Shown here: positions 1 to 64,000 of the stretch, one piece after another | Position numbering within the stretch: the first letter of the stretch is position 1 | Layout of the letters: the number at the start of each line of letters is the position of its first letter | The notes under the pieces: model-generated | The model's database searches: none | What the model was told of the DNA's origin: nothing | Seen by the model: only the letters and a program-made list of their open reading frames with translations | IMG/VR virus record: IMGVR_UViG_3300032675_000001 | Span: 296,684 to 360,683 of that record | DNA length: 64,000 bases | Direction: 5' to 3' (one strand) | Position numbers and translations under genes: made by a program

Positions 1-268
1 CATGACCAGTCAACGAACGGTCAATCAATCTGGAAAGCAAGTCGGAAAGTTCTTCCCATGGATTTTCAGCATTGATAATACCAGCAGATTCCGGAATCTG
101 CTTGATGCCGAAAGTAAGAAATGGATTATAGCAAGTGCGGATTCCATAAAGAAAACGCTGGGAAATTTCATTTCCAAGAATAGCGGCTTCATGCGCCTGC
201 CTGATCACATCTTCCTTGTGAAGGCGCGAATCGCTTTCATTCAGTTTCTTGAGCCAAGATGCAGACAC
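1..268 (-). CDS. lig: ATP-dependent DNA ligase, N-terminal part (runs off window)
   Basis: Not in ORF track. Manual translation from GTG at 268 after SD AGGAG: MSASWLKKLNESDSRLHKE...CYNPFLTFGIK...LIDRSLTGH, matching the T4 gp30-type ligase N-terminal pattern (YNP..TFG.K, L..R.LTG). Confidence 0.8.
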   Translation of the reverse strand, partial: MSASWLKKLNESDSRLHKEDVIRQAHEAAILGNEISQRFLYGIRTCYNPFLTFGIKQIPESAGIINAENPWEELSDLLSRLIDRSLTGH

Positions 269-291
269 GTAAAATCTCCTTAATATGCTTC

Positions 292-320
292 ACTATATAT
301 CAAAAAGATGTGCTTGTCAA
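292..320 (-). promoter_or_regulatory. sigma70-type early promoter
   Basis: TTGACA-N17-TATAGT upstream of ligase. Confidence 0.8.
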
Positions 321-526
321 TCTTGTTTGAGCAGCATCCATGTATATTCCTGTTCGGATATCCAAAAATCATCCGGCCAAGTTACGTCAGGGTAATCTCT
401 TAAGCGATATCCCCATTTAAACCACAGGGACTTTCCACTGCGTCCACACTTTCTTGGGAATAGAGAGAAATGCCGATCCCATTGCTGTTTGGGTTTATAA
501 ATATCATCACCAGAATAGAATGCCAT
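317..526 (-). CDS. hypothetical protein (69 aa), last gene of small-ORF array
   Basis: ATG at 526 overlaps TAA of upstream gene and follows GAGGTG SD. Confidence 0.75.
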   Translation of the reverse strand: MAFYSGDDIYKPKQQWDRHFSLFPRKCGRSGKSLWFKWGYRLRDYPDVTWPDDFWISEQEYTWMLLKQD

Positions 527-762
527 TACGACCACCTCAATAAAAATATCACAGCATCTTGTTCGGTGAAGAAACTGATTTCTTGCCAATCACAAATGCC
601 ATGGGAACCTCTTTTTGACAAATAAGACCTTGGATACTCTTGCTGCCACCGCGCCATAATGTCCTGAACAGTACTCATTGTCTTAAACTTATTGATTAAG
701 TTAAGCATTGCGTTCTGCGCTGCGCCTGCCTTCGCCATATTTACGTTAAGTGTGTAACTCAT
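526..762 (-). CDS. LRWS-family small protein
   Basis: C-terminus ISFFTEQDAVIFLLRWS; ATGA overlap at start. Confidence 0.8.
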   Translation of the reverse strand: MSYTLNVNMAKAGAAQNAMLNLINKFKTMSTVQDIMARWQQEYPRSYLSKRGSHGICDWQEISFFTEQDAVIFLLRWS

Positions 763-968
763 GACCAACTCAGGGTGACAAAGGTAGCAAGAGGATTCTC
801 GGTGTCATAGATTTCAACATATCCACCGAAATGCCCATTATTTACAGATTCAGAACGTGTTGTACAGCCGTTCTGCCACGTATTAGGACCCGAAGGACCA
901 AGTGATCTAGTCATAAGGTCGCTAATCTCTTTATACATCATTTTCGTATCTTTAAAATACAGTCTCAT
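759..968 (-). CDS. LRWS-family small protein
   Basis: C-terminus ATFVTLSWS; SD GAGGTG before ATG 968. Confidence 0.8.
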   Translation of the reverse strand: MRLYFKDTKMMYKEISDLMTRSLGPSGPNTWQNGCTTRSESVNNGHFGGYVEIYDTENPLATFVTLSWS

Positions 969-983
969 GACCACCTCAAAAAA

Positions 984-1190
984 CTATGAATGTAGCAGTG
1001 TTAAATATACCCAAGCTTTATCTGCTTCCTTAAAGGTACTATATGTTTTTGTAAAAAGCAAGGGAGAAGATATGATGTATGAAGTTGCAGCAGCATTCCA
1101 TTGGAACTTGGCCCCGCGTCCTCTACGCCGTTTAACCCTCTTCATCATAGTAAGTTTAGGATTGGACCTAATTACAGTTATCTTTTCCAT
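984..1190 (-). CDS. small protein in LRWS array (divergent member)
   Basis: TAATG overlap start; ends KAWVYLTLLHS. Confidence 0.7.
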   Translation of the reverse strand: MEKITVIRSNPKLTMMKRVKRRRGRGAKFQWNAAATSYIISSPLLFTKTYSTFKEADKAWVYLTLLHS

Positions 1191-1399
1191 TACGACCACC
1201 TCAACGCAAACCAAACAGCGTCCTCATCATCCACAAATTGCACAAACTTACCCTTCCAGCTTGGTCCGGGATAAAATCTATCCTTACAGTTTGGCCAACA
1301 CCAGTCTATTACTTCTTTCCTATCATGATGATTAAAATGCACATCGTGAAGTATTGGAACCTGAAGACCAAACTGTCCAATTGTTTTACAGGTAATCAT
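1190..1399 (-). CDS. LRWS-family small protein
   Basis: EVIDWC...FVQFVDDEDAVWFALRWS. Confidence 0.8.
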   Translation of the reverse strand: MITCKTIGQFGLQVPILHDVHFNHHDRKEVIDWCWPNCKDRFYPGPSWKGKFVQFVDDEDAVWFALRWS

Positions 1400-1605
1400 G
1401 TCCACCTCAACAGAAACCAAGCCAAATCACGATAGTTAATGAAACGAATGGAGAACAACCCATCGTCCCAAATGAACATATTGTTCTGTCTACACCACTT
1501 CTTAGCAGCATTTAGTGTATCTTGAACTTCTGACCAACGTTCCTCACCGAGATTATATTTCAGTTCTAGCCTATAAGGCTTACTATGTTCATGAACCCAT
1601 TTCAT
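1396..1605 (-). CDS. LRWS-family small protein
   Basis: AKKWC...IRFINYRDLAWFLLRWT. Confidence 0.8.
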   Translation of the reverse strand: MKWVHEHSKPYRLELKYNLGEERWSEVQDTLNAAKKWCRQNNMFIWDDGLFSIRFINYRDLAWFLLRWT

Positions 1606-1832
1606 GACCACCTCAAAACAAATAAAGTCATCTTGGATTCATCAGTAATATCAAGAAACCATCTGCGGGCTTTGCTGTCCCAATAAAGACGCCAACCAGT
1701 TCCACAACTGTCACACCAAAGTTCACCTGCATCAGCCGAAATGAGTGGTCCAACATTGTCATTTAACCATTCGTCAATGACACGAGACGGCATATCGGTG
1801 ATTACTGGGTAACTTGAAACATCTAAGATCAT
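1602..1832 (-). CDS. LRWS-family small protein
   Basis: IDEWL...DITDESKMTLFVLRWS. Confidence 0.8.
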   Translation of the reverse strand: MILDVSSYPVITDMPSRVIDEWLNDNVGPLISADAGELWCDSCGTGWRLYWDSKARRWFLDITDESKMTLFVLRWS

Positions 1833-2065
1833 GACCACATCATCCTAAAAAGCAATGCAACATTTTCGTCAGGTACTTCCACCCAACCATAAGTTTTTGA
1901 AGGAACCTCACAGTTATATCGCTCAGCCCATTCAAGAATCTCTTCTTTATTAGCAGCATAAAACTTTTCGTCAACCCAAAAAAAGGTTTTAACTGAAGGT
2001 TGGTAGGTGAAGCGAACACCCTGTTCCTTCAGTGTCCAGAGGCTCAGTGTCCAGAGGCAAGTCAT
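1829..2065 (-). CDS. LRWS-family small protein
   Basis: ILEWAE...VPDENVALLFRMMWS. Confidence 0.8.
   Translation of the reverse strand: MTCLWTLSLWTLKEQGVRFTYQPSVKTFFWVDEKFYAANKEEILEWAERYNCEVPSKTYGWVEVPDENVALLFRMMWS
2029..2058. repeat. perfect 15-bp tandem duplication (in frame)
   Basis: tcagtgtccagaggc x2, encoding CLWTL-SLWTL. Confidence 0.9.
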
Positions 2066-2268
2066 AGATACTTCAACGAAAAGGCTACATACCTTTTCTC
2101 ATCAATGATTTCAAACTGACGGTTTGCCCAGTCTACAAGACACAGACCAGCAGCAGGAACAATAACTTTGTTGATATACATATTACTGATACCAATACTT
2201 TTCCATTCATACCCGTTGTCAAACAACCATTTCATCAGATTGTTAAATGCCCACTCTGACATGTACAT
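2062..2268 (-). CDS. LRWS/LKY-family small protein
   Basis: LMKWLF...EIIDEKRYVAFSLKYL; ATGA coupling to next gene. Confidence 0.75.
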   Translation of the reverse strand: MYMSEWAFNNLMKWLFDNGYEWKSIGISNMYINKVIVPAAGLCLVDWANRQFEIIDEKRYVAFSLKYL

Positions 2269-2271
2269 GAG

Positions 2272-2463
2272 TCACCGCTGACGAAGCTTTTCGGTATCAC
2301 GGATGAACGAATGTGCCCAAAAGAAAAACAGTAAGAGATTCAACGCAATAGACCAGAAATGTGGGTGATTGTAATTATATGCGAGACTACTACTTGTAAT
2401 CAACAGGAACACGGCGTCCCAGATTACACACAGCCATGCGAAAAACTTTTGCCTATTAGTCAT
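2272..2463 (-). CDS. small 2-TM membrane protein
   Basis: two hydrophobic segments; gene-dense minus-strand run. Confidence 0.7.
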   Translation of the reverse strand: MTNRQKFFAWLCVIWDAVFLLITSSSLAYNYNHPHFWSIALNLLLFFFWAHSFIRDTEKLRQR

Positions 2464-2466
2464 TTT

Positions 2467-2694
2467 CTAATCTTTCAGTATAGTAAAGAGATCACCATAC
2501 TCGTATTCTAACACAACGCTATCCCTAAGTCTATAGTAGATTCGTCTGCGGTAGATTTTTTTGAGCCAAGTATATTTGTTCTCAACTTTAACGGGGAACC
2601 AAGCAAAATGATTTGCCCATTCGCCGCACGTCCTTTCACCAAATCCCCCATTACAAAAGTCTTTGATGATTGCTTCCCGTGCCCCGAAGATCAC
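2467..2694 (-). CDS. hypothetical protein
   Basis: HFAWFPVKV...WLKKIYRR, loosely similar to ORF 317-526 (HFSLFPRK..LWFKWGYR). Confidence 0.7.
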   Translation of the reverse strand: MIFGAREAIIKDFCNGGFGERTCGEWANHFAWFPVKVENKYTWLKKIYRRRIYYRLRDSVVLEYEYGDLFTILKD

Positions 2695-2697
2695 CGA

Positions 2698-2856
2698 TTA
2701 GTCTCCGCAAATCTGCTTAATCTCAGTCGCACTGCGATTGGATTGGGCATACGATTGCAGACAATCACTCTTGACATGTTCGGTATATCCGAGCGAACCA
2801 AACATTACCAAGAAGATGACCGCAATCGCAATCGCATACCATTTGAAATCGTCCAT
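2698..2856 (-). CDS. small membrane-anchored protein (52 aa)
   Basis: below ORF cutoff; MDDFKWYAIAIAVIFLVMFG...C...C fills the gap exactly. Confidence 0.65.
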   Translation of the reverse strand: MDDFKWYAIAIAVIFLVMFGSLGYTEHVKSDCLQSYAQSNRSATEIKQICGD

Positions 2857-2857
2857 T

Positions 2858-3505
2858 TTAAATCACCCTTACATAGTAAAGTTGAGTGGAATCTTCGCGG
2901 TGAGCCTTGACCTTACCCTCAATGTTCATGGTAGTGCCAGTGGCGACAAGACGCTTGAATCTGAAAAACACCGACTCGTTATCGGGAGTGATTCCAGTGA
3001 TGAAAAACGTGTCCCATGGTTGAGAATGGTTACAGCGAAGTACTTCAATCTCCAGTTGCACCTTGTCGCCAACTTGACCAATGTGACCATTAGCATCACG
3101 CAGCCGACGATTGATTGCAGCCTTTTTTTCATTGCGAAGATAGCAAGAAGGAAGCGAAGAAATAAACCCGACTTCAAACAGACCAACATCTTCGCTGTTG
3201 GCATATGCCATAGCTTTAGATTCAAACTCAGAGAGAACGCCGCCCTGCAAAATCTTGAAAGTAAGAGCCTGAAAATGACGAATGACATGCTCAGCCATTT
3301 CACAATCTTCATCACGGATGTCAAACTTTCCGTCGATAAAGTCGCGAGTCAGATACTTATTGGCAATACGCTTCTGATCACCATGTTCGTCATATTCACC
3401 CTGCTTGAGATATTCACCATTCACGCGGTGAGCAGCACATGCTGCATCAAACACTTTACGAGTGTTGAAGCGAATGGAAGCACCCGAAACACGAGAATAA
3501 GCCAT
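2858..3505 (-). CDS. hypothetical protein with probable C-terminal OB-fold
   Basis: G.VGDKV.LEIEV...IEGKVKAH..TQL pattern; SD AAGGA and own sigma70-like promoter at 3537-3565. Confidence 0.6.
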   Translation of the reverse strand: MAYSRVSGASIRFNTRKVFDAACAAHRVNGEYLKQGEYDEHGDQKRIANKYLTRDFIDGKFDIRDEDCEMAEHVIRHFQALTFKILQGGVLSEFESKAMAYANSEDVGLFEVGFISSLPSCYLRNEKKAAINRRLRDANGHIGQVGDKVQLEIEVLRCNHSQPWDTFFITGITPDNESVFFRFKRLVATGTTMNIEGKVKAHREDSTQLYYVRVI

Positions 3506-3571
3506 TTTGAAATCCTTTGTTAGAATCTATGGGTGGTATATAGACTAACACAAAACCTATGTCAACAGCTT

Positions 3572-4513
3572 TTATTCGGAGCCGTAACAATTATTTACTC
3601 CGGGTTCTCCGCCAATCAAGTCACCCAATGTCTGATTCCACTTTATGATACTGTCAGTATCATGAAACCTAGACCTCAACTCTTTTCTAACTTTTCTAAA
3701 ATCAAACCAGTCTTCTCTGCCAGTAATAGTAGTTTCCCAGCCAAAACTTTTGTGACGAAGTTCAAGGTTTCCGAATCCCATGTTTTCTAACATTCTTTTT
3801 TTGAGATATCGTATTTTTAAATTATCCCCATCAATATTATCTGGGTCCTCTTCATGAACTTTTATATGCTCTTTAATGAAGAAGATGTTGGATTCAAGGC
3901 TATGGCTTAGCATATTGCCTATGCCAGAAATGCCATTTTCTTGCATGAAAATGTCATAGAAGCAATATTCATGCCGAAGGGGGCTGTAAACTTTCCTACC
4001 TATATTAAGCTGTGGCCAAGTATAATCTCCGCCAATAACTGGACATGAAACACATTGTCCCAACAACCACATATGGGCAGCAACATGCGGCATGGTCAAT
4101 TTATAGGGTTCCATGTATTTTATGTGATCGCCGTTTCCAAAGAAGCTTTCTACATCTAAATCTATCAAAACATGCTTGATTTGGTTTTCTCTGCAAAACT
4201 TTTCTGCATAGTATAGATCATGCGTATTAAAGGGACTTTGTTTATATATAAGCCTCAGTGTCATTGCAACTACTGGGATTTTATTTTGTAAACATGATAT
4301 CAGTGAACATTCACTATCCAATCCTCCGCTGTATAAGATTTCTGCTGGAACATTTTTTCCATAAAAATGTTCAGCCATTGCGGATTGAACGGAATCAAAA
4401 TTTGAAATTTCGGTATCTGAAATTTCAGTAGTAAAGATGTTACGTTCAGGGCCGAACTCCATCGTATGTTTACGGTAGTTGTTCAGCCCTGAATGCCAAG
4501 TTTTTGCAGTCAT
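3572..4513 (-). CDS. PP-loop (asparagine synthase/adenine nucleotide alpha-hydrolase-like) protein
   Basis: YSGGLDSEC PP-loop motif; TAAATA 4 nt before ATG 4513. Confidence 0.6.
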   Translation of the reverse strand: MTAKTWHSGLNNYRKHTMEFGPERNIFTTEISDTEISNFDSVQSAMAEHFYGKNVPAEILYSGGLDSECSLISCLQNKIPVVAMTLRLIYKQSPFNTHDLYYAEKFCRENQIKHVLIDLDVESFFGNGDHIKYMEPYKLTMPHVAAHMWLLGQCVSCPVIGGDYTWPQLNIGRKVYSPLRHEYCFYDIFMQENGISGIGNMLSHSLESNIFFIKEHIKVHEEDPDNIDGDNLKIRYLKKRMLENMGFGNLELRHKSFGWETTITGREDWFDFRKVRKELRSRFHDTDSIIKWNQTLGDLIGGEPGVNNCYGSE

Positions 4514-4520
4514 CAAGTAT

Positions 4521-4820
4521 TTAACTGTTTTTGACGAGGTTCTTTACAATATCGTATTCTTCTGCTGCCTTTTTGAGAGCAGGATATTCTTCTTCAAGAG
4601 TTTTGCGATCAGTTTTCTTGTGTACTCGCTGGATTTCGCCATCTACAACTTCAAGCGAATAATCATAACCATTGAGACGATTAAGACAACGTTGGTAGCT
4701 GTTGGCTTGCGCTTTGTACATAGCAGCAAGAATTGGACTCTTTTCCTTTTCCTCGACTTTAGCCATTTCTCGCAGAAGTTCGATTTCTGCCTTCATTGCA
4801 TCTTCAATAGTGTAAGGCAT
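4521..4820 (-). CDS. hypothetical protein
   Basis: ORF with SD GAGGT. Confidence 0.7.
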   Translation of the reverse strand: MPYTIEDAMKAEIELLREMAKVEEKEKSPILAAMYKAQANSYQRCLNRLNGYDYSLEVVDGEIQRVHKKTDRKTLEEEYPALKKAAEEYDIVKNLVKNS

Positions 4821-4822
4821 GA

Positions 4823-5197
4823 TTACCTCATCTTCTTCAAACGACTAAACACGCCTTCACTGACTTCAAATTTGTCTTCGGTGTGGACACGAATATAATG
4901 TTCTTTCCATTGGGGATCAATACCTGAGCCGTCAACACGATAGTAGTTTGCTGGGCTGCAATTCATTTGTTTAGCCAACACCATCAACCAGTCATCACGA
5001 TCAACACGACCGACAATGCGATATTTGTTGCTGATGCAGATATACCCCTTTTCATGAAGCTGTGTAGCTTCACCCTTCTCTAGAAACTCTACAAGTTCAG
5101 GTGCAGGGTGCATCGCTGGACAATCTTTATCGCCATACTTGCAGGAGCCTTCGTAGTCACCCATGTTACAGTGAGCCATATGAACAGCGTAGGTCAT
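4823..5197 (-). CDS. hypothetical protein
   Basis: HC..G...CKYGD.DCP Cys/His motif at N-terminus; TAATG coupling. Confidence 0.7.
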   Translation of the reverse strand: MTYAVHMAHCNMGDYEGSCKYGDKDCPAMHPAPELVEFLEKGEATQLHEKGYICISNKYRIVGRVDRDDWLMVLAKQMNCSPANYYRVDGSGIDPQWKEHYIRVHTEDKFEVSEGVFSRLKKMR

Positions 5198-5601
5198 TAT
5201 TGTCCTCTCAACTTAGAGTTCAAGTAGTTTTTATACCAATCCTGCGTAGTTTGATACAGCAGTTGACGGCAATCATCATCCATTGTGTTTCTGTCGCCGG
5301 GACTCGCATCTTTTCCCAACTGAACATTAAGTCCATAGTCACCGTTTCCGACCCAAATGCTTACATCATCGCCGTGATTCATGTGGTAGTTATCAGTGCT
5401 CCAAGAAGTCGGATCAGTACGAATAGAGTAGACCACAGCACTTACAGCAGGATCATTGCACTTATCAATGTGAGTAGGAGCATCCTTTGCAATAGGATGA
5501 TGTGCGAATGGATTGGGAACGTATGCACAGCATAGAGCAACCACGAGCATTCCGCCTGCAAGGGAAAAAAATACTTTTTGGCGAGAAAAAATATTATCCA
5601 T
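5197..5601 (-). CDS. exported/membrane-anchored hypothetical protein
   Basis: N-terminal hydrophobic segment; TAATG coupling. Confidence 0.7.
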   Translation of the reverse strand: MDNIFSRQKVFFSLAGGMLVVALCCAYVPNPFAHHPIAKDAPTHIDKCNDPAVSAVVYSIRTDPTSWSTDNYHMNHGDDVSIWVGNGDYGLNVQLGKDASPGDRNTMDDDCRQLLYQTTQDWYKNYLNSKLRGQ

Positions 5602-5807
5602 TATTTGCGACTTTCCAGAATAGTATCACGCACCCATTCACGATCAATACTATCATAAATGGGAAGTTCACCAGAAGCAGAATATTTCCGATCCAGCTTG
5701 CGAGTAGCATCAACTACTTCGGTATAGGTAGCATCTACATCCCTATAGATGCCAGTCTTACCGTTGTAAAATTCAAGAACATAGTTGATAAAATCTTCGC
5801 GGTCCAT
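5601..5807 (-). CDS. hypothetical protein (68 aa)
   Basis: start reassigned to MDREDF (5807), directly after upstream stop. Confidence 0.7.
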   Translation of the reverse strand: MDREDFINYVLEFYNGKTGIYRDVDATYTEVVDATRKLDRKYSASGELPIYDSIDREWVRDTILESRK

Positions 5808-5808
5808 A

Positions 5809-5958
5809 TTACCAATCCTTCTTGGGGTGCTTATCCTTGCGCTTATAGCGCAGTTTGGATTCAACCGTTTTCGGCTTGAAGGGAGTGCCATGGGCATAAA
5901 GCTCCAGCGCACGAATCTTCGGGCGACATGCTTCAACCTTAATAACTTCTTTCTTCAT
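5809..5958 (-). CDS. small basic ArfA-like protein (49 aa)
   Basis: SD AGGAG; PFKPKTVESKLRYKRKDKH resembles the ArfA core F+.+VE..K..Y.RK.KH. Confidence 0.5.
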   Translation of the reverse strand: MKKEVIKVEACRPKIRALELYAHGTPFKPKTVESKLRYKRKDKHPKKDW

Positions 5959-5982
5959 GGCACTTCTCCTTTCTGTGCATTG

Positions 5983-6011
5983 CTTATACATGTGTTGATA
6001 TAGACTGTCAA
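5983..6011 (-). promoter_or_regulatory. sigma70-type early promoter
   Basis: TTGACA-N17-TATAAG. Confidence 0.75.
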
Positions 6012-6012
6012 C

Positions 6013-6042
6013 AAAAAAGTGCCAGAAGTTTCCTTCGGACAC
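6013..6042 (-). terminator. intrinsic terminator
   Basis: GTGTCCGAAG-GAAA-CTTCTGGCAC followed by T6 on minus strand. Confidence 0.7.
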
Positions 6043-6069
6043 TTTGCCGTTCTGGACGGTCCTGAGAAC

Positions 6070-6348
6070 TTACTTTTTTGGGGGATTACTGTTTACAAAG
6101 TCATACATTTTTTGAGCAGTTTCAAGGACCTTTTCAAGTCCGGGAAACTCTGGTGCGTTGACAGTAGTAACAAGTTGACCTGTTTTCTCATCGCGCTTTT
6201 GAGAAAGCTCCCAGCCCAAAAACTTTGCTTGATATTCAGCCTGAACTAAATCTTTAGCCATGTTTAGAATATCAGAACGAATCTCATAGCCATTCTTGGA
6301 TTGGTTGATTTTAAAATCTGGAAGTCCCGGAATTTTTTTATCACTCAC
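6070..6348 (-). CDS. conserved-type phage hypothetical protein
   Basis: NGYEIR.DIL.MAKD...FP.LE.VL..A..MYDFV. Confidence 0.75.
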   Translation of the reverse strand: MSDKKIPGLPDFKINQSKNGYEIRSDILNMAKDLVQAEYQAKFLGWELSQKRDEKTGQLVTTVNAPEFPGLEKVLETAQKMYDFVNSNPPKK

Positions 6349-6353
6349 TCTTG

Positions 6354-6413
6354 TTATCCTTCAATCTTTGGTTTGGAAAGGTATTCCCACTCATCTTGGG
6401 TATATGGCCACAT
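6354..6413 (-). CDS. putative 19-aa micropeptide
   Basis: AAGGAG SD before ATG; MWPYTQDEWEYLSKPKIEG. Confidence 0.5.
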   Translation of the reverse strand: MWPYTQDEWEYLSKPKIEG

Positions 6414-6423
6414 GACTATCTCC

Positions 6424-6528
6424 TTAGATTGCAAGGAGACCGTACAGTGCAAATAAGCATAGTCCCAAAATAGTAAAGTTGCCAACTTGTGCTAGTCTAC
6501 TAATGTTCTTGTTTGATAGAAAATTCAT
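6424..6528 (-). CDS. putative 34-aa single-TM peptide
   Basis: MNFLSNKNISRLAQVGNFTILGLCLFALYGLLAI fills the intergenic gap. Confidence 0.5.
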   Translation of the reverse strand: MNFLSNKNISRLAQVGNFTILGLCLFALYGLLAI

Positions 6529-6545
6529 AGGGGTTACATATCTGT

Positions 6546-6821
6546 TCATTTTATTTTCCTTTTGTGTGTAAGTGCGGAATCCACTGATTCCTTTGTTGAC
6601 TTAATCGCATCATTTAAAAACGATTTATTTGACACAATGCCGTATAGGTCATGTGCAGTCTTAAACGAAACGTCAACTGCCTTCTTGGTATATTCGGTTT
6701 GTGTTTCTACGAAATGGTTTAAAGTTTTCGCCAGTTCTTCGTGTTTTACAAAAGTATCAACTGCGATCTTTTTTGATGACTGAAATGCATCAATGGCTGT
6801 ATCGATAAGCATCTTAAACAT
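6546..6821 (-). CDS. helical hypothetical protein (phasin-like amphipathic pattern)
   Basis: start MFKMLID after SD AAGGA; late TAAATA at 6875-6880. Confidence 0.6.
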   Translation of the reverse strand: MFKMLIDTAIDAFQSSKKIAVDTFVKHEELAKTLNHFVETQTEYTKKAVDVSFKTAHDLYGIVSNKSFLNDAIKSTKESVDSALTHKRKIK

Positions 6822-6907
6822 AGTTATTTCCTTTTCTGTGTGTGTTGTGTGTTGTAGACCGAAATCTACGTGGCTATTTAGTCTTTGCTGCAATGCAAAA
6901 ACTTATA

Positions 6908-7309
6908 TTACTTACGAGATTCCAGATATTCTGTAAGTGTCCCGTAAAGTGTCATCATCATTGCGATCTTATGATCGTATATTCTGATGTATGGACCTTT
7001 GCGATCCTTCTCCCTATATACACCCAAATAGTATGGGCAGTCAAGCTTTTTGGTCACTTCCTTAATAAAGGCATCCCATTCTGCTCTATCAAACTTTCCT
7101 ATAGGAAACTCATAATGAGCAATCTTGGCAAGCTGAAATGCCTTCATTCCTTCTTCTGTCAAACGAAGGCCAGAACCACCCCTGCCAGTCACCCACCAGC
7201 GAAATAATAGCTTGTCTACCGTAAGTTCTTTCCAAACGTTTTCTTCAACATCTGGAACTTCTGAGAGAACCGTTTCTGTTATTTCTTTCTTTGTTTTAGG
7301 ATAGGTCAT
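6908..7309 (-). CDS. hypothetical protein
   Basis: ORF, overlapping operon structure. Confidence 0.75.
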   Translation of the reverse strand: MTYPKTKKEITETVLSEVPDVEENVWKELTVDKLLFRWWVTGRGGSGLRLTEEGMKAFQLAKIAHYEFPIGKFDRAEWDAFIKEVTKKLDCPYYLGVYREKDRKGPYIRIYDHKIAMMMTLYGTLTEYLESRK

Positions 7310-7595
7310 CAGGGTAAACTGTGCGCCCCGAGTTCATAAAGACCACCGTGAACTTGTCAGTTTTGAACTGTGCGTTCAGTTTGCGGCATAAGTTACGAGC
7401 ATGACCCGGATTAGAAAAACTGGTTTTCTTGTATTTGGGTGCAGCATCATTGGTTAGATAGTGTGATGACTTCAGATTGATAGGTTGATCATCATAGAAA
7501 ACTGCCCAAATACCTGCAGCTTCTACGATTTGATCACACTTATATGTTTTTTTGTCTACATATTCTAATAGTACGTTTGGTTGGGTTCTACTCAT
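7296..7595 (-). CDS. hypothetical protein
   Basis: ORF, ATGA coupling; KYKKTSFSNPGHA motif. Confidence 0.75.
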   Translation of the reverse strand: MSRTQPNVLLEYVDKKTYKCDQIVEAAGIWAVFYDDQPINLKSSHYLTNDAAPKYKKTSFSNPGHARNLCRKLNAQFKTDKFTVVFMNSGRTVYPDDLS

Positions 7596-7801
7596 TTAAA
7601 AGAGCCGCCTTTAATCTCTATTTGTATTACATCATTTGATTTATCATTCGTCTTGGCGCTACTCAACTCATACAAATCTGATAGTAACTTTGAAATCTCA
7701 TCACGTAATCCACGTGCTTCTGTGACAGGCAAAACAATGTCTTTTGATTGTTTTGACTCCATCAAAGTCATTTTATCAATGAATCGCTTAATATGAATCA
7801 T
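7592..7801 (-). CDS. hypothetical protein
   Basis: ORF; TAAATA 4 nt upstream of ATG. Confidence 0.7.
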   Translation of the reverse strand: MIHIKRFIDKMTLMESKQSKDIVLPVTEARGLRDEISKLLSDLYELSSAKTNDKSNDVIQIEIKGGSFK

Positions 7802-8256
7802 CAGGTATTTATCGCATTCTGTGCTTCGGTTTCAGTTTTATAGGGACCGGAATATTCATATCGTTGAATGAAGATATACTTAGGACAGAAAACTGCCTGT
7901 TTCACTCCATTCTGGTCCATAGCAAACCATCCAGCCGCATGAAGACATTTGCTTTTCTTTGTAGTTGTGAACAGATGAAGTCCACGCTTAACATCAAAGA
8001 TGGAGTTATAAATCTTTGCAGGAGTTGGGTATTGTGGATATGGCATTGCCACTTTAGTGTTATTAGACTTAAGTGGCTCAAAACGAATGTGAGTCTTTTT
8101 CTTCAACTCATTTGCATTATCAAACTGGAGGAAATTGCCGTTAAGCTGCACACCATAACCGGAATTGTTGGCTTCAATGTTGCCAACCTTCTTCTCGCCA
8201 TCAGTGACAATCCAGAATTGATTCTTGATGATTGGTTTTGCAATAAGTTCGGTCAT
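7801..8256 (-). CDS. hypothetical protein
   Basis: ORF, TAATG coupling. Confidence 0.75.
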   Translation of the reverse strand: MTELIAKPIIKNQFWIVTDGEKKVGNIEANNSGYGVQLNGNFLQFDNANELKKKTHIRFEPLKSNNTKVAMPYPQYPTPAKIYNSIFDVKRGLHLFTTTKKSKCLHAAGWFAMDQNGVKQAVFCPKYIFIQRYEYSGPYKTETEAQNAINT

Positions 8257-8393
8257 TATTGTTCCTTATTCTTTTTATTTGACTTGTACTTAGTGTAGAG
8301 ATATGCCCAAAAGAAAGTCCCGCAAAGAAAGCCAACTGCAAATGAGCCTAATACCCACTCAACAATGCTGCCGAAAGAAATCATAGTAATCAT
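8256..8393 (-). CDS. small single-TM protein
   Basis: ATGA overlap at 8393; hydrophobic stretch. Confidence 0.55.
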   Translation of the reverse strand: MITMISFGSIVEWVLGSFAVGFLCGTFFWAYLYTKYKSNKKNKEQ

Positions 8394-8608
8394 TGCACTA
8401 AAGTATCCCATACTAGTTCTGCATCCCTGACAACTGCCAGAGGAGAAACCCATCCATTGATAATCGCTTTATTCAGAAGTTCTTTATACTCGGAAGGGCA
8501 TTTATTTGAAATTTCAACACCTGCTCTGGTAGCCATTATACCCCCATCCTTAACCAAAAAGTTAGGATCACCGGGACGAATGGTTCTCAATGAAGTTTTG
8601 TAGCTCAT
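8390..8608 (-). CDS. hypothetical protein
   Basis: ORF, ATGA coupling. Confidence 0.7.
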   Translation of the reverse strand: MSYKTSLRTIRPGDPNFLVKDGGIMATRAGVEISNKCPSEYKELLNKAIINGWVSPLAVVRDAELVWDTLVQ

Positions 8609-9012
8609 TTGTGCATAACCTCTGCGCTGAGCATGATGAACAGGAACTCTTTTTCTTCCTCTTCATTGAGGACTCTTATACCAGTGCCAGCGCGATTCTT
8701 GGTGTACTCAAATGAGCCATCAGAATTCTGACGAACAACTGTGGTGGCTTCATATATCACGCTCATACCGGGCTTTTTAGGATATCTGTACCACTGTAGC
8801 TGACCCGATTCATTATACATTTCTACGTAATGCGGCTGCCAAACATGCTCCCAGTACAGGTGTGTATCAGATTCCATGTCCATCCAAACAGACTTACTTT
8901 TCTTCCTGTTCGTAGCTATATTGACTTCCATTCCCGGACGAAAACCTCTGTTTACGCTTTGGAAATCTTTCAACCAGTCAGACATTTTAACCCAATTAGT
9001 CATGGTATTCAT
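8605..9012 (-). CDS. hypothetical protein
   Basis: start reassigned to 9012 (GGGAG SD). Confidence 0.65.
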   Translation of the reverse strand: MNTMTNWVKMSDWLKDFQSVNRGFRPGMEVNIATNRKKSKSVWMDMESDTHLYWEHVWQPHYVEMYNESGQLQWYRYPKKPGMSVIYEATTVVRQNSDGSFEYTKNRAGTGIRVLNEEEEKEFLFIMLSAEVMHK

Positions 9013-9202
9013 TAATCTCCCCACGATTCCATGCTTCAACTGCCAGATTGGAACCCTCTCTGTACTCTCCGAAAATGAAACCATCTGTGTGCCTATCACA
9101 GTACTCACACACTACCATAGTATCACTGTCATCTGCATAGTTAGGCTCACACAAAATGGGAGTTTTGCTACAAACACATTTATTGAGTTCATAATCACCC
9201 AT
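8996..9202 (-). CDS. Lar-like (restriction alleviation) zinc-ribbon protein
   Basis: L.KC.C...P....V.C..C......A..AWN pattern typical of the Lar family. Confidence 0.55.
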   Translation of the reverse strand: MGDYELNKCVCSKTPILCEPNYADDSDTMVVCEYCDRHTDGFIFGEYREGSNLAVEAWNRGEINEYHD

Positions 9203-10196
9203 GAAGCACACCCTTATACGGGGAGTTCAGCCACTTTGCATATGCATCCGCCGATTCCGAAATGCGGTTGAGTTCATACTTACCACAGAACTTCATCAGG
9301 TGAATACCAACCTGAGGAGTTGTGATCAAACGAACATCACTGCGAATAACAGCGTCCACTGCATTCTTGATTTCTTCCGGCTGTGCGTTAAGATCAATCA
9401 GAGTGCGATTGCGTTCATAATCATCACGAACACGATGCTCTACTCCGTTGTGATCTGTCCACTTTTGCAGCATCAGATTATTCCAATGGAATCCCTGCTT
9501 GTTACGATCATTATATGCTTCTTTGATGCCCACAGAATTCTTGGAACCCTTTTCGCGAACACCGGGATAGGCACTGAACACATTATCGGTAGCATCGCCA
9601 CGAATGCACTTCTTGAACAGAAGGTATTCAGGGTCTTCAAGCAACTTGTGTTCCTTGGTTTTCTTGTCCTTTACCGGGCGATCACGGTCATCATAATACC
9701 CGTCCAGCTTGATCAACTGACCAGCAACACCGTTATATTGGTGAACATTTTCACTGATCAACTGCACAAAGTCAGTGTCGGAGGAAATGATAAAGTGATT
9801 ATCATTGGGATGAAGCCGAATAAACCGTGCGATCAAATCGTCTGCTTCTGCGTTTTCACAACGAAGAACAGAAGCATTGGTCTTTTCACGAAGAAAAGTT
9901 ACAAACTGATCATAGGTTTCCCAGAACATTTTGTTTTCTTCAATCTCTTTCTGAGATACCGTTGCTTCATCAATGGCACGGTTGGCCTTGTATGGCTTGT
10001 AGAAATCCTTACGCCATGAATGCCCCTCAAGGCAGAACACGACATGATCAATGCCAAATTTACGTACCATCTGGTTCACAGATGACAGCGTAAGATGCAT
10101 TGCCATACCAATCTTTTCCCATGTGTCTTGACTCTTTGAGGCAACATGACGTGCACGGAAAAAGGTGTTGGCTGTGTCAATCAGTGCGTAGTTCAT
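9195..10196 (-). CDS. rnh: RNase H / 5'-3' flap exonuclease (T4 rnh-like)
   Basis: LIDTAN, WRKDFY..YKANR, EADDLIA, SSDTDFVQL, GD.TDNV motifs. Confidence 0.92.
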   Translation of the reverse strand: MNYALIDTANTFFRARHVASKSQDTWEKIGMAMHLTLSSVNQMVRKFGIDHVVFCLEGHSWRKDFYKPYKANRAIDEATVSQKEIEENKMFWETYDQFVTFLREKTNASVLRCENAEADDLIARFIRLHPNDNHFIISSDTDFVQLISENVHQYNGVAGQLIKLDGYYDDRDRPVKDKKTKEHKLLEDPEYLLFKKCIRGDATDNVFSAYPGVREKGSKNSVGIKEAYNDRNKQGFHWNNLMLQKWTDHNGVEHRVRDDYERNRTLIDLNAQPEEIKNAVDAVIRSDVRLITTPQVGIHLMKFCGKYELNRISESADAYAKWLNSPYKGVLHG

Positions 10197-10221
10197 ATGA
10201 ATCCTTTGCTAATATCCGGAC

Positions 10222-10250
10222 ATTATACACATAATATGCGTATATGTCAA
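10222..10250 (-). promoter_or_regulatory. consensus sigma70 promoter
   Basis: TTGACA-N17-TATAAT. Confidence 0.9.
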
Positions 10251-10259
10251 GCATCAATA

Positions 10260-11009
10260 TCAACTTTCTTCAAACAAGTCATTATCAAGGACAGAAGGAG
10301 GGAAAATCCTTGCCTTTGCGATATCAAAGTACTTTTCTTCCTTTTCTATTCCGATAAAGCTTCTCCCGAGATTCTTGCAAGCAACACCGGTTGTTCCGGA
10401 ACCCATCGTGTTGTCCAAGACAACATCGTTGGGGTTGCTATAAGTGTTGATCAGGTATTCCATCAGTTGAACAGGTTTTTGTGTGGGGTGAAAGCCTTTT
10501 TCCTGTTTAAACCTTAGGACAGTTTTTGGGTAGCGAGTACCATCTGGGTTGTCACGGTGAACTGAGTTGGCACTGCCGTAAACTTCACCAATCTTAGCTT
10601 TGTCACTACTAAACCCTCTGTATGGAGTTCCCTGTGTCATTTGTGGATTGTACACCGTTTTCTGGCGACAAAAAACTACGATATTCTCATGTGACTTTAG
10701 GGGCATAGACTTAGCACACATAGGATTTGTTCCTTGAGGCTTTTCCCAAATCCATTCATACTTGAAGTGCTTGAGGTTGGAAGCGATCAATGTAGTGGTA
10801 AATGGCTGTGCAGCAGTAAAGACCATTGCAGCAGATTTCTTACATACACGATAATATTCGTCCCATAGTTGATCAAGGGGTAAAATACTATCCCACTTAC
10901 AGGCAGTAGTTCCATATGGAAGATCAACAAGTAGCAAATCAACCGAATCTTCGTCTAACGTCTTTAATATATCTAGACAATCACCATGTCTTAGATCAAA
11001 TGTTACCAT
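10260..11009 (-). CDS. N4-C/N6-A DNA methyltransferase, beta class
   Basis: motif IV DLPY near N-terminus; HPTQKP; motif I D..MGSGTTG near C-terminus. Confidence 0.92.
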   Translation of the reverse strand: MVTFDLRHGDCLDILKTLDEDSVDLLLVDLPYGTTACKWDSILPLDQLWDEYYRVCKKSAAMVFTAAQPFTTTLIASNLKHFKYEWIWEKPQGTNPMCAKSMPLKSHENIVVFCRQKTVYNPQMTQGTPYRGFSSDKAKIGEVYGSANSVHRDNPDGTRYPKTVLRFKQEKGFHPTQKPVQLMEYLINTYSNPNDVVLDNTMGSGTTGVACKNLGRSFIGIEKEEKYFDIAKARIFPPSVLDNDLFEES

Positions 11010-11554
11010 GTGGAAATATCTCTAGCCAGCCCAGAGTTTAAGAACTGATTGAACTTGTTGACTCCATTGAGCATGTAGTCATCATTACCACCGTCCTTGC
11101 CACCCTGCTGAACACTAAAGTAGTTTTTAATTTCACCGGTTGAATGTGCCTGAACAAAATCTGCCTTATCCATCCACACCACATGTGACTTGCTGATGTC
11201 TGGATTAATGCCAGCAAAAATGATACGATCCCAGTCTTTGGATACTGCAATGTGATTGAAGATAAAGCTGTTCTCGTCGCATTCGCCAGTTTTGCTGTTT
11301 GTCAGCGCGGCAGAAAACTTAATTTCCGTTTTGTATCCCTGAACAACTCGGTCATGACTTGCGTTAAATGGCTTCTCAACCGTCAAGTTATAGTCGGTAG
11401 CCAACATATCAGAAATAACATACTCTCCGAAGGAGCCTTTTTGCTTGTTTCCCATAGCCTTGTACCCTTCCATAAGTGTACCTTTCCATGGATCATTTAC
11501 GGCTTTTGCTAATACTGCTTGCGCACCGGGCCGTGCTAGTGCATTTTCAATCAT
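11003..11554 (-). CDS. putative PD-(D/E)xK nuclease (restriction endonuclease-like)
   Basis: KG.FGE...HD.....TEIKF catalytic-type pattern; overlaps MTase start. Confidence 0.6.
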   Translation of the reverse strand: MIENALARPGAQAVLAKAVNDPWKGTLMEGYKAMGNKQKGSFGEYVISDMLATDYNLTVEKPFNASHDRVVQGYKTEIKFSAALTNSKTGECDENSFIFNHIAVSKDWDRIIFAGINPDISKSHVVWMDKADFVQAHSTGEIKNYFSVQQGGKDGGNDDYMLNGVNKFNQFLNSGLARDISTW

Positions 11555-11578
11555 TAAATCTGTATTCCTTGTTAGAGT

Positions 11579-12031
11579 TTAACTTACTTCGGTGAATCCA
11601 TCGCCCAAATCCTTCTGGCGAATGATGCGAACATCATCACGTTTTTCAGGATCAGCGATTTCTTGTTCATATACCTCAAGCGCAATGTTTCGGCATACAG
11701 TCTGAAACCAACGATCAACGATCATCTGGTCTGTATCTTTTTTGTTGTATTTGTAGCCTTGCTTGATCAAGTTGATTACAAACTTGTCATTCCAATCAAG
11801 TTCAAACGAACCATTGTTGATGTCAGCCGGATCAAGGTCTACATTTAAAATAGCTACATAAGGCTCACCCCTAGAAGTCGCATATTCTTTGGGTGTTAAC
11901 TCTGGCTTAGTCTCTTTAGTTTTCCGAGGTGCCTTCACTTTAGGCATCGGCGGCTGTAGTTCCTTCTCAGGAAGCACAGATGCTGATGCATCGTCTTCCA
12001 TGGTTAACCATTTCTTAATTTTATCAAACAT
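11579..12031 (-). CDS. hypothetical protein
   Basis: start MFDKIKKW after GGGAG; GSFELDWND.F motif. Confidence 0.75.
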   Translation of the reverse strand: MFDKIKKWLTMEDDASASVLPEKELQPPMPKVKAPRKTKETKPELTPKEYATSRGEPYVAILNVDLDPADINNGSFELDWNDKFVINLIKQGYKYNKKDTDQMIVDRWFQTVCRNIALEVYEQEIADPEKRDDVRIIRQKDLGDGFTEVS

Positions 12032-12035
12032 ATTT

Positions 12036-12671
12036 TTATCTCCCGATAGTATATATCTGTCTTTTATCACCGTGTTCATAAACACCACAGTCATATTCTC
12101 CACAATCATTGCAGTATTCCCGATGAATAACTTCACCTTCAATCCACTGAGGGGGAACACGGTTGGTCCACCGAAGCAAATCGGTCTTACCGTGATTGTA
12201 GTAGTTACGGTAATTGGTGATAGGGTCCAGACTGATGATATATTCTTGTGCCATGCAAGATGGCATTTTAGTCAGTCCACTTTGCTTGATATTCTTGGGG
12301 GCACCCTTCAGTATGGTCCCCAGCTTATCAATAGTGAGATGAATACGAGAATAACGATGGGTATACTCACGACCAAGAGCAAGTAGATGAGAATAAAGCC
12401 AATCGTAATTTGCGCTAGACTCACGGACCCATGCTGCGGACGGATGATTAACATGAGTAGCAGAATAGATAATAGTATCAATAGCATCGGGGAGTTTCCA
12501 AACTTTCTTTTTGCGACCTGAGTCCGTTTTACCGACTTCTTCCACACCATCAAGAACGCGATGTGCAGTAGACAACAGTTGGGCGGTTTCAAGAATCATC
12601 TTGACTACATGGCGATCAACCATGTTACGAGCGGCAACTTCTGGATCATAATCAACATAGAAGATATTCAT
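12036..12671 (-). CDS. denV: pyrimidine-dimer DNA glycosylase-like (DenV family)
   Basis: MNIFY.D..P..AA....DRHVVKMILE.AQLLSTAH; H.NHPS..W.RES; YR.YY. Confidence 0.8.
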   Translation of the reverse strand: MNIFYVDYDPEVAARNMVDRHVVKMILETAQLLSTAHRVLDGVEEVGKTDSGRKKKVWKLPDAIDTIIYSATHVNHPSAAWVRESSANYDWLYSHLLALGREYTHRYSRIHLTIDKLGTILKGAPKNIKQSGLTKMPSCMAQEYIISLDPITNYRNYYNHGKTDLLRWTNRVPPQWIEGEVIHREYCNDCGEYDCGVYEHGDKRQIYTIGR

Positions 12672-12978
12672 GATACTATACTCACTTGTCTTTCTTGGTG
12701 GATTTATAGTACTTCCACGCCATGATAGACAAAGGAATCAACGATCCCAATGGAAGAATGATGCTAACACCGATCACGGCAGGATGAAGTGCCGATCCAA
12801 GTTTGCTACTTTTCTTTTTCAGTGTCACTTATAACTTCCTTATATTTACGTGCCAGCAATACGTGCAACACTGCACACACTACGAAAACACAGGCGCATA
12901 GTATGATGTCATTCATAATATAATCACTCTACACCAATATGACCACCGATGTCAAGACATATCATTCGTTTAGGTTTG

Positions 12979-13143
12979 TTAACCATTCCAATGATGTATT
13001 GCGTTTGCGATGATAAAGAAGTTAGTTACAAAGGCTTGAAGGACCAAGACTGTGCGAACCCAAGCAACCTTGTCGGATTCTTTATCACAGTCACTGGCCT
13101 TTTCGCCAAGCGCCTTAAACCAAATACGCTTAAATGTAGTCAT
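12979..13143 (-). CDS. small membrane protein
   Basis: W.KALGEKAS...E.D.VA.VRT...TNFFIIANAIHHW. Confidence 0.7.
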   Translation of the reverse strand: MTTFKRIWFKALGEKASDCDKESDKVAWVRTVLVLQAFVTNFFIIANAIHHWNG

Positions 13144-13561
13144 ATTCTCTTTTAAATCCCTCTGCGGTATAGATTTGTTCAACATCAAGACCATGTGCTT
13201 TATATCCTTCTTCCAGCATTTCTTGATAGTACATGTTAGGAGAAGAATAATGTACATATTCTCCAGTCATCTGATATACCATGGCCTCATGTTCTTTACC
13301 GTTCACTGTAACAGTGACATATTTCTTTCCGTAAAAGGAAGGGTAGCCTTCAAGGATGTCAAGTTCTTCCTCACATTCTGGAGTAATGTCCCACAACACA
13401 CATTGCGCAACGTCACCATAGCTGACTTCAACATCAGCTACTCCACGAAACACAAGACGGTGGTCCACAAGATCATACCTACCAATACTGACTGCATTAG
13501 GGCATCTCTGTGACATTTGATATATGTTGGTATTCATTCCATAAGCAAGCATTAAAGTCAA
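13130..13561 (-). CDS. gamma-glutamylcyclotransferase (GGCT/AIG2-like)
   Basis: AYGMNTN...M..RCP; LD.LEGYP.FY. Confidence 0.85.
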   Translation of the reverse strand: MTLMLAYGMNTNIYQMSQRCPNAVSIGRYDLVDHRLVFRGVADVEVSYGDVAQCVLWDITPECEEELDILEGYPSFYGKKYVTVTVNGKEHEAMVYQMTGEYVHYSSPNMYYQEMLEEGYKAHGLDVEQIYTAEGFKREYDYI

Positions 13562-13626
13562 CTATAATCTCCTATTGCTAAAAAGTTAATATATACTAAT
13601 TTAGAGTTAGCTGTCAAGAAAAAAGA

Positions 13627-13693
13627 TAAATAAAAATGTAGTTCGCGGAATTGGCGTTCCCAACTACTCTAATACTGCAACGGAGTATCAGTA
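13627..13693 (+). promoter_or_regulatory. late promoter plus two-hairpin leader of GIY-YIG gene
   Basis: TAAATA 13627-13632; GTAGTT..GGAA/TTCC.AACTAC hairpin; TACTG/CAGTA stem enclosing GGAG SD. Confidence 0.55.
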
Positions 13694-14293
13694 ATGACTA
13701 TTTATTATGTATATTCTTATCTAAGAAAAGATGGAAGTCCATATTACATCGGCAAAGGCAAAGGCGGAAGAGCATACGACCACAATCATGTAGTTCCTCT
13801 ACCTAAAGATCGTAATAGGATAGTTTTCTTAGAAAGAAATCTAACCAATGTCGGTGCGTTAGCACTGGAACGAAGGTACATACGATGGTATGGACGAAAA
13901 GATTTAGGAACCGGTATATTACGCAATCGTACTGATGGCGGAGACGGATTCTACTCTCTAGTGAGAACTGATAAGCACAAAAAGAATATATCCACTTCAC
14001 TCACTGGCATAAAGCGAGTTCCTTTATCTGAACAACGAAAAGCACACTTAAGTAAAGTACTGACTGGTGTTTCAAAGCCAGCTTCAAGCCGCCCCGGAGA
14101 ACTCAATCCGTTTTATGGAGCGAAACATTCTGAAAAGACCTTACTCATTCAGAGAGAAGCAAAAATAGGCGAAAAGAACGGAATGTTTGGAAGAAAACAA
14201 AAACGTATAGTGTGTCCACACTGCGAAAAAGATACCTCAGTGAATGTTTATGCTGCGTACCACGGAGATAAATGCCGAAAAAAAGCTATTTAA
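13694..14293 (+). CDS. GIY-YIG homing endonuclease with NUMOD3-like repeats
   Basis: YYVYSY...PYYIGKG...R; NRTDGGDG; G..NPFYG.KH motifs; C-terminal CPHC. Confidence 0.9.
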
Positions 14294-14501
14294 ACTTTCT
14301 TACTATTATCACCCCATATCTTAGAGAGGTTGTTTCACAGCCGATTCGCTTCAATGCAGCTTCGGCAAGATTAATCATTCTTATGCTATTTCCGCAGATT
14401 ATTGTTAATGGGAAACTGTCCTGATTCATAAGAACGAAGTTTTCCACCATCATATCTACGTCTTGATGTTTAACACCGTGAAGGTCAAGTTCATGTGACA
14501 T
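14286..14501 (-). CDS. stand-alone Smr-domain-like protein
   Basis: ELDLHG...IICGNS pattern (Smr DLHG..I.G). Confidence 0.65.
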
Positions 14502-14789
14502 TCACATTTCCTCTACTACTGGCTCATCACCCAGTCCATAAGTCACTCTGTATTCCTTTCCGTTGTGGTTATAGAAATACGTATGAGTTCGTTGATTGTT
14601 AGAATCCCCGTAATGTCCTATTAGCTTAAGAACTGTGAGCATGTGCTTTGCTTCGTCACCTTCAAGTTCTCGCGTTTCATGACCATGAATCTGACGTAGC
14701 CATTCACGTAGCTTTTCCGGAGGCCATTTCATTCTTTCTTCGGTCTGTTTACGAATAACTTCAATGATGCGCCTATTTCTTTCGCTCAT
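14502..14789 (-). CDS. hypothetical protein
   Basis: ORF. Confidence 0.7.
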   Translation of the reverse strand: MSERNRRIIEVIRKQTEERMKWPPEKLREWLRQIHGHETRELEGDEAKHMLTVLKLIGHYGDSNNQRTHTYFYNHNGKEYRVTYGLGDEPVVEEM

Positions 14790-15051
14790 TATTATTCCTT
14801 ACATAATACATTGCCATGACTAACCAGATAGTAGTCATTCCAGCAAGAGTGGCACCTGCAAACAATGAGAACCATTGATGCAGATGCCAGTAGAAATATA
14901 CGTTCCAGAATCCCCAAACAGCCCAAAAGAAGCTTGAAGGCCAAAATGTTCCCTTTACTGTTTTGTGCTTCCGAAGCGTAAAGATATTGATAGTTGCCGC
15001 TACCGCACCAAACGCTTCAAAGCTGCCATTGATTAAATCTGGTATGTTCAT
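14773..15051 (-). CDS. 3-TM PQ-loop/SemiSWEET-like membrane protein
   Basis: three TM helices, K..KG.....W..W..Y pattern. Confidence 0.55.
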   Translation of the reverse strand: MNIPDLINGSFEAFGAVAATINIFTLRKHKTVKGTFWPSSFFWAVWGFWNVYFYWHLHQWFSLFAGATLAGMTTIWLVMAMYYVRNNNERKK

Positions 15052-15281
15052 AAGTACTTCAATTTAAACCACAATTCATCTGCTTCTGCACGGAATTTCA
15101 AGCGATACTTGAAACACATTGAGACGGGATCGTATGCTTCTTCTAAGCCGTAATTGCCCGGAAAATGCTTCTGCGTTTCATTCAATACATACTGATACCG
15201 GTGAACTTCCTCGGCCTCAGTCAACCAGTTAACAGGACCGAGCTTATTCAGAAGTTCCTCAGGAGTCACGATAAATTCCAC
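15048..15281 (-). CDS. LKY/LRWS-family-like protein
   Basis: ends LKFRAEADELWFKLKYL with ATGA coupling; GTG start inferred. Confidence 0.6.
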   Translation of the reverse strand: MEFIVTPEELLNKLGPVNWLTEAEEVHRYQYVLNETQKHFPGNYGLEEAYDPVSMCFKYRLKFRAEADELWFKLKYL

Positions 15282-15289
15282 AATTATTT

Positions 15290-16360
15290 TTATGTAAATA
15301 CGCGATTGAACTGATTGTTGACACGAATGAATGTGGTGCATTTACTTAAGTGCTTAAGCTCGGCGGCACCGGTATAAGTACACGCGCTTCTTAGTCCGCC
15401 AAGAATGTCACGAATAGTATTTTCAACTGGTCCCTTGTATGGAATCTCTACAGTTCTGCCTTCGCTGCTACGATAGTCAGCAACTCCGCCATGATGTTTG
15501 TTCATGGCAGTTTCACTGCTCATCCCATAGAACTGCACACGGCGTTCACCCGTCAAGATAATATCAGCCTCATCACTATAATATCCAGTAGGCTTCCAAC
15601 GAGTAAACTGTGTGCCACCACCTTCATCATGACCGGCAAGCATTCCACCGAGCATTACGAAATCAGCACCTGCACCAAATGCCTTTGCTACATCGCCAGG
15701 ACAAGTACAACCGCCATCAGCAATAATATGACCTCCAAGACCGTGTGCTGCGTCTGCGCACTCGATAATTGCGGAAAGTTGTGGATAACCCACGCCAGTC
15801 TGGATACGAGTAGTACACACAGAACCGGGTCCAATACCCACCTTAATAATATCAGCGCCACGTAAAATTAACTCCTGAGTCATATCTGCGGTAACAACAT
15901 TGCCAGCAATGATAGTTTTATTGGGGTATAGTCCCCTAACCTTGGCAACAAAATCACCAAAATGTTCACTATACCCATTGGCAACATCAATACAGATAAA
16001 TTCAAACGGATACAGGGTCATCAAATCTTGAAGTTTTTGATAATCTGCATCACTTGTTCCTGTACTTACCGCAACATTACTAAAGTTGATATTCCCATCA
16101 TAAAGTTCAAAACCAGCAACATTGTAGCTTTTAACCAAGCAGGTAAACAAAGAGTTCTTGTTTAACTCTTCTGCCATAGCAAGGGTTCCAACCCCATCCA
16201 TGTTTGCCGCCATAATGGCAATCCCCCGCCATTCGGCACCGCTATGTTTGAACTTAAAATTTCGTTCTAAATTGACTTCCTTGCGACTAGAAAGAGTTGA
16301 CCGCTTTGGACGAATCAACACATCACTAAAGTCAAGAAGAATCTCATTTTCAATACGCAT
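15290..16360 (-). CDS. guaC: GMP reductase
   Basis: [17 protein letters not shown]; AANMDGVG; [10 protein letters not shown]; [11 protein letters not shown]; GGLRSACTY. Confidence 0.96.
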
Positions 16361-16438
16361 TAGTAACCCATTCTAAACTCATTACATTTAACACATCTCT
16401 GTGGTGTTGGATAAAGACCCCTATCAAGGAGGATATTT

Positions 16439-16675
16439 TTAACCATGCGTTTTGGCAGCTTCTTGTTCCCTCCAACGGGTATAATCAATCTCCCACTGGT
16501 TTTTCACTGCCTTGCCAGCGATAAATTTTTGGAACTGCCGATAGATGTAACTCTTGCTGCTGTAGAGTTCAGCCTCGTCAAAACGATAGCCGTACATGCT
16601 ACAAAAATCACGATACTTATCAAGATCGTCAAAGATTTGATTGATGTTCGTGTTTGGCTTAGTATTCTTAGACAT
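16439..16675 (-). CDS. hypothetical protein
   Basis: IFDDLD.YR.FC..YGY.FDEA.LY motif. Confidence 0.75.
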   Translation of the reverse strand: MSKNTKPNTNINQIFDDLDKYRDFCSMYGYRFDEAELYSSKSYIYRQFQKFIAGKAVKNQWEIDYTRWREQEAAKTHG

Positions 16676-16684
16676 TTATAATCC

Positions 16685-17071
16685 TTAGATTTTTAGGTTG
16701 TTTAAAGGTTGGGTTGTGTTGTAGGAAATCGTTACACCGTTACTTTCACTTTCGGATGCAGTGATAACGATGTCACGATTTGGGTAGCGAGTTGCAATAT
16801 ATTCATATAGCTCATCGCAGAGTTCTTCGCATGATTTATATGCCACACGAATAGCAGTATCATCAAAGAGGTTATTTAACCATCTTTTGTATGAATCTAT
16901 TTCAATCTCTTCGTCAGATTTGTCAAGCTCAAGCTGTATTCTGAAATCTATAATACGAGGATTGATACCAACACGAGGAGTGCTGATTTCAACCCACATA
17001 TTACGTTTCGCTTTGCTCTTTATCCTGTTGCGCGCATCTTGGAGAGCGGCACTTCGTTGTTCATCTATCAT
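16685..17071 (-). CDS. degenerate QueD/PTPS-like T-fold protein
   Basis: FR..LE...E.E...KRWL..L...KSCEEL.D.LY....RYP.R...I..SE...NG; no His residues. Confidence 0.55.
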   Translation of the reverse strand: MIDEQRSAALQDARNRIKSKAKRNMWVEISTPRVGINPRIIDFRIQLELDKSDEEIEIDSYKRWLNNLFDDTAIRVAYKSCEELCDELYEYIATRYPNRDIVITASESESNGVTISYNTTQPLNNLKI

Positions 17072-17118
17072 AATGTTCACACTATACCATGATGTTTAGG
17101 ATTAATCAACCGTTTTGG

Positions 17119-17493
17119 TCAACCAACTTTGACTTCATCCTTGATCAGAGCCTTAATGACACTGATTTGAGCCTTCTTCTCGTTGATTTGATCTAACAAA
17201 TCCTTGATGGCAGGACTAGTTTTAGCAAGTGCCTCAAGTTCATACTCTTCGTCACGCTTTTTCCTTGCCCATTCAAGAATGTTTTCAGCATCAGTGCTAA
17301 GACCAATACTTACATGACCGAGGTTCATATCTATCCACTGTTGACCATCGTTTACCTGAATGTTTTGCGTTGCGCTATTGAACCTCATATCACCAAGTCC
17401 AAGCGCACCAGAATAACTATTAAGATAGGTAGTGGGAGGAAAACCTCCATTAACCACAATATGTCGGTTACTTCCGCTGATACTTTTAAACAT
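17119..17493 (-). CDS. hypothetical protein
   Basis: G.MRFN...Q..QV.DG..W...L.WA..K; coupled to clamp gene (TGATG). Confidence 0.75.
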   Translation of the reverse strand: MFKSISGSNRHIVVNGGFPPTTYLNSYSGALGLGDMRFNSATQNIQVNDGQQWIDMNLGHVSIGLSTDAENILEWARKKRDEEYELEALAKTSPAIKDLLDQINEKKAQISVIKALIKDEVKVG

Positions 17494-18215
17494 CACTTCA
17501 CCGCTGGTAATAGATAACGCCACACTGAAAGACCACTGTCTACAGTGATTTCAATAACTCCCGCATCAGCAATGCGAACAACTTTGTCACCCGGCAAGTC
17601 CATGATTGCGAGGAAAACCTTCACTGGCCAGTTCCATGGCTTCGCAATCTTGCCGCTCACAGTTGATTGGAATACGAAGTTTCCGGAGTGTGTGGAAGGA
17701 TCACCAAAGTAAATCTTCAAGTCACCGTTTTCAGTCTTGGTCTTGAAATAAGCTTCTTCGCTGTTAGCCTGCGCCTGCTTTTTCAAACGCTGAATGTTGG
17801 CAACTAGCGGCTCAAACTCAACATCCCAAGAAGTTCCCTTAAAGGCTACATTCTTAACCTTTTCCTCAACAATCCCTTTTCCCATCAAACGATAATCGTT
17901 AACGAAGTCGCCAGTCTTGGTCTCAAAGTGAATAGCAGCAGGTGCAGTTGGATCAGATGAAGTCCCACGGGTGACATTGATGGTAGCATTATCATCATAG
18001 TCATCAAAGTTTACGATAGTCTTCAGCTTTGTCAAGTTTGGCATACCAAAAGTGCCAACAAAGTCTGCGAGAGGAGTCTTGAAGTTACCATAAACGATAA
18101 CGGTTCGGTCTTCCGAAGATGCAGTAATCTGAGTATCACTATCTGTTCCAGATACCTTCACAAGATCAACGAAACTGTGGGTATGCTGAATGATATCAAG
18201 CAAATAATCTTTCAT
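17493..18215 (-). CDS. DNA polymerase sliding clamp (gp45-like)
   Basis: 240 aa, two-domain beta-rich pattern ending Y.LPA, immediately downstream of DNA polymerase. Confidence 0.7.
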   Translation of the reverse strand: MKDYLLDIIQHTHSFVDLVKVSGTDSDTQITASSEDRTVIVYGNFKTPLADFVGTFGMPNLTKLKTIVNFDDYDDNATINVTRGTSSDPTAPAAIHFETKTGDFVNDYRLMGKGIVEEKVKNVAFKGTSWDVEFEPLVANIQRLKKQAQANSEEAYFKTKTENGDLKIYFGDPSTHSGNFVFQSTVSGKIAKPWNWPVKVFLAIMDLPGDKVVRIADAGVIEITVDSGLSVWRYLLPAVK

Positions 18216-18274
18216 TGTGTTTCCTTTTTATAGAATAATATTATACGAATGGAGGGTATAAGTCAATGTTTTTG

Positions 18275-21028
18275 TTAACCAAAACTGAAAAGATCATTGA
18301 ACGTGCTATTGGTGTCCGTATCTAAACGAAGGTCCCATTTTAAAACGCCAAGAAGGTTTTCAACCTTTTCGTCAACCAGCTTGCGTTCCATATCCTTATC
18401 ATCAAACGGAAGGTCAAGGAACCATTGTGGAAGCCTCAACTCATCAGTTGGATAAGCGATAGATGTAAAACCAAGAGGATTGGTCTTAAGAGAACACACT
18501 ACCACTTTCATACCATCAACGATCTTCTGGCTATAGTTGTCCCCATGCATCTTGCGTAAATAGTTGTAGTTTATGGCTGCTCTAGCGTGACCAACTCCAC
18601 ACTTGCCAGTTTTTTCAAACTCAATCGTATGATTGGTCAAGTTATTGACTGATTTTGGATTTCCTTTAGTCCAACTATCTTGTTCCGATAAGTGATTCTT
18701 GAAATCCTTGATTTTTTCAATAACTTCATCACGCTGCTTACCTTGCTGGATAACCATACAAAGGACATCCATCAGAAACTCTTGAATATACTTTGGTGTG
18801 TCAGAACGCTTCAATGCAACGCCCATGGCCTTTACCTTACCATATCCAATGTTTACGCCCTTCTTTTTGGCTTCTTCTGGATCAGTGATCAGATCATAGC
18901 GATCACCTTCCATGTCAAAGATATTGATGGCATAAATCTTCTTAGTGATGAAAATAGCACGATCACCGATCAACTCGCGACCAGCCTTAATGACTGAACC
19001 GTTCTTGCGTGGACAGTGAAATACGCGTTCCATGAATGCAGGGAAACTATCATTAGTCTGCTCTGCGATGTTGTCATAGAGTGCAACACAAGTATCCTTA
19101 TTCCATTCTACCTCACCCCTATCAATCTGATCCTTTAGCATAGGGTATGCAGTGAAGTAGCAAGAGTCAGTATCGCCATATACGATTGAACTACCTTCAT
19201 GGGTGTAGTTACCCTCAATGAGTTCATTGATCTTACTCATCATGTGGCGAGTAATCTGTCGACCAGATAAAGTAACTGACTGACCAATACGTTTATCGTA
19301 GAAACGGCAGTGTTCATTCAAAAGTGCGCCATATGCAGAGTTGAGTAGAATCTTACGAACAAGCTGTCGCTTATCATAATACTCAAATAACACCATATCA
19401 CCAGAAGATTTTGCTTCTTTGGCTTGCTTCTGAGTTGCCTTACGTTCTGAATACCAACGAGAAAGCAGACCCGGAATGACACCTTCTTTCTCATATGTAA
19501 AGATGGTGCCATTTGCTGAAAGAATGTAGGGGTTATTGCTATCAAAAACCATCTTCCAGATTTCGGCAGCAGACATTTCTACTGATCGTCCATCTTCATA
19601 ATCAACAATCAGCATGGTGCCACGCTCTTGATTCATAATAGCCGTATATTCAAGCGAGCCAAAGAGACCATCCCAAAGTAGTGCAGCAGTTATGCCCTTA
19701 TCTTCACCCTTTTTAGTCTTTTTCTTTTTCTTGGAAATGGCAATGCTCTTTTCCTTCATATAATGATCGGTAAGAGTTTGACGAACCTGAGCAACGATTG
19801 TCTCTGGAGACATGTTTAGTGCACGAATGTCTGATGGATACAGTGAGTTGATGTCAACTGCGCCAACATATTCATGCATACCTACCTGAGGATTGGCAAC
19901 GAATGCACCTGCAGCCTGCGTAGTGTCATTGGTTTCCTGTTCTCGTGTTTTATCAGGAATGATGAATCCACGCTCATGTGCTTCATTGACAACAGCCATC
20001 TCAATCATGGCCACAGAACCCATTGCAGTAGGTAGCAGCACGGTATTTTCGTGAGCCAGAGCGTTTGCAAGATCAAGAAACTTCGTCTTACGGTGAATCT
20101 TCACCATAAGCATAGTATCCTGTCGGTTATATTCAATGAACTTCTTAAAGTCTTGGTTATACAGTTGGTCTAATGAACCCTCATACTGAGTCTTGCGTTC
20201 ATTTACTTCCATTTCGCCAATAGAATCAAGTGAATAACTGTGGCGAGATTCATAGTTATACTTCTTGTATAACTGCAAATAGTCCATGTGAATACGACCA
20301 ACCAAGTCATAGGTGGACTCTTCCTTACCAAAGCGTTCATATGTTCTTACCTTAGGAAGTTGCCCAAGAAGACAGAACTTTCGTGTGTCATCCTTGGACA
20401 TAATACGAGTCACACGATTCACACAGTATGGAATATCGTATCCCTCTGAGTTCCATCCAGTGAGAACATCGGCATCTTCAATCAGTTCAAAGAATGTCTC
20501 AAACATTTCAATCTCAGAACGAAAAAGAAACGTATTGGGAAAATCATTGACCAACTCTTGCGCCGTCTCATCGGACATATGCTTCGGTGGGATGGCAAGT
20601 GTAATCAGTTGATCCAACCAATCCAAATACAACGAAATAGCTGTAACTGGATTGAATGGATCATCCGTTGGACTAAAACCTCTTTCGGGGTCAAAGTCCA
20701 CTTCAATATCGAAGAAGCATGTATGGAGTTTTGGAGGCTCTACGTTAAGGTAGTTGTCCGCCAAGCAGCGGAACACAACGTTGACATCGCTTTCAAACAA
20801 CTTCTTATTGCTGTGAATGCGTTTTTCTTTCTGAAACTCAGTACGTTTACGTGTTGAGAATCTGGAAAGAGAATCACCGAAGATAGAACGATACTTGCCC
20901 TTGTGGTCAGGATAATAGAGAACATAGTTTGTTGGATATTCTCTATATACCCGATTGCCCTCAGGAGTTCTTTCTACAACGTGAATGCGATCATCTTTTA
21001 TTGACAATACGGCATCAACGTAGCTCAT
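18275..21028 (-). CDS. family B DNA polymerase (gp43-like)
   Basis: Exo I FFDIE, Exo II GWNS.GYDIP, Exo III YN.QD; DINSLYPS, K..LNSAYG, YGDTDS. Confidence 0.97.
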   Translation of the reverse strand: MSYVDAVLSIKDDRIHVVERTPEGNRVYREYPTNYVLYYPDHKGKYRSIFGDSLSRFSTRKRTEFQKEKRIHSNKKLFESDVNVVFRCLADNYLNVEPPKLHTCFFDIEVDFDPERGFSPTDDPFNPVTAISLYLDWLDQLITLAIPPKHMSDETAQELVNDFPNTFLFRSEIEMFETFFELIEDADVLTGWNSEGYDIPYCVNRVTRIMSKDDTRKFCLLGQLPKVRTYERFGKEESTYDLVGRIHMDYLQLYKKYNYESRHSYSLDSIGEMEVNERKTQYEGSLDQLYNQDFKKFIEYNRQDTMLMVKIHRKTKFLDLANALAHENTVLLPTAMGSVAMIEMAVVNEAHERGFIIPDKTREQETNDTTQAAGAFVANPQVGMHEYVGAVDINSLYPSDIRALNMSPETIVAQVRQTLTDHYMKEKSIAISKKKKKTKKGEDKGITAALLWDGLFGSLEYTAIMNQERGTMLIVDYEDGRSVEMSAAEIWKMVFDSNNPYILSANGTIFTYEKEGVIPGLLSRWYSERKATQKQAKEAKSSGDMVLFEYYDKRQLVRKILLNSAYGALLNEHCRFYDKRIGQSVTLSGRQITRHMMSKINELIEGNYTHEGSSIVYGDTDSCYFTAYPMLKDQIDRGEVEWNKDTCVALYDNIAEQTNDSFPAFMERVFHCPRKNGSVIKAGRELIGDRAIFITKKIYAINIFDMEGDRYDLITDPEEAKKKGVNIGYGKVKAMGVALKRSDTPKYIQEFLMDVLCMVIQQGKQRDEVIEKIKDFKNHLSEQDSWTKGNPKSVNNLTNHTIEFEKTGKCGVGHARAAINYNYLRKMHGDNYSQKIVDGMKVVVCSLKTNPLGFTSIAYPTDELRLPQWFLDLPFDDKDMERKLVDEKVENLLGVLKWDLRLDTDTNSTFNDLFSFG

Positions 21029-21654
21029 TTTTTACTCTTACAATTATGGCCATGCCAGCGAATATAGTTACTATTTCCTTTTCCGATTTTACCACAGTAC
21101 TCACATTCCCATTCCTGATTTTTATATTGTTTAGGTTGTTTACTTGCGGTGCAGTTCTGACCGTGCCAGCGTTTTAGATTAGCAATATCAGATTCTATAC
21201 CACAGTTAAAGCAAGTTGCTCTTTTTCGGTTAAGAGCAGCTTTTCTGTTTTTAGCTCTGGTCTCCAGTGATCTTTTCTTTCCCGTTTGTATTTCAGACAT
21301 TTTTTTGGCAATACGTGGGTTTCGCATTGGGTTTTTGTCTCCGAGAAGATCAGGGCGTGGCCCTCCCTTCAGAAAATGGTGACTCCCATCAGCTATACGC
21401 CGTAAAGCATGATTTTTACTCAGCAGAGATATCTCTCCCGGTGTTTTTCCCATTCTTAGTGCTAAAAGAATACATGCGGCCCAATCACCTTGGCGATGAT
21501 GTATGTCATAATGTTCCTGTATCGAAATACACATGAGATTGCTAATTTTGTTGTTTAATTTGTTTCCATCTATATGATGAATATCATATGATCTACCATC
21601 TTTATCTTTTGGTATTGGACCATAATAAGATTCCCATAACTTTCTGTAGTTCAT
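21025..21654 (-). CDS. HNH homing endonuclease
   Basis: DIHHIDGN..NN...NL......H...H; C-terminal C..CG...RWH..NC zinc repeats; ATGA-coupled to polymerase. Confidence 0.9.
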   Translation of the reverse strand: MNYRKLWESYYGPIPKDKDGRSYDIHHIDGNKLNNKISNLMCISIQEHYDIHHRQGDWAACILLALRMGKTPGEISLLSKNHALRRIADGSHHFLKGGPRPDLLGDKNPMRNPRIAKKMSEIQTGKKRSLETRAKNRKAALNRKRATCFNCGIESDIANLKRWHGQNCTASKQPKQYKNQEWECEYCGKIGKGNSNYIRWHGHNCKSKK

Positions 21655-21759
21655 GAGAATACTCCGATTAGTAAGTGTAGTGTTGGGCTATCTGTGAATC
21701 GGCACAGAAAGGTAGCTACTGCTGTTCGCACAAAGATATTTATCAGAGTATTCACCGTA

Positions 21760-22014
21760 TCAGGTTTTACCCACCGTGGCTAGTATTGTATTTAGTTCCT
21801 CATTTTCCTCGTTCGTTTCATTCAAACGAGACTTATAAGCAATCTTGATAGCCTTCTTGAGGATGGATGGCTTGATTTCAAGTTCTTCTGCAATCGCCTT
21901 AACAGTGTCGTTAAGACCTTCATTGAGAGTTTCAACTTCCTGTAAAACGTTGATTCCCTCGTTGACGAGTTGAGTCAGTTTGAGCTTTGCTTCTGCATTA
22001 AAGTTACGTGACAT
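21760..22014 (-). CDS. dsDNA-binding protein (T4 DsbA-like)
   Basis: helical ~84 aa, L.D.VK.IAEEL.IKP..L.KAI.IAYK. Confidence 0.65.
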   Translation of the reverse strand: MSRNFNAEAKLKLTQLVNEGINVLQEVETLNEGLNDTVKAIAEELEIKPSILKKAIKIAYKSRLNETNEENEELNTILATVGKT

Positions 22015-22074
22015 ATTATCTCCTTGTTAGTCTAGTTATTATAGCAGACTGCGTAGAAAAGTAAAGGTTTTTGG

Positions 22075-22761
22075 TCAATCCATTTGATTAATTAGATTTT
22101 CAAGATCATTTAAAAGATTAATAGGTAAGGTTTCGGTGTATCCATCTGAACACTCATTCTTGGTAACTGCGCCATTGACATATCCAAAATGAGATTTGAT
22201 CTTAGATTCCCACTCAAGTCCCTTTTCTCCAGTATCAAAATCTTTTATATAATGTACAGTATATGCCCCATTCTTGGTCCGGTGACTGGCTAGTCTCCTT
22301 TTTAGATTAGTTGTCACCCCAAATTTAATAAAAGTATCAAATAGCAATACATAACCAGTTGATGGTTTAGTTGGATTAAATCCCTGTCCATTGCAGTTTG
22401 GGCATGGTGATTTTCTTTTTATACGATTTGGAACCACTGACCATGTATATCCACATGTAAGGTGGGTATGTGATATTTTTGAGTGTGTGCCATTATATTC
22501 TTCATTGACGATAAAATCTGGATTATTTAAACTCAACTGTTCTACATATTCATCATGTGTTAATTTTTGATTTCTAGCACACTTTGGACAGCCTCTTCCT
22601 ATTTTAATTTTTTCTGGTTTGGCCATCCACGTATGTCCACATCTGAGACTGGTGTATGATATTTTTGTAGTATTATTGATGTAGTTTTCGTTAACTATCA
22701 ATTCAGGTCTGTGTATACGTAAAAATTCTACGTATTCTTCATGTGTCATTTTTTTTCTCAT
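22075..22761 (-). CDS. putative homing endonuclease: 2 zinc-ribbon repeats + GIY-YIG-like domain
   Basis: CG.TW...C..C repeats; GY.L..IKFGVT....R...H...E; GYTET. Confidence 0.7.
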   Translation of the reverse strand: MRKKMTHEEYVEFLRIHRPELIVNENYINNTTKISYTSLRCGHTWMAKPEKIKIGRGCPKCARNQKLTHDEYVEQLSLNNPDFIVNEEYNGTHSKISHTHLTCGYTWSVVPNRIKRKSPCPNCNGQGFNPTKPSTGYVLLFDTFIKFGVTTNLKRRLASHRTKNGAYTVHYIKDFDTGEKGLEWESKIKSHFGYVNGAVTKNECSDGYTETLPINLLNDLENLINQMD

Positions 22762-22804
22762 ACCAATATGATATCAGATATCACGAAAAAGTAAACAGTT
22801 TTGG

Positions 22805-23293
22805 TCAACATAGTTGTTCAAGTTCTTCAAGTAGGAAAAGGGGTAGTGTCTCGGTATATCCACAGGGGCACATCTCTTTGGAAACTGCACCTTGGGGATA
22901 TCCAAAATGATTTTTTATTCGTTTTTCCCACTCAATAGCATCTTTTCCGTTAGTGAATGTTTTTGTATAATGCACCGTGTGTTTTCCGTTCTTTGCTCGG
23001 TGATCTTTTAGTCTGTTCTTTAATATGTTAGTAATACCATATTTTAAGAATCCATCAAAAATCAGAATATAAACGGTTACTGGCTTAGTGGGATCAAACT
23101 TGCATATACGACACATGGGACAGCCTCTCCCAGATTTAATATTGGTTGGTCGCGCCAGCCATTCATGTCCACAAGTAAGGTGGGTGTGTGATATTTTTGT
23201 TGCGGCATTGATATATCTACCGTTAACTACAAACTCTGGTCTATGTGTGCGGAGATATGCTTCGTATTCTTCCTGAGTTACCGTTTTTGTCAT
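22805..23293 (-). CDS. putative homing endonuclease, paralogue of 22075-22761
   Basis: one H..C..C..C ribbon + KYGIT..R..H..E..GYTET; similar promoter. Confidence 0.7.
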   Translation of the reverse strand: MTKTVTQEEYEAYLRTHRPEFVVNGRYINAATKISHTHLTCGHEWLARPTNIKSGRGCPMCRICKFDPTKPVTVYILIFDGFLKYGITNILKNRLKDHRAKNGKHTVHYTKTFTNGKDAIEWEKRIKNHFGYPQGAVSKEMCPCGYTETLPLFLLEELEQLC

Positions 23294-23340
23294 ACCATAA
23301 TGGTATCACATATCACAAAAAAGTAAACACTTTCGGGCAA

Positions 23341-23928
23341 TCACTGGAAAATGTGATGATTCTTTTCGCCGTAAATCTTGATGTATTTACCAGCTAACAT
23401 ATCAGCCATAGCCTCAATAGGACTACCGGGATAGCTGGCACCGGGCTTGATCATACCGATTTCATCTTGACGAACATGGACCAGTTCATGAAAAACTGTG
23501 CGTAGTATGTCAACAAGATTTCTGTCCTTGGCATAAACCCATACTGAACCTTGTCCCTGAACATGCCCACCAGTGTGATGATTGTCTTGGGCATCTTGTG
23601 TATCATAGCTAAGTTGAATTTTTGGTAGATGTTGAATGTGAAGTCTTCTGCCAGCCCATTCAGCAAACTTTCTGACTTCTTCTCCAAGATCATCAGTTGG
23701 GTTTCCGCTAGTTTCGTCTAAATCTCTAACGTCTTCAATCCAATCGGCGGGAACTTTATGGTAAGTTCTTTTAAAAATATCATGAAGTGCTTCATCGGTA
23801 AGTCTATGCTTTTTTGCAATGCTGCGAATCAATCTATCAATGGTATCATAATCATGCTTCTCCAAAGAAGGTAGTTTCTTGGCTAGTTCATGTGCAGCCG
23901 CTGCATGGATGATGTCTTCTGTTAACAT
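23341..23928 (-). CDS. HExxH zinc-metallopeptidase-like late protein
   Basis: RTVFHELVH.RQ...SPIE..A; TAAATA-N5-ATG. Confidence 0.65.
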   Translation of the reverse strand: MLTEDIIHAAAAHELAKKLPSLEKHDYDTIDRLIRSIAKKHRLTDEALHDIFKRTYHKVPADWIEDVRDLDETSGNPTDDLGEEVRKFAEWAGRRLHIQHLPKIQLSYDTQDAQDNHHTGGHVQGQGSVWVYAKDRNLVDILRTVFHELVHVRQDEIGMIKPGASYPGSPIEAMADMLAGKYIKIYGEKNHHIFQ

Positions 23929-23946
23929 GAATGTATTTATCCTACT

Positions 23947-23981
23947 AAAAACAATAACGGCGGAGAAATTAATCCCCGCCG
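23947..23981 (-). terminator. intrinsic terminator after OMP gene
   Basis: CGGCGGGGA/TCTCCGCCG stem followed by TTATTGTTTTT. Confidence 0.75.
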
Positions 23982-24004
23982 CCATCATTTGACTGTGAAC
24001 GCTA

Positions 24005-24481
24005 TTAGAAGCGAACAGAAGTCGTAGCAACTACGCCGTTGTTCTTGACACCGCCAAGATCAGTATGAGCATACTGAACACCAACTGAGAATGGTCCTAC
24101 AACATTCAAATCAACGCCCCCAGTTGCACGAAGCCCCTGAAGATTGTGTGCATGAAGATCGCGTAGGTTATCATAACCAAGACCAGCATATACAAGAGTA
24201 TAACCAGTCACTTCATAACCAAGACGAGCGCCAACATTGACATCGCGACGATCAAACACGTTGTCAAGGCCAGTTTCCAAACCAGCAGTGATCGGACCAA
24301 CAACCTTGGTGTCGTAACCGAGTTCAACACCATAAGTGAAGTCACGATTTGACGGAATGTTTGAGATGTCCTGATAACCAACTTCACCAGTTACGCGAGG
24401 ACCAACAAAGCTATCTGCCATTGCTGGAGCGGCAGTTGCGGCGGATACAGCCAATAGTGCTGCTGTGATTAACTTCTTCAT
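24005..24481 (-). CDS. 8-stranded outer-membrane beta-barrel protein
   Basis: signal peptide A-x-A, alternating beta strands, C-terminal VRF (BAM signal). Confidence 0.85.
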   Translation of the reverse strand: MKKLITAALLAVSAATAAPAMADSFVGPRVTGEVGYQDISNIPSNRDFTYGVELGYDTKVVGPITAGLETGLDNVFDRRDVNVGARLGYEVTGYTLVYAGLGYDNLRDLHAHNLQGLRATGGVDLNVVGPFSVGVQYAHTDLGGVKNNGVVATTSVRF

Positions 24482-24573
24482 ATTTTTCCTTTTTCTGTTT
24501 GAGGATTATTTCTCTAATCCAGTATCCTATATAGCATCAGATACATGAAATATCAAGCATTTTGGTCCACAAG

Positions 24574-26631
24574 TTATTTTGATGTTGCCCTGTACACCCC
24601 ATCCCAATCTCTAGGTTTTGGTGGATTCTGTTGTATCTCTTTGATCCTATCTTGCATCATTAAGTAATAAGATTTCAGTACGCCGTTCCAGTTATTTTCC
24701 ATAGCCTGTGCAAAACCCAATGCTCTGTTCCAAGCACCCATTCTATATGCATCCATGAATCGTTGATGTGCTAGTTGCGCTTTTGCGTCCTTGTGCTCCA
24801 ACACCGTATAGATTCTGGAAGGTTCTGTTTTGCCCTTGACTGCGATAAGATCAAGTTCAACGACCTGATACTTGTCTTTCACGTATTCTGCGGTTTTGGG
24901 ACCAATAATGATTTTAACCCCGTAAGGCTTGCTTTGACCTTCCAGCCTACTTGCGAGATTAACGCCATCACCCAGACAAGTATAATCAAACCGCTGGTCG
25001 CTGCCCATATTGCCGACAACAACAGTATCAGTATTAATACCGAGACCCATTCCAAAAGCTGGTACGCCTTCTTTTTTGACTTCATTGTTAAATTCCTCCA
25101 ATGCTTTCAACATCTGAAACGCTGTTTTTACTGCATCCAATGCGTGTTTCTCATTGTTTACAGGTGCGTTCCAGAATGCCATTTGAGCATCACCTATATA
25201 CTTATCAAGCGTACCTTTGTTCTCAAGAATTGCTTTGGTCATCGCTGTCATGTAGCGATTCATAATCTTGGTCAATCCTTGAACGTCCTTGCCATAATGT
25301 TCTGAGATTGTAGTGAAACCACGAACATCCGTGAACATGATGGACAGTTCTTGCTCAGTGCCTCCTAGCTGTAATAGTTCTGGTTGACGCTGTAGTTGTG
25401 CAACAAGATCAGGACTCAAATAAGTTCCAAACTGCTTCTTGATCTGCTGCTTTTGTAGAAACTCATTGATGAATTTTACACTGTAAACATGCAAATAAAT
25501 AATGAGAGCAGACAAGAAGTTGAATGAAATATCAAACAATATCTTATTATGACTATATAGATATACAGGAGTATAAGCATATCCGATCAGTAATATTCCA
25601 ATCCAAACAATGGAATATCTTAGATTAGACAAGCCTATAACTGCTAGTGAAAGAAGCACAAATGCCAGAAGATCAACCAGCCCAACCCAATTCGGAATTG
25701 ACACAGAATCCTGATTTATCAGAGTCTGAAGAATGCTGGCCTGAACCTGATGGGGCATTTTGGCACCAGCCGGAGTCGCTACTGGGTTTGCGATCCCGCT
25801 CGCAGTCACACCGAGTAGAACGATCTTTCCATCGAGACGAGGAATATTCTCGCCTACTTCAAACGATGAGAATTCGGAATTCGGATTAATAAACACACGA
25901 CCATATTCATCTGTAGGAATTTTACCAAACTGTGGAACACGAACAGCCTCAACACCAGTCTCATTTATTTTCGCTTGATAGCTTGGATCACCAGCAGCGA
26001 CACGCAACAGTTCTAAGGCGAACGAAGGGTAGTATTCGCCATTTGAAGTCCCTAATAAAGGCATTCGGCGCACAACCCCATCCGTCTCGGGAAGAGTTGT
26101 TGTTATGCCGACACCTACAGCGGATTGTTGAAGAACTGGAATGTTATCAAGAACACAAGGATAGTTCGGAAGAAACTGAGTTGGTTTCCCGTCACCGATT
26201 ACAGCAACACCTGTGCGGCGAGTCTGACGATTATCCCTAGTGCAATCGGTTGAAAGTGTTTGGCTAAGCACTACAGGGTGATTTGCTAACGCATTTGCAA
26301 AGGCATCATCACCATTGAATCTATCTTTTTCCGGATAGAGAATGGTGCTTCCAACAAGACCAGCATGACCATTATCGTAAATGTCATTGATAATCTTGGC
26401 ATAAGTGTCTCTAGGGAATGGATATTGTCCGTATTTTTCTATTGCTTTCTCGCCAATATTTGCAATGACGATTTGATCAGAATGTACAGGCTTGCCTAGC
26501 ATAAGATAATCATAAAACTTAAGCTTCATCGCATCAACTAGATACGGATTGGAAAGCTTGACGATAAGAAGTAATGTTAAAGTGAAAAGAGCCATCCAAG
26601 GACTCAATAGGATTTTTCGTAGTTTTTTCAT
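24574..26631 (-). CDS. CHASE2-domain class III adenylate cyclase
   Basis: N-term TM; CHASE2 (G.YPFPR, DGVVRR.P); 3 TM; MFTDVRGFT, DKYIGDA, GDGVNLASRLE; Lys/Thr-type ATP specificity. Confidence 0.93.
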   Translation of the reverse strand: MKKLRKILLSPWMALFTLTLLLIVKLSNPYLVDAMKLKFYDYLMLGKPVHSDQIVIANIGEKAIEKYGQYPFPRDTYAKIINDIYDNGHAGLVGSTILYPEKDRFNGDDAFANALANHPVVLSQTLSTDCTRDNRQTRRTGVAVIGDGKPTQFLPNYPCVLDNIPVLQQSAVGVGITTTLPETDGVVRRMPLLGTSNGEYYPSFALELLRVAAGDPSYQAKINETGVEAVRVPQFGKIPTDEYGRVFINPNSEFSSFEVGENIPRLDGKIVLLGVTASGIANPVATPAGAKMPHQVQASILQTLINQDSVSIPNWVGLVDLLAFVLLSLAVIGLSNLRYSIVWIGILLIGYAYTPVYLYSHNKILFDISFNFLSALIIYLHVYSVKFINEFLQKQQIKKQFGTYLSPDLVAQLQRQPELLQLGGTEQELSIMFTDVRGFTTISEHYGKDVQGLTKIMNRYMTAMTKAILENKGTLDKYIGDAQMAFWNAPVNNEKHALDAVKTAFQMLKALEEFNNEVKKEGVPAFGMGLGINTDTVVVGNMGSDQRFDYTCLGDGVNLASRLEGQSKPYGVKIIIGPKTAEYVKDKYQVVELDLIAVKGKTEPSRIYTVLEHKDAKAQLAHQRFMDAYRMGAWNRALGFAQAMENNWNGVLKSYYLMMQDRIKEIQQNPPKPRDWDGVYRATSK

Positions 26632-26641
26632 GGCTCTATCC

Positions 26642-27835
26642 TTAATGTTTTACATATGAATATCCAGTGCAGGTTCCAGTAGTACAAGTAATGCTCATTG
26701 ATGCGCTATCAGTAGTAGTAGGATTATCCTGAACGACAGTTACTCCGATATTTGAACTATTTAGCGTAAGAGAAAACATTTTCTGTGCAGTGCCAGCTTG
26801 TGTGGCACTTACCGTATTTCCACTAGTTGGTATATTAAGTTCTAAGAAGTGATTGCCCGTTCCAGTCTGTGATGTGGTGATGTTATTACCTGTTCCTGTA
26901 ACGTTCTGAAATAGATTTTGTCCACCTGATTGAGTGTTGTTCAATATGTTTGAGTTGCCGTTAATGATAGCCTGCTCATAGTTGGAGTTTCCTGCCTGAT
27001 TTACTGTCATATTATTTCCAGTTCCAACAATATTAGCTTCAACTAGGTTATGATATCCATTCAATGTTTGACCACCTTGTGTCACGTTCAAGCTATTTGA
27101 TGCACCGTTAATAACCAATGCTGTGCCATTAGGACCTCTTACAGCATTGTAATCACCTGTTTGAGTAACAGTTACACTAGTGTTATCTCCACCGTATTGA
27201 TTGATGTAGACAGTGTTATAACCTATAGTTGAGGTTTGGTTTATATAGTTCTGCTCTATTGAACTGATAACAGCAGGAGGATAAGTGGGTGCAGGAGGTG
27301 CCGCAGATTGTCCTGCTGCTAATGGAGTAGTTGAGCCACTGCCTGCAAAAGTATTTGTTTGCGCAACAGTTGGGTTTAGAGTACCAGTAAAGCTGAATCC
27401 ATTTGAGTTAGGGAATCCATAGTCAGTGCTGAAGACTGTGCCATTTAGATTGGCATTGGTGAAGAAAAAGAAATGATGTCCTAGACTGTCTGTTCCCTCA
27501 ACATCCAGTTTACCCGGACCAAGATCAGCCGCAACGGAACCATTGCTATTATACACAATCATTTCCCAGGGATAGCTAGGATTGCCACTAGCGATAAATC
27601 CGATATATTGCGTTGACGATAAGTGATAAGGTGATCCTGTGTTCCAAGAAGTGCCTATGCCACTTAGGCTATAGATTTGACAAGTTGTGGTATACAAGCA
27701 AGCACTGACATTCCATTGCGTGTCACTGAACTGTGCAGCACCGAACTCCAGATTGGAAAAAGAGGTTGCCATAGCAGGAACAGTGAATAACCTTAAACAT
27801 AGAATGAAAAGTAGAATCTTATTAAAGGTTTTCAT
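26642..27835 (-). CDS. secreted protein with N-terminal globular domain and C-terminal curlin-like repeats
   Basis: signal peptide; Pro linker APPAPTYPP; repeated Q-x-G-x-x-N. Confidence 0.7.
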   Translation of the reverse strand: MKTFNKILLFILCLRLFTVPAMATSFSNLEFGAAQFSDTQWNVSACLYTTTCQIYSLSGIGTSWNTGSPYHLSSTQYIGFIASGNPSYPWEMIVYNSNGSVAADLGPGKLDVEGTDSLGHHFFFFTNANLNGTVFSTDYGFPNSNGFSFTGTLNPTVAQTNTFAGSGSTTPLAAGQSAAPPAPTYPPAVISSIEQNYINQTSTIGYNTVYINQYGGDNTSVTVTQTGDYNAVRGPNGTALVINGASNSLNVTQGGQTLNGYHNLVEANIVGTGNNMTVNQAGNSNYEQAIINGNSNILNNTQSGGQNLFQNVTGTGNNITTSQTGTGNHFLELNIPTSGNTVSATQAGTAQKMFSLTLNSSNIGVTVVQDNPTTTDSASMSITCTTGTCTGYSYVKH

Positions 27836-28974
27836 TTGTTAGGTGCTCCATTCTGGACTATTGTTATTGTTCCTTGTGGTCTACCATCACCTTGATTAGT
27901 CCATTTTTGATTCATAAAGTTGTATGAATCTACCAGTCCATTTTGAGAAACCACTACCTGTACTTGTGTATTTAGCGGTAACCAAACAGTAGCAGCCTGC
28001 TCTTTGTCTTGAGAAAGTTCTGAATAAGCCCATCCTATTTGAACAAGTTTCTTGTTCAATACAGGAGAAACATTGGTGTGTATTGTTTGTTTTGGAAGAG
28101 TTGCATTGTTTTCCAAATAAACCTGTTCCAATTGATCTGGAGTAGCGGGCTTGGCAGCAATCAATACTGCAACTTCTTCAAATGGATCACCACCTGAGTC
28201 TGGGTCTTGGTTTGCATCAGCAGCCGCCTGTGAAGGGTTCAACGAAAGCTTCAATGCGTTTTTTGATATCTTGTTAAGACTATCACCAGAATCGGTAGTG
28301 GGTGCTGAAATCTGTAGTGTATTGTTTACCTGCTTCATTGTCATATTTACTTTGACCGGAGGAGCAGGTGGAGTGAAACTGTTTTCCACCATAGTTGCTT
28401 GGAAAGGTCTGGACAGAGTTACTACTCCAGCAGCAGTTAGAACCTCAATAGACCCGGTTGGGCATTCATCTGTTATCTTTGTGGGGTCCTTGTCATCATA
28501 ACAGCTAGGTAGTAGAATGACAGTTGTTTTGCCAGTTTCATCAACTGACATCAAAAAGTCTGTGCCACGAACACCAATCGTTGCAGTTGGAGTATGTATA
28601 TTAACACCACCGGGATTGCCATGTGCGATTTTACCAGATGCATATCGCACTGTACCTAATGCAACTTTAAGACCAAGCTTGCCTTTGTTTGAGTTTCCAC
28701 CATCATATACGAAGTCATCTATTACAAGCTTACTGTTTTCGGTGATATTAACCGTAGTGCTATCAATAAACGTGATCTTGAACTTACCTTGACTGTTGGT
28801 GGTGATCGTATCCATCTTTTCAATCCCGCTACCTTTAGCAGCAGGATGTATCGTATTTGATCTTTTGATTTGACCTCCGCCTCTAAAATCTGTTACCGAC
28901 CCGATTGATGCCATCGCAGGGGTCGATAATAGAAGTAATAGATTAATGGCCAGTCTTAATATTGAACGTGCCAT
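27832..28974 (-). CDS. FecR-domain periplasmic protein
   Basis: signal peptide; D.I.T......I.F.D.T...I.ENS.L; TPTATIGVRGTDF. Confidence 0.85.
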   Translation of the reverse strand: MARSILRLAINLLLLLSTPAMASIGSVTDFRGGGQIKRSNTIHPAAKGSGIEKMDTITTNSQGKFKITFIDSTTVNITENSKLVIDDFVYDGGNSNKGKLGLKVALGTVRYASGKIAHGNPGGVNIHTPTATIGVRGTDFLMSVDETGKTTVILLPSCYDDKDPTKITDECPTGSIEVLTAAGVVTLSRPFQATMVENSFTPPAPPVKVNMTMKQVNNTLQISAPTTDSGDSLNKISKNALKLSLNPSQAAADANQDPDSGGDPFEEVAVLIAAKPATPDQLEQVYLENNATLPKQTIHTNVSPVLNKKLVQIGWAYSELSQDKEQAATVWLPLNTQVQVVVSQNGLVDSYNFMNQKWTNQGDGRPQGTITIVQNGAPNK

Positions 28975-29749
28975 TGTTACCGGTACTCGTTATGTTGATT
29001 ACTGTTTCAGAAGCACCATACTGTTGAGTAGTAAGAGTGTTACCTGTTCCAGTAAAGCTGGCATATAGAGAGTGACCATATGTTCCACCGGCATCAGTTT
29101 GTGTCACGTTAGTAGTATTGTTGCTACCAGTGAACAATAATGTTTGTGACGAGTTAGGCGAGTTATCAGTTACAGTAAATGCGTTATTGTTGCCATTGGT
29201 GTTGATTGTTTGCGTAATATTTGCAGCAGACCCATGAAAATTCAATGAGTTGTTGTTACCATCAAATACAACATTAAGATTCAACTTATTACAGTTTGAA
29301 TCGCCCTGCTGTGTGCCACATGCAATGACAGCAGTATTATTATTACCAATCTGTTGAATAGTAGCAGTTGCGCCACTACCTGTTCCAGTAGAACCTACAA
29401 TACCCATTAGTAATGAGTTTGAATTGCCAGTTTGAATAACTGTAACAGTTTGATTGTCACCAGAAAGATAAATTGGATTTACCAAAGTACCTGTAATGTT
29501 AGATACACCTGTTTGTTGGATATTTACATTTACGTTATTACCTGACTGATCAATGTATACTTTATTTGTTGTTGCTACTGTGCCTGCTTCTGTTGCATTG
29601 GGTGAAGTTGCTACGATTGCAGGAGGATTTGGTGCAGTAGGAAGTACCGCAGTTGCTGGAGTGCCAGCATCAACTGATGCTGTTTGTGCAAACGCAGCAC
29701 TAGATACTAGCAACGAACCAAGAATTAATGCATATTTTATTATTTTCAT
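28943..29749 (-). CDS. curlin-like (CsgA/CsgB-type) repeat protein
   Basis: signal peptide; many ~22-aa N/Q/G/T-rich repeats (I.Q.G..N). Confidence 0.75.
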   Translation of the reverse strand: MKIIKYALILGSLLVSSAAFAQTASVDAGTPATAVLPTAPNPPAIVATSPNATEAGTVATTNKVYIDQSGNNVNVNIQQTGVSNITGTLVNPIYLSGDNQTVTVIQTGNSNSLLMGIVGSTGTGSGATATIQQIGNNNTAVIACGTQQGDSNCNKLNLNVVFDGNNNSLNFHGSAANITQTINTNGNNNAFTVTDNSPNSSQTLLFTGSNNTTNVTQTDAGGTYGHSLYASFTGTGNTLTTQQYGASETVINITSTGNNGTFNIKTGH

Positions 29750-29760
29750 CTTTGTAATCC

Positions 29761-30588
29761 TTACTTTGTTGTAGTTGTTTGTGCGGTTGCCTTAAAGTGC
29801 CAAAGCCCTTTCTTTTCGCCGCTCTTTATTAGTTCTGCTACACCGAGTTCAATGGCTGCTCTTATAGCATAACTTCCAGCTTCATTAGTCGTTTGTTGTC
29901 CATCAAGTTCAAATGCCTGTGTTCCCAAATCAAAGAGTTTAAACACTGTTATACCCTCTGAGGTAGACAAAACATTTTTATTGACAGTGACACTATCTAA
30001 TACTTCGCCGGTTTGTGTAGATACGAGTCGCATATTGATTACGACCATATCTTCACTGTATTGAGTATTCGGACCTATGCCTAGATAACGAACCCCATTA
30101 CCTCCTGTTTTAGTATCACTGTTATAATCAATGATACCACCTTCAATGATCAAGCCCGCTACCGTTAAAGGTGGCAGCGGTGTTGCTTTATCACCATATT
30201 CTTGTTCACGCATCTGACGAATAAGTTGACGTTCCTTTATGAGACTGTCAATACCCACACGTTCAACTGGTCTAAACCATTTGCCATTGTCAACATCTGA
30301 TAGAGTTTTAATAAGATATGCGTCAGCACCCTGAGTTACTGCGGTACTGAACGTGCTTAGAGTTGATGATGGCTTACGCTGTCCAGTCTTGTCAGTAAAT
30401 GCATATACTGCAACTGGAATCGGTGGACCTTCAGGATCAGGGATGCCCTTGAATACCTTTTCATTGGCAAACTTAGACACTACAGGCTTTGATCTAAGCA
30501 TTTCCGTGTCTTTGTTCAGTCTAGGGTGAATGCCTCCGATACAACCGGACAAAAGAAGCATTAATGGCAAAATCAATAGTTTTTTCAT
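29761..30588 (-). CDS. csgG: curli secretion channel CsgG
   Basis: lipobox LSGC; VAVY.F.DKTGQRKP; STAVTQGA; WF..VER.G...L.KERQ.IR; EGGII.Y. Confidence 0.95.
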   Translation of the reverse strand: MKKLLILPLMLLLSGCIGGIHPRLNKDTEMLRSKPVVSKFANEKVFKGIPDPEGPPIPVAVYAFTDKTGQRKPSSTLSTFSTAVTQGADAYLIKTLSDVDNGKWFRPVERVGIDSLIKERQLIRQMREQEYGDKATPLPPLTVAGLIIEGGIIDYNSDTKTGGNGVRYLGIGPNTQYSEDMVVINMRLVSTQTGEVLDSVTVNKNVLSTSEGITVFKLFDLGTQAFELDGQQTTNEAGSYAIRAAIELGVAELIKSGEKKGLWHFKATAQTTTTK

Positions 30589-30599
30589 GTCAAGGCTCC

Positions 30600-31055
30600 T
30601 TAAAACGCAAATGTCGCAATAGGAACATTGACCACTGTTTGATTGCCTGAACTGTCAACTACCGTGAGTTGCACATTGGTGCCTGTTTTTAGGTAACTAA
30701 TGGTGTTTCCATCTAGATTAAATGTTCCTGCGTTGGATGATCCTCCGGCTTGGAACAAGTTGTTTGACAACTGTGTTGCAAGCTGTGCATACACTTGTGA
30801 AGTAAACAGAGAAATAAACTTAGCTAGAGGAGTGTTTGATGCAGCAGCGGCGGCGGCTGCTTGAGCAGATGCTAATGCATTTGCATTTGAGGCAGCATTA
30901 GAAGACTCTAACGACTGCACCGAAAGTACATGGTTAGACCAGTTGATGCCATTAAATGAAGGGTCTTTAAACTGCTGAATCAGTGGATCAGCATGTGCCG
31001 TTCCTGCAATACTAAGTGCTGTGATTAGAGAAAGTGCTTTTAATATTTTTCTCAT
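30600..31055 (-). CDS. csgF: curli assembly component CsgF
   Basis: signal peptide then L..QFKDPSFNG (CsgF F.NP.FGG N-terminal motif); adjacent to csgG. Confidence 0.85.
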   Translation of the reverse strand: MRKILKALSLITALSIAGTAHADPLIQQFKDPSFNGINWSNHVLSVQSLESSNAASNANALASAQAAAAAAASNTPLAKFISLFTSQVYAQLATQLSNNLFQAGGSSNAGTFNLDGNTISYLKTGTNVQLTVVDSSGNQTVVNVPIATFAF

Positions 31056-31072
31056 TATTTCTCTCCAAATAT

Positions 31073-31402
31073 TTAACTACTTCCGCCAGAAGCCTCTTGA
31101 TCTGCTTCTTTGTGATGTACACGAGGTTGATTGATAATCTTTTCGGCCTCAACACGCTCATGTTCAATGGTCTTTCCGCGCAAGTGTAATACCGTATTAA
31201 CTTTTTGATTAAGTCTGATCAAGTCATTGTCTAGCATTCTGATACGATCAATCAGCGCGATCAGAACAGTGTTTGCTTCGCTGAGAACCGGCTTGACTTC
31301 TTTTGTCGCCCATTCCCAAACGTAGAACACGAAATATCCCATGCCGCCAGCAGCAATGATGGGGAATCCATACTTGTTTACTAGTTCTGCTATTTCACCC
31401 AT
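31073..31402 (-). CDS. small single-TM/coiled-coil protein
   Basis: YGFPIIAAGGMGYFVF..IALIDRIRMLDNDLIRL; paralogue of next gene. Confidence 0.8.
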   Translation of the reverse strand: MGEIAELVNKYGFPIIAAGGMGYFVFYVWEWATKEVKPVLSEANTVLIALIDRIRMLDNDLIRLNQKVNTVLHLRGKTIEHERVEAEKIINQPRVHHKEADQEASGGSS

Positions 31403-31686
31403 CAGTCGCGTCTCGCATCTGTCTTGCCATCAGCACGAGCGATTCGTTCAACATCTGGTCTTAAACCCAACGCATTTGAAACAACAGTGTCAATGCGAAT
31501 GACATCGTGATTCATAGTCTTAACACGATTGTCTAGTGCGGTGATGATACCAGCCATACCTTTTACGCTACCCGTGACACCAGCAAGAATAAACTTTAGG
31601 GTGAGGAACACAAAGTAACCAGCCCCTAATGCAGCCGCAATAGGAAATCCAACATCACCAATAACTTTAAAGATATCTGTACCCAT
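31402..31686 (-). CDS. small single-TM/coiled-coil protein
   Basis: VGFPIAAALGAGYFVF..TALDNRVKTMNHDVIRI; TGATG coupling. Confidence 0.8.
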   Translation of the reverse strand: MGTDIFKVIGDVGFPIAAALGAGYFVFLTLKFILAGVTGSVKGMAGIITALDNRVKTMNHDVIRIDTVVSNALGLRPDVERIARADGKTDARRD

Positions 31687-31699
31687 AAACCCTCATAAC

Positions 31700-31746
31700 A
31701 GTAAAACCCCAGTGTTTTGTTTACACTGAGGTGTTACTATTATTTA
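31700..31746 (-). promoter_or_regulatory. late promoter and leader hairpin of curli/cyclase operon
   Basis: TAAATA 31741-31746; 16-bp stem 31700-31738 with G-U pair valid only on minus strand. Confidence 0.6.
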
Positions 31747-31769
31747 GTCATTTTGGGTATTTTTAAGTA

Positions 31770-32081
31770 TCAGTAGATACTGCGTGGCATCTTTTCTTTT
31801 TGGGCAAAGTTGATCAGCGCATCAGTAAAGTCCATGGCGCTCTTGCAAGCCTGATTTTGCATGGCTTCACGATCAATCGGCTTGAGACCATTGTAAACAT
31901 CAAAGAAGGCGTGAATGGTCCGAAGAGGAATCTTCACCTTGTCCCCATCTTGGAAAACGATGTCGCGATTTCCACCAACATCAATGCTCTTGCGAAGCTG
32001 CATCGGAAGAACGGGAATCTTGTCGTAGTCGGGATCATTGATCAGAGCGTCTTCGTAGAATGCCTTAGTCATTGTGGTCAC
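31770..32081 (-). CDS. hypothetical early protein
   Basis: ORF with TTGACA promoter at ~32126 and AAAGG SD. Confidence 0.7.
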   Translation of the reverse strand: MTTMTKAFYEDALINDPDYDKIPVLPMQLRKSIDVGGNRDIVFQDGDKVKIPLRTIHAFFDVYNGLKPIDREAMQNQACKSAMDFTDALINFAQKEKMPRSIY

Positions 32082-32133
32082 CTTTCGTTTGTGATGACAG
32101 TCTTCTAAGGCATGTAAATCAACGTGTCAACAG

Positions 32134-33582
32134 TTATTTTTGAAAAAGTGAAAATAAATTCCCAGTGACATAGTTCTTATCTTGTCCAAACATACTATGT
32201 TGTAAATGCTTGATAATATCTGGGGTAAGGTGTCTTGCTCTCATTCCCCCACGAGGAAAAAGATGCACTTCTACTGGTTCATCGCCTTCAACCTTTTGAA
32301 TAGCCATCATGCGATTGCGCCCTTCATGACCACTGACTCTGGCATCTTTACTGAAGTCACCGTCTTCCCATTCTCGTGGAATATCTATGGTCAAAAAGGG
32401 TGAACCCAATGCTCCACCTTGTTCAATATGACCTGCAATGTGATCAACGCTTGTGGGATTGTTTAATCTGTGAGCAAGCTTTAAAAACATACTCGGTTTC
32501 ATCAAAACACGCAATCCCATGTAATCCACGTTAGCATTATATGGAACAGAACCAAGCCCGTTTTCGTTGTCTACTTTGTATTCATCAAGTTCTGATTCTT
32601 TTATGTCTTTTGGCATTGCATAAAAGATATGCTTACCTACAGCGGCAAGTTTTTTAGTTCCTTTTGCCCAATATGGATGAATATCTTTGGTGTGATAAAA
32701 GACTGCACCGTGTGTTGGGTCAGGAGCATGACCAGACATGATCTTCTTGGCAAGCTCATAGCTCTTGGCCCATAGCTTGTAATCAAGACCTTTGCCAGTG
32801 TTTTCAAGCTTCTTTAACCATGTATTGAAATCTTGACCACCGGGTGCTTTTCTGGACTTGATGATCTTATCAAGATGTTCCATTTCTTGTGCATATTTGT
32901 AGTTTGGATCGTTGTGGTTCCAGCAACTAAACTGACTTGGTTTTGTGGCAACACCAACAATACCTTGACCAAAACGTCTTGCGTGTGCCTTATCATTGGC
33001 GCGATTCTTAATGACATTACCGATTGCTAGCATACCATTTGCGCCTTGATCCCTTGCTTCTCCCCACATTGTGTGGGCAAGAATCTTAGTGGGGTCTTGG
33101 TGTACTGGTTGTGTTGCTGCTGGGAGATCAAAACGAACAACAGGATCAAACTGCTGCTGTTTATTGTGCATAGCCAATCCGCCTGCCGCCAAAGCCGCTG
33201 CGCCGCCTGCGGCTAGTGCACCCTTCTTAGCCCAATCGGGAAAAGCTTCATCAAGCGATTCATTCATACCTAAAGGAAGATTGGCAACATGCTGCAATGG
33301 AAGATTGACTAGTTTCAATGCACCACTCGCAAACTGTCTCCAGTAACCGGTATTATGAATATGCTGCATCATGTAATACAGATATCTTGCATCAAGAACA
33401 TCAGTAGCCGTTACCTTGATACCGATATTTTCTGGTGAATATTCCTTGGTTGGTGTGCCTACCGATTTGTCACTACCTTTGCGCTGAAGCCAGAAATCAG
33501 CATCAGGAAAGTTTGTCTTCACTGTTGCTAAATCTTTGAGCCTTACGCCAGCGGATTCTGTTATGAACTCTTTCGCTCTCAT
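32134..33582 (-). CDS. multidomain late protein: HsdS/TRD-like + SleB-type cell-wall hydrolase (Hydrolase_2) + ParB-like
   Basis: start MRAKEFITE; LAHTMWGEAR..G..GM.A...VI.NR, QFSCWN, DPT.GA.FYH, G.H.FY; C-term GHEGRNR. Confidence 0.75.
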   Translation of the reverse strand: MRAKEFITESAGVRLKDLATVKTNFPDADFWLQRKGSDKSVGTPTKEYSPENIGIKVTATDVLDARYLYYMMQHIHNTGYWRQFASGALKLVNLPLQHVANLPLGMNESLDEAFPDWAKKGALAAGGAAALAAGGLAMHNKQQQFDPVVRFDLPAATQPVHQDPTKILAHTMWGEARDQGANGMLAIGNVIKNRANDKAHARRFGQGIVGVATKPSQFSCWNHNDPNYKYAQEMEHLDKIIKSRKAPGGQDFNTWLKKLENTGKGLDYKLWAKSYELAKKIMSGHAPDPTHGAVFYHTKDIHPYWAKGTKKLAAVGKHIFYAMPKDIKESELDEYKVDNENGLGSVPYNANVDYMGLRVLMKPSMFLKLAHRLNNPTSVDHIAGHIEQGGALGSPFLTIDIPREWEDGDFSKDARVSGHEGRNRMMAIQKVEGDEPVEVHLFPRGGMRARHLTPDIIKHLQHSMFGQDKNYVTGNLFSLFQK

Positions 33583-35816
33583 TATCCAATCCGCTCTGCT
33601 CGTATATGTCGAGAATTCCAAGTTGGGTTTTCTCGTCTAGCGATATTTATTGCTTCTTCCGCACTTGAAGCAGTCACATTGGATATACCACTGGCGTCTC
33701 CTCTATGGACTCTCCATAACGCTGGTGCTGTTTCTGTATTTTCAGATGATGAAGTATTACCATTTTCTGCTTCTTCCCAGCGAGCATTAAATCGCATGAT
33801 CCAATTAATCTGAGCATCAGTTAGGTTTTCATAGTCTTGATCATGTGGGTCAACGTGAGGAAGACCTTGTTGATCGCACCATAGTTCATATTCACGAGTT
33901 AGTTGATCAATAGCTTGCGCTCTTGGTCCATCCTGTTGAGGAGCATATGCATTGACATCATCTGAAGGAGTAGGAGGTGTTTGGCGGCGACCGGGTTCGG
34001 CAACGTCAACAGAAATATTCTGTAGTGGCATAGTTCTCCACACGTGATTGCGAGCCGCCAGCCTATTATATGCCACTTCTGAATTGGGACCAGATGCGTA
34101 TGCAGGAGCAACTGAACCATCACGTGTCATAAATCTATATGTTGTTTCACCCTCGGCAGGCTCATCAAGAATGCCCTGTGGATCATTTTCACCAGATAGT
34201 ATCTTAGCTAGTTCATCGTTCGTTTTACGATTGTACTTCTTCTTTGCAAGAGCACCGGCAAGTTCTTCCTTATTAAGTTCACCGGCCATATATCTAGCAA
34301 ATAAACTCATTTCTGCCTTAGGGTCTTTTGGTTTAAGTAACTTATATAATCCCTTTAAGTATTCTTTACGATACTTCTGTGGATCACAAGCTGCATCAAG
34401 TGCTACGACAAATCTCAACACAGTATTTTCAATCTTACTAAAGTTAGAGTTTAACCAATCATTACCGGGACCACGAAACTCAACCCAGTTTTCTTTAGTA
34501 TTAATACTGGTGAACTTTCTGGTTGACCCATTATGAATAATCTTACTTGCTATTTCTTCCATATTACTGCGTAATTTTTCAAATAATCTTTCTGTTTCCT
34601 GTGGATTATCTTTTGCTTTATTTTTAATAATATCAAGTGCAGACTCACAGTAAGAGTTAGCTATACGACCAAACTGGTTAAGAACATACTGATCTCCGGA
34701 AAGAATAGCAAGCTTTACATAATCCAAGTTACTTTTACTATAGTTAGGAACACTTACGTTCATGTGTAAACCGCATGAACTATTAGTGTATGCACCAACG
34801 TCATCTGCCCATTCTTTAATCTTGGAGATATCATCAAACATTTCATCTACTGGCAGTGGAGGACTAATAAACTCTAATCCTGCCTCATCTGAACCATATG
34901 CTCTTAAACTAGAATCTGGTTCAATAGTATACCCATCAGATGTTCTGCGAGCACCGTGATATGATGAACTCCAGTTTACGCTGCGCCCGATGGCGTCTTC
35001 AAATCTGCTAGCGACTTCTTCAATGGATTCGCCGCCATTGTTGTTATATACTGGTTCAGGATCACTCCAGCGGGTCCATGCTAAATCATTATTACGGTTC
35101 ATTCGGTGATTATATACGTCATCCATATCATTGATACCGATGCTCTCTAGGAACTCTTCTTGATCAACCTCATCACGATCAAATCCGTATATGTATGGGC
35201 TATTTTCATCTGGGTCGGCTTCATCGTCTTCATCATAACTATAATAGTTTGGAATCATGTCGCCGTCTTTAAATGACTCGTATGCTTGATCGTAATAGTT
35301 GTAGCCAGCAGCATTGCCGGGTCTTTTCCATTCCTCATCGGCTACTTCTTCGTAATCTTCTTTAGTGGGAATACGATCACCCAATAGGTCTTCTGGTTTA
35401 TCTAGATAATCAGCAATATCTGATGGATCAGCATTTTTCTTAATCCAGTTTAAAAGATATTCCTTGCCTCTTTTTTCCCAATCTTTTTTGACATATGTTT
35501 CTAAATATTCATCAAACTTTTCTTCTAATACCCGTCTTAATTCGGCAATAGTGGATCGGGTATTGTGATCACGTTCATCAAAGAAATCAACAATGTCATC
35601 AATGCTTCTAGCAGGCTCATTTTCATCGTAACGTTCTGGGTCTTGGTAGTCTGGTTCATCATCCTCGGTGTTAACGTCAGGAACGATCATTTCAAACTCC
35701 ATACCAACCTTAGCATCAATCTGATTAGCCAGTTTTTTAAGGTTAGTAGGACTCATCTCCACTTCAAGGAGTTGTTGTTGTGCTTCGTATAGGTCAAGGA
35801 AATGTTTTGCTCTCAT
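33582..35816 (-). CDS. amidoligase (COOH-NH2 ligase family) protein
   Basis: VGMEFEM, EPDSSL, LEFISPP, CGLH.NVS, KF.SIN, VEFR. Confidence 0.8.
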   Translation of the reverse strand: MRAKHFLDLYEAQQQLLEVEMSPTNLKKLANQIDAKVGMEFEMIVPDVNTEDDEPDYQDPERYDENEPARSIDDIVDFFDERDHNTRSTIAELRRVLEEKFDEYLETYVKKDWEKRGKEYLLNWIKKNADPSDIADYLDKPEDLLGDRIPTKEDYEEVADEEWKRPGNAAGYNYYDQAYESFKDGDMIPNYYSYDEDDEADPDENSPYIYGFDRDEVDQEEFLESIGINDMDDVYNHRMNRNNDLAWTRWSDPEPVYNNNGGESIEEVASRFEDAIGRSVNWSSSYHGARRTSDGYTIEPDSSLRAYGSDEAGLEFISPPLPVDEMFDDISKIKEWADDVGAYTNSSCGLHMNVSVPNYSKSNLDYVKLAILSGDQYVLNQFGRIANSYCESALDIIKNKAKDNPQETERLFEKLRSNMEEIASKIIHNGSTRKFTSINTKENWVEFRGPGNDWLNSNFSKIENTVLRFVVALDAACDPQKYRKEYLKGLYKLLKPKDPKAEMSLFARYMAGELNKEELAGALAKKKYNRKTNDELAKILSGENDPQGILDEPAEGETTYRFMTRDGSVAPAYASGPNSEVAYNRLAARNHVWRTMPLQNISVDVAEPGRRQTPPTPSDDVNAYAPQQDGPRAQAIDQLTREYELWCDQQGLPHVDPHDQDYENLTDAQINWIMRFNARWEEAENGNTSSSENTETAPALWRVHRGDASGISNVTASSAEEAINIARRENPTWNSRHIRAERIG

Positions 35817-35843
35817 TGAGGTATTTATCAAACTTTAGGATTG

Positions 35844-38435
35844 TTATGATGAAACAGGACGAACCGCAAACACATCACGCGCCTGTGATGGTGTTAGCCC
35901 GTGGCTACCAAGATTTACATAATCACGCAATCTTACGATTGCATCATGCTCGCTTCTTGCCGGAAATACTGAACCTGGAACCGGCTGATTGGTTCTAGTG
36001 TCAATCAAATGATATGGTTTAGGTGCTTCTGCCAATCTTTGGTTCTGTCTTATAACATAACCTTCTGCATAACGTGGATCGAACTCCTGTCTAACCGCAG
36101 TTACAGACCCAGCAGGGAATTTTTCATAATCCAGTTTGGTAGCTATATCTGACGCTTCTTCTTCGGATTTAGCTACCACATAATCATACCCATTCATATT
36201 ATGAACACGATACATTTTAATGTCGGAAGGGTCAATGGGATTTGCGTCAATTTCTTCACGTTCTTTACGCTGACGAATCATGTCTTCTTGTGCTCTTTTG
36301 TATGCTTCAACACTGTTATCAGAAGGACTATCTTCATATACATGACATGCAATATTATTTTCACTAATGCTAGGTTCTATCTGCTTAGCAATAGCGGTTG
36401 CTTCATCAACACTTTTTGCAGCTATATAACCATTGAAGCGTTCTCTCCATATAACCGAGGCAAATTCTCTGACAATAAATATTTTTTCACGGCTTAGCCA
36501 CTTTTCAGCAAATGCAAGTTTTTCGTTTTGAAGATTCAATAAGTTTCTTGCATCCCTAAGTGATAACAATCTGTCCAGTTCAGAGACTCTAATATCGACC
36601 GCGCTAGATGGTATTTTTGCGAACGGAGATTCAATAGTTTTAACAATGTTCTCAGCCTCCTCTTCCGACTTAGCAAGAACAAGCATTACTTTACTATTAT
36701 ATTCTATCTTATATTCTTTAAGTTCACTATCAACATCAATATGATGTCTTTTAACGGTTACATACTGTACAGTATTTTTATTGAATATTTTTGGCTCATA
36801 TCCTTGTGCAGCCTTCAATGCCTCCGCACCATTATCTACTTGAGGAGTATTCTTGATGTAAACAGTGTGATGCTTTTCACCATCATCATAAATGACTTCC
36901 CAATCACCATCATCTACTTGATCATCATTAAGCCTAATAACACCATTTTTTGACAAACGATCTGCTTTTTTGAACATCAGTTCATCAGCATATCTTTGTT
37001 TAGTGATGTCACCAGCCATATATTTTGCAAACAAACTCGTTTGTTCACTTTTTTGAGTTGATGGAAGTGCTTTATACAATGCCTTCAAGTATTCTTTACG
37101 ATACTTTTGTGGATCACATGCGGCATCAAGTGCCACTACATATCTAAGCACGGTGTTTTTAAGTTTATCTATATTATCATCAAGCCAATTATTTCCAGGT
37201 GCGCGGATTTCAACCCATCCTGACTTAGTATTGACGCTTGTGTATTTGTCAGTGTTTCCGGAATGTAGGACCTTACTTGCTATTTCTTCCATTCCTGATC
37301 GTAGTTTCGTGAGTAATTGTTCTACCTTTTTTTGATCGGTTGCTCTATCTTTAATGATTTCAAGTGATGATTCTGCATAATACCATCCCGTTCTTCCGAA
37401 AATTTCAAGAACATGTTCATCACCAGACAATAATACAAGTTTTACCCAATCAAGTTTGTCGCGACTATAATTTGGCACGCTAATGTTTACGTGAAGACCA
37501 CAATCTGAATTGGTTTTGCAACCGTAATCTTTTGCCCATTCAATTATCTTGTCCATGTCATCAAACGTTTCCGTTATTCCCGGTGGTGGAGTTGGACTGA
37601 TCAATTCCAGCCCATCATATCCATCTATGGGATTTTTGTCACCGACACTAGAATCTCTTTCTAAAGAATATCCGTCTGGTCTTCTTGGAGCAGAGTGATA
37701 GCTTGTTCCAACATAAACTTTTTTTCCTAAAGCGGATGAAATTTCCTCACCAACTTCATCGATGGAAACATTCCCTTGAGTAGGATATGTCCAGTGTGGC
37801 CAAGTAATGTCTGCTCTTCTCAGATTACGAATAACATCCGACATGTTTCTGATACCAATGGAACGTAAAAAGTCTTGTTGACTTAAGTTAACATAATCAT
37901 ATCCATCCATAAACTCTTCACGGGCATCATCGTAATAAGAATCTTCCTCATCCCAAGACTTTTTTGCTGCTTCTTTATAGTCTTCTGGAGTTGGTTCATA
38001 TTCTTCTTCGTCGTTTACTTCTCTTTCCAAATATTCAGCAATGTCTTCATCTGATACGTTGTTTTTGATCCAGTAGTATAACTCTTGTTTACCATCGGAT
38101 GCCCAGATTTCAATTTTTTGTTCATCTGCCCATTCACGAAATCTTTCTTCAAGTTCTTCACGCAAGTCATTGATTTCACTTCTGCCATTATAATCACCAT
38201 CATGAAAGAAGTTACAAATGTCATCAATGTCATTTGCGCGTTCGTCGGCATCCCAATCTTCTTCCCGATCAGCATCCTCATCGTTTCCCTCTACATCAGG
38301 GACAAACATTTCATATTCAATGCCAACTTTAGCATCAACATTGCTAGCAAGCTTCTTTAGGTTTGAAGGAGACATTTCTACTTCAAATAGTTGTTGCTGT
38401 GCCTCATAAAGGTCAAGGAAGTGTTTTGCTCTCAC
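35844..38435 (-). CDS. amidoligase protein, tandem paralogue
   Basis: VGIEYEM, ERDSSV, LELISP, CGLHVNIS, KY.SVN, VEIR; N-terminus nearly identical to 33582-35816. Confidence 0.8.
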   Translation of the reverse strand: MRAKHFLDLYEAQQQLFEVEMSPSNLKKLASNVDAKVGIEYEMFVPDVEGNDEDADREEDWDADERANDIDDICNFFHDGDYNGRSEINDLREELEERFREWADEQKIEIWASDGKQELYYWIKNNVSDEDIAEYLEREVNDEEEYEPTPEDYKEAAKKSWDEEDSYYDDAREEFMDGYDYVNLSQQDFLRSIGIRNMSDVIRNLRRADITWPHWTYPTQGNVSIDEVGEEISSALGKKVYVGTSYHSAPRRPDGYSLERDSSVGDKNPIDGYDGLELISPTPPPGITETFDDMDKIIEWAKDYGCKTNSDCGLHVNISVPNYSRDKLDWVKLVLLSGDEHVLEIFGRTGWYYAESSLEIIKDRATDQKKVEQLLTKLRSGMEEIASKVLHSGNTDKYTSVNTKSGWVEIRAPGNNWLDDNIDKLKNTVLRYVVALDAACDPQKYRKEYLKALYKALPSTQKSEQTSLFAKYMAGDITKQRYADELMFKKADRLSKNGVIRLNDDQVDDGDWEVIYDDGEKHHTVYIKNTPQVDNGAEALKAAQGYEPKIFNKNTVQYVTVKRHHIDVDSELKEYKIEYNSKVMLVLAKSEEEAENIVKTIESPFAKIPSSAVDIRVSELDRLLSLRDARNLLNLQNEKLAFAEKWLSREKIFIVREFASVIWRERFNGYIAAKSVDEATAIAKQIEPSISENNIACHVYEDSPSDNSVEAYKRAQEDMIRQRKEREEIDANPIDPSDIKMYRVHNMNGYDYVVAKSEEEASDIATKLDYEKFPAGSVTAVRQEFDPRYAEGYVIRQNQRLAEAPKPYHLIDTRTNQPVPGSVFPARSEHDAIVRLRDYVNLGSHGLTPSQARDVFAVRPVSS

Positions 38436-38438
38436 GTG

Positions 38439-38882
38439 TTATGCTCGCGAAGTTTTAAGAATTGAACGCAACATCCAGTTATGCTTACCATGAGCATCAA
38501 TGCGTTCTGCAATGAAGTTTGCAATACCTTGCTCATCCGCGTCTTCTGCAAGATGAAATGCTTCTTTCCACATTGCAAGTAATCTCTGATTATCTTCGTA
38601 GAGTTCTTGCATCATCAACTCTGCACGAGGAATCTTTATTTGGTCCTGTATCTGGCTTAACTCAGAAAAACGAACAAGGCTACCTGGAGCATATGAATCA
38701 AGTTGACGAATCATTTCGGCAGTACGATCAATAGAGTTATCATACACTTCTGAATATAGTTCATCAAGAAACTTGTGATATTGAGGGAAATCAGCGCCTT
38801 CAATATTCCAATGAAAGTTTTGCGTTTTGATTGAAAACGCATAAGATGTTGCTAATAGTGTTTTCAGTGCGTCAGCGAGCAT
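38439..38882 (-). CDS. dps: Dps/ferritin-like protein
   Basis: NFHWNIEG.DF..YH..L.E.Y.E....D..AE; WMLRS. Confidence 0.9.
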   Translation of the reverse strand: MLADALKTLLATSYAFSIKTQNFHWNIEGADFPQYHKFLDELYSEVYDNSIDRTAEMIRQLDSYAPGSLVRFSELSQIQDQIKIPRAELMMQELYEDNQRLLAMWKEAFHLAEDADEQGIANFIAERIDAHGKHNWMLRSILKTSRA

Positions 38883-38905
38883 TGATATAATCCTTATTGG
38901 ACTAT

Positions 38906-40447
38906 TTATGCTTCCTCATTCACATCAACATACTTAATAGGCTTATGTGACATCGCTGCTGCCAATGCTCTGTGGTGTCCATCAATGATTCTATCACCTG
39001 CAAGCACTATTATTTGCTGGGAAAGATTAGGATTATTTTGATAATCAGATACTATAGCTTCCTGTTCAGGTTGCATTTTATAAAACAAATCTTCTAAATC
39101 ATCAACACCATATTGATTTGATAGTACCTGTTCCAACACAAATGGTTGAATGGTATGAACAGTAAATGGTATATCAAAGTCATTATCACCTACAAAGTTC
39201 CAAATCATTTCATCATGATCAGGATAAGCACCATCATAAATGTCTGATAGAGTTATAGTTTGGTTGCCTACACTTTCATATGTGCTGGCTAATGTTCTTC
39301 GCTGTCCACGACCATGATGCTTAGTATATTGATGTTCTTGCTCATATGTGGTTGGACCACCCACCATTGCTCCACCACTGTTACCTGCTGATCCACCACC
39401 TAACCCAGTGCTTACTGTTTCATTCTGGACATAGCTGTGCCCTCTACGTGCAGGGTCCCAATCACCATTATCATCGTCACTATCATCAACATCAAGATAG
39501 CTATTATTGCCCCATGTGTCATAATCCTGATCATCGTGATCATCTTGATAGCCATGGTGTTTATGATCATCAAGCATATCAAGTGCATCATATAGTTGAT
39601 GAAGCGGAACCCCAGCGTGAGAATATCCTATTTTGACCATTTGAATATATTGTCTTGATGGAACTGTTCCTTGCACCCGTCTAAGTGTATAAGGAGTCAT
39701 TACATAAACTTCTGCTACATATTTCTCGCCATCACAGTATACGGGATATGTTCTACGATCATATAGCTCTGGATACCCTTCAACCTGATCAAGTTGACTT
39801 ATAATACGTCTATCAACTTCCCATAAGCAGCCATAAACTTTACTACCGCTATGTGGTTCTACGTTTGCATATTGATACATTACATATTCAAAGTTGCGAA
39901 GTTCGGCAACTCCAATCAGATGAATACCTTCCATGTTATTTGGATCACACAGCATACCATAACTGAAATAGTATGTCGGAAGTCCCCCTGCCTCGTGTAG
40001 TTCTTGATTGCTAGAAACGTCTTTTGGTGCATTTTCTATCTGTTCAAGTGGAAGACCGTGTTCTGTATATCCTTCCTCACAACTTTCAACATACCATTCT
40101 GGTGTATCTGGTTTGTTTTTATGAGTAGGGTCCATGATATAAGTCATTGCTCTTACTGGACCATGTTCTGTGTCTATTTGGACTGGGACACGATTATATG
40201 CTTTATGCAATCCTTCATCATGATCCAACTCTTTTAGGTCTTTGGTATTGACTCTCCAAAGAATGCCGTAGCATTGTGTATCATCTTCATTTTCAAGATC
40301 AGCATAGTGACGGAATACAAGTTTAAAGTTCTTCAATACACCTTTGCCGAGCAGCTTGGCAGAAGGGCATCGTTCTTTCATGATATGAGTATTTGTGTTG
40401 TGACCATATGCAAAGTAGTTAATGGTTTCAACTTCATCTGCTCTCAC
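38906..40447 (-). CDS. tandem GGCT domains + C-terminal ParB/Srx-like domain
   Basis: start reassigned to GTG 40447 (MRADEV); YFAYGHN, YFSYGML, LD..EG..Y.R twice; IIDGHHR. Confidence 0.8.
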   Translation of the reverse strand: MRADEVETINYFAYGHNTNTHIMKERCPSAKLLGKGVLKNFKLVFRHYADLENEDDTQCYGILWRVNTKDLKELDHDEGLHKAYNRVPVQIDTEHGPVRAMTYIMDPTHKNKPDTPEWYVESCEEGYTEHGLPLEQIENAPKDVSSNQELHEAGGLPTYYFSYGMLCDPNNMEGIHLIGVAELRNFEYVMYQYANVEPHSGSKVYGCLWEVDRRIISQLDQVEGYPELYDRRTYPVYCDGEKYVAEVYVMTPYTLRRVQGTVPSRQYIQMVKIGYSHAGVPLHQLYDALDMLDDHKHHGYQDDHDDQDYDTWGNNSYLDVDDSDDDNGDWDPARRGHSYVQNETVSTGLGGGSAGNSGGAMVGGPTTYEQEHQYTKHHGRGQRRTLASTYESVGNQTITLSDIYDGAYPDHDEMIWNFVGDNDFDIPFTVHTIQPFVLEQVLSNQYGVDDLEDLFYKMQPEQEAIVSDYQNNPNLSQQIIVLAGDRIIDGHHRALAAAMSHKPIKYVDVNEEA

Positions 40448-40451
40448 GTGA

Positions 40452-40973
40452 TCAGCCCTTTGTCCACAATAACAAGTTATAGTTTCCACGACTGCTGGTC
40501 CAACTATCACCAGTCTTTTTGAAACCACCAAACTGCAGTAGTTTATTTATGGTAGTATTTTCTTCACGAGTAGTTGCGAATATTGGCGCATTAGTACTAC
40601 GAACAAGATTGCGGCACAAATATATGCCTACTCCTCTTGTACGATATTCTGATTTCACGAATGCATAACCGATTTCTAGGTTATAACGTCTTTCCAATTC
40701 TGGAACATTAGCTTCAATGAATACTTTGTGACGATAGACATTGATTGGATTTTTTAATGCAATAACGCCAACCGCCCTATCACCATCCATTGCATATGCA
40801 ATGCTCTCTGCATTTCTGAGATTCTTGTCTACAACGACCATATCAACTTCTGAACCTTCGGCAATCAACTGTGATAGTTGTGCCATTACATTGCGGCTAA
40901 TGTTACTCGCATTTCCGATATGATATTGAATAGTGGTTGTCTGATCTTCAAACAGGAACTCAAATGCTCTCAC
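40452..40973 (-). CDS. GNAT acetyltransferase
   Basis: EIGYAFV..EYR.RGVG; N......L...GF. Confidence 0.8.
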   Translation of the reverse strand: MRAFEFLFEDQTTTIQYHIGNASNISRNVMAQLSQLIAEGSEVDMVVVDKNLRNAESIAYAMDGDRAVGVIALKNPINVYRHKVFIEANVPELERRYNLEIGYAFVKSEYRTRGVGIYLCRNLVRSTNAPIFATTREENTTINKLLQFGGFKKTGDSWTSSRGNYNLLLWTKG

Positions 40974-42018
40974 CAGTTATTCCTTTTAGAATAGCACTTT
41001 CCTTTTTCATATGAGTTCCAGCCATCTTTGGTTTGAACTTGCGATATGATTGGCCAGCATAACCGCCTTGACCCATACCGCCGCCATATGAAGTGTCTTC
41101 TTCAAGTTCTCCATCTGCTTGACTGCCATCACAGTCATAATCACAGTTAACATCTCCACAATAGTCGCACTCAATCCATCCTACACCATGTCTGTGTTCA
41201 TCGTCATGTTGTTTTGAGAATGCATCTTTGTATTTGTCGTATTCTGTTTTTTTCTTTTTAAACGGAACCACATCGCCTTCATCCAACTCGCCAGCAGGAT
41301 GGGCGCGATAAGAAGTTGCGTTGTCAAAACTATCAAACTCATTGAGTTTTCCAGCAGGCTTTATTTTTACTTGACGCCATCCACCTTCTTGATAACCGAC
41401 TGCTGGGTAATCTGGATTCTCACTGATGGCACCTCTAAATGATCTATCCTTTAGACCACCATAAGGATTCACTGCTGGGGTTTTTTCTGCTGCAAAACGC
41501 ATATCAGTGTCTTCACCGAAATAAAGATTCTTCATTTCTTCTTCGGCGGCTGCGATAGTGTTTAGTGTATTAGCAAGTTGCTTGACGTTGTATGCAGCAG
41601 CTTTGAATGAACCTTTACTAATGTCATTTGCTAATGCAGTGGCTTCACCATGTGCTTTCTTCTTTAATCGTGATAGACTCATTGTTCCGGCACCACCAAG
41701 AATAGCAACTTCTGGATCGTCCTTATCATGACCTACAATAACGCCTTCTTTTACAGGAACACAAATATCCTTGCCGTCTTTGGTTCCAGCATATCTTTTG
41801 CCTTTCCAGCAACGCTTGCCGTCTGCACCCTTTTTGGCTTCTGTCTCATGCATTTCCTGCTTGATTTCAATCTTTTTGTTAGGGAACTTTACTCGCAACC
41901 TGTCTGCATCTTTTCTTGCTTCGGCTTGGTTGGCATATTTGGTTGAAGGCTTTCCATCAATATAGATAACCGAAACACTTTCAGATTCGTCAATAAGCCC
42001 CTTGATGATTGAACTCAT
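40960..42018 (-). CDS. modular late protein (probable head-internal)
   Basis: short modules separated by [ILV]xE; CWKG..Y.G.K....CVP module. Confidence 0.65.
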   Translation of the reverse strand: MSSIIKGLIDESESVSVIYIDGKPSTKYANQAEARKDADRLRVKFPNKKIEIKQEMHETEAKKGADGKRCWKGKRYAGTKDGKDICVPVKEGVIVGHDKDDPEVAILGGAGTMSLSRLKKKAHGEATALANDISKGSFKAAAYNVKQLANTLNTIAAAEEEMKNLYFGEDTDMRFAAEKTPAVNPYGGLKDRSFRGAISENPDYPAVGYQEGGWRQVKIKPAGKLNEFDSFDNATSYRAHPAGELDEGDVVPFKKKKTEYDKYKDAFSKQHDDEHRHGVGWIECDYCGDVNCDYDCDGSQADGELEEDTSYGGGMGQGGYAGQSYRKFKPKMAGTHMKKESAILKGITGESI

Positions 42019-42019
42019 T

Positions 42020-42691
42020 TTACTTACCCTTTTTGTGGTTTCTGTTGTTTAAATATCCACGTTTGTTGGCAGTTGCCCAAGCAATATCAGTTGCCTTGTC
42101 TTTTGACTTTCCTGCTTCACGTTCTGACTTGGCAATGTGCTTTACCATGCGATCAACTTTGGCACCTTCAAACGCTACACCACCAGCGATAGTTCCACCA
42201 TTTGGAATAGATTCAAAAGGCTTACCCGCATCCTGTTGACTTGCAAGATACTGCATTGTAGATGACATCATAGCCTTGATGCCACCGATCTTTTCTGATA
42301 CCCATTCAGGGAACTGATCTTTGTCAGAAAGTCTCTTTTCTAGTTCTGATGCTAGACGAACAATAGTGCGAAGGCTGTTTTTAAGGGTTTCACCTTCGTG
42401 TTCAGCTTTATCTGGATCATGAGGAACAAAGCCCGTTCTAGTATTACGGCCTTGACCGGGAACTACGATAATGTCTTCTTCATCAAGATGTGCTTCTGAA
42501 ACTTTCTTGGACTCACTGATAGAGTTGGCATAAGGACCCTTCTTCTTAGCCTTGCCCTTCATAACTTTAGATGCAGGTTGAAGTCCAGGAACATCTACAG
42601 ATTCCTTGGTTCTCTTTTGTGTAGTCATTGGCATCGCAACTGTTGCAACTGATCCTGCACACGTAGATTCGAAGATATCACTAATTTTCAT
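42020..42691 (-). CDS. modular late protein (probable head-internal)
   Basis: MKISDIFE start; late TAAATA 42715-42720; AWATANK C-terminal module. Confidence 0.65.
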   Translation of the reverse strand: MKISDIFESTCAGSVATVAMPMTTQKRTKESVDVPGLQPASKVMKGKAKKKGPYANSISESKKVSEAHLDEEDIIVVPGQGRNTRTGFVPHDPDKAEHEGETLKNSLRTIVRLASELEKRLSDKDQFPEWVSEKIGGIKAMMSSTMQYLASQQDAGKPFESIPNGGTIAGGVAFEGAKVDRMVKHIAKSEREAGKSKDKATDIAWATANKRGYLNNRNHKKGK

Positions 42692-42728
42692 TTATTAAAT
42701 CCTTGCTGATCTAGTATTTATCAAAAAC

Positions 42729-42757
42729 AAAAAAAGAGCCTCCATTTCTGGAGGCTC
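42729..42757 (-). terminator. intrinsic terminator
   Basis: GAGCCTCCA-GAAA-TGGAGGCTC followed by T7. Confidence 0.9.
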
Positions 42758-42784
42758 AAGTTTGCGCTAACTTATATTAATCTA

Positions 42785-43759
42785 TTAGGCTGCTTTCTTG
42801 GCCTTAGCCTTAGTTGCCTTTACTGGGGTTGCGATTCCAGCGGCAGTCAATGCTGCGGCTGTGGCATCTTCTGGTGCCGGTGCTGCTGCAGCCTCTGCCG
42901 CTGCCCTCTGTTGCTGTGCTTCAACGAACATCGGTCCAACAGTGTTGAGCAAGTGTTCCTGATTTTCCATACAGAATACATACGAACCAGAGTGGCGAAG
43001 CAATACGCGCTTGTCAACCCAGATACGACCACCAAGATCGCGCCAGTTTTCACAGAAAGTCCAGTCTTCAGAATAGTAACGATTCTGACGAACTGCGGTG
43101 TCGAAGTAGGTCTTTAAGTACTGATCGTACTTTGGATCAAGACCAATGTCATTCTTATACTGCTTTACAGCAGGATGTGCATTGAGCTTTTCAAAGACAT
43201 GCTTCTTCATGAGAAGGAAGCCTGTACCAGCCTTTGAAACTTCCTGAAGTCCATCTGGACCTTCTTCGGCACCTTCAAACCCGTTAACAACCCACTTGAT
43301 GGGCATAGTCTTCATTGGGTACAAACCACCGATAACGTCAACGTCCCTGTTCAAGAGGACCAGCAAATGCCAAGGTTCCCAACCGATATCAGCGTCAACG
43401 AAGAACAAGTGTGTTGCATCGGGCATGTCTAAAAACTTAGCAGTAAGAGTGTTACGTGCTCTGCTGATAAGAGATTCGTTTACCATTGTCTCAAGAGTCC
43501 AGTCAATGCCCAACTGGCGAGCAGTATTTGCCCACTTGATGAATGACATAAAAGTTGATTCAGTCAACATGCCGCCGTAGCAAGGCATTGCGATATGAAC
43601 CTTAGTTGTGCGAAGGAAGTCAACGTTAACTTGAATCTGTCCTTCTTGTGGCTGCTGTTCCTGAGCAGCCTGTTCAGCAATTTCCTGTACCTTTTCGACT
43701 GGAACAGTGCGTTCTTCGCCATTAGGTGCAATATTCTTAGTAGTTGGTTTACGTGCCAT
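42785..43759 (-). CDS. GT-A fold glycosyltransferase
   Basis: PCYGG, ESLISRARN, FFVDADI (DxD), GTGF, SEDW.FC. Confidence 0.85.
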   Translation of the reverse strand: MARKPTTKNIAPNGEERTVPVEKVQEIAEQAAQEQQPQEGQIQVNVDFLRTTKVHIAMPCYGGMLTESTFMSFIKWANTARQLGIDWTLETMVNESLISRARNTLTAKFLDMPDATHLFFVDADIGWEPWHLLVLLNRDVDVIGGLYPMKTMPIKWVVNGFEGAEEGPDGLQEVSKAGTGFLLMKKHVFEKLNAHPAVKQYKNDIGLDPKYDQYLKTYFDTAVRQNRYYSEDWTFCENWRDLGGRIWVDKRVLLRHSGSYVFCMENQEHLLNTVGPMFVEAQQQRAAAEAAAAPAPEDATAAALTAAGIATPVKATKAKAKKAA

Positions 43760-43817
43760 GTAGTCCTCTTCTTGTTGTAAACTATAAAGATATTTACATC
43801 GTGAAGAGGGGGTGAAA

Positions 43818-45134
43818 TTATTTTTCTTCTAAATAATCCACACTTTCATCTACTTTTTCAGGCTTTTGGGCAACTACTTTTGGTGCTTCCGGTTCTGGGG
43901 ATTTTTTGCTATCAACCTGGTCCTGTAGAGCATTGACACGCTTCATGAGCAGATTGATTTCTTTATCTTGACGCTTATCATCTTCTTCTGAGTGCATGAT
44001 ACTGCGCATCACGAAGCGAAGGAATGCCTGTTGCTTTGATGGCGCTGAAGGATAATGTGTTCTTGCAAACGCAGCAGTCTTGTGAAATTCTGGGTGAGTA
44101 TACAGTCTCTCAAACTCATCATCACTGACTATGTTTCCTTTGTCGTGCTTTTCTTCTGGAAGAAATCTAATCTCTGATCCATTGATCAAATAGAATCCAT
44201 CACCTAAAGATTCCATAACATCTTCGTTTTTTGGCTTCTTGTGGTGCTTCTTCATATTGATGGCAATAGCGGCCTGTTGAGCGGCATTTGCTGCTTCTTC
44301 CACGCTTTCATTCGGAACACAGTTAGGAACAGTTTTGCCATTCTTCTTTTTATTTCCAACTGGCTTGTAGCCTTTCCAGCATGGGTTGGTGTTTTTTAAT
44401 GTCTTCTTAGCCTCGCTAAGTAGTTCAAAAAACTTTGCCTTCTGTTCAAGTGTTGCTTCACTTAATAGTGGCTTTATCTTATTAACCAACTCTCTCACAC
44501 TTTCGGTGATTTGCAAGTTATTGTCAAATGTTTGCTTCATGTGCTGAGCCGCATCACCATACAAATCGGTGAGGATTCTTAACTTAGTTCTATCATTGGC
44601 ACCAGCATATGCTTTGCGAATAGCACTTGCATCACGCATAGTCTTGCCAGCAATTGGAAACTCTTGAACATCCGTAGTCATAACATAAGCATGACCAGTT
44701 CCCGGTGTTCCTTTAGTCATTGGTTGCAGATTCAGAGTTGCTTCCTTGGTGAATGGCTGCATATAACTTGGCTGACCATTCTTTGTTGGCTTGAATGAAA
44801 AGCGAGCGTCCTCATTCATGTCCTTTCCACTCACACCAAATACCAATGCAGTCTTGGTAGGGTCCATTCCCTTGCTTTGAAGGTGATTGGCATATTCCAT
44901 TGCGTTATATGGATTGCGGACAATCAAAATGTTCTTTGCAGGAATACCCAAAGTCTTAGCCATTCTCGCACGATCTTCTGCCAAAAATGGGCTATCAGGT
45001 TGTTCCTGTTTTGCTGAAATGGCAAGCAGTGTATTAGGCAAGCCAAACTTTTCAGCAAGCTGTTTGAAACTTGCTGCATGTCCCTTATGAAATGGGTGGA
45101 AACGCCCAGGCATCACTGCAATTATATTTTTCAT
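43818..45134 (-). CDS. HIGH-family nucleotidyl(cytidylyl)transferase fused to extra modules
   Basis: PGRFHPFHKGH, ASAIR; then CWKGY...VPNCVP and EAANAAQQAAIAI.MKK modules. Confidence 0.8.
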   Translation of the reverse strand: MKNIIAVMPGRFHPFHKGHAASFKQLAEKFGLPNTLLAISAKQEQPDSPFLAEDRARMAKTLGIPAKNILIVRNPYNAMEYANHLQSKGMDPTKTALVFGVSGKDMNEDARFSFKPTKNGQPSYMQPFTKEATLNLQPMTKGTPGTGHAYVMTTDVQEFPIAGKTMRDASAIRKAYAGANDRTKLRILTDLYGDAAQHMKQTFDNNLQITESVRELVNKIKPLLSEATLEQKAKFFELLSEAKKTLKNTNPCWKGYKPVGNKKKNGKTVPNCVPNESVEEAANAAQQAAIAINMKKHHKKPKNEDVMESLGDGFYLINGSEIRFLPEEKHDKGNIVSDDEFERLYTHPEFHKTAAFARTHYPSAPSKQQAFLRFVMRSIMHSEEDDKRQDKEINLLMKRVNALQDQVDSKKSPEPEAPKVVAQKPEKVDESVDYLEEK

Positions 45135-45865
45135 GGTTTATCCTTACATTTGTCGCCATGGAATCTTGCATACATATTATTGGCAAATGATCTTTCGCAA
45201 TACTGGCATGTTGTTCTATGTTTTCGTGATCTCTCTAGACATGCTTCTAAATGGCGTTCCGGAACGCCATTTCTGTGCATCGGATTAATATATCCTTCTG
45301 AATTTGTCAATTCTTTAATCTTTTTACTGATTTTATTTTTAGTAGAATCTGTTATTGTTTGTTTGGATCGTTTTTCTCGCATTAAGATTTTGGTACTGTC
45401 AGTGTGCGTTTTGTTACTCATTCCTGTTGTTTTGCCACGTTTATCGATTGCATCTTGATGCTTAGTTTTCACGACCGGATCATACATTGGGTTGTTCAGA
45501 GTCATTCTCTGAGACATTTCTTTTTTCGCCAGTTCCATGACATAGGAATATGTTCTGCTGTTGGTTTTGTATCTCTCTGATTGATGTTTATTTCCAGAAT
45601 ATGTCATTCGTCTAATAGCATATATCATTTTACTTTTTGCTTGACCAGACGTAATTTTTGTTAACAAGCGATGACATATGAAATGTTCCTTAGGTGTTAA
45701 CTGGACTAAATTTTCCTTAGAGTTAGACCCCCCTAGTGATTTTGGAATAATATGATGAATTTCTGAATATCTATCTGGTGCCAATGTTCTTTTCTTGGCA
45801 AAAGATATGACACTATAATATACTGCAGTATATTTGTTGTTCAGAAATTCATCAAACATTTTCAT
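45131..45865 (-). CDS. HNH homing endonuclease
   Basis: EIHHIIPKSLGGSN...NLV.LT.KEHFI.H.LL; NUMOD3-like repeats. Confidence 0.9.
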   Translation of the reverse strand: MKMFDEFLNNKYTAVYYSVISFAKKRTLAPDRYSEIHHIIPKSLGGSNSKENLVQLTPKEHFICHRLLTKITSGQAKSKMIYAIRRMTYSGNKHQSERYKTNSRTYSYVMELAKKEMSQRMTLNNPMYDPVVKTKHQDAIDKRGKTTGMSNKTHTDSTKILMREKRSKQTITDSTKNKISKKIKELTNSEGYINPMHRNGVPERHLEACLERSRKHRTTCQYCERSFANNMYARFHGDKCKDKP

Positions 45866-45876
45866 TTCATTCCCTC

Positions 45877-46263
45877 TTAATATGAAAGCTTGACGAAATT
45901 CACACCACCGCCTTGGAAATCTTCTATAACGGCTCTCATATACACAAAAGTGCCTTCAATGTTGGTATAGGTAGAAGCGTTTGATGCAAGCTGTGCTGCC
46001 GAGTTAGGAGTAGCATTGGCATTGGCATCAAGCTCATATACGCTAAACCAATCTGTTTCTTGTGGATTTGTAGCAAGAGTTGCTTCAATGATAATGTTAC
46101 CTGTGCAGTTTGTCAAGCTAAGATTTACGGTTTGTAAATCTTGATTGCTGAGGTAATATGAAGCGGCAGGCTGCGCATTACCTTCTACAGTGTATGGTGC
46201 GCCGTTGCCCGGATTTATGTAGGGAGTTTGTGGTAATAGGATCAGGGTAGTTGCTTGTGCCAT
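45877..46263 (-). CDS. probable virion structural protein
   Basis: beta-rich, G.I.IEATL..P...DWF...G.FVY.RA; late operon. Confidence 0.6.
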   Translation of the reverse strand: MAQATTLILLPQTPYINPGNGAPYTVEGNAQPAASYYLSNQDLQTVNLSLTNCTGNIIIEATLATNPQETDWFSVYELDANANATPNSAAQLASNASTYTNIEGTFVYMRAVIEDFQGGGVNFVKLSY

Positions 46264-46427
46264 TATGCCGTTTCCACTTCTACCAAGACCCCATCACCCA
46301 CGAGTTCTTGTGTTACTTGTTCTAATGCAGCGTATACTTCGTCAGTGAGGATGTCTGTTGCATCTTCGCTGTCTCTGACAAGCTTACTAAGCTTGATTAC
46401 GAGAACATTTTCAACTAACTTTGCCAT
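46263..46427 (-). CDS. 54-aa hypothetical protein
   Basis: below cutoff; MAKLVENVLVIKLSKLVRD...LVEVETA, GGAG SD, TAATG coupling, TAAATA 46450-46455. Confidence 0.7.
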   Translation of the reverse strand: MAKLVENVLVIKLSKLVRDSEDATDILTDEVYAALEQVTQELVGDGVLVEVETA

Positions 46428-46457
46428 GAAATACTCCAATTATATGGAGTATTTATC

Positions 46458-47153
46458 TTAGTCTGGACGCTTTTCCAATTTGAAAGATTTACCAGTAATA
46501 TTAGGAAACAAAAGATGCATCATAGTCAACACTGATTCATTATTGTAATCAATTGTGCAGTTATCTCGCAACCAAATACGCTTGTATCCACTAGTAGACC
46601 TTAACCAGTTTTCAAGCGGAAGATTGCAATAAAGATCAGGAGTCCTTCTTACGTAGTCTAGAAGTTCTTCTCTAATCTCAAGTTCTACCCTCTTGTTCTT
46701 CAAATGCAATCTATACTTAAACTTTGGTTCTTTTGCAAAATACTTTACCCCAGCAGGCATGAGTTTAACTTCCGTGATTGTTGCAGCTTGGCTAATCTTT
46801 TTTACACCATCAAAAAGAGTAATGTCATTAGAAAAAAATGAAATGCTATCTCGTTCGTGTCGAGTTCCAGTATCAGGTTCGTTATTGAATTTCTTTTTGA
46901 ATGCTAGTATTTTTCCTAATTTTTTATACTCTGCTTCTGTCGGGTGAACAAATTCTGCTAACTGATACTTTTCCTTATTCAGTTCGTGAAACGTAGCATC
47001 ATATTCGATTCGTTCCCTTAATTCTTTTATGCTATTGCACCAGTACGCAAGATATAGAAACGGATGACTGATAGCAACTCTGTACTTATATTTGCTATAG
47101 TACAGAGTGCTACGTTGCTCAACCTTCAACTTCAATGATGCCATCTTCGCCAA
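46458..47153 (-). CDS. hypothetical protein (two internal KYKY/KFKY repeats)
   Basis: ORF overlapping clpA end. Confidence 0.7.
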   Translation of the reverse strand: MAKMASLKLKVEQRSTLYYSKYKYRVAISHPFLYLAYWCNSIKELRERIEYDATFHELNKEKYQLAEFVHPTEAEYKKLGKILAFKKKFNNEPDTGTRHERDSISFFSNDITLFDGVKKISQAATITEVKLMPAGVKYFAKEPKFKYRLHLKNKRVELEIREELLDYVRRTPDLYCNLPLENWLRSTSGYKRIWLRDNCTIDYNNESVLTMMHLLFPNITGKSFKLEKRPD

Positions 47154-49386
47154 CTCGTGCGGTTTGCTTTACGGTAACATCAAAGACAATCTGACCATCT
47201 TCCATGTTAGCCATGATGTTCGCATCCTTGATACGTTCAAAGAGAATCTTCTTTGAAAGCGGAACACGAATGAGTTCATCAATCTTACGACCAAGCGGAC
47301 GAGCACCCATCTTGGGATCATATCCCTTATCAGCAAGGTAATCAATCACAGGCTCACTCAGGTTAAGAGTGATATTGTGCTTTTCGTTGAGCGGCTTCTT
47401 CACATCTTCCAAGAACTTCACAACGATCTTCTTAATTGAAAGCGTATCCAACTTGTTGAACTTGCAGACAAGATCAAGACGATTACGGAACTCAGGCTTG
47501 AAGAACTGCTTCAGTGCCTTATCGTCTTCTCCGGTCTTTTCAAGATCACCAAAGCCGATATTGTTACGTTCATTGTCAGCCGAACCCAAGTTTGAAGTAA
47601 GAATGATGATCGTGTTCTTGCACGACACTTCCTTACCGTTGGAGCCAGTGATACGACCTTCATCAAGCATCTGCAAGAAGATGTTGAAAATATCAGGATG
47701 TGCCTTTTCAACTTCGTCAAACAGAAGAATAGAATGCGGGTTCTTGCTCAAGTCTGAAATCAAACGTCCACCTTGAACCTGTGAATCGCTGAAGCCAACA
47801 TAACCTGGGGGAGGACCGATCAAGCTGCTTACGCTGTGCTTCTCACTGTATTCCGACATGTCATACTTGTGAAGCGGCATATCCAAGTTCTTGGACAGCA
47901 ACTTTGCCAACTCTGTTTTACCAGTTCCCGTTGGACCCAAGAACAAGAAGCTCGCAATCGGCTTCTTTTCGTTACCGATCCCCGCAAACGAGACATATAC
48001 ACGCTCAAGAACATCGTTGACGGTCTTATCCTGACCATACAGCTTGTCCTTGACGTTTGCTTCAAGATTCTGAACACGATCCATGTTGTCTCCGCTAAGT
48101 TTATCAGCAGGTACACCAGTGAACTTTTCAACCTGTTCGTGAATCAACTTCTTAGTAATGATTGCTTCATCGTTGCCAAGAACCTTCTGCTTCGCACAAG
48201 CGGCATCAAGCAAGTCAATAGCCTTGTCAGGGTTCTTGCGATCATGAATATACCGGGCAGCACTATCAACAGCAGCTTCAACGGCTTCCTGAGTGATGTT
48301 CACATTATGGAAGTCATTCAATCGTGCAGACAGACCACTCAAAATGCGAATGGTAGAGTCGTGCGAAGGCTCGTCAATGCTGACGCGATAAAAACGGCGC
48401 ATCAAAGCACGGTCCTTCTCAAAAGACTCGTAAAACTCTTCCCACGTGGTAGAAGCAATGACCTTGAGAGTACCCTTAGTGATAGCAGGCTTGATCATGC
48501 TCGCAAAGTCAGGACCGCTGTTGCCAGCATTCCCTGCACCCTGCATAGTATGCGCTTCGTCAATGAAGAGAATCGCCTTCTTCTTGGCATTCAATGCTTC
48601 AAGAACGTTCTTGATCTTTTCCTCAAAGTCACCGCGATAACGCGAACCAGCCAGCAACGAACCAACTTCAAGCGAGTAAAGTTCATGGTCAAGCAAGAAG
48701 TCAGGAACTTCCTTGTTTACGATTGCCTGTGCAATACCTTCTGCGATTGCAGTCTTACCAACGCCCGGATCACCAACCATAAGCACGTTAGACTTGAAAC
48801 GCTTGGCGAGAACATTGACAATATCATCAATCTCAGTAGCACGACCGATCACCGGCTCAAGCTTTTCATCACGAGCAAGCTGAGTGAGATTGATAGTATA
48901 TTCTTCAAGGATTTCATCAGCCTGAGAATCACTGATGGTGCTGCTTGAAACTCCGCCCTTGTAGTTCTTTTCCCAATGACGAACAAAATCAGTCTTGGTG
49001 ATGCCGTACTTTAGCAAAAAGTAATGAGCATGTGAGTTGCCCTCACTTGCAATAGAAAGATACAGATCAATCGTGGTAACCTGACGGCGACCTGTAAAAA
49101 GAACCTGCGTAACTGAACGATTCATCACACGTTCAAGCGCATTAGTCTTGCGTGGATTGCAGTTTGGATCAGTGGATTCGATTGCATGAAGAGAGTTTAC
49201 ATATGCCTCAACTTCAGAAATCATAAGATCAGTGTCAACATTGAACTGATTCATGCACTTTTTGAACGGTGGGTGAGTGATCAGTGCCAGCAATAGATGC
49301 TCAATCGTGCAATACTGATGCTGACGAGTCTTTGCAGCCTCAACTGCGCGTTCAATAATATTTTCAATTTCAGGTGACGTTTGCAA
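47119..49386 (-). CDS. clpA: ATP-dependent Clp protease ATPase subunit
   Basis: Clp-N EHLLLAL; GDPGVGKT/FIDE; GPTGTGKT/FDEVEKAH; IGF-type loop (NIGFG); no ClpB middle domain. Confidence 0.93.
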   Translation of the reverse strand: MQTSPEIENIIERAVEAAKTRQHQYCTIEHLLLALITHPPFKKCMNQFNVDTDLMISEVEAYVNSLHAIESTDPNCNPRKTNALERVMNRSVTQVLFTGRRQVTTIDLYLSIASEGNSHAHYFLLKYGITKTDFVRHWEKNYKGGVSSSTISDSQADEILEEYTINLTQLARDEKLEPVIGRATEIDDIVNVLAKRFKSNVLMVGDPGVGKTAIAEGIAQAIVNKEVPDFLLDHELYSLEVGSLLAGSRYRGDFEEKIKNVLEALNAKKKAILFIDEAHTMQGAGNAGNSGPDFASMIKPAITKGTLKVIASTTWEEFYESFEKDRALMRRFYRVSIDEPSHDSTIRILSGLSARLNDFHNVNITQEAVEAAVDSAARYIHDRKNPDKAIDLLDAACAKQKVLGNDEAIITKKLIHEQVEKFTGVPADKLSGDNMDRVQNLEANVKDKLYGQDKTVNDVLERVYVSFAGIGNEKKPIASFLFLGPTGTGKTELAKLLSKNLDMPLHKYDMSEYSEKHSVSSLIGPPPGYVGFSDSQVQGGRLISDLSKNPHSILLFDEVEKAHPDIFNIFLQMLDEGRITGSNGKEVSCKNTIIILTSNLGSADNERNNIGFGDLEKTGEDDKALKQFFKPEFRNRLDLVCKFNKLDTLSIKKIVVKFLEDVKKPLNEKHNITLNLSEPVIDYLADKGYDPKMGARPLGRKIDELIRVPLSKKILFERIKDANIMANMEDGQIVFDVTVKQTARVGEDGIIEVEG

Positions 49387-49397
49387 TTTTAAATCCT

Positions 49398-50186
49398 TTA
49401 GGTAGTTTGGTTACGCTTGATACTTTCAATGACATCAATGCTTACATTATCAGGAATGAATGGTTTTAGCAAGAGAATTTGATCACCATATTGCCCATTT
49501 TGCATAGGCATACCGTAACCGGGCAGTCTAATTTGCTGATACGGTTGGGTTTTTTCATGAATTTTCACTTCAATTTTTTTTCCACCAATCGTGTCAACTT
49601 CTACCACAGTTCCGACGATAAGATCGAGAACTGAAATAGAAAGATTTGAGTAAAGATCGTATCCTTTACGATCAAAACGCAAATCTGGCATAACGATAAA
49701 CTCTACCAAGAGAGTTGCATCGTCAATGACACCTTCATAACGTATTTGGCTACCAGAGTCAACACCTTTTGGTACCTTGATGGTGATGAGTTTTGTTCCG
49801 TTAGGCGTATTGGCCTGTAGGAAGTGTTCTGCACCATTGTATGCGTCAATGAGTGAGACTGTCACTCTAGTTCTGTATGTAGGCTTTTGTGGCTGTCTCT
49901 GATGCATGTTTTGACCAAAAACCTGACTGAACAGACTATCAATATCAAAACCATTGACATTAAAGTTGAATCCACCCGGCATTCCGTTAAACTGTGGTTG
50001 CGGGTTATCATATTGTGACTTTTTAGCAGGGTCGCTTAATGTTTCGTATGCCGTGCTAATTTCTTGAAATTTTGCTAGATCACCACCCTTATCAGGATGA
50101 TGCTGCATTGCTAGTTTACGATATGCTTTTTTGATTTCTTCTGGGGAAGCATCTCGCGATACTCCCAGTGTGTTATAATGATCCAT
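49398..50186 (-). CDS. dnaJ: DnaJ-class co-chaperone (type II/CbpA-like)
   Basis: J-domain with HPD, G/F region, C-terminal domain, no zinc finger; start may be 50186 or 50192. Confidence 0.9.
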
Positions 50187-50221
50187 TTTCATATCCTAAC
50201 ACACTGGGAGTTGAATGTCAA
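50161..50221 (-). promoter_or_regulatory. sigma70 promoter overlapping a perfect 15-bp inverted repeat around the dnaJ start
   Basis: TTGACA-N17-TAGGAT; arms 50161-50175 and 50197-50211. Confidence 0.75.
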
Positions 50222-50225
50222 TATA

Positions 50226-51218
50226 TTAGTGGAATCCACCAAGTCCTGAACTGCCCGGTAACCCACTGGCACCCGGCAAGCCGCCACTCATACCTAAGCC
50301 ACCTGACATGCCACTTGTGTTAGCCAATCCAGTTGGAGCAGGAGGTGCTGGCGGAGCGATTCCTACTGGTGCAGGAGTTGCTGTTGAATTAGTAGATACA
50401 CCCTGAATCTTTTCTTGAGTACGACCATATGCTGCAATACCAAGAACGGCACCCATCGCAACGTGGAACAATCCAGCGCCCTGTAAAGTAAGCGGTTGCC
50501 ACTGTACATTTACTGCGCCGTGAAAGATTGCCTGTACGATTGACCAAAGAATAGGAGCAATAACAAAGTCAAATACGCAAACGCCCATATACATCCAGCC
50601 CATAACTGGACGCCACTTTTTGTTGATCCAGTCTTCGTTGGTATTGGCTACTAGAACATCAGCACCTTGTGCAGCATTATTTCCTGCGCTGGTCATGTTC
50701 CCCTGAACGACTACGCCCATGCCCATCTGGCCACCCATTTGACCGCCCATGCCTCCAGACATACCGCCCATGCCCATGCCTCCAGACATACCGCCCATGC
50801 CCATGCCTCCAGACATACCGCCCATGCCCATGCCGCCCATACCACTGCCTTGCGTGACACCGACTCCCACGGACATCCCGCTGCCCATGCTGCTTCCGAA
50901 CCCACTACTAGATGGTGGATTTGTTTGATTGGCCGCTACATTCATTTGTTGCATGTGTTGCAACATATCCGGATCGTTAGTGAGTGATGCAACATGCTCA
51001 TCATTTTTACCAACGATTTGCATGTGCTCATCATTATCTTTTGTTGCTAATGCAGCAGGTTCGGATGATGGCTTAGGTGCGGTGTCTTCATCGTCATCTG
51101 GCTGACCATCATCGTCTCCGTCTGTTTGACTTGGCATCGGAGCACTCTGAGGTGGAACACCCTGAGTTGGGTCAGTTGTACCTGGAATTCCTTGTGTCGC
51201 GTCCTGTGTGTCATCCAT
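50226..51218 (-). CDS. 3TM-holin-like membrane protein with long low-complexity termini
   Basis: WINKKWRP.MGW.Y...C.FDF...P; WQPLTLQG.GLFH.AMGAVLG...GRT.EK. Confidence 0.7.
   Translation of the reverse strand: MDDTQDATQGIPGTTDPTQGVPPQSAPMPSQTDGDDDGQPDDDEDTAPKPSSEPAALATKDNDEHMQIVGKNDEHVASLTNDPDMLQHMQQMNVAANQTNPPSSSGFGSSMGSGMSVGVGVTQGSGMGGMGMGGMSGGMGMGGMSGGMGMGGMSGGMGGQMGGQMGMGVVVQGNMTSAGNNAAQGADVLVANTNEDWINKKWRPVMGWMYMGVCVFDFVIAPILWSIVQAIFHGAVNVQWQPLTLQGAGLFHVAMGAVLGIAAYGRTQEKIQGVSTNSTATPAPVGIAPPAPPAPTGLANTSGMSGGLGMSGGLPGASGLPGSSGLGGFH
50745..50834. repeat. 27-bp tandem repeat x3.3 (GGMGMGGMS)
   Basis: gcccatgcctccagacataccgcccat repeated perfectly. Confidence 0.9.
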
Positions 51219-51221
51219 AAA

Positions 51222-51764
51222 TTACATTCCTGCCATTGCTTTTAAGTTCTTGATGTATTCATCGTTATTGTGGCCCGCAGTTACCGGTTCAATCCCAGCA
51301 CGTTTGCGAACTTCATTTAATTCTTCGTCAGTTTCATGGGCTTCTTTGTACTCACCGGGATTCAGAATCATTTTACTTCCGATTATTTCAGGGTCTGCAT
51401 CATAACCTTCATTGTCAATCTCAACTGTCCAGTCTTTTAACTTATACCCAGTTAATGTTTGTAAATCAGATAATAGTCTGCAAATTCTTTCAGGTACTTT
51501 CGTTCTGCGTTCCATTTCAACGAATACCAGATATTTTCCCGGCTCGATTTCACCGTCACTAATACTTGCGTCTAATACAAAATCATATCCTCTCTCAAAC
51601 CAAGAGACTAAATCTTGACCGGCAAGTTCCGAATATACTGTAAAAGCAAGAGTTACTATAGCAGCATCGCTTCCCATTTTTGCAGCATATTCATCGACAG
51701 ATACCTTATCACCCATCTGCCCTTCCATGTCCATATAATCTAGGTTTTCGTTAAGAATAGCCAT
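51222..51764 (-). CDS. conserved-type late hypothetical protein
   Basis: DE...KMG.D...F......DLV.W.E.GY.FVLDA..S.GE...Y.VFVE. Confidence 0.75.
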   Translation of the reverse strand: MAILNENLDYMDMEGQMGDKVSVDEYAAKMGSDAAIVTLAFTVYSELAGQDLVSWFERGYDFVLDASISDGEIEPGKYLVFVEMERRTKVPERICRLLSDLQTLTGYKLKDWTVEIDNEGYDADPEIIGSKMILNPGEYKEAHETDEELNEVRKRAGIEPVTAGHNNDEYIKNLKAMAGM

Positions 51765-51766
51765 AG

Positions 51767-52378
51767 TTAACCCTGTGGTGCAGCGGAAGGTGGCATTGCT
51801 GCTTGTTGAGCCATTGGTTGATTTTGGTCTTGCATTGTTTCTGCACCGTGTTCTTGACTGTCCATTTCATCAAGGTCTTCGTTGTATGCATCTTCAATGT
51901 CTGAAAGGTCAATAGTTTGATCAGCAAGATCAATTGATCCTTCTTTGATGTCATTCATGAGTTCAATTGGAATCTTGATTTCAACAAACCAAACTTTGCG
52001 TTTTTTCATTTTTGGATATCTGGTTCCCGGAACAAAATCTTCATAGTCTTGTACTTCTACAGGAACTTCAAGTTCTGACTTTCCAAATGTTACTTTGCAT
52101 CCAATCGCATCCAATCTCAGTGCGCCTCGTGGATCAGGCATCAACTTGTAAGGCCACATGAAAGTACATTTGCAAGAATATCTGCCGACAACTGGACCAT
52201 CTACAAGTTCACCAATGAGCCAATTTTTGTATGCGTACAGGTCTGCTTCGTCCAATACTCGCTCAAAGTCAAGTAAGGTGGACATGGAGCCATCGCTCAT
52301 GTAAACGTTCTTAATCGTATCAACAATGCTTACGAAGTTAACGTCATTAAAGAATTTATCTGCTGGTAAACTAGTCAT
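51767..52378 (-). CDS. conserved-type late hypothetical protein
   Basis: L.DFERVLD..DLY.Y.NW..GELV.GP...MPDP.G..RL; TAAATA-N5-ATG. Confidence 0.75.
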   Translation of the reverse strand: MTSLPADKFFNDVNFVSIVDTIKNVYMSDGSMSTLLDFERVLDEADLYAYKNWLIGELVDGPVVGRYSCKCTFMWPYKLMPDPRGALRLDAIGCKVTFGKSELEVPVEVQDYEDFVPGTRYPKMKKRKVWFVEIKIPIELMNDIKEGSIDLADQTIDLSDIEDAYNEDLDEMDSQEHGAETMQDQNQPMAQQAAMPPSAAPQG

Positions 52379-52559
52379 ACGAGTATTTATCTTTTTAGGA
52401 CTATTGCAAGGAATTCGGTAGAATTCTTGCAGCGTAGATTAGTATTTATCCCGTGAAACTATTTTACTGTTGCTGATAGTTTACACATTCTGAATATCTA
52501 AGTATCTATGAGAGCAAGTTGTGCTTCTCAATAACGGTGTATCAGATTAGGAGAATCAT

Positions 52560-53339
52560 GTGACCAAACGCAAAACAAGCGCACTTAGACAGAAAGACAC
52601 CCGTTCTGGAAGAAGATATCAAGATAACGAAAGTAAGGCACATTACATGAAGGAATCAAAGACTATCGACTTCACCCAAGCCCAACCCAAAAGACAAACG
52701 AAACCAGTAGAGTTAGTGCCTCAGAGCATAAATCAGGAAAAATATATTATAGCATTGACAGACCCTGAAACAGACATCGTAGTGGTTAGTGGACCAGCGG
52801 GTACCGGCAAAACATACCTCGCTATGTTAGCAGCTATCAAAGCAATGAGACAAGGAGACTGTGATAAGATATTACTTACAAGACCAGCAGTTGCAGTTGA
52901 TGATGAAAGGCATGGGTTTCTACCCGGCGATTTGAATCAAAAAATGGAACCGTGGGTTAGACCTCTATTTGACGTATTAAGAGAGTTCTATAACACAAAA
53001 GAACTTGAATATATGGTTGAAGAACAAATTATCGAAATCGCTCCGCTCGCATTTTGCCGTGGACGTAACTTCAAGCACAGTTGGATCATTTTAGATGAAG
53101 CACAGAATGCTACACCTAGCCAGATGAAAATGCTAATGACTAGAATTGGTGAGGGCAGTAAGATAGTCATTACTGGAGATGTAGAACAGACTGATCGTAG
53201 AACACCTGAAAACGGCTTGTTAGACCTCACGCACAAGATTCAAAAGTACAATGTGCCCGGAATGAAGGCTTGTCAATTTGATACTAAAGATATTAGAAGA
53301 CATGAAATCATTGAACACATTTTGAATATGTATTCATAA
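52560..53339 (+). CDS. phoH: PhoH-family ATPase
   Basis: GPAGTGKT, RPAV, GFLPG, RGR.F, DEAQN, GD..Q.D. Confidence 0.95.
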   Translation: MTKRKTSALRQKDTRSGRRYQDNESKAHYMKESKTIDFTQAQPKRQTKPVELVPQSINQEKYIIALTDPETDIVVVSGPAGTGKTYLAMLAAIKAMRQGDCDKILLTRPAVAVDDERHGFLPGDLNQKMEPWVRPLFDVLREFYNTKELEYMVEEQIIEIAPLAFCRGRNFKHSWIILDEAQNATPSQMKMLMTRIGEGSKIVITGDVEQTDRRTPENGLLDLTHKIQKYNVPGMKACQFDTKDIRRHEIIEHILNMYS

Positions 53340-53341
53340 AG

Positions 53342-53365
53342 TTAACGGGGCGAAAGCCCCGTTAA
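53342..53365. terminator. bidirectional terminator between convergent genes
   Basis: TTAACGGGGC-GAAA-GCCCCGTTAA. Confidence 0.85.
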
Positions 53366-53368
53366 TAA

Positions 53369-53650
53369 TTACTTTCTGCCCTTTTTCTGTTCAGCCATAG
53401 TAATCGGTGCTTCCCGATCAAGTTGCCCAATCAGATTAGGATAAATTTTCAAATAATATTCACGCAGCTTTGCAAAGTCAGCGTCATGTTCCTTGCCTTC
53501 AATCACTGACTTGACAATAGTTTTCGTACCAAAGTCAACAATGACATTGGCATTCTCTTTGTCACGAGGAGTGACGTTTTTGGAGACAGAAACGATTTCA
53601 TCAATTCTGCCATTTGTCTTTCTTAAGAAACTTACTAAAAGATATCGCAT
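53369..53650 (-). CDS. hypothetical protein
   Basis: MRYLLVSF start, TAATG coupling. Confidence 0.75.
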   Translation of the reverse strand: MRYLLVSFLRKTNGRIDEIVSVSKNVTPRDKENANVIVDFGTKTIVKSVIEGKEHDADFAKLREYYLKIYPNLIGQLDREAPITMAEQKKGRK

Positions 53651-53928
53651 TAATGTTCCTCCCAACAGTTTTTTTCATAGTCCCAGTGACGCTTATCGTA
53701 AAAATTGATCATGAAAAAATGCCTAAACAGTTCAATTTCAAACATCAATCCTGCATGATCACGTCCATATGGTGAAAAGTCTAGTGACAAACCGATTAAA
53801 CTATTTCCACCTTGACTCATTTGGACTTCTAGATTCTTGTTCTTACTTAGCTTCCATGTCTTTTCAATATAATCTTTTTGTTTGATTTCTTTGAAAGGCC
53901 AGCTAAGATTGAACCCTAAACGGATCAT
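53650..53928 (-). CDS. hypothetical protein
   Basis: DHAGL...FYD.RHWD. Confidence 0.75.
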   Translation of the reverse strand: MIRLGFNLSWPFKEIKQKDYIEKTWKLSKNKNLEVQMSQGGNSLIGLSLDFSPYGRDHAGLMFEIELFRHFFMINFYDKRHWDYEKNCWEEH

Positions 53929-53940
53929 GCTGTTAATACC

Positions 53941-54870
53941 TCATATAGTAGTTAATTCGCAAAGTGTTGCTGCCATACTGATTTCGGGAATACCAACGAG
54001 CGGCAGATTTGCTAGCCCATTACGAATAGTAATGATAGCAGCATCCTTTTTCTCGGTAGTGTTGCCCCATAGATCAAGATTGTCATACATCCATCGGTAA
54101 CAGTCTTCAATACGAGTAGGATACAGTGAAATGTATTGCAACAACTGCTGGCGACCTTCAAGAATCTTCCCAGACTTAAAAAGTTCTGTAGCAGCAACAA
54201 GAAGTTCATCTTCTCCACTACCGGTTGACTGCGGTTTGTTCAGTGTTCCACTCGTGGAGTTCTGTTGCAACTGATTAAGACACTTGCGTAGATCAGGATA
54301 TGAACTACGCACATATGTATCAAGATCATCCAAATCAAACTCAATCCCCTCATTGAGCAACACAGTGGCTGCACGAGTGGTGAAGTCAGTCATGTCTGGT
54401 TTAGCAATATGAAACTTGTAGCAGCGGCTTTCACGCAATGCCGCAATGATCTTATGCTCATAGTTGCAAGTAAGAATATAACGCACCGTGTCAGCATATG
54501 CTTCCATATCATTACGAAGTGCCGCCTGTGATGCCTGTGTCAAGTAGTCTGCTTCGTCTAGCAAAACTACCTTGAACTTACCGAATGGCATAGTCTGCAC
54601 GAAGCCATTGATCTTGTCGCGTAGGAAATCAATGCCGTTTTCTCTGGAAGCATTGATTTCAAGAACATCATATTCTTCTACGTCAAGTGCCTTAATAAGG
54701 ACTTTAGCGAGTGTAGTTTTGCCAGTGCCGGGATCACCAGATAGAAGCAGGTGTGGAATAGTTCCTTCTTGAATCCAATGTTCTACTTGCTTCTTCTGAT
54801 TCTCATTAACAAATACATATTCATCAATAGATACAGGTCTATACTTCTCAACCCAAAGTTGATTTTTCAT
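53941..54870 (-). CDS. clamp loader AAA+ subunit (gp44/RFC-like)
   Basis: LWVEKYRP, GDPGTGKTT, INAS, LDEAD, SRC. Confidence 0.93.
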   Translation of the reverse strand: MKNQLWVEKYRPVSIDEYVFVNENQKKQVEHWIQEGTIPHLLLSGDPGTGKTTLAKVLIKALDVEEYDVLEINASRENGIDFLRDKINGFVQTMPFGKFKVVLLDEADYLTQASQAALRNDMEAYADTVRYILTCNYEHKIIAALRESRCYKFHIAKPDMTDFTTRAATVLLNEGIEFDLDDLDTYVRSSYPDLRKCLNQLQQNSTSGTLNKPQSTGSGEDELLVAATELFKSGKILEGRQQLLQYISLYPTRIEDCYRWMYDNLDLWGNTTEKKDAAIITIRNGLANLPLVGIPEISMAATLCELTTI

Positions 54871-54897
54871 ATTTCACTTTCATTTGTTTGAGATTGT

Positions 54898-54926
54898 ATT
54901 CTATATGATTTTGGGGAAAATGTCAA
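54898..54926 (-). promoter_or_regulatory. sigma70-type promoter
   Basis: TTGACA-N17-TAGAAT. Confidence 0.8.
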
Positions 54927-54929
54927 GAG

Positions 54930-54989
54930 TTTTGGGAAGTGGGGGCAGTTGCATAGCACTCCGCCAAAATGTTTATCCACTCCCCAAAA
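54930..54989 (-). other. nested stem-loop downstream of groES
   Basis: 13-bp outer stem and GGCGG/CTGCC inner stem, with G-U pairs valid on minus strand. Confidence 0.5.
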
Positions 54990-54993
54990 ACCT

Positions 54994-55368
54994 TTAATAA
55001 TCTACACCTGTCATAGTGTAGTCTTCAACTTTTTCTTTACTTATTAACAAAATATCATTAGGGTCTACTTTACGGATGACTTTCTCGCCGTCTTCGTCTT
55101 CAATGGTTTGACCACGTGACCAGCGACCGTGTGCTATCATAATATAATCGCCTACTTCTATATCTTCTTTTGATTTAGGTCCTACTGCATATACCTGTGC
55201 CCAACGGGGACGGATACCTGCACTTTTCATATCGTCATCTAGCAAAATGAGTCCACCCCGACTTAGACGTTCTCTGAACTCCATTCCATGAACTAGGATA
55301 TGATCTCCTAATGCACGGAACTCACTTTTTTTAAATACTGATTTAGTTAAGTTACGTTTTTCAGCCAT
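54994..55368 (-). CDS. groES: GroES-like co-chaperonin
   Basis: AL.D.ILV...GGLIL....V.AVGP....VGD.I. Confidence 0.85.
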   Translation of the reverse strand: MAEKRNLTKSVFKKSEFRALGDHILVHGMEFRERLSRGGLILLDDDMKSAGIRPRWAQVYAVGPKSKEDIEVGDYIMIAHGRWSRGQTIEDEDGEKVIRKVDPNDILLISKEKVEDYTMTGVDY

Positions 55369-55370
55369 TG

Positions 55371-55724
55371 TTATTTAGACTTTTTACTCGTAGTTGTGGC
55401 AGTTTGTTGCGCCTTGATTTGCTCAACTTCCGCCGAATCATCGTCATCAAAGCCAAGATCATCTGCAGTGAATTCTTCTTCCATCTGATCGGCAGCAGCA
55501 GGAGTTGCATTTTTTGCAACGTTATTGACTGCACGATTTGAAACAGTCTTCTGATATGCCTGTGATGCTCTTTGAGTTACGGGAACAATAATTTTTCCTT
55601 TTGCGTCAATCTGATCGCCTCTAGCGTTAACGCTCATGTTGCCCACTGCACGAGTGCGCTCATTTCTTGCTGCCAATGCAGCCATATCTAAGCTTTTTCC
55701 TTGTGCTGTTCTATATGATGCCAT
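55371..55724 (-). CDS. late hypothetical protein
   Basis: YRTAQGK.LDM..L...NE..RAVGNM.VNARGD; TAAATA 55745-55750. Confidence 0.75.
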   Translation of the reverse strand: MASYRTAQGKSLDMAALAARNERTRAVGNMSVNARGDQIDAKGKIIVPVTQRASQAYQKTVSNRAVNNVAKNATPAAADQMEEEFTADDLGFDDDDSAEVEQIKAQQTATTTSKKSK

Positions 55725-55765
55725 TGTAAATCTCCTTTACCTTGTATTTATGTTTTTGAAATTTG

Positions 55766-56272
55766 TTACTTCAAAAACTCATGTATGGAGAGGTCATAAT
55801 AGAGTGAGTTTATTTTGTGTATCCCGATTAGATATAGCACAAAACTACTGACACTGGAACCACGACCAACGCCCCATACGATGTTGTGCTTACGCATAGT
55901 GTCAACGAGATATTTAAGATACCTTAGGAGCATGAACATGTCGCGTTCTTGATAGAGCAAAAGTTCTTCCCCTGCTCTTTGTAATTCTGCTTCATCTGCA
56001 CATTGATCTAATACGAATTTTGCGATATCAAAGTCACGATATTCGTCAGGAATAAACCATCTGTTTCTTAGTTCTTCGTCAAACTCTTTAACAGTTTGTG
56101 AGCTTGGTTCATATTGTATTAGATGGGGAATTTTCTGCAAGTCTAGACCGACATCAAACTTAATCTGCTCTGCAACGAGAACATTCTTAAGTTCAATGTC
56201 GGGGTTGGTTAGATATAGATCACATAGGTCTTGCTCTGTGTATATCTGTTGACCAAACTTATCTGTAAGCAT
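55766..56272 (-). CDS. stand-alone fragment homologous to DNA polymerase III alpha (DnaE)
   Basis: R..EEL.....LVD......WGVGRGSSV.S.VLYLIG.H.I..L.Y.L...EFL. Confidence 0.8.
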   Translation of the reverse strand: MLTDKFGQQIYTEQDLCDLYLTNPDIELKNVLVAEQIKFDVGLDLQKIPHLIQYEPSSQTVKEFDEELRNRWFIPDEYRDFDIAKFVLDQCADEAELQRAGEELLLYQERDMFMLLRYLKYLVDTMRKHNIVWGVGRGSSVSSFVLYLIGIHKINSLYYDLSIHEFLK

Positions 56273-56274
56273 TC

Positions 56275-56556
56275 TTATACTATAACACGCTCTTCGTGAA
56301 TTGTCAAGCCATAAGCTTTTGCAATATGCATATGGTATTCAACTGCCTCTTCCCAATTGCGGTGACGAGCGATAACTTCGCTGTCTTCTTTGGTAAACAG
56401 ACAGCTTTCAAAATTATAATCTACAGGATGGTACAGCGTCCCATCAAGACACGACAGTTCCACAGTAGATAACCATTTCTGACTATCACGAAGGATATCA
56501 AACAGATCATCATTTTTACTGACGATTTGCCGCCTCTGTTGGATTTGGTAGGTCAT
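56275..56556 (-). CDS. hypothetical protein
   Basis: STV.L...FES..F......R...WEEA...H. Confidence 0.7.
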   Translation of the reverse strand: MTYQIQQRRQIVSKNDDLFDILRDSQKWLSTVELSCLDGTLYHPVDYNFESCLFTKEDSEVIARHRNWEEAVEYHMHIAKAYGLTIHEERVIV

Positions 56557-56954
56557 GACACTTCTTTCATTCGTTCTTTAGTGGTTACCCAGAACACGAG
56601 TTCATCAACTCGTGTGCCATTGACCCACCATTCTTTGATGCCATCTTCCCGCTCAATAGCAGGACCATCTTCCCGATGCCGTTTGCCATTCAGATACCAG
56701 TAATTGTCGCCGTTTTCATATTCAACAGCAGGGCCATCCTCGCGATGGAGATGTCCATTCAGATACCACCAATTGGTGCCATCTATCATTACAATAGCAG
56801 GGCCATCCTCGCGGTGAAGTTTGTCATTCAGATACCAGTAATTGTCGCCGTTTTCATATTCAACAGCAGGGCCATCCTCGCGATGGAGATGTCCATTCAG
56901 ATACCACTTCTTGATCCCATGTTTTATTATTTTCATTGTGGGTTGTTCAGACAT
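56553..56954 (-). CDS. WYLNG-HREDGPA repeat protein (MORN-like variant)
   Basis: four 23-aa repeats. Confidence 0.85.
   Translation of the reverse strand: MSEQPTMKIIKHGIKKWYLNGHLHREDGPAVEYENGDNYWYLNDKLHREDGPAIVMIDGTNWWYLNGHLHREDGPAVEYENGDNYWYLNGKRHREDGPAIEREDGIKEWWVNGTRVDELVFWVTTKERMKEVS
56687..56907. repeat. identical 83-bp direct repeats, period 138 bp
   Basis: 56687-56769 = 56825-56907. Confidence 0.9.
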
Positions 56955-57352
56955 CACGCCACCTCCACAAGATAAGCCTTGATAGAGCCATACTTGAGGC
57001 CCAGTTCATGTTCGAGGATTTCCCAACCATAGAACTTGAGTTCGTCGGTGGTGATACCTTCTGCATCAGCGATGATGTAGATGGCATCTTCGGTGGTGGT
57101 CTGAATCACGATATCACGAACTTCAAACACGCGGGCAAGGAAGCGATTCCAGTTCTTCTCTTTCTGCACGATTTCTTCTTCAATGATCTGATCAAGGCGA
57201 ACAGAAAGGCTCTGCACCTCAGCGTCAAACTCTTCCACCGACGCAAACGTGTGACCACGAGGACGAAAGCCGTATACGTCCTTGTAGAGGTCCGAATAGA
57301 TAGAACCGTCATGCGAGTTGGTCAGGCGATCAATGTCAGAGAGAGTAAGCAT
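56954..57352 (-). CDS. hypothetical early protein
   Basis: YSDLYKDVYGFRPRG; AAGGAG SD; TTGACA promoter ~57405. Confidence 0.75.
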   Translation of the reverse strand: MLTLSDIDRLTNSHDGSIYSDLYKDVYGFRPRGHTFASVEEFDAEVQSLSVRLDQIIEEEIVQKEKNWNRFLARVFEVRDIVIQTTTEDAIYIIADAEGITTDELKFYGWEILEHELGLKYGSIKAYLVEVA

Positions 57353-57419
57353 TTCAAATCTCCTTGTGTTCCGATGAATCACGTATAATCGGGAGAAATG
57401 CGTCTGTCAACAGCTATTT

Positions 57420-57971
57420 TTATTTTTTTGATTGCCACTGCAAATTTATATCAGACCATTTTACGTCACTGAAAAGCTTCACAACATTGTCGTTCTTGGG
57501 ACATTTCTTGTCATTGTCGCTTAAACAAATATTTGCACGGTTCCACCAATTTTTTCCATTAAACGTGCTTTCCGCGATTTCTGACACAATGCTGTATCTC
57601 ACACCTTCACTAAGTGATGAACCAAAAACCATGTCAGTGATCTTCATACGACCTTCCATGATGGCGTTTAGTTTTTGAAGCAGAATCATTCCTATGATCT
57701 GATCATATGGTTCTTCTGGAAGTTCACAAACTCTGATATTTGCAGACTTATATAGGTTGATCTGATCGGTAAGTTTGGAATCAACGAATACAGAACTCTG
57801 AATTACCTGATTAACATAATATATTAACCTCTCCATCGCTATGCTTTGTTCATAGGCGGATTCGGTTTCTATCAGTATGCTTAGCATCATGTCATACGTA
57901 TTGATGTGAAATTCATTCTCAAAGTGTATACCACACTGAAAATAGAAATCTTTCTCAATTCTTGTGTTCAT
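57420..57971 (-). CDS. hypothetical protein
   Basis: LPEEPYDQIIG..L..KLNAI.EGR. Confidence 0.75.
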   Translation of the reverse strand: MNTRIEKDFYFQCGIHFENEFHINTYDMMLSILIETESAYEQSIAMERLIYYVNQVIQSSVFVDSKLTDQINLYKSANIRVCELPEEPYDQIIGMILLQKLNAIMEGRMKITDMVFGSSLSEGVRYSIVSEIAESTFNGKNWWNRANICLSDNDKKCPKNDNVVKLFSDVKWSDINLQWQSKK

Positions 57972-58206
57972 TGTCCGACTGTATCTTGATTTTAGAATTC
58001 AAATTTTGCTTTTCAAACAGTTCATCCATCTTTTTACGATGTTGATTTTTATAGGTTTCCATGGCCATTTGAATTTGATGCATGAGAGGCCCATTCTGTG
58101 TTTTATAAGCAAATGTCAACTTGGCTGTAAGCTTGGTGATTACTTCTTGAAGTTCTTCCAATGTTTTAGTCTCAAGTTCCTTTTTGTTAATGAACGGATG
58201 TTCCAT
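57955..58206 (-). CDS. small coiled-coil protein
   Basis: start MEHPFI directly after upstream stop. Confidence 0.7.
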   Translation of the reverse strand: MEHPFINKKELETKTLEELQEVITKLTAKLTFAYKTQNGPLMHQIQMAMETYKNQHRKKMDELFEKQNLNSKIKIQSDNEHKN

Positions 58207-58210
58207 GGTA

Positions 58211-59239
58211 TTACCAAGTTTGCAATGGAATACGAGTCCAAATGTTGGAGCCGATATAATATGTAGCAGTTGCAGAGCCATTTGCAGTAGATAATGCGAA
58301 CACGCTTCCTGCGCTACCGCTTGAGCGAGTAGCACTTATTGTGATGTTTGGAGCCGCAGCATTGGACAGAACATAATAAACAGTGTTGGCAACCAAACCA
58401 CCAAATACGTTTCCAGTGAAAACGATTGGAGCATTATTTGCAAGATTGGTTGTGCTGCTTAATGTGATGAGATTTCCGGTAGCATATGTATTTGTTGCAG
58501 TCACTGCATAAGCAGTAGAGTTGTAACTTCCCGTGCAAACATAAATGTAGTTAGCATCAACTGCTACAGTGCCAGCAGTATCACCTTGTAGACCTGTTGG
58601 AGCAGGAGTGCGCTGCTGAACTTCTGTTGACTGGAATGGTCGGTTCAATGGCTCTACGAGAATGGTATTACCGCAGTCTAATGATGAAAACTTATATTCA
58701 AGCAGAGTTGTGTTTGCTGGTGCAGTTATCGTTGGATATCCGCCAACGTTAGCATAGTTTTCAAGAAGAGTAGTACCAAAGTTACTTCCAGTGTTGGAAA
58801 CACATGCTGTAGGCAACTGAATAGTTGCATTTGCAGTTGATACAGTCAAACGTAGAATGACATTGCTTTCAGTATTGGTAGGAGACCAGTTACCAAACTG
58901 AAGTATAGTATTTCCGGTAATCGCACCGTACTGAACATCAGCTTGATTTACGTTTACCAACACTGTTCCAGCCAATGAATTACCCAAGTTATATGATGTT
59001 GCCCTAAACCCACTGGTTGATGCATTGCTGATGAGAGTGTTTGCCATGTCATTGTTCAATGACGTATTATTCAATGCAGCTTTCACAACTACTTTGGTCT
59101 GTAAGTCAGTGATTTCTGTTGCCGCAGTGTTTAACTGTGCAGTAATCTGAGTGAAGTTATCTCTGAAACCCTGAGTGCTATTGTTCACTCCGGGAACAGG
59201 ATAATTGTTATTGATTCCGTTTGTATTGATCTGGCTCAT
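58211..59239 (-). CDS. virion structural (baseplate/tail-associated) protein
   Basis: YPVPG.NN.TQGFRDNF; G..G....D.NYIYVC; late promoter 59259-59264. Confidence 0.75.
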   Translation of the reverse strand: MSQINTNGINNNYPVPGVNNSTQGFRDNFTQITAQLNTAATEITDLQTKVVVKAALNNTSLNNDMANTLISNASTSGFRATSYNLGNSLAGTVLVNVNQADVQYGAITGNTILQFGNWSPTNTESNVILRLTVSTANATIQLPTACVSNTGSNFGTTLLENYANVGGYPTITAPANTTLLEYKFSSLDCGNTILVEPLNRPFQSTEVQQRTPAPTGLQGDTAGTVAVDANYIYVCTGSYNSTAYAVTATNTYATGNLITLSSTTNLANNAPIVFTGNVFGGLVANTVYYVLSNAAAPNITISATRSSGSAGSVFALSTANGSATATYYIGSNIWTRIPLQTW

Positions 59240-59289
59240 ATTTCTCTATTCCGTAATGTATTTAGTTTTCTCAACATTGGTGTTAAAAT

Positions 59290-62157
59290 TCACTGATCTA
59301 GCTGAGTTTGGTTAGGTAAAATAGTTTCCTGTGGGAACAAGACATAAAAATCATCAGAATCAACTGGAGATGGCGTAGGTGTGGCACTTGGTAATCCTGT
59401 CCATGCAGGAGGATTGACATTGCTATCATAATTATATGTAGTGCTCTTATCCACGCTAAATCTATCAATCTTAAAATTGATCATGTTTAGGGTCTGCAGT
59501 TCACCTACTGGATTTAGCCAATTGTTTTGAATCTGGTATTGAATATACTGCGCATAGCTTCCAGTAGTTCCATTTGGCAATGTAGTAGTTCCCGGTAAAC
59601 AATAAGCTATCACCCATGCTGGTGTAAATCCAAGCGTTGATCCATCTTTTTGTTGACTCGACATCCAAGCAGGGAGAATACCTATGGCATTCTGATCACC
59701 AAGGTAATTTTCTACCTGTTGTCTCATGTTTGACAAAGAATTGGGATATAAATTTTGTGCATAACCAGGTGTCAAACTTGTGTAATAATCTTTAGGATCG
59801 GTCCATGCCACAAATGACATGCTTCCAGTTGCATTTGTAAGAGTGACTGGCGTTCCATCTTCTGACATGGAGATAGTGAACTGAGTTCCATTTAAAATGC
59901 TCAGTACATAATATGTGGTGTTAGTATTGACTCCACCAAATGGCGTCCCATTAAAGATTATGTAGTCATTGACATTCAATCCTTCAGTAGAATCGCAAGT
60001 TATCAAGTTAGTAGATGAAAATGTTTGAGTGATCGTCCCATCCATGGTGTTTGTACCACCAATATAGCTTGAGAAAATGTCAACTTCCGAGGAATACCAT
60101 GGTCCTAGATTCAACGTAATAGGAAACGGCCATCGCACTTCTTTAGAAACACTGGTTCCATATGGAATAACATTGTTTGTTTGTGAATCTGTACTATAAC
60201 TACTATAGTTTTGATTAACATTTGAAGGGTTTACCAAATTGTCAATGACACGACTATACACTACTTCATAGATAATATTTCCATTGGAATCTCTTGCTAC
60301 AGCAGTGTCAATTTCACCAAGAGTAATGTTTCTCCAATAGTGATTTTCAGTTACTGCCGCAATATATTGATCCATGTTACTGGCGTTTATCCCATATGCA
60401 TGTTCATAAATCACATCAGTTGCTACACCGAAGTTTGGATCGTCGCCGCGATATATCATTGATGGTGGAATAAGATTGGTGTTTGTCAACAATGAATTTA
60501 TGAGGTTTCTATCAGAAGTGCTTGGTGTGCATTTAATATACAACGTGTCCGCAGGATGTGCATATTCTTGATATACAGTCAGGGTGAATGTTTGCTGAGA
60601 GTTAATAACTGGATATAATGGTGAATATGCTTCTGCTGTGAACGTGAAGACAGATGATTCACCTTGAGCCAGAAATTGATCAGTTGGTTGATATGGTATA
60701 TCTCCTATAATATCTCCGCTTTCAAGTAGTATCAGATTGGGTGGCAAAGAACCTTCTACCAATCTATATGAAAGATCAACATCGGATGTTGCGGATATAT
60801 TTAGAATGCTTGCAGTTCCATTATTTACTTGACCAAGATCAGCATCAGTTAGCCAAATGATATTTCCATTAATTGAATTTGCGACATTCATGGAGAAGTT
60901 GAATGTTGCTGATGCTATATTTGTATTATTAGTTTTAACTACAGAAACACTAAAGATGAACTGACCTATGCTACCATCAGCAATTATTGGTGTTCCAGTT
61001 ATCCATCCAGTTGTAGGGTCTCCGACAAGTCCCAGTGGCAAGTTGGAATACAAGTAAGTGAGTTGATTTCCATCAAAGTCATGGCCCAAAATTTTAAAAG
61101 CCACGAAATCATTACTCGTAAACTGAGTGATGTAGGCATATTGTGATGGTGCATATGTGTTGCCGTTTGAGTCTGGCGGTAATACATAATATCCAAACTC
61201 CTGAGGATTGCTACTTAAATTAAACGTTTCCGGTCTAGTATTGAATATTGTTGGTATTCTAGAATTTGGACCTAAACCAAGCCCACCTTGACTTACTGGT
61301 GTGTTTTGATTTATTACAGTAATGCTATACGTAACAATGTCATTTCCGAGCGGACTAACAAGTTTAAGAATGAACGAATAAGTTTGTATCGTGGGTGCAC
61401 CTTGATCAACTGGTGACAGTGTGGATGTCATATAACCAACGCCATCAGACAATATTGCGTTTTGACCTCCTGCTGTATACGAAATTGTAAAAGTGCTTTG
61501 ATCAATCACCGATGAGATGTAATATATTTGCCCTGCTCCAACTCCACCAAATACGTTTCCAGTAAATATGACAGGTCTTCCAACAGAAAACCCAGAAGTA
61601 CTTAGACAAATTAATGTGTTATTTGAAACTGCTACTACTCCCGTAACAACAGACGGTAAAGTAACATCTATAACAGGCGGTTGAGCATAGCCCCTGATGA
61701 TTCCTGCTTCGTTTATTTCTAATCCCGGTGGCAAACTTCCTTCAACTACAGTGATTATTACTTCATTGGTAGATACTGGATTATTGTAGGCTACTGGCAG
61801 TTCCACCCAAGTACTGTCATTAGTTGTGTATATATTACCAGAAGGAGCAACAAATGATGGTGCAGAAGCTCCCGAGACTACAAGATTGAATGTTATATCT
61901 TTGATATTTTGAAGATTATCGGTTGCTCTTACAACAAATGGATACGTTGTATTAAACGAAACAATTGTTGGTGAACCTTTAATCAAGCCGGAAGAAGTCA
62001 TGACTAAGCCAGGAGGCAAACTACCACTTATGATCGCATACGATACAGTTACTGCAGGCAATACCGCAGAAGCAGACAACTGAATTGGTTGTATTGCAGT
62101 CAATGCCGGAACAACTCCGAGTGATCCTGCTGGTGTATTCCAAACTGGCTGTGCCAT
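59290..62157 (-). CDS. large baseplate/tail protein with Ig-like (putative Ig) repeats
   Basis: repeated Y....GSLPPGL.....G.I.G.P; W.T..G.LG. Confidence 0.75.
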   Translation of the reverse strand: MAQPVWNTPAGSLGVVPALTAIQPIQLSASAVLPAVTVSYAIISGSLPPGLVMTSSGLIKGSPTIVSFNTTYPFVVRATDNLQNIKDITFNLVVSGASAPSFVAPSGNIYTTNDSTWVELPVAYNNPVSTNEVIITVVEGSLPPGLEINEAGIIRGYAQPPVIDVTLPSVVTGVVAVSNNTLICLSTSGFSVGRPVIFTGNVFGGVGAGQIYYISSVIDQSTFTISYTAGGQNAILSDGVGYMTSTLSPVDQGAPTIQTYSFILKLVSPLGNDIVTYSITVINQNTPVSQGGLGLGPNSRIPTIFNTRPETFNLSSNPQEFGYYVLPPDSNGNTYAPSQYAYITQFTSNDFVAFKILGHDFDGNQLTYLYSNLPLGLVGDPTTGWITGTPIIADGSIGQFIFSVSVVKTNNTNIASATFNFSMNVANSINGNIIWLTDADLGQVNNGTASILNISATSDVDLSYRLVEGSLPPNLILLESGDIIGDIPYQPTDQFLAQGESSVFTFTAEAYSPLYPVINSQQTFTLTVYQEYAHPADTLYIKCTPSTSDRNLINSLLTNTNLIPPSMIYRGDDPNFGVATDVIYEHAYGINASNMDQYIAAVTENHYWRNITLGEIDTAVARDSNGNIIYEVVYSRVIDNLVNPSNVNQNYSSYSTDSQTNNVIPYGTSVSKEVRWPFPITLNLGPWYSSEVDIFSSYIGGTNTMDGTITQTFSSTNLITCDSTEGLNVNDYIIFNGTPFGGVNTNTTYYVLSILNGTQFTISMSEDGTPVTLTNATGSMSFVAWTDPKDYYTSLTPGYAQNLYPNSLSNMRQQVENYLGDQNAIGILPAWMSSQQKDGSTLGFTPAWVIAYCLPGTTTLPNGTTGSYAQYIQYQIQNNWLNPVGELQTLNMINFKIDRFSVDKSTTYNYDSNVNPPAWTGLPSATPTPSPVDSDDFYVLFPQETILPNQTQLDQ

Positions 62158-62165
62158 ATTATTCC

Positions 62166-62792
62166 TTAACTATTATGAGTGATTGAACCAAGAGCAAGAA
62201 GATATAATCTCTTTCTATCTTCAATACCTATTGTACCACCATTAATGCGACGAGTTAACATTACGAAGTTGTCAGTATCACAATATGCATTAAGTTTATT
62301 TACATACCAGAACCAACCAGCAGAAGCTGTAGCTCCAGCAGCAGTTTCCATGTATGCAGCAGTATCTTCAACGGATTTGCCTATTGAGTTTGCAAAGCGA
62401 GTATAGTTGTCGCGACCTGTCAACTGGATAAGTCCACGACCATGAAACATCCATCCATCACCTGAAGCTTCATCACCATTGCCCATACGATTTGCATATA
62501 CGCGATTGGCGATCTTTTCTGGTTTACGCTCGTATTCCATAGCGAGGGACATTGATGGGAAATACTTGTGGAAGGTCTTCATCAATGAAGCAGCCTTGTA
62601 CTTCAAGTTTTCCTTGGTTGCGGTGAAACCTCCCGATTCGTGTGCAACCTGTGCAACAAATGCTGCCTCACGTTTTGGGTTTTCAAGCATGTCATAATGT
62701 TTAGCAACATCATTTAGTGGGTCTACGAACATTTGAAGTATTGCTTCATGAGTATGTGGACACATATGCTGTAGCAGTTCTAAAGTAATCAT
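62166..62792 (-). CDS. glycoside hydrolase family 19 endolysin
   Basis: AAF.AQ..HESGGF..ENL.Y; ANRVY..RMGNG; GRGLIQLTGR.NY; RRINGG..G..DR. Confidence 0.92.
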   Translation of the reverse strand: MITLELLQHMCPHTHEAILQMFVDPLNDVAKHYDMLENPKREAAFVAQVAHESGGFTATKENLKYKAASLMKTFHKYFPSMSLAMEYERKPEKIANRVYANRMGNGDEASGDGWMFHGRGLIQLTGRDNYTRFANSIGKSVEDTAAYMETAAGATASAGWFWYVNKLNAYCDTDNFVMLTRRINGGTIGIEDRKRLYLLALGSITHNS

Positions 62793-62803
62793 AATCTTTC
62801 CTC

Positions 62804-62959
62804 TTATGGACGGCCTTGACCGCGATATTTTTTATAACTAGCACGCTTTCTTTTGTTCATAGTGCTAAACTTAATGGAACCGAGTCCAATAGTTGTCTTT
62901 CCCTTATGGTTATTAGAGAAACTAATCTTGCCTGGTGCATTAGATGTTACTTTAGCCAT
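62804..62959 (-). CDS. small basic protein (51 aa)
   Basis: below cutoff; AAGGA SD; ends MNKRKRASYKKYRGQGRP. Confidence 0.7.
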   Translation of the reverse strand: MAKVTSNAPGKISFSNNHKGKTTIGLGSIKFSTMNKRKRASYKKYRGQGRP

Positions 62960-62972
62960 TTATATTCCTTCC

Positions 62973-64000
62973 TTAGCTATAAGTTGCGCCAACCGTGTAC
63001 CACTGGGTTGTTGTTGGTGCGATGAATTGTAAAGTTGCACTGTTGCCCGGTTGCGTAAATGCAGCATTTGTAGTCAACAGATTAATTGCTGCGCCCGATG
63101 CTGGGTAAACCGCAAGAGAATTCGCAGAAGTGTTGGTGATAGTGATTACCATACCCGGTATTGCTGTAGGGAGAATAACTCCATTTCCTGTATTTACAGT
63201 GCTCACAATGTTCATTTCTTTGGTAATTGCTGTTGCGGTTCCTTGTGTAGAGCCAGCAGCAGTAATTCCAGTACTTACTGAACGAATGTGGTAATTTGTA
63301 GCAACAAAATTATTAGCAGATACGTTTCCGGATGCTGTTACTGATGAGAATGTTCCTGTTACGTTTGCAGCATTGATGCCAGTCAAGTTTGCTGCTGAAA
63401 GTCCTGATGAGAATGTGGCCGACCAAGTTCCAGAGGTTATATTACCTACAGTTACTAAATTGCTAGCAGTTGTAATATTTGGCTGAGAAGCCGTATACAC
63501 TGTTCCAGAAACAAGCGCATTTCCAACTTGTCCAGATACGTTAGCACCCGGAATAGATGTAAGACCAGAACCAGAGCCGTAGAATGCACCAGTATTGGAA
63601 ATTACATTCGGCGCTGTTATATTACCACTTGAACCGAGAGAAGTTAGTGTGCCAACAGAAGTTACATTTGGCTGCGATGCAGTTGTTAATGTGCCAGTCA
63701 ACAGTGATGCGCCAATTGTTCCGGAGTTGGCATAAATGTTTGCACTTGTAGTAATATTACCAGAAGACACGAGTCCAGTTAATGTACCAACTGATGTGAT
63801 ATTAGGTTGAGCATTTGTTGTTACTGTTCCAGCAGTGGTTGCAGTTCCGGCGCTCGTTGCGTAAGTTGCGTTTGCTACATTTCCAGTGACGTTTGCGCCT
63901 GTAATAGAGCTAAGTGCTGCACCATTACCGAAGTGATTTGCAGTGACATTAGCACCAGAAATGTTACCTGTTACTGCAAGTGAAGTCAAAGTGCCAACTG
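62973..64000 (-). CDS. tail fibre-like protein, C-terminal part
   Basis: repeated QPNITSVGTL.SL...GNI motifs; Gly/Ser/Thr/Asn rich; starts outside window. Confidence 0.8.
   Translation of the reverse strand, partial: VGTLTSLAVTGNISGANVTANHFGNGAALSSITGANVTGNVANATYATSAGTATTAGTVTTNAQPNITSVGTLTGLVSSGNITTSANIYANSGTIGASLLTGTLTTASQPNVTSVGTLTSLGSSGNITAPNVISNTGAFYGSGSGLTSIPGANVSGQVGNALVSGTVYTASQPNITTASNLVTVGNITSGTWSATFSSGLSAANLTGINAANVTGTFSSVTASGNVSANNFVATNYHIRSVSTGITAAGSTQGTATAITKEMNIVSTVNTGNGVILPTAIPGMVITITNTSANSLAVYPASGAAINLLTTNAAFTQPGNSATLQFIAPTTTQWYTVGATYS

What the first reader, a model, noticed from the sequence alone, without database searches (positions are those of the whole stretch)
24574..31746. 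Phage late operon fusing curli (type VIII) secretion to a FecR / CHASE2 adenylate cyclase trans-envelope signalling chain
Seen: eight contiguous co-oriented genes behind one TAAATA promoter: two small paralogous TM proteins, CsgF, CsgG, a curlin-repeat protein, a FecR protein, a second curlin-repeat protein with an extra domain, and a CHASE2-3TM-class III cyclase with intact catalytic Asp/Asn/Arg and ATP-specifying Lys. No CsgE or CsgD is visible. Known: CsgG/CsgF export curlin; FecR domains relay outer-membrane signals inward; CHASE2 cyclases with FecR-like partners are envelope sensors in Alphaproteobacteria; csgF/csgG have been reported in some marine myophages. Inference: this is an outside-in sensor (pore + curlin 'antenna' -> FecR -> CHASE2 -> cAMP), not a biofilm module. 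It could let the infected cell detect superinfecting phage or envelope contact and tune lysis timing or host CRP-family regulons.
Basis: partly seen in the sequence, partly recalled or inferred. Interest (0 to 1): 0.9.

Follow-up and report, generated by a model that had tools for sequence, protein, structure and literature searches.

The report
Phage curli cluster with cAMP cyclase
A probable giant phage carries the already published "viral curli" gene cluster (an outer-membrane fibre-export pore, fibre subunits, a FecR-like periplasmic protein and a membrane adenylate cyclase); the genes are real and tightly conserved, but the idea that they form a pure outside-in sensor is only partly supported.

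Summary
Eight co-oriented minus-strand genes (24574-31686) encode two small paralogous membrane proteins, CsgF, lipoprotein CsgG, a curlin-repeat protein, a secreted FecR-domain protein, a second curlin with an N-terminal domain, and a CHASE2 class IIIb adenylate cyclase with intact catalytic residues. There are two TAAATA late-promoter-like motifs, not one. The cluster is not new. The same order is annotated in Pelagibacter phage HTVC008M and Methylophilales phage Melnitz, and Wittmers et al. 2022 described it with FecR and the cyclase. I found it conserved in 48 of 48 adequately flanked IMG/VR loci for FecR and 44 of 48 for the cyclase. New here: the window appears to come from a ~360-kb jumbo T4-related phage. 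The small proteins are not histidine kinases. About half of the cyclase's cellular relatives have type I secretion genes nearby and ~30 a giant-adhesin-like gene; in those checked, the adhesin N-terminus is a FecR domain. The phage FecR domain resembles the periplasmic retention plug of such adhesins. Best reading: a late-expressed curli fibre system whose periplasmic side is read by FecR and CHASE2 into cAMP. Sensing of superinfection and control of lysis timing remain untested.

The parts
31741..31746 (-). TAAATA late-promoter-like motif upstream of the first small gene
   Evidence: TAAATA occurs 38 times on the minus strand against 12 on the plus strand, often just before start codons. It lies within 80 nt upstream of sm1 homologues in 46 of 59 viral loci, against a 3.7% background.
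31706..31732 (-). Hairpin plus U-run between that motif and the first start codon
   Evidence: 10-bp stem, 5 GC pairs. Relatives L007 and L008 keep a hairpin of different sequence at the same place. Its role is unknown.
31402..31686 (-). sm1: 94-aa bitopic membrane protein (GFPI motif, one hydrophobic helix, then a charged helix)
   Evidence: phrog_18771 at 3e-33. No Pfam family. Hydrophobic segment 12-34. Family alignment.
31073..31402 (-). sm2: 109-aa paralogue of sm1
   Evidence: phrog_18771 at 9e-33; 29% identical to sm1. Among 50,697 phage records it is found only in Melnitz and HTVC008M.
31070..31075 (-). Second TAAATA motif, about 14 nt before the csgF start codon (inside the end of sm2)
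   Evidence: TAAATA lies within 80 nt upstream of csgF in 37 of 81 loci.
30600..31055 (-). CsgF (151 aa, signal peptide ending AHA/D)
   Evidence: Pfam CsgF 7e-17; phrog_35372.
29761..30588 (-). CsgG outer-membrane lipoprotein channel (275 aa, lipobox LLSGC)
   Evidence: Pfam CsgG 1e-50. 39% identical to E. coli CsgG over the full length.
28943..29749 (-). cur1: secreted curlin-repeat protein (268 aa), the likely major fibre subunit
   Evidence: NCBIfam CsgA 2e-4. Conserved Q-x-G-x-x-N repeats, a Pro-rich N-terminal segment and a Cys pair in 23 homologues. Present in 48 of 48 loci.
27832..28974 (-). Secreted FecR-domain protein (380 aa): signal peptide, FecR beta-domain 25-210, disordered acidic linker, small C-terminal beta-domain 300-375
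   Evidence: Pfam FecR 1.6e-12. AlphaFold model with pLDDT 78.7. Foldseek matches to the anti-sigma periplasmic domains 4m0h and 6ovk, and to 5ix9. Present in 48 of 48 loci.
26642..27835 (-). cur2: secreted protein (397 aa) with an N-terminal beta-sandwich, a disordered linker 169-199 and C-terminal curlin-like repeats ending in a Cys pair
   Evidence: NCBIfam CsgB 1e-3. hhalign against E. coli CsgB gives 64% probability. Model. Its start overlaps the FecR stop by 4 nt here and in 55 of 62 loci. It is variable: absent in L008, and 155 aa (N-domain only) in L007.
24574..26631 (-). CHASE2 / class IIIb adenylate cyclase (685 aa) with a conserved C-terminal extension
   Evidence: Pfam CHASE2 3.6e-38 and Guanylate_cyc 1.1e-21. 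Aligns with CyaB 3r5g. Catalytic motifs and hydrophobic segments. phrog_35576 at 1e-229.
24005..24481 (-). Possible ninth gene: 158-aa outer-membrane beta-barrel with a signal peptide
   Evidence: Pfam OMP_b-brl 2.4e-11. It lies 92 nt after the cyclase with no TAAATA between them. It is not conserved next to the module in relatives, so membership is doubtful.

Best explanation
This is the 'viral type VIII secretion (curli) cluster' known from SAR11 and OM43 phages, here on what looks like a ~360-kb jumbo T4-related phage. It has two layers. Layer 1 is the invariant core: CsgG, CsgF, a major curlin-repeat subunit, a secreted FecR-like protein and two small inner-membrane proteins. These are made late in infection and exported by the host Sec system. 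They build a CsgE-less, alphaproteobacterial-style curli pore that puts amyloid-type fibres on the infected cell. Layer 2 is a frequent add-on: a second curlin with a globular N-domain, translationally coupled to FecR, and a CHASE2 adenylate cyclase. The FecR-like domain is the same kind of domain that forms the periplasmic retention plug of giant type I-secreted adhesins. Cellular relatives of the cyclase often sit beside such adhesins and their secretion genes. I therefore infer that the phage FecR protein sits at the periplasmic face of the CsgG pore or on the N-domain of cur2. There it would report the state of fibre export or anchorage to the CHASE2 domain, which would release the cyclase to make cAMP in the infected cell. 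Shown: gene content, order, homology, export signals, intact catalytic residues, conservation, late-promoter motifs, cellular synteny and the fold resemblance. Inferred: fibre formation, all protein contacts, the nature of the signal, and what cAMP does.
For: Identity of the parts. Same eight-gene order annotated in HTVC008M and Melnitz. Conserved order in IMG/VR loci: FecR 48/48, cur1 48/48, cur2 43/48, cyclase 44/48. FecR and cur2 overlap by 4 nt in 55 of 62 loci. TAAATA motifs are enriched before sm1 (46/59) and csgF (37/81), against a 3.7% background and zero before csgG, fecR and cur2. The published description covers expression in metatranscriptomes and optional loss of the cyclase in podophages (PMC9599517). 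Of 71 cellular loci with the nearest cyclase homologues (29-37% identity), 29 have a FecR-like gene, 36 a T1SS ABC transporter, 34 a HlyD-type protein and about 30 a large protein with tblastn similarity to the Afipia/Tardiphaga adhesins; none has CsgG or CsgF. Pfam places FecR near the N-terminus of cadherin/Big_9/RTX adhesins next to the cyclase (L093, L125) and in FecR proteins of 242-866 aa beside it (L133, L143, L144, L146, L157). It also finds a secretin two genes from the cyclase in L137. The phage FecR model matches 5ix9 with TM 0.75, rmsd 1.0 A and 27% identity. The profile aligns 5ix9 residues 14-87 to FecR positions 20-91. 5ix9 is the MpIBP anchoring domain used as the template for the LapA retention module (10.1101/198937). 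CHASE2 is inhibitory in S. meliloti CyaD1 (PMC5498481), and an outer-membrane protein plus CHASE2 cyclases signal inward there (PMC7529298).
Against: No experiment shows fibres, cAMP synthesis or any protein contact for a phage cluster. The Melnitz authors saw no clumping (PMC9004378). Homology of cur1 and cur2 to characterised curlins is weak: hhalign of cur1 against CsgA matched only the signal peptide, and the cur2 model has no PDB match. The 5ix9 sequence match is borderline (E 0.07) and covers only half of the FecR domain. [quoted passage not shown] In the cyclase tree the viral clade is separate from all cellular sequences, so no adhesin-linked donor lineage is shown. No cAMP receptor was identified in the window, and the host is unknown.
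Confidence: 0.45

Rival explanations
1. Published reading (Zaragoza-Solas 2020; Wittmers 2022). The cluster is simply a fibre or aggregation device ('sibling capture', a shield against superinfection). FecR and the cyclase act as regulators that control expression of the secretion system through cAMP, as cAMP-CRP does for csgD in E. coli.
For: The complete T8SS core plus curlins is conserved. Curli cause aggregation in model bacteria (established knowledge). The cyclase is optional.
Against: The cyclase is the last gene of the same late transcription unit, so it cannot switch that unit on. No CsgD or other cAMP-responsive regulator is in the cluster. FecR here has a signal peptide and no anti-sigma or transmembrane part, so it cannot regulate transcription directly. 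No clumping was seen with Melnitz.
Confidence: 0.25
2. The cluster is a dedicated outside-in sensor: curlin antenna, then CsgG/CsgF, then FecR, then CHASE2, then cAMP. It detects superinfecting phage or envelope contact and tunes lysis timing; fibre production as such is irrelevant.
For: The topology allows only inward signalling. cur2 has a fold-linker-repeat layout that could span the pore. There is an S. meliloti precedent for an outer-membrane protein plus CHASE2 cyclase sensing an external protein. The adhesin retention-module analogy also fits.
Against: The core persists without the cyclase in some myophage loci and many podophages, so sensing through cAMP cannot be the primary function. 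There is no evidence for any link to lysis genes or superinfection. A major curlin of 8-9 repeats is conserved in every locus, which fits a bulk fibre better than an antenna.
Confidence: 0.12
3. Buchholz 2022 reading. CsgG, with or without CsgF, is repurposed as a gated pore (secretin- or pinholin-like) that times lysis.
For: The cluster has a late-promoter context. A SleB-type cell-wall hydrolase lies two genes upstream in the window and its close relatives. The proposal is in PMC9004378.
Against: CsgG is an outer-membrane lipoprotein (lipobox), so it cannot depolarise the inner membrane. That paper overlooked the curlin, FecR and cyclase genes, which this idea leaves unexplained (no occurrence of 'cyclase' or 'FecR' in its text).
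Confidence: 0.05
4. An ungated CsgG pore (no CsgE) serves to import nutrients or cofactors. FecR hints at iron-siderophore uptake, and the cyclase reports supply.
For: CsgE is absent. The idea is raised in PMC7029224 and PMC9599517.
Against: FecR here lacks every part of the iron-signalling FecR apart from the beta-domain. No TonB-dependent transporter or ECF sigma factor was seen in the module or among the flanking ORFs scanned. Curlin genes would be superfluous. Alphaproteobacterial curli systems are reported to lack CsgE as a rule (my recollection of Dueholm 2012, cited; not re-read here).
Confidence: 0.05

Closest known systems
Viral T8SS/curli cluster of pelagiphages (HTVC008M gp011-gp019; Melnitz genes 97-104; HTVC023P-type podophages; Wittmers et al. 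2022, PMC9599517)
   Same: Same gene families in the same order: two small proteins, CsgF, CsgG, curlin, FecR, a second curlin, CHASE2 cyclase. Proteins are 38-46% identical (CsgG, FecR, cyclase). All viral cyclases form one clade with SH-aLRT 100.
   Different: The phage backbone differs. The DNA polymerase is nearest to 349-490-kb jumbo phages and the identical locus lies on a 360,683-bp contig, whereas the known carriers have 141-147-kb myophage genomes or are podophages. An outer-membrane beta-barrel gene follows the cyclase here. The host is unknown. The published label 'histidine kinase' for the small proteins is not borne out.
Bacterial curli systems (E. coli csgBAC/csgDEFG; CsgE-less alphaproteobacterial type)
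   Same: A CsgG lipoprotein channel 39% identical to the E. coli protein, a CsgF family member, and secreted Q/N/G-rich repeat subunits.
   Different: No CsgE, CsgC or CsgD. The curlins are long (8-9 repeats) and only weakly similar to CsgA and CsgB. FecR, the cyclase and the small membrane proteins are not part of bacterial curli operons (PMC9599517). None of 71 cellular cyclase loci had CsgG.
FecR-domain protein plus CHASE2 sensor pairs in bacteria (S. meliloti SMc02177/CyaD1; Burkholderia 'BiofilmReg' LysM-FecR plus CHASE2 histidine kinase; P. aeruginosa PA4035-type)
   Same: A secreted FecR-domain protein is encoded next to a CHASE2 membrane sensor. In 29 of 71 cellular relatives of this cyclase a FecR-like gene lies within about 8 kb. 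In S. meliloti the output is cAMP.
   Different: Cellular FecR partners share only the FecR domain; the phage C-terminal domain is never matched. The cellular pairs are not linked to CsgG. The phage protein has no LysM domain.
LapA/MpIBP-type giant adhesins held in their type I secretion pore by an N-terminal retention module (PDB 5ix9)
   Same: The N-terminal half of the phage FecR domain superposes on 5ix9 (TM 0.75, rmsd 1.0 A). The layout 'folded periplasmic domain - disordered linker - extracellular repeats' recurs in cur2 and partly in the FecR protein. Two cellular relatives of the cyclase checked with Pfam (L093, L125) sit beside adhesins with a FecR domain near the N-terminus.
   Different: The secretion route differs (Sec plus CsgG, not ABC/HlyD/TolC). 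No LapG/LapD-type control was seen; no c-di-GMP component was found in the module proteins. In the phage the plug-like domain is a separate protein, not fused to the fibre.

Membership tests
Type VIII secretion (curli) system | CsgG outer-membrane lipoprotein channel | tested here: met
   Pfam CsgG 1e-50. 39% identity to E. coli CsgG, with the lipobox LLSGC.
Type VIII secretion (curli) system | CsgF accessory protein | tested here: met
   Pfam CsgF 7e-17 over the full model. Pairwise BLAST against E. coli CsgF is not significant.
Type VIII secretion (curli) system | Secreted curlin-repeat subunits (CsgA/CsgB type) | tested here: inconclusive
   The hits are weak and fall below the curated cut-offs. 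A regular Q-x-G-x-x-N repeat, signal peptides and a beta-solenoid-like strand pattern are present.
Type VIII secretion (curli) system | Periplasmic adaptor CsgE, chaperone CsgC/H and regulator CsgD | tested here: not met
   tblastn of the E. coli proteins against the window finds nothing below E = 1. This was tested at BLAST sensitivity only.
Type VIII secretion (curli) system | Formation of extracellular amyloid fibres | not testable with these tools
   Needs Congo red, ThT or TEM after expression.
Viral T8SS cluster of pelagiphages | Homologous genes in the conserved order small proteins-CsgF-CsgG-curlin-FecR-(curlin)-(cyclase) | tested here: met
   and the description in PMC9599517.
Viral T8SS cluster of pelagiphages | Carried by a SAR11/OM43-type myophage or podophage | tested here: not met
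   The DNA polymerase is nearest to jumbo phages and the contig is 360.7 kb. The host is not determinable here.
FecR-type anti-sigma factor (cell-surface signalling) | Periplasmic FecR beta-domain | tested here: met
   Pfam 1.6e-12. Foldseek matches to 4m0h and PupR 6ovk.
FecR-type anti-sigma factor (cell-surface signalling) | N-terminal cytoplasmic anti-sigma domain plus a transmembrane helix, with a partner ECF sigma factor and TonB-dependent transducer | tested here: not met
   The protein starts with a cleavable signal peptide directly followed by the FecR domain. No sigma factor or TonB-dependent receptor was found in the module or among the flanking ORFs scanned. It should not be filed as an anti-sigma factor.
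CHASE2 receptor class III adenylate cyclase | TM1 - periplasmic CHASE2 - membrane block - cyclase homology domain | tested here: met
   Pfam. Hydrophobic segments at 6-24 and 316-388.
CHASE2 receptor class III adenylate cyclase | Two metal Asp, adenine-specifying Lys with Thr (class IIIb), and transition-state Asn and Arg | tested here: met
   D435, D481, K477, T551, N558, R562, aligned with CyaB 3r5g and largely invariant in 10 viral homologues.
CHASE2 receptor class III adenylate cyclase | cAMP synthesis regulated through CHASE2 | not testable with these tools
   Needs cya complementation or an enzyme assay.
Histidine kinase (published label for the small proteins) | HisKA/DHp and HATPase_c domains | tested here: not met
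   No Pfam hit even at E = 10. The profile against the PDB gives only coiled-coil noise. The 150 best of 862 family representatives are all 67-209 aa.
Pycsar-type defence cyclase | Pyrimidine cyclase paired with a cNMP-activated effector | tested here: not met
   The PADLOC PycC hits (3.6e-24) reflect the shared class III fold. The Lys/Thr pair and the closest solved relatives are adenylate cyclases. There is no effector gene in the cluster.

The most novel reading that the evidence does not exclude
FecR-like domains may be a general periplasmic 'plug and reporter' for surface fibres that are threaded through an outer-membrane pore, whether a type I adhesin, a secretin substrate or curli. CHASE2 sensors would read the state of that plug. 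Phages would then have captured such a fibre-status-to-cyclic-nucleotide pathway and wired it to a curli pore. An infected cell could convert contact, pulling or loss of its phage-made fibres (aggregation, attachment, or debris from lysed neighbours, as with the S. meliloti NsrA/CyaK signal) into cAMP, and so adjust the end of the infection cycle.
Probability: 0.15. Interest if true: 0.8.

Novelty: new member of a known kind. Interest (0 to 1): 0.45.

Why it matters
Viral curli clusters are among the most widespread unexplained accessory modules of marine phages; they were found at all 65 GOV2.0 stations and make up about 0.1% of assembled viral proteins (PMC9599517). Their function is unknown and the literature holds three incompatible ideas. 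This window adds a third kind of carrier, a probable jumbo phage. It removes a misleading label (histidine kinase). It also gives a concrete, testable link: the FecR protein looks like the periplasmic retention plug of secreted adhesins, and many cellular relatives of the cyclase are encoded near adhesin secretion systems. If that link holds, it would also give a first handle on what CHASE2 domains sense, which is a long-standing open question in bacterial signalling.

Tried and rejected
1. DNA-level search of the module against phage genomes found only a 75-bp match to HTVC008M, so protein searches were needed.

2. The search for homologous proteins with FecR was saturated by close viral relatives. 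All 120 listed hits were at least 59% identical (4,679 hits in total), and it gave no cellular context.

3. hhalign of the cur1 family against E. coli CsgA aligned only the signal peptide. Curlin membership therefore rests on the repeat pattern and context, not on homology scores.

4. Foldseek of the cur2 model found no significant PDB match, only low-probability beta-helix proteins. The N-domain remains unassigned.

5. The single-sequence PDB search with FecR found nothing; only the profile and the fold search did.

6. I rejected the 'virion fibre' idea for the curlins because both carry Sec signal peptides and conserved Cys pairs.

7. I rejected 'Pycsar cyclase' for the reasons given in the membership table.

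8. I considered the outer-membrane beta-barrel at 24005-24481 as an NsrA-like partner. It is not conserved beside the module, so I left it as doubtful.

9. A look-up of one atypically long small-protein relative returned only an 874-bp contig.

10. Rfam and tRNA scans of the window found nothing.

12. The cyclase tree does not nest the viral clade inside the adhesin-linked Nitrobacteraceae clade, so I do not claim a donor lineage.

Full report
OBSERVATION. The region 24574-31686 holds eight contiguous or overlapping ORFs on the minus strand.

Pfam identifies CsgF (7e-17), CsgG (1e-50), a FecR domain (1.6e-12, residues 55-153 of a 380-aa protein), and CHASE2 (3.6e-38) plus the class III cyclase domain (1.1e-21) in a 685-aa protein. 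The two small leading proteins (94 and 109 aa) have no Pfam family, but both match phrog_18771. They are 29% identical paralogues with an invariant GFP motif, one hydrophobic helix and a conserved charged helix.

The two curlin-like proteins give only weak hits: NCBIfam CsgA 2e-4 and CsgB 1e-3, and Pfam Curlin_rpt 0.077. An alignment of 23 homologues of the first one shows a regular Q-x-G-x-x-N repeat, a conserved proline-rich N-terminal segment and a conserved Cys pair.

CsgF, CsgG (lipobox LLSGC), both curlins and the FecR protein begin with signal peptides. The cyclase has one N-terminal hydrophobic segment and a hydrophobic block at 316-388. Its catalytic set is complete (D435, K477, D481, T551, N558, R562) and aligns with the solved class IIIb cyclase CyaB of P. 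aeruginosa. E. coli CsgE, CsgD and CsgC find nothing in the window.

Two details differ from the finding. First, there are two TAAATA motifs, one at 31746 before the first small gene and one at 31075 directly before csgF. Second, a ninth co-oriented gene, a 158-aa outer-membrane beta-barrel, follows the cyclase.

IS TAAATA A PROMOTER? The hexamer occurs 38 times on the coding strand against 12 on the other, typically 10-60 nt before start codons. Across related viral loci it lies within 80 nt upstream of the first small gene in 46 of 59 cases and upstream of csgF in 37 of 81. It is never found upstream of csgG, fecR or the second curlin. The background is 3.7% per 80-nt window. This fits a T4-type late promoter core (established knowledge for T4-like phages), so late expression is a reasonable inference but is not shown.

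ALREADY KNOWN. Protein searches of the phage collection find the cyclase and CsgG together only in Pelagibacter phage HTVC008M and the four Methylophilales Melnitz phages. Their GenBank annotation shows the same eight genes in the same order.

- Zaragoza-Solas et al. 2020 reported the CsgF/CsgG cluster in pelagimyophages (PMC7029224).
- Buchholz et al. 2022 proposed a lysis-timing pore for Melnitz without mentioning the cyclase or FecR (PMC9004378).
- Wittmers et al. 2022 described the whole cluster in podo- and myo-pelagiphages: 'histidine kinase', CsgF, CsgG, CsgA/B, FecR, a second CsgA/B and the adenylate cyclase. They showed that it is ubiquitous in ocean viromes and expressed, and noted that FecR and the cyclase are not part of bacterial curli operons (PMC9599517).

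The finding is therefore a rediscovery.

LINKAGE. A scan of IMG/VR with CsgG returned 124 relatives, of which 80 loci were kept. Among the 48 loci with at least 8.5 kb downstream of csgG, all 48 have CsgF, the first curlin and FecR. Forty-three have the second curlin and 44 have the cyclase. The second curlin starts 4 nt before the FecR stop in 55 of 62 loci, which suggests translational coupling.

The small proteins are present in 41 of 45 loci. They lie either at the head of the cluster or, in one clade, on the opposite strand just beyond the cyclase. Among 50,697 phage records they occur only in the phages that have the cluster, so they belong to it. The second curlin is plastic: it is absent in L008, reduced to its N-domain in L007, and up to 684 aa elsewhere.

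WHAT KIND OF PHAGE. The window's DNA polymerase is most similar (42-46%) to those of 349-490-kb jumbo phages, namely Sinorhizobium Phosso, Agrobacterium Atu_ph07, Vibrio 2.275.O, Xanthomonas XaC1 and Yersinia fHe-Yen9-04. A locus identical in all eleven module and flanking proteins tested lies on a 360,683-bp IMG/VR contig. None of those cultured jumbo phages has the cluster.

In a tree of 117 cyclases, all 47 viral sequences form one clade with SH-aLRT 100, apart from the 70 cellular ones. This clade includes the window, HTVC008M, Melnitz and phage contigs mis-binned in MAGs. The simplest reading is a single capture followed by transfer between phage lineages, now reaching a probable jumbo phage.

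CELLULAR RELATIVES. A scan of one genome per bacterial species with the viral cyclase alignment gave 71 bona fide cellular loci (29-37% identity over the full length), mostly Alphaproteobacteria such as Afipia, Tardiphaga and Bradyrhizobium. None has CsgG, CsgF or the small proteins.

By tblastn, 29 have a FecR-like gene nearby, 36 a type I secretion ABC transporter, 34 a HlyD-type adaptor, about 30 a large protein with similarity to the Afipia/Tardiphaga adhesins, and 2 a secretin. Pfam confirms the following:

- The operon 'giant cadherin/Big_9/RTX adhesin - ABC - HlyD - CHASE2 cyclase' in Afipia.
- A FecR domain near the N-terminus of such adhesins (L093, L125).
- FecR proteins of 242-866 aa beside the cyclase (L133, L143, L144, L146, L157).
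- A FecR gene plus a secretin (L137), and a FecR gene plus an OmpA-family gene (L160).

Only the FecR domain of the phage protein is ever matched, never its C-terminal domain. FecR plus CHASE2 is thus a cellular cassette that often sits near secretion systems for surface proteins; pairing it with a curli pore is the phage-specific step.

STRUCTURE. The AlphaFold model of the FecR protein (pLDDT 78.7) has a beta-rich domain at 25-210, a partly disordered acidic linker, and a small beta-domain at 300-375. Foldseek matches the periplasmic domains of anti-sigma factors (4m0h, PupR 6ovk). It also matches 5ix9 with TM 0.75 and rmsd 1.0 A over 62 columns. A profile search aligns 5ix9 residues 14-87 with FecR positions 20-91 at a borderline E of 0.07.

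5ix9 is the N-terminal anchoring domain of the Marinomonas ice-binding adhesin. It is the template for the LapA 'retention module', a periplasmic plug that keeps a type I-secreted adhesin threaded in its outer-membrane pore (10.1101/198937). The second curlin (pLDDT 70.9) has an N-terminal beta-sandwich, a disordered linker at 169-199 and a beta-solenoid-like repeat region, with no PDB match.

THE 'HISTIDINE KINASE'. The small proteins have no kinase domain by Pfam even at E = 10. A family profile finds only coiled-coil noise in the PDB. The 150 best of 862 family representatives among 1.84 billion proteins are all 67-209 aa. They are module-specific bitopic membrane proteins of unknown role, and charge distribution mildly favours a cytoplasmic C-terminus (my inference).

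MECHANISM. I commit to a two-layer reading.

Layer 1 is a self-contained, CsgE-less curli system that decorates the infected cell with fibres late in infection. FecR and the small proteins are integral parts of it, because they persist where the cyclase is lost.

Layer 2 is the cyclase, usually with the second curlin. It converts a periplasmic state of that system into cAMP, read through the FecR-like plug-type domain by CHASE2. Two S. meliloti results support the direction and logic:

- Deleting CHASE2 makes CyaD1 constitutive.
- An outer-membrane protein plus CHASE2 cyclases transduce an external protein signal into cAMP.

Every physical contact, the signal itself and the target of cAMP are inferences. 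I put the confidence at 0.45.

The published 'aggregation plus regulators' idea (0.25) does not explain how the last gene of a late operon could regulate that operon. The lysis-pore and import-pore ideas (0.05 each) leave most of the genes unexplained.

VERDICT. The cluster is a new member, on a new kind of phage backbone, of a known and published viral module. Its function remains an open and testable question.

Noticed in passing
window 24005-24481 (-): A 158-aa outer-membrane beta-barrel protein with a signal peptide (Pfam OMP_b-brl 2.4e-11) lies 92 nt after the cyclase. It recalls the NsrA outer-membrane partner of S. meliloti CHASE2 cyclases, but it is not conserved beside the module in relatives.
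   Followed up: partly
window 31706-31746 (-); L007 and L008 at the same position: The TAAATA motif before the first small gene is followed by a hairpin plus U-run inside the presumed 5' leader. Two relatives keep a hairpin of different sequence there, which suggests a conserved RNA structure (attenuator or stabiliser).
   Followed up: partly
window 18275-21028 (-) and IMG/VR contig IMGVR_UViG_3300032675_000001: The DNA polymerase is nearest to 349-490-kb jumbo phages (42-46% identity), and an identical locus sits on a 360,683-bp contig. The window is probably from a jumbo T4-related phage.
   Followed up: partly
window 21025-21654, 22075-22761, 22805-23293 (-): Three HNH/homing-endonuclease-like ORFs lie in a row between the DNA polymerase and the module. 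The last two both hit phrog_681.
   Followed up: no
window 32134-33621 (-): A 495-aa protein with a SleB-type cell-wall hydrolase domain (Hydrolase_2, 5.7e-18) lies two genes upstream of the module. It is also upstream in the close relatives L005 and L008. It could be the endolysin or a local peptidoglycan remodeller.
   Followed up: no
window 33582-35831, 38439-38882, 38906-40531, 15290-16360, 47119-49386 (-): Auxiliary genes are present: an amidoligase-domain protein, a ferritin/Dps-like protein, a tandem gamma-glutamyl cyclotransferase protein, an IMPDH/GMP-reductase-like protein and a Lon-like ATP-dependent protease (phrog_4871, 6e-234).
   Followed up: no
window 50226-51218 (-): A 330-aa protein has its residues 188-276 matching a PHROG annotated as holin (phrog_3427, 9e-9). 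It is a possible lysis gene, 19 kb from the module.
   Followed up: no
L087 116-11106 (Afipia broomeae), L093 153-10133 (Tardiphaga robiniae): These cellular loci carry the operon 'about 1,500-aa cadherin/Big_9/RTX adhesin - ABC - HlyD - CHASE2 adenylate cyclase', followed in L087 by a metallo-beta-lactamase-fold gene. The adhesin carries a FecR domain in Tardiphaga (L093); Pfam found none in the Afipia one (L087). I found no paper combining CHASE2, adenylate cyclase and adhesin.
   Followed up: partly
L137 10695-13978; L138: A FecR-domain gene and a GspD-type secretin lie next to a CHASE2 cyclase. This is a second kind of outer-membrane pore linked to the same sensor pair.
   Followed up: partly
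L083-L086, L099, L124, L126, L134, L139: Contigs carrying the viral cluster are binned into MAGs labelled Bacteroidetes, Legionellales, Rhodobacteraceae, Synechococcus and Pirellulales. These are likely phage contigs mis-binned into genomes, which is a trap for host assignment.
   Followed up: no
L027-L045 (IMG samples 33000423xx-33000425xx): A large group of relatives (67-68% CsgG identity) comes from a block of IMG samples numbered 33000423xx-33000425xx. The Lake Mendota Tardiphaga MAGs (L092, L147) come from nearby sample numbers, so these relatives may be freshwater, although pelagimyophages of freshwater SAR11 were reported to lack the cluster (PMC7029224). The habitat was not verified.
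   Followed up: no

What the first reader, a model, noticed from the sequence alone, without database searches (positions are those of the whole stretch)
32134..45134. Cluster of putative capsid-packaged, protease-processed enzyme polyproteins with a shared MRA.. N-terminal tag
Seen: five late genes begin RTG-AGA-GC (MRAKEFITE 33582, MRAKHFLDLYE 35816 and 38435, MRADEVE 40447, MRAFEFLFE 40973). Neighbours begin MSSIIKGLIDE and MKISDIFE. Unrelated domains inside these proteins are separated by [ILV]-x-E motifs (e.g. NESLDE, ESELDE, ELHE, ITE, VEE). Known: T4 internal proteins carry an N-terminal capsid-targeting sequence of the MKT..EF..E type and are cut by prohead protease gp21 after [ILV]-x-E. 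Inference: SleB hydrolase, amidoligases, GGCTs, GNAT, ParB-like and nucleotidyltransferase domains are loaded into the head, cut into separate enzymes and injected with the DNA as a pre-made host-takeover kit.
Basis: partly seen in the sequence, partly recalled or inferred. Interest (0 to 1): 0.8.

Follow-up and report, generated by a model that had tools for sequence, protein, structure and literature searches.

The report
Capsid-targeting-like leader on phage enzymes
An uncultivated 360-kb T4-related jumbo phage puts a short N-terminal tag of the MRAxEFITE type, very like the capsid-targeting sequence of T4, on many unrelated enzymes, and joins their domains through glutamate-ending linkers, which suggests they are loaded into the head, cut apart and injected.

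Summary
Five genes start RTG-AGA-GC (MRA...) at the stated coordinates. With three neighbours they form one unit bounded by terminators (31706-42757, minus strand).

The tag is a peptide signal, not a DNA signal:
- Synonymous codons vary freely.
- Arg is AGA or CGN.
- Conservation stops at the Glu.

A pattern scan of IMG/VR found at least 240 MRAxEFITE starts, on at least 12 unrelated cargo families. These include SLT, GH19, SleB, GNATs, a T7 gp0.7-like kinase and ParB/Srx-like domains. The same scan found 5 in 596 Gb of cellular genomes.

A module that follows the tag in one protein also occurs inside other proteins. There it is preceded by Glu in 13 of 15 cases (background 6%), and usually by hydrophobic-x-Glu.

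The tag resembles leaders cut by T4 gp21 (MKTYQEFIAE, MAKINELLRE). Related jumbo phages encode gp21. In cultured phage RsoM2USA the ParB/Srx-like module stands alone with the leader MQTFKQFLSE, two genes after the capsid gene.

Packaging, cleavage and injection are inferred, not shown. This phage's own gp21 gene was not retrieved. The nucleotidyltransferase gene and the Dps-like gene carry no tag.

Verdict: a new variant of the T4 internal-protein system, merged with the polyvalent-protein theme.

The parts
42736..42757 (-). Intrinsic terminator (9-bp GC-rich stem plus T run) that closes the upstream unit (genes J and I)
42714..42721 (-). ATAAATAC motif, similar to the T4 late promoter, 22 nt before gene H
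   Evidence: 8 hits against 2.9 expected, all on the gene strand. One also sits before the virion structural gene at 52378.
42020..42691 (-). Gene H, 223 aa, leader MKISDIFE|S, function unknown. Homologs are common next to tagged genes elsewhere.
   Evidence: L210 homolog starts MKISSLFE with GATAAATAC upstream
40960..42018 (-). Gene G, 352 aa, leader-like MSSIIKGLIDE|S. Contains a CWKG...C Cys module also seen in J and in tagged proteins elsewhere.
40452..40973 (-). Gene F, 173 aa, GTG start, leader MRAFEFLFE|D, weak GNAT
   Evidence: L007 homolog starts MRAFEFLTE
38906..40447 (-). Gene E, 513 aa, GTG start, leader MRADEVE|T. Two gamma-glutamyl cyclotransferase domains joined by L150-H-E152|A (39992-40000), then an acidic/Gly-rich linker and a C-terminal DGHHR domain (38909-39274).
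   Evidence: The C-domain occurs alone behind MRAREFITLKE in L181.
38439..38882 (-). Gene D, Dps/ferritin-like, no leader. It is inside the unit but there is no evidence that it is tagged.
35844..38435 (-). Gene C, 863 aa, GTG start, leader MRAKHFLDLYE|A. Amidoligase paralog with C-terminal repeats of a small domain.
35821..35828 (-). Second ATAAATAC motif, 4 nt before the ATG of gene B (same spacing as at the virion structural gene at 52378)
33582..35816 (-). Gene B, 744 aa, leader MRAKHFLDLYE|A, Amidoligase_2
   Evidence: The RsoM2USA_26 amidoligase starts MKLIQKLSE with ATAAATA upstream.
32134..33582 (-). Gene A, 482 aa. Leader MRAKEFITE (33556-33582); N-domain of unknown function; junction L110-D-E112|A (33247-33255); Gly/Ala-rich hydrophobic segment (33169-33231); SleB hydrolase (32620-33048); junction L332-D-E334|Y (32581-32589); ParB/sulfiredoxin-fold C-domain (32137-32580).
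31770..32072 (-). Gene K, 100 aa, starts MTKAFYE|D. Homologs elsewhere start MKINE[VIL]L.E|S behind GATAAATAC.
31706..31732 (-). Terminator-like stem-loop that ends the unit
43818..45134 (-). Gene J, cytidylyltransferase-like, no N-terminal leader, outside the unit. Its internal junction V278-E-E280|A (44295-44303) precedes a module (AANAAQQAAIAI...) that follows MRAKEFITE directly in another phage.

Best explanation
The unit 31706-42757 encodes cargo proteins of the phage head. Each tagged protein carries a 7-20 residue N-terminal leader. The consensus across the lineage is MRAxEFITE, with variants MKINEVLxE, MKISxIFE and MRAKHFLxLYE. The leader works like the capsid-targeting sequence of T4 internal proteins. 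It brings the protein into the scaffolding core of the prohead and ends in a hydrophobic-x-Glu site. The gp21-type prohead protease cuts there. The same kind of site separates domains inside the larger proteins: SleB | ParB/Srx-like in A, and GGCT | GGCT | ParB-like in E. The protease therefore also releases the domains as separate proteins. These leave the head with the DNA and act at the very start of infection, on cell wall opening, host protein or metabolite modification and DNA handling. Shown here: the tag, its selection at peptide level, its portability, the Glu rule at module junctions, the likeness to T4 leaders, and the domain identities. Inferred: targeting to the prohead, cleavage by gp21, ejection, and the host targets.
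For: (1) The tag is specific. A strict regular expression matched only this gene cluster and its homologs in 2 Mb of related loci, 29,239 candidate starts. (2) The tag is portable. In relatives the same SleB protein has the tag joined directly to the post-junction segment (L002), or has GNAT and ParB-like domains inserted exactly at the [LI]-D-E|A junction (L007, L006). L007 also has an internal linker AKKGEFIIE|S that copies the leader. (3) Census. The same pattern found 5 in 596 Gb of cellular genomes, all in MAGs. The 130 ORFs extracted from the AGA-form scan fall into 12 cargo clusters, including SLT, GH19+LysM, GNATs, DUF6934, DUF6321 and a T7 gp0.7-like kinase. (4) Selection is on the peptide. 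All degenerate codon positions vary. (5) Junction rule. Of 15 non-redundant cases where a module that follows the tag recurs inside another protein, 13 have Glu at P1 (background 6.3%) and 10 have [ILVM]-x-E (background 1.1%). The two exceptions are an alignment offset and a weak match. All 8 homologs of the A C-domain are preceded by [LIV]-x-E, and that linker is disordered in the model. (6) T4 leaders read from NC_000866: IPII/III MKTYQEFIAE|A, IPI ...ITE|A, gp24 MAKINELLRE|S, gp22 MLKEQLIAE|A. T4 internal proteins are described as diverse proteins sharing only the CTS (PMC3012670). (7) gp21 homologs sit in the head modules of related jumbo phages: K64-1, pEa_SNUABM_47, RsoM2USA ORF379 and hundreds of IMG/VR contigs. 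(8) RsoM2USA ORF385 is the A C-domain alone behind MQTFKQFLSE|D, with ATAAATA upstream, two genes after the major capsid gene. (9) Just beyond the window end, this phage encodes a 208-aa protein that starts MKSLKHFIAE|S. Its PA5oct homolog is a mass-spectrometry-verified structural protein, and its Atu_ph07 homolog starts MKTLQDYLTE|S. (10) ATAAATAC motifs, similar to the late promoter, precede H, B and the virion structural gene at 52378.
Against: There are no virion proteomics or N-terminal data for any tagged protein. The gp21 gene of this phage was not retrieved: about 60 kb walked outside the window held tail, replication and Clp genes but no head module. The abundant L097-type gp21 lineage could not be tied to this genome on one contig. 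MRADEVE/MKTNDIE has the hydrophobic residue at P2, not P3. P1' after the tag is very variable, whereas T4 sites mostly have Ala or Ser. D has no tag. The SleB domain is preceded by a SAR-like hydrophobic segment, which fits an exported lysis enzyme as well. Large enzymes such as 860-aa amidoligases are bigger than the T4 internal proteins shown, whose genes encode about 95 to 193 residues. The Glu rule could partly reflect how the genes were fused, each module dragging the end of its own leader, rather than present-day cleavage.
Confidence: 0.6

Rival explanations
1. The leader and the Glu junctions are processing sites of polyproteins that mature in the cytoplasm and are never packaged. They are cut by another protease, for example a zincin-like peptidase carried as cargo (as proposed for polyvalent proteins) or the phage's own Clp system.
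For: One tagged protein in L181 has an HExxH motif. Polyvalent proteins are proposed to be cut by an embedded metallopeptidase (PMC5512222). The phage encodes ClpA/B-like and DnaJ proteins in the window, and ClpX, ClpS and ClpP nearby.
Against: No peptidase domain was found in the window proteins. The site pattern, hydrophobic at P3 and Glu at P1, is that of T4 gp21. The leader matches T4 prohead-core leaders. One module sits in a head gene module behind a late-type promoter motif.
Confidence: 0.15
2. The leader is an uncleaved N-terminal element with another role. It could be a start-region cassette that supports translational coupling and gene shuffling, or a short helix that binds a common partner.
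For: Tagged genes lack Shine-Dalgarno sequences and three use GTG. Half of the AGA-form starts overlap an upstream stop as ATGA. Tagged genes form tandem arrays.
Against: Codons vary synonymously at every degenerate position, and Arg is AGA or CGN, so the constraint is on the peptide. Conservation ends exactly at Glu. Internal junctions obey the same Glu rule without any start codon.
Confidence: 0.1
3. Protein A, and the other tagged muralytic proteins, are lysis enzymes (SAR-type endolysins) and not ejected proteins.
For: WAKKGALAAGGAAALAAGGLA, directly before the SleB domain, looks like a signal-anchor-release segment. L203 has a similar segment before GH19.
Against: The hydrophobic segment is not N-terminal in A. 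It is preceded by 117 residues here and by about 360 in L007. The window has a separate untagged GH19 enzyme (62166-62792), which could be the endolysin. The muralytic domain is fused to a ParB/Srx-like domain, an architecture reported for late-gene, head-associated polyvalent proteins. Internal core proteins with muralytic domains are known (T7 gp16, my own knowledge).
Confidence: 0.1
4. The shared start is chance plus paralogy.
For: B and C are paralogs. Loose [ILVMF]-x-E near the N-terminus occurs in 13% of other genes.
Against: Searches show a lineage-wide, specific motif on unrelated proteins.
Confidence: 0.01

Closest known systems
T4 internal proteins IPI, IPII, IPIII (and Alt) with the capsid targeting sequence, cut by prohead protease gp21
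   Same: A short N-terminal leader is shared by otherwise unrelated, fast-evolving proteins. The leader ends in hydrophobic-x-Glu. The sequences are very alike (MKTYQEFIAE against MRAKEFITE, MKSLKHFIAE, MQTFKQFLSE). The genes are clustered behind late-type promoter motifs. gp21 is present in related phages.
   Different: A different, uncultivated jumbo-phage lineage (DNA polymerase 42-46% identical to Atu_ph07 and its group). There are far more cargo families, and many are large multi-domain enzymes rather than small basic proteins. The same Glu-ending site recurs between domains, giving polyproteins. Nothing has been shown experimentally.
Polyvalent proteins of phages and conjugative elements (Iyer et al. 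2017, PMC5512222), including P1 DdrB/DarB
   Same: Several unrelated effector domains sit in one polypeptide. The repertoire overlaps: ParB-like fused to a muralytic domain, GNAT, kinase. The context is late genes. Delivery with the DNA and cutting into units are predicted.
   Different: No MuF anchor or embedded zincin peptidase was found in the window proteins. Targeting and cutting would instead use a T4-type leader and the prohead protease. The domains also circulate as single tagged genes.
Ejection and inner-body proteins of phiKZ-like phages (SPN3US gp245 protease; PMC5694885, PMC7411985)
   Same: Jumbo phages that pack many proteins into the head and trim them after Glu with a gp21-related protease.
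   Different: In those phages P3 is small (A/S/G-x-E, my own knowledge) and the propeptides are long. Here P3 is hydrophobic and the leader is about 9 residues, as in T4.
T7 gp16 and similar internal core proteins with a transglycosylase domain
   Same: A muralytic domain is carried inside the head and used during DNA entry. This could explain the tagged SLT, GH19 and SleB cargos.
   Different: There is no shared leader or protease processing in T7, and no homology.

Membership tests
T4-type capsid targeting sequence / internal protein system | A short N-terminal leader shared by otherwise unrelated proteins of one phage | tested here: met
   Four independent families in the window. At least 12 cargo clusters across the lineage.
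T4-type capsid targeting sequence / internal protein system | The leader ends in the gp21 site (Leu/Ile-x-Glu) | tested here: met
   ITE, LYE, LFE, IDE, IFE and FYE. The exception is E (EVE/DIE).
T4-type capsid targeting sequence / internal protein system | Sequence likeness to the T4 leaders | tested here: met
   Compared with IPI, IPII, IPIII, gp22 and gp24 read from NC_000866. This is likeness by eye, with no statistical model.
T4-type capsid targeting sequence / internal protein system | The phage encodes a gp21-family prohead protease and a scaffolding core | tested here: inconclusive
   Present in related jumbo phages and in many IMG/VR relatives. Not found in the window or in about 60 kb walked around it. 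The rest of the 363-kb genome could not be read.
T4-type capsid targeting sequence / internal protein system | Late expression | tested here: inconclusive
   ATAAATAC motifs before H, B and a virion structural gene. No transcript data.
T4-type capsid targeting sequence / internal protein system | The protein is found in the virion with the leader removed | not testable with these tools
   Needs virion mass spectrometry. The RsoM2USA study identified only the ten strongest bands.
Polyvalent proteins (Iyer et al. 2017) | Two or more unrelated effector domains in one polypeptide in a phage late-gene context | tested here: met
   A: SleB plus ParB/Srx fold. E: two GGCT domains plus a DGHHR domain. 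The L007 homolog of A adds GNAT and ParB-like domains.
Polyvalent proteins (Iyer et al. 2017) | An embedded zincin-like peptidase or MuF head anchor | tested here: not met
   No such Pfam hit in any window protein. An HExxH motif occurs only in a separate tagged protein of L181.
phiKZ/SPN3US-type propeptide processing | Cleavage motif with a small residue at P3 (A/S/G-x-E) | tested here: not met
   P3 at 13 junctions is L, V, M, F or I in 11.
SAR endolysin (for protein A only) | An N-terminal weakly hydrophobic Gly/Ala-rich anchor directly before the muralytic domain | tested here: inconclusive
   The segment is present (residues about 118-138) but not N-terminal. It becomes N-terminal only after a cut at LDE|A, or in the L002 homolog.

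The most novel reading that the evidence does not exclude
This abundant freshwater-type jumbo-phage lineage uses a general 'address plus Glu junction' grammar. Any domain placed behind MRAxEFITE, or behind a hydrophobic-x-Glu linker, is loaded into the head and released as a separate protein. Each genome would then carry an exchangeable set of many injected enzymes: wall hydrolases, kinase, acetyltransferases, ParB/Srx-like enzymes, and an amidoligase with gamma-glutamyl cyclotransferases that could add or remove peptide-like marks on host targets within seconds of infection. That would be the largest and most modular injected-effector system known in phages, and a natural toolbox for packing foreign proteins into capsids.
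Probability: 0.35. Interest if true: 0.85.

Novelty: new variant of a known kind. Interest (0 to 1): 0.7.

Why it matters
If true, it extends T4's internal-protein principle, so far a speciality of T-even phages, to a widespread group of uncultivated jumbo phages. It also links that principle to the polyvalent-protein idea through a simple rule that can be tested: tag at the N-terminus, Glu at every module boundary. It would let injected proteins be predicted from sequence alone in metagenomes. It names candidate first-minute host-takeover enzymes (amidoligase, GGCT, GNAT, kinase, ParB/Srx-like). It also offers new leader peptides for loading proteins into large capsids. Cultured carriers of related leaders (RsoM2USA, Atu_ph07) make it testable by ordinary virion mass spectrometry.

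Tried and rejected
- Megablast of the region against 50,697 phage records found no match.
- Neither the tagged 125-aa family nor the A C-domain has a homolog in cultured phages, except RsoM2USA for the A C-domain.
- Retrieving this contig's gp21 with the search for related loci, using a gp21 alignment and then a close environmental gp21, failed.
- A DNA polymerase scan linked tagged contigs to this lineage, but no contig appeared in both the gp21 and the tag lists. FASTA headers carry no contig names.
- tblastx of the window and of the walked loci against the gp21 loci gave no shared flanks.
- Five look-ups walked the genome through sibling 363-kb contigs. One side held tail fibre, tube, sheath, gp13, gp15 and DnaB. 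The other held ligase, ClpX, Hsp20, ClpS and ClpP. There was no head module. The 208-aa protein there is not gp21.
- Pfam gave nothing for the unknown parts: the A N-domain, the A C-domain, the E C-terminus, G, H and K.
- A PDB sequence search for the E C-terminus gave nothing.
- A literature search for the leader strings found no paper. The phiKp24 capsid paper does not mention cleavage.
- A nucleotide-level signal as the cause of 'AGA GC' is rejected, because CGN leaders are as common.
- TATAAATA, the exact T4 late promoter, is not enriched; the local form is ATAAATAC.
- The protein-atlas look-alikes of the 125-aa family are at chance level. 'IpIV internal head protein' scored 0.58, which is a lead only.
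Full report
**Where the window comes from.** The window is the last 64 kb of IMGVR_UViG_3300032675_000001 (360,683 bp). The same phage was assembled as 363-kb contigs in several JGI samples. Its DNA polymerase is 42-46% identical to those of Sinorhizobium phage Phosso, Agrobacterium phage Atu_ph07, Vibrio phage 2.275.O, Xanthomonas XaC1 and the Yersinia, Erwinia and Serratia jumbo phages. That places it in the T4-related 'Rak2-like' or group 2.2 jumbo phages of Iyer et al. (PMC7824862). Nearly all genes lie on the minus strand. No cultured phage matches the region at DNA level.

**The observation.** The five starts are exactly as described:
- 33582 ATGAGAGCG, MRAKEFITE
- 35816 ATGAGAGCA and 38435 GTGAGAGCA, MRAKHFLDLYE
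- 40447 GTGAGAGCA, MRADEVE
- 40973 GTGAGAGCA, MRAFEFLFE

RTGAGAGC occurs 9 times against 3.8 expected, and five of the nine are these starts. Five of the six ORFs in the window that can start MRA are these genes. None has a Shine-Dalgarno sequence. All either follow the upstream stop within a few bases or overlap the upstream gene (A with the stop of B, F with the end of G), or sit 4 nt behind an ATAAATAC motif.

Domain identities are mostly confirmed:
- A: SleB-type Hydrolase_2
- B: Amidoligase_2, and C is its paralog
- D: Dps/ferritin-like
- E: two gamma-glutamyl cyclotransferase domains
- F: weak GNAT
- J: cytidylyltransferase-like

**Anatomy of the unit.**
- A strong terminator at 42757-42736 is followed by ATAAATAC at 42721-42714 and gene H.
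- A terminator-like hairpin at 31732-31706 follows gene K.
- Between them lie H, G, F, E, D, C, a second ATAAATAC at 35828-35821, then B, A and K.
- ATAAATAC occurs 8 times against 2.9 expected, always on the gene strand. It also sits 4 nt before the 'virion structural protein' gene at 52378.
- It resembles the T4 late promoter TATAAATA (my own knowledge). Related motifs precede tagged genes in other contigs.
- Genes I and J lie upstream of the terminator and are not part of the unit.

**The tag is a conserved, portable peptide.** Related IMG/VR contigs keep it:
- L007 has MRAFEFLTE, MKTNDIE, MRAKQFLELYE twice, and MRANEFITE.
- L006 has MRAKHFLELYE and MKINEVLTE.
- L002 has MKATDIYSLYE, MRAKEFITE, and MRATEFITE on an unrelated 231-aa protein.

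A strict pattern matched nothing else among 29,239 candidate starts in 2 Mb of related loci. Between homologs the leader codons differ synonymously.

The 130 extracted ORFs all start at the head of their reading frames. They fall into 12 cargo clusters:
- a large family of about 125-aa proteins
- SLT transglycosylase
- GH19 with LysM
- several GNATs
- DUF6934 and DUF6321
- a T7 gp0.7-like kinase, and others

The same leader with Arg encoded by CGN is as common, again at least 120 stretches. Every degenerate codon position varies. The constraint is therefore on the peptide. The AGA seen here is explained in part by ATGA stop-start overlaps, found in 63 of 123 cases.

In 596 Gb of bacterial and archaeal genomes the pattern occurs five times, all in MAGs. 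Three of the five are contigs of one Haliscomenobacter MAG. No paper in the library holds these strings.

**Module junctions.** In the A family, whole domains are present or absent exactly at a conserved [LI]-D-E|A-[FL]-P-x-W-A-K-G junction.
- L002 joins the leader directly to that point.
- L006 inserts a GNAT domain.
- L007 inserts a GNAT domain plus a ParB-like domain, and has an internal linker AKKGEFIIE|S that copies the leader.

I tested this generally. I took the 12 residues that follow the tag in each protein and looked for them inside other proteins. This gave 15 non-redundant cases:
- 13 are preceded by Glu (background 6.3%).
- 10 are preceded by [ILVM]-x-Glu (background 1.1%).
- The two exceptions are an alignment offset and a 7/12 match.

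Examples:

| After the tag | Inside another protein |
|---|---|
| L276 MRAKEFITE\|ATNAAQQAAIAI | J ESVEE\|AANAAQQAAIAI |
| L220 ITE\|SAAWQKS | L282 ELLDE\|SAAWKRS |
| L180 ITE\|DLRKWFKEKW | L181 EQLEE\|DLRKWF |

All eight homologs of the C-domain of A are preceded by [LIV]-x-E. In E the two cyclotransferase domains are joined by L-H-E|A, which is L-S-E|A in L007. The C-terminal domain of E occurs alone behind MRAREFITLKE in L181.

**Domain identities added here.**
- The C-domain of A folds with pLDDT 82, and its first 20 residues (the linker) are disordered.
- Its 30 best PDB matches are all ParB/sulfiredoxin-superfamily proteins. Probability is 0.8-0.97 for most of the top 20 and lower further down. 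E-values are modest, 0.035 to 0.6.
- A muralytic domain fused to a ParB-like domain in late-gene context is an architecture described for polyvalent proteins. P1 DdrB is reported to be head-associated (PMC5512222).
- The C-terminus of E (DGHHR motif) gave a weaker model, and only a weak ParB-N hit with E = 0.6.

**Comparison with T4.** These leaders were read from the T4 record:
- IPII and IPIII: MKTYQEFIAE|A
- IPI: MKTFKEF...ITE|A
- gp24: MAKINELLRE|S
- gp22: MLKEQLIAE|A
- gp67: MEGLIE|A
- gp23: cut site ...FLTE|A

The cut positions marked are from my own knowledge of T4. The local leaders (MRAKEFITE|S, MKINEVLTE|S, MKISDIFE|S, MRAFEFLFE|D) have the same length, charge pattern and ending. T4 internal proteins are described as a diverse set of defence-countering proteins sharing only the capsid targeting sequence (PMC3012670).

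**The protease.**
- gp21 homologs lie between the portal and capsid genes in K64-1 and pEa_SNUABM_47.
- RsoM2USA has one as ORF379, and so do hundreds of environmental contigs.
- In that environmental lineage the head proteins start MLDAFKQLVE|S (scaffold) and MSTKFEQLLDLLVNE (core), and the capsid protein has ...EALLE|GL.

**Links to cultured phages.**
- RsoM2USA ORF385 is the A C-domain alone (39% identity). It starts MQTFKQFLSE|D, has ATAAATA 18 nt upstream, and lies two genes after the major capsid gene ORF383.
- The RsoM2USA_26 amidoligase starts MKLIQKLSE behind ATAAATA.
- Just beyond the window end, this phage's own genome encodes a 208-aa protein that starts MKSLKHFIAE|S.
- Its PA5oct homolog is annotated 'structural protein, ESI-MS/MS', and its Atu_ph07 homolog starts MKTLQDYLTE|S.

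**What is not shown.** No data here show that any tagged protein is in a virion, is cut, or is injected. I could not retrieve this phage's gp21 gene. The scans are capped at 80 rows and were filled by other contigs. About 60 kb walked through sibling contigs held tail, replication and Clp genes only.

MRADEVE does not fit hydrophobic-x-Glu. D, I and J have no tag. The Gly/Ala-rich hydrophobic segment before SleB in A (residues about 118-138) looks like a SAR anchor, so a lysis role for A remains possible. The Glu rule could partly be a trace of how modules were fused. The junction sequences are not copies of EFITE, however, so Glu seems to be kept by selection.

**Verdict.** The best reading is a T4-type capsid-targeting and gp21-processing system. 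A large uncultivated jumbo-phage lineage has expanded it into a modular set of tagged enzymes and Glu-jointed polyproteins. It is a new variant of a known kind. Confidence is 0.6 for the mechanism and high for the tag and the junction rule themselves.

Noticed in passing
window 24005-31055 (minus strand): An island of envelope and signalling genes in a phage: an OmpA-like beta-barrel, a CHASE2-adenylate/guanylate cyclase, a FecR-domain protein, two secreted proteins, and curli-type CsgG and CsgF.
   Followed up: no
window 47119-50192; L500:14318-18250: The phage carries a near-complete Clp and chaperone set. ClpA/B-like ATPase and DnaJ are in the window. ClpX, Hsp20, ClpS and ClpP lie about 15 kb beyond the window start.
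   Followed up: partly
window 35821-35828, 42714-42721, 52383-52390, 52442-52449, 55744-55751, 46449-46456, 23933-23940, 7805-7812: The ATAAATAC motif occurs 8 times, all on the gene strand and mostly just upstream of genes. Twice it lies only 4 nt before an ATG, which would give leaderless late transcripts. The exact T4 form TATAAATA is not enriched.
   Followed up: partly
window 33169-33231 (protein A residues about 118-138): A Gly/Ala-rich hydrophobic segment (KKGALAAGGAAALAAGGLA) lies right after the LDE|A junction and before SleB. It resembles a SAR anchor. A similar segment precedes GH19 in L203.
   Followed up: partly
L497:11367-11993 (about 8 kb beyond the window end in the sibling contig): A 208-aa protein among the tail genes starts MKSLKHFIAE, almost the T4 IPII/III leader. 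It is a homolog of the mass-spectrometry-verified PA5oct structural protein EST35_0202.
   Followed up: yes
L181:8805-11528: A tandem array of tagged genes includes a standalone ParB-like protein (MRAREFITLKE) and a 174-aa protein with an HELVH metallopeptidase-like motif (MRAKEFIIE).
   Followed up: partly
L368, L371, L372 (NZ_JBBAKG01 contigs): Three contigs of one Haliscomenobacter MAG carry tagged genes. These are probably phage contigs binned with a host, which gives a hint that the host belongs to Bacteroidota.
   Followed up: no
window 45131-45865, 21025-21654, 22075-23293; L497:10404-10838: Several HNH or TnsA-like homing-endonuclease genes are scattered between conserved genes. One lies directly between J and the next gene.
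   Followed up: no
window 35844-36800 and 33582-34100 (C-terminal parts of C and B): The amidoligases end in two to four repeats of a small domain of about 60 aa (YRVHN..GY.YV.A.S.EEA..IA). Its number varies between homologs, and it matches phrog_9962.
   Followed up: no
window 50226-52378: Two 'virion structural protein' genes (phrog_12928, phrog_13138) are followed by a 330-aa protein with a GTA-type 3-TM holin domain.
   Followed up: no
L499:2112-3365: A 417-aa protein next to an RNA/DNA-ligase-like gene starts MKINEFKKTEQLDE|G. It is another possible leader in this genome.
   Followed up: no

What the first reader, a model, noticed from the sequence alone, without database searches (positions are those of the whole stretch)
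50161..50221. Perfect 15-bp inverted repeat that cages the dnaJ start only in read-through transcripts
Seen: ACTCCCAGTGTGTTA (50161-50175, inside the coding region) is perfectly complementary to 50197-50211 (the promoter spacer). The 21-nt loop holds both candidate ATGs. Inference: transcripts from the local sigma70 promoter start at ~50186 and lack the 5' arm, so they are translatable. Late read-through mRNA from the upstream holin-like operon folds the hairpin and would silence dnaJ, or act as a thermosensor. This is a temporal switch similar in logic to T4 RBS-sequestering hairpins but inverted (early on, late off).
Basis: partly seen in the sequence, partly recalled or inferred. Interest (0 to 1): 0.6.

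Follow-up and report, generated by a model that had tools for sequence, protein, structure and literature searches.

The report
Promoter-straddling hairpin caging leaderless dnaJ start
In a 360-kb freshwater jumbo phage, a conserved RNA hairpin straddles the start site of the dnaJ gene's own promoter, so it can fold only in transcripts arriving from the upstream late operon, where it would lock the start codon; this is a reversed, leaderless version of a trick known from phage T4.

Summary
The 15-bp perfect inverted repeat is real (50161-50175 / 50197-50211, 21-nt loop). It is far beyond chance and unique in the genome.

All genes here are on the minus strand. In mRNA sense the 5' arm lies in the spacer and extended -10 of a sigma70-type promoter. 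The 3' arm is codons Y-N-T-L-G-V of dnaJ. The predicted +1 is the A of the second ATG (50186), so the local transcript is leaderless and lacks the 5' arm.

Sixteen related phage contigs form one clade that keeps the helix. It shows about ten independent compensatory changes between non-coding spacer bases and synonymous codon positions. A 4-bp inner helix leaves AUG in a 7-nt loop.

Genome-wide, about 10 sigma70-type and 18 gp55-type ([AC]TAAATA) promoters sit at leaderless distance from an ATG. At least three other genes have hairpins with the 5' arm in a promoter spacer and the 3' arm on or beside the Shine-Dalgarno sequence.

The upstream three-gene operon carries late-type promoters and no terminator, so read-through is expected.

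The thermosensor idea is rejected: -27 kcal/mol, still folded at 75 C. This is a new variant of the T4 e/soc/49/I-TevI mechanism.

The parts
50197..50211 (-). 5' arm of the RNA hairpin (ACUCCCAGUGUGUUA). It lies in the promoter spacer, the extended -10 TG (50201-50200) and the first two bases of the -10 hexamer.
   Evidence: Covaries with the 3' arm in alignment A1, columns 22-36.
50161..50175 (-). 3' arm (UAACACACUGGGAGU), at +12..+26 of the predicted transcript. It covers the last base of Tyr4 through Val9 of DnaJ (Y-N-T-L-G-V of the J domain).
   Evidence: Variation sits at synonymous or V/I positions and is matched by changes in the 5' arm.
50176..50196 (-). 21-nt loop holding the rest of the -10 hexamer (GGAU), ATGAAA and the start codon. 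An inner 4-bp helix (50192-50189 AUGA with 50181-50178 UCAU) leaves a 7-nt apical loop AAAUGGA (50188-50182).
   Evidence: RNAfold. The inner helix forms in 13 of 15 relatives that keep the outer helix, against 3 of 28 that lack it.
50193..50221 (-). Sigma70-type promoter: -35 TTGACA 50221-50216, 17-nt spacer, TG 50201-50200, -10 TAGGAT 50198-50193. Predicted +1 is A50186.
   Evidence: 10 of 12 matches, TG present. The -35, the TG and the TA of the -10 are invariant in 17 relatives. Nine other genes of the genome share the -10-N6-ATG geometry, or N7 in one case.
49398..50186 (-). dnaJ-like gene of 262 aa counted from the second ATG. It has a J domain and a DnaJ_C domain and no zinc finger. Its mRNA is predicted to be leaderless.
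   Evidence: Pfam PF00226 and PF01556. Relatives start with MDHY and gene callers give 262 aa.
50141..50168 (-). Alternative hairpin of the leaderless transcript (+19..+46, -14.4 kcal/mol). It reuses CUGGGAG of the 3' arm and leaves nt 1-18 unpaired.
   Evidence: A hairpin at this position appears in 89% of 45 relatives with leaderless geometry.
50226..52378 (-). Upstream three-gene operon: two virion structural protein homologues (51767-52378 and 51222-51764) and a Gly/Met-rich GTA_holin_3TM-like protein (50226-51218). Its stop codon TAA is at 50228-50226, 4 nt before the -35 of the dnaJ promoter.
   Evidence: The same gene order is found in relatives.
52384..52390 (-). ATAAATA late-type (T4 gp55-type) promoter motif, 5 nt before the ATG of the first operon gene. 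A second copy lies at 52449-52443.
   Evidence: It is the top enriched upstream 7-mer. It is carried by terminase, structural and head genes. The genome encodes a gp55-like late sigma factor.
47119..49386 (-). ClpA/B-like two-ring AAA+ ATPase directly after dnaJ. It has its own Shine-Dalgarno sequence (AAGGA) and a TTG start.

Best explanation
The element is an RNA stem-loop that works as a filter on transcript origin for dnaJ.

SHOWN from sequence:
- A conserved sigma70-type promoter with an extended -10 sits so that its 5' half forms the 5' arm of the hairpin.
- The predicted +1 is the A of the dnaJ start codon.
- The 3' arm lies at +12..+26 inside the coding region.

INFERRED:
- Transcripts started by host RNA polymerase at this promoter are leaderless (5'-AUGGAUCAU...). 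They lack the 5' arm, keep their first 18 nt single-stranded, and are translated by the leaderless route.
- Transcripts that start at the gp55-type late promoters about 2.2 kb upstream run through the two structural genes and the holin-like gene without a terminator. They contain both arms.
- In those transcripts a 15-bp stem plus a 4-bp inner helix (-27 kcal/mol) closes around the AUG. The AUG is then internal, has no conserved Shine-Dalgarno sequence, and sits in a 7-nt loop. Initiation or re-initiation on dnaJ is blocked.

Net effect: DnaJ is made from the early-type promoter only.

The hairpin may also protect the 3' end of the late operon's mRNA; the two roles are compatible.
For: 1. Structure under selection.
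- In 17 aligned relatives, 86.4% of cells pair, against 27-45% when the partner is slid.
- 25 cells are changed on both sides, against 10.0 +/- 2.4 in shuffles (0 of 500 shuffles reach it).
- 7 pairs show compensatory change. One position shows UA, AU, CG and GU; another shows GC, AU, UA and CG.
- RNAalifold finds the same helix independently.
- On a DnaJ tree built without the hairpin codons, the hairpin bearers form one clade (support 100/98). Sister taxa differ by double changes, so about ten independent compensations are implied.
- The changes pair non-coding spacer bases with synonymous codon positions.

2. RNA in the sense strand. In the 8 strongly folding members, every non-Watson-Crick pair in the helix core is G.U (8 cases). 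A.C occurs only at the loop-proximal pairs 13 and 15.

3. Caging of the AUG. The inner helix (-6..-3 with +6..+9) co-occurs with the outer helix: 3.27 of 4 pairs on average, against 1.07 of 4 without it.

4. Start site between the arms.
- The -35, TG and TA elements are invariant in relatives.
- Across the genome, the distance from the -10 to the ATG is bimodal: 6 nt in 9 genes including dnaJ, 7 nt in one, then none until 20 nt or more.

5. Recurrent design.
- Other hairpins in the genome (47020-47064, 220472-220506, 286601-286638) have TTGACA immediately 5' of the arm and a -10-like hexamer at the 5'-arm/loop junction.
- At the first two sites the 3' arm lies on the Shine-Dalgarno sequence. 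At the third, the SD directly follows the 3' arm.
- The first is kept with compensatory change in relatives of 89-91% identity.

6. Read-through is plausible.
- ATAAATA motifs lie at 52390-84 and 52449-43.
- The operon genes are separated by only 2-3 nt.
- No terminator-like site above background lies on the minus strand before dnaJ.
- The genome uses canonical U-tract terminators elsewhere.

7. Promoter classes.
- [AC]TAAATA precedes the terminase, structural and head genes.
- TTGACA-type promoters precede the exonuclease, dNMP kinase, DNA polymerase piece and clamp loader genes.
- The genome encodes a gp55-like late sigma factor: phrog_12791, E = 3e-74.

8. Precedent. In T4, genes e, soc, 49 and I-TevI use a hairpin whose 5' strand lies upstream of an internal promoter (PMC3014915).
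Against: - No transcript data exist. No RNA run was listed, so start sites, read-through and timing are all inferred from motifs.
- Read-through RNA has no conserved Shine-Dalgarno sequence before dnaJ in most relatives. Translation would be poor even without a hairpin, which weakens the need for a translational block.
- The hairpin is not universal. It has decayed in several members of its own clade (L175, L213, L199, L204, L169). It is absent from the sister clade, which has the same leaderless promoter.
- The other eight or nine leaderless sigma70-type genes of this genome have no such hairpin.
- The excess of G.U over A.C across all members is modest (25 to 16), and the sequences are not independent.
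Confidence: 0.55

Rival explanations
1. The hairpin serves the upstream late operon rather than dnaJ. It would be a 3'-end barrier against exonucleases, or a terminator without a U-tract that depends on a factor or on the polymerase. It would overlap dnaJ only because the intergenic space is 33 nt.
For: - The hairpin begins 14 nt after the upstream stop codon.
- In distant relatives the same position holds a hairpin followed by T6 that overlaps the dnaJ promoter.
- Relatives of another gene carry a terminator-like hairpin over the -35.
- The outcome is the same as in the main model: read-through does not express dnaJ.
Against: - There is no U-tract after the stem in any member (AUCGCG, UUUCUCG or UUCCACG), although the genome uses canonical U-tract terminators elsewhere.
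- A 3' barrier has no need for an inner helix that closes on the AUG, yet that helix co-varies with the outer stem.
- The analogous hairpins elsewhere in the genome place their 3' arm on or next to a Shine-Dalgarno sequence, not after a stop codon.
Confidence: 0.2
2. The stem is a processing site for RNase III or a similar double-strand nuclease. Cleavage would separate the late mRNA from dnaJ-clp and destroy the dnaJ start in read-through RNA.
For: The perfect 15-bp stem plus the 4-bp extension comes close to the length that RNase III accepts (my own knowledge). The result would again be late silencing.
Against: - Stems in relatives are often 12-14 bp with mismatches and G.U pairs.
- No conserved internal-loop or box features were seen.
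- There is no Rfam match.
Confidence: 0.07
3. The repeat acts in the DNA. It would be an operator for a dimeric repressor, or a cruciform, overlapping the promoter, as CIRCE and HAIR repeats do at bacterial chaperone genes.
For: - It overlaps a promoter of a chaperone gene.
- In distant relatives a palindrome of conserved sequence (GGTATAGTA-N5-TACTATACC) sits at the same promoter, once per locus.
Against: - The arms change in sequence between close relatives while staying complementary. An operator would keep its sequence.
- The half-site centres are 36 bp apart.
- The helix tolerates G.U but not A.C in its core, which fits sense-strand RNA.
- A 21-nt loop disfavours cruciform extrusion (my own knowledge).
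Confidence: 0.05
4. The hairpin is an RNA thermometer that opens the dnaJ start at high temperature.
For: dnaJ is a heat-shock gene in bacteria.
Against: - Predicted stability is -26.9 kcal/mol at 37 C.
- The mean pairing probability of the 15 pairs is 0.95 at 65 C and 0.91 at 75 C.
- The phage comes from lake water.
- Known thermometers use weak, mismatched stems (my own knowledge).
Confidence: 0.02
5. There is no function. A quasi-palindrome is kept complementary by templated (strand-switch) mutation.
For: Strand-switch mutation can make imperfect inverted repeats perfect without selection (my own knowledge). The hairpin has decayed in several lineages.
Against: - About ten independent compensations are spread over a deep clade.
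- The inner helix is co-conserved with the outer stem.
- The same design recurs with unrelated sequences at other promoters.
Confidence: 0.05

Closest known systems
T4 genes e (lysozyme), soc, 49 and I-TevI, and Aeh1 mobE: inhibitory hairpins at the translation initiation region, with an internal promoter
   Same: - A hairpin covers the translation initiation region.
- The DNA for its 5' strand lies upstream of a promoter next to the gene, so only transcripts from further upstream fold it and stay untranslated.
- Locally started transcripts are translated (PMC3014915).
- This genome also has T4-like late promoters and a gp55-like sigma factor.
   Different: - Polarity is reversed. Here the internal promoter is sigma70-type (early class) and the read-through comes from a late operon.
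- The local mRNA is leaderless, so no Shine-Dalgarno sequence is sequestered.
- The AUG sits in a small loop, and the 3' arm lies inside the coding region.
- Pairing is kept through synonymous sites.
Leaderless mRNAs, such as lambda cI from P_RM (my own knowledge)
   Same: The -10 hexamer is placed so that +1 is the A of the AUG, with no Shine-Dalgarno sequence.
   Different: Here it is a whole class of about 28 predicted genes under two promoter types in one phage, inferred from geometry only. phiKZ dRNA-seq found no leaderless phage transcripts (PMC8244752).
PeSL composite promoter-terminator cassettes of T4-like phages
   Same: A stem-loop is combined with an early-type promoter between genes (PMC4122927).
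   Different: - PeSLs are dispersed repeats with a terminator function and are implicated in recombination.
- This hairpin is unique in the genome.
- It has no U-tract, and its 3' arm is coding.
Rho-independent terminators
   Same: A stable stem-loop directly after an operon.
   Different: There is no U-tract, the loop is 21 nt, and the 3' arm lies inside the next gene.

Membership tests
T4-type promoter-inside-hairpin translational control (e, soc, 49, I-TevI) | A stable RNA helix that involves the translation initiation region (SD and/or AUG) | tested here: met
   The 15-bp and 4-bp helices pair -25..-11 with +12..+26 and -6..-3 with +6..+9. The AUG sits in a 7-nt loop. Stability is -26.9 kcal/mol. 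Covariation supports the helix. There is no SD to sequester.
T4-type promoter-inside-hairpin translational control (e, soc, 49, I-TevI) | A promoter placed so that its start site falls between the two arms | tested here: met
   The conserved TTGACA-N17-TG-TAGGAT promoter puts +1 at 50186, inside the loop. This is predicted from sequence, not mapped.
T4-type promoter-inside-hairpin translational control (e, soc, 49, I-TevI) | Longer transcripts from an upstream promoter of another temporal class run through the site | tested here: inconclusive
   Late-type motifs lie at 52390-84 and 52449-43, genes are tightly packed, and no terminator-like site exceeds background. No RNA data exist.
T4-type promoter-inside-hairpin translational control (e, soc, 49, I-TevI) | The long transcript is translated much less than the short one | not testable with these tools
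   Needs reporters or toeprinting.
Leaderless mRNA | The transcript 5' end lies at, or within a few nt of, the A of the start codon, with no SD | tested here: inconclusive
   The geometry -10 + 6 nt + ATG is shared by 9 genes including dnaJ (7 nt in one more), with no promoter-like site at 8-19 nt. All dnaJ relatives of the clade keep 5-6 nt. No 5'-end data exist.
Rho-independent terminator | A GC-rich stem with a short loop followed by a U-tract | tested here: not met
   The loop is 21 nt. The tail is AUCGCGAG, with no U-tract in relatives either. The terminator scan does not list it.
RNA thermometer (ROSE, fourU type) | A marginally stable structure that melts within the physiological temperature range | tested here: not met
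   Predicted to be paired at 0.95 probability at 65 C. No Rfam hit.
PeSL promoter-terminator cassette | A conserved motif repeated at many intergenic sites of the genome | tested here: not met
   The arm sequence occurs only at this hairpin, with 0-1 mismatch, in 360 kb.
Protein operator palindrome (CIRCE or HAIR type) | Half-site sequence conserved among relatives | tested here: not met
   Six of the 15 positions change on both arms between relatives while pairing is kept.

The most novel reading that the evidence does not exclude
This clade of freshwater jumbo phages may run a general post-transcriptional insulation system.
- A sizeable share of its genes (about 28 of 400) are expressed as leaderless mRNAs from both host-type and gp55-type promoters.
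- Hairpins that straddle transcription start sites act as filters on transcript origin, in place of terminators in a tightly packed genome.
- At dnaJ the filter is a two-state switch. The segment CUGGGAG pairs upstream in late read-through RNA, which cages the AUG. It pairs downstream in the early leaderless RNA, which frees the 5' AUG.
- The result is an early-on, late-off pattern that has not been described for the T4 paradigm.
Probability: 0.35. Interest if true: 0.7.

Novelty: new variant of a known kind. Interest (0 to 1): 0.55.

Why it matters
If confirmed, three things follow.

First, the T4 idea of a promoter inside an inhibitory hairpin would be a general and reversible design. It would be usable to switch a gene off late as well as on late, and it would work on leaderless mRNAs that have no Shine-Dalgarno sequence to hide.

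Second, it would provide a clean natural example of RNA pairing maintained between a promoter spacer and synonymous codon positions. This is useful for annotating regulatory structure in uncultured phage genomes.

Third, it points to a jumbo phage lineage with many predicted leaderless genes. That says something about how its unknown host translates, and it offers testable parts: a promoter, a start-site geometry and a hairpin.

It also suggests that the phage chaperone pair DnaJ and ClpA/B-like ATPase is wanted early. DnaJ at least would not be made late; the clp gene has its own Shine-Dalgarno sequence and may still be translated from read-through RNA.

Tried and rejected
- RNA evidence: the look-up of sequencing runs listed no RNA run holding the stretch. 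Read laying was therefore not used, and start sites remain predictions.
- Known RNA families: an Rfam scan of 49900-50500 gave only a sub-threshold chance hit elsewhere.
- Cultured relatives: blastn against 50,697 phage records hit only the J-domain coding part of two uncultured huge phages.
- Thermosensor: rejected by predicted melting.
- Intrinsic terminator: no U-tract, and not listed by the scan.
- Dispersed cassette (PeSL-like): the arm is unique in the genome.
- DNA operator: the arms co-vary instead of being conserved.
- First ATG (50192) as the start: rejected. It would leave no room between the -10 and +1. Several relatives lack it (CTGAGA, TTGAGA, GTAACA). It forms the inner helix AUGA.
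- Strict scan for other perfect spacer-to-downstream stems at TTGAC-N16-18-TAnnnT promoters: only dnaJ (15 bp) and one 8-bp case exceed the random control. The other examples have weaker -10 matches and came from the inverted-repeat list instead.
- Wobble asymmetry over all 17 sequences is only 25 G.U to 16 A.C. I use it as supporting evidence only.
- A first Markov-chain simulation timed out and was replaced by mononucleotide shuffles.
- The large profile search, structure prediction and complex prediction were not needed and were not run.

Full report
**Observation.** The inverted repeat is exactly as described: 50161-50175 and 50197-50211, 15 nt, fully complementary, 21 nt apart. The 15-mer has no other copy in the window, even with two mismatches. 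It has no other copy in the whole genome with 0-1 mismatch. The genome is a single 360,683-bp contig with 41% G+C. IMG/VR classes it as a complete virus record with direct terminal repeats. In this genome, perfect inverted repeats with loops up to 40 nt are strongly enriched. There are 31 of 11 bp or more against 3.6 in shuffles, and 3 of 15 bp or more against none. The minus-strand RNA folds at -40.2 kcal/mol over 121 nt (z = -5.0). The hairpin alone folds at -26.9 kcal/mol.

**Anatomy.** Nearly all genes of the window are on the minus strand. Read 5'->3' on that strand, the order is:
- TAA of the upstream gene (50228-50226);
- 4 nt;
- TTGACA (50221-50216);
- a 17-nt spacer ending in TGT;
- TAGGAT (50198-50193);
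- ATGAAA;
- ATG (50186-50184).

The 5' arm of the hairpin (50211-50197) is the spacer, the extended -10 TG and the TA of the -10 hexamer. The 3' arm (50175-50161) is the last base of Tyr4 through Val9 (Y-N-T-L-G-V) of a DnaJ-like protein. That protein has a J domain and a DnaJ_C domain and no zinc finger. A 4-bp inner helix (AUGA 50192-50189 with UCAU 50181-50178) leaves the start codon in a 7-nt loop.

Downstream lies a ClpA/B-like ATPase with its own SD and a TTG start. Upstream lie two virion structural protein homologues and a Gly/Met-rich GTA_holin_3TM-like protein, separated by 2-3 nt.

**The promoter and the leaderless start.** In all relatives of the near clades, three features are kept in an otherwise variable intergenic stretch: the -35 TTGAC(A/T), the TG, and the TA of the -10. 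The -10 ends 5-6 nt before the ATG that begins MDHY. None of them has a Shine-Dalgarno sequence. The AGGA of the window is simply its -10 hexamer.

Across the genome, 29 TTGAC-N16-18-TAnnn(T/A) sites lie upstream of genes. The distance from the -10 to the ATG is 6 nt in nine genes (dnaJ counted from its second ATG) and 7 nt in one. It is then never between 8 and 19 nt, and is 20 nt or more in the rest, which do have AGGAG-like SDs. By the usual sigma70 geometry (my own knowledge), a 6-nt gap puts +1 on the A of the ATG. So dnaJ belongs to a class of predicted leaderless genes, and its start is 50186, not 50192.

A second promoter class shows the same pattern. [AC]TAAATA is the most enriched 7-mer upstream of genes (64 observed, 5.2 expected). 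Its distance to the ATG is 3-5 nt in 18 genes (12 of them at 5 nt) or 17 nt and more in most of the rest; six lie at 8-14 nt.

This motif precedes the terminase large subunit, virion structural and head morphogenesis genes. The sigma70-type promoters precede an exonuclease, a dNMP kinase, a DNA polymerase piece and the clamp loader. The genome encodes a homologue of the T4 late sigma factor gp55 (E = 1.5e-6 to T4 gp55; phrog_12791, E = 3e-74). I therefore read TTGACA-type promoters as early or host-type, and [AC]TAAATA as gp55-type late. This is an inference from gene functions and from the T4 consensus TATAAATA.

**Is the helix selected?**
- Protein and DNA searches gave 219 related loci. In the register of the window, the 15 pairs are kept at 12-15 of 15 in about a dozen distinct sequences. 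Background elsewhere is 3-11 of 15.
- On a 17-sequence alignment, 86.4% of cells pair, against 27-45% when the 3' partner is slid by 1-3 columns. Twenty-five cells are changed on both sides, against 10.0 +/- 2.4 in shuffles (0 of 500). Seven pairs show compensatory change.
- RNAalifold predicts the same helix.
- A DnaJ tree built without the first 28 residues places the hairpin bearers in one clade (support 100/98). Sisters differ by double changes: the window against L161 at pairs 6 and 8; L166 against L169 at pairs 3 and 6; L172 against L175 at pairs 3 and 9.
- All variable 3'-arm positions are synonymous or Val/Ile first positions, and the spacer follows them.
- In the eight strongly folding members, every non-Watson-Crick pair in the core is G.U. 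This fits sense-strand RNA rather than duplex DNA or antisense RNA.
- The loop-proximal pairs 11-15 are invariant because they are both the TGnTA of the promoter and codons TAT-AAC-AC. They carry no information about pairing.
- The inner helix around the AUG goes with the outer helix: 13 of 15 against 3 of 28.
- The structure has decayed in some lineages (L175, L213, L199, L204, L169). It is absent from the sister clade, which keeps the leaderless promoter.

**The two transcripts.** An RNA starting at 50186 is predicted to keep nt 1-18 unpaired. It forms a different hairpin at +19..+46 that reuses CUGGGAG of the 3' arm. A hairpin at that place is seen in 89% of 45 relatives with leaderless geometry. 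An RNA coming from upstream forms the 15-bp stem with probability above 0.97.

The upstream operon has ATAAATA motifs at 52390-52384 (5 nt before its first ATG) and at 52449-52443. No terminator-like site above shuffle expectation lies on the minus strand before dnaJ. The genome does use canonical hairpin-plus-U-tract terminators elsewhere.

The ribosome that stops at TAA 50228-50226 is 14 nt from the stem, too far to melt it (my own knowledge of the ribosome footprint).

**A recurrent design.** The longest inverted repeats with large loops include several hairpins, unrelated in sequence, built the same way. TTGACA lies directly 5' of the 5' arm, and a -10-like hexamer sits at the 5'-arm/loop junction (genome 47020-47064, 220472-220506, 286601-286638). 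At the first two sites the 3' arm covers the SD. At the third the SD directly follows the 3' arm. Two further hairpins have GATAAATA in the loop and the SD in the 3' arm (13698-13735, 240403-240451), which is the classical T4 arrangement.

The first of these is kept, with a compensatory GUGUG/CACAC to GUCGG/CGAUA change, in relatives of 89-91% identity. More distant relatives instead have a terminator-like hairpin over the -35.

**Interpretation.** The hairpin can form only in transcripts that start upstream of the dnaJ promoter, and there it blocks initiation at dnaJ. The local, leaderless transcript is translatable.

This is the logic documented for T4 e, soc, 49 and I-TevI (PMC3014915), with three differences:
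- the internal promoter is of the early class and the read-through is late;
- the gene is leaderless, so the AUG is caged rather than an SD being sequestered;
- one arm is coding sequence.

The thermosensor idea fails on stability. A role as a 3'-end barrier or unconventional terminator for the late operon cannot be excluded and may coexist. It explains the inner helix and the SD-covering analogues less well.

The main weakness of the translational reading is that read-through RNA lacks an SD anyway. The main weakness of everything here is the absence of RNA data.

**Comparison and novelty.** This is not a PeSL, because it is unique rather than dispersed. It is not an intrinsic terminator, a thermometer or a conserved operator (see the membership table). 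I file it as a new variant of the T4 promoter-in-hairpin mechanism, well supported structurally and untested functionally.

Noticed in passing
window 56272-56307 (-), and genome-wide (G000:C1): A class of predicted leaderless genes. TTGACA-N17-TAnnnT sits 6 nt before the ATG at nine genes including dnaJ, and 7 nt before it at one more. An example in the window is the DNA-polymerase-piece gene 55766-56272: -35 at 56307-56302, TATAGT at 56284-56279. No promoter-like site lies 8-19 nt from an ATG.
   Followed up: partly
window 52384-52390 and 52443-52449 (-); genome-wide: [AC]TAAATA is the dominant upstream motif (64 genes against 5.2 expected). It resembles the T4 late promoter. It sits 3-5 nt before the ATG at 18 genes, which are therefore also predicted leaderless, or 17 nt and more at most other genes, which have an SD. 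It precedes the terminase, structural and head genes.
   Followed up: partly
G000:C1:155692-156585 (+) = L311:913-1806: A 297-aa homologue of the T4 late sigma factor gp55 (phrog_12791, E = 3e-74). Together with a gp44-like clamp loader at window 53941-54870, it suggests T4-style late transcription in a 360-kb phage.
   Followed up: partly
G000:C1:47020-47064 (-), 220472-220506 (+), 286601-286638 (-), 177854-177892 (+): Other hairpins, unrelated in sequence, with the same layout. The 5' arm lies in a TTGACA promoter spacer, or on the -10 itself at 177854. The 3' arm lies on the Shine-Dalgarno sequence (47020, 220472), just before it (286601) or just before the ATG (177854). The first is conserved, with compensatory change, in relatives of 89-91% identity.
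   Followed up: partly
G000:C1:13698-13735 (-) and 240403-240451 (+): Two hairpins (11 and 17 bp) with GATAAATA in the loop and the SD in the 3' arm. This is the classical T4 gene-e arrangement, with a late promoter inside an RBS-sequestering hairpin.
   Followed up: no
L016-L064, L120-L160 and others; for example L016:2416-2438: In distant DnaJ relatives (about 40% identity), a palindrome of conserved sequence, GGTATAGTA-N5-TACTATACC followed by T6, overlaps the -10 of the dnaJ promoter. It occurs once per locus. It is either a promoter-overlapping terminator or an operator. Its sequence conservation is unexplained.
   Followed up: partly
window 50141-50168 (-); L002, L009, L096 and others at +17..+49 of dnaJ: A hairpin inside codons 6-16 of the J domain. 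Gly-Val codons pair with Thr/Ser-Pro codons, with matching third positions. It is present in 89% of relatives with the leaderless promoter. It is strongest (-13 to -22 kcal/mol) in the clade that lacks the promoter-straddling hairpin.
   Followed up: partly
G000:C1:214996-215051 (+): A 17-bp perfect hairpin whose 3' arm is the ATG and the first five codons of a 280-aa gene. The SD lies in the 22-nt loop. No clear internal promoter was seen.
   Followed up: no
L170:1292-1330 and L171: A close relative has one extra T in the run just after the 3' arm (GTTTTCTCG against GTTTCTCG). This shifts the dnaJ frame, so the gene was called from a later start (242 aa). It may be an assembly error or a real frameshift.
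   Followed up: no
window 45131-45865 (-); L163, L165, L169: An HNH homing-endonuclease gene lies two genes downstream of the clp gene. In several relatives the clp gene is called in pieces (364, 551 + 214, and 463 aa). The cause was not examined; L165 has a run of N upstream of dnaJ.
   Followed up: no
window 50226-51218 (-): The holin-like protein is 330 aa in the window and 296-330 aa in its nearest relatives, but 163-189 aa in more distant ones. The extra length is a Gly/Met-rich repeat (GMGGMSGG...) and an acidic N-terminal part. The long plus-strand ORFs over it are likely artefacts of the repeat.
   Followed up: no
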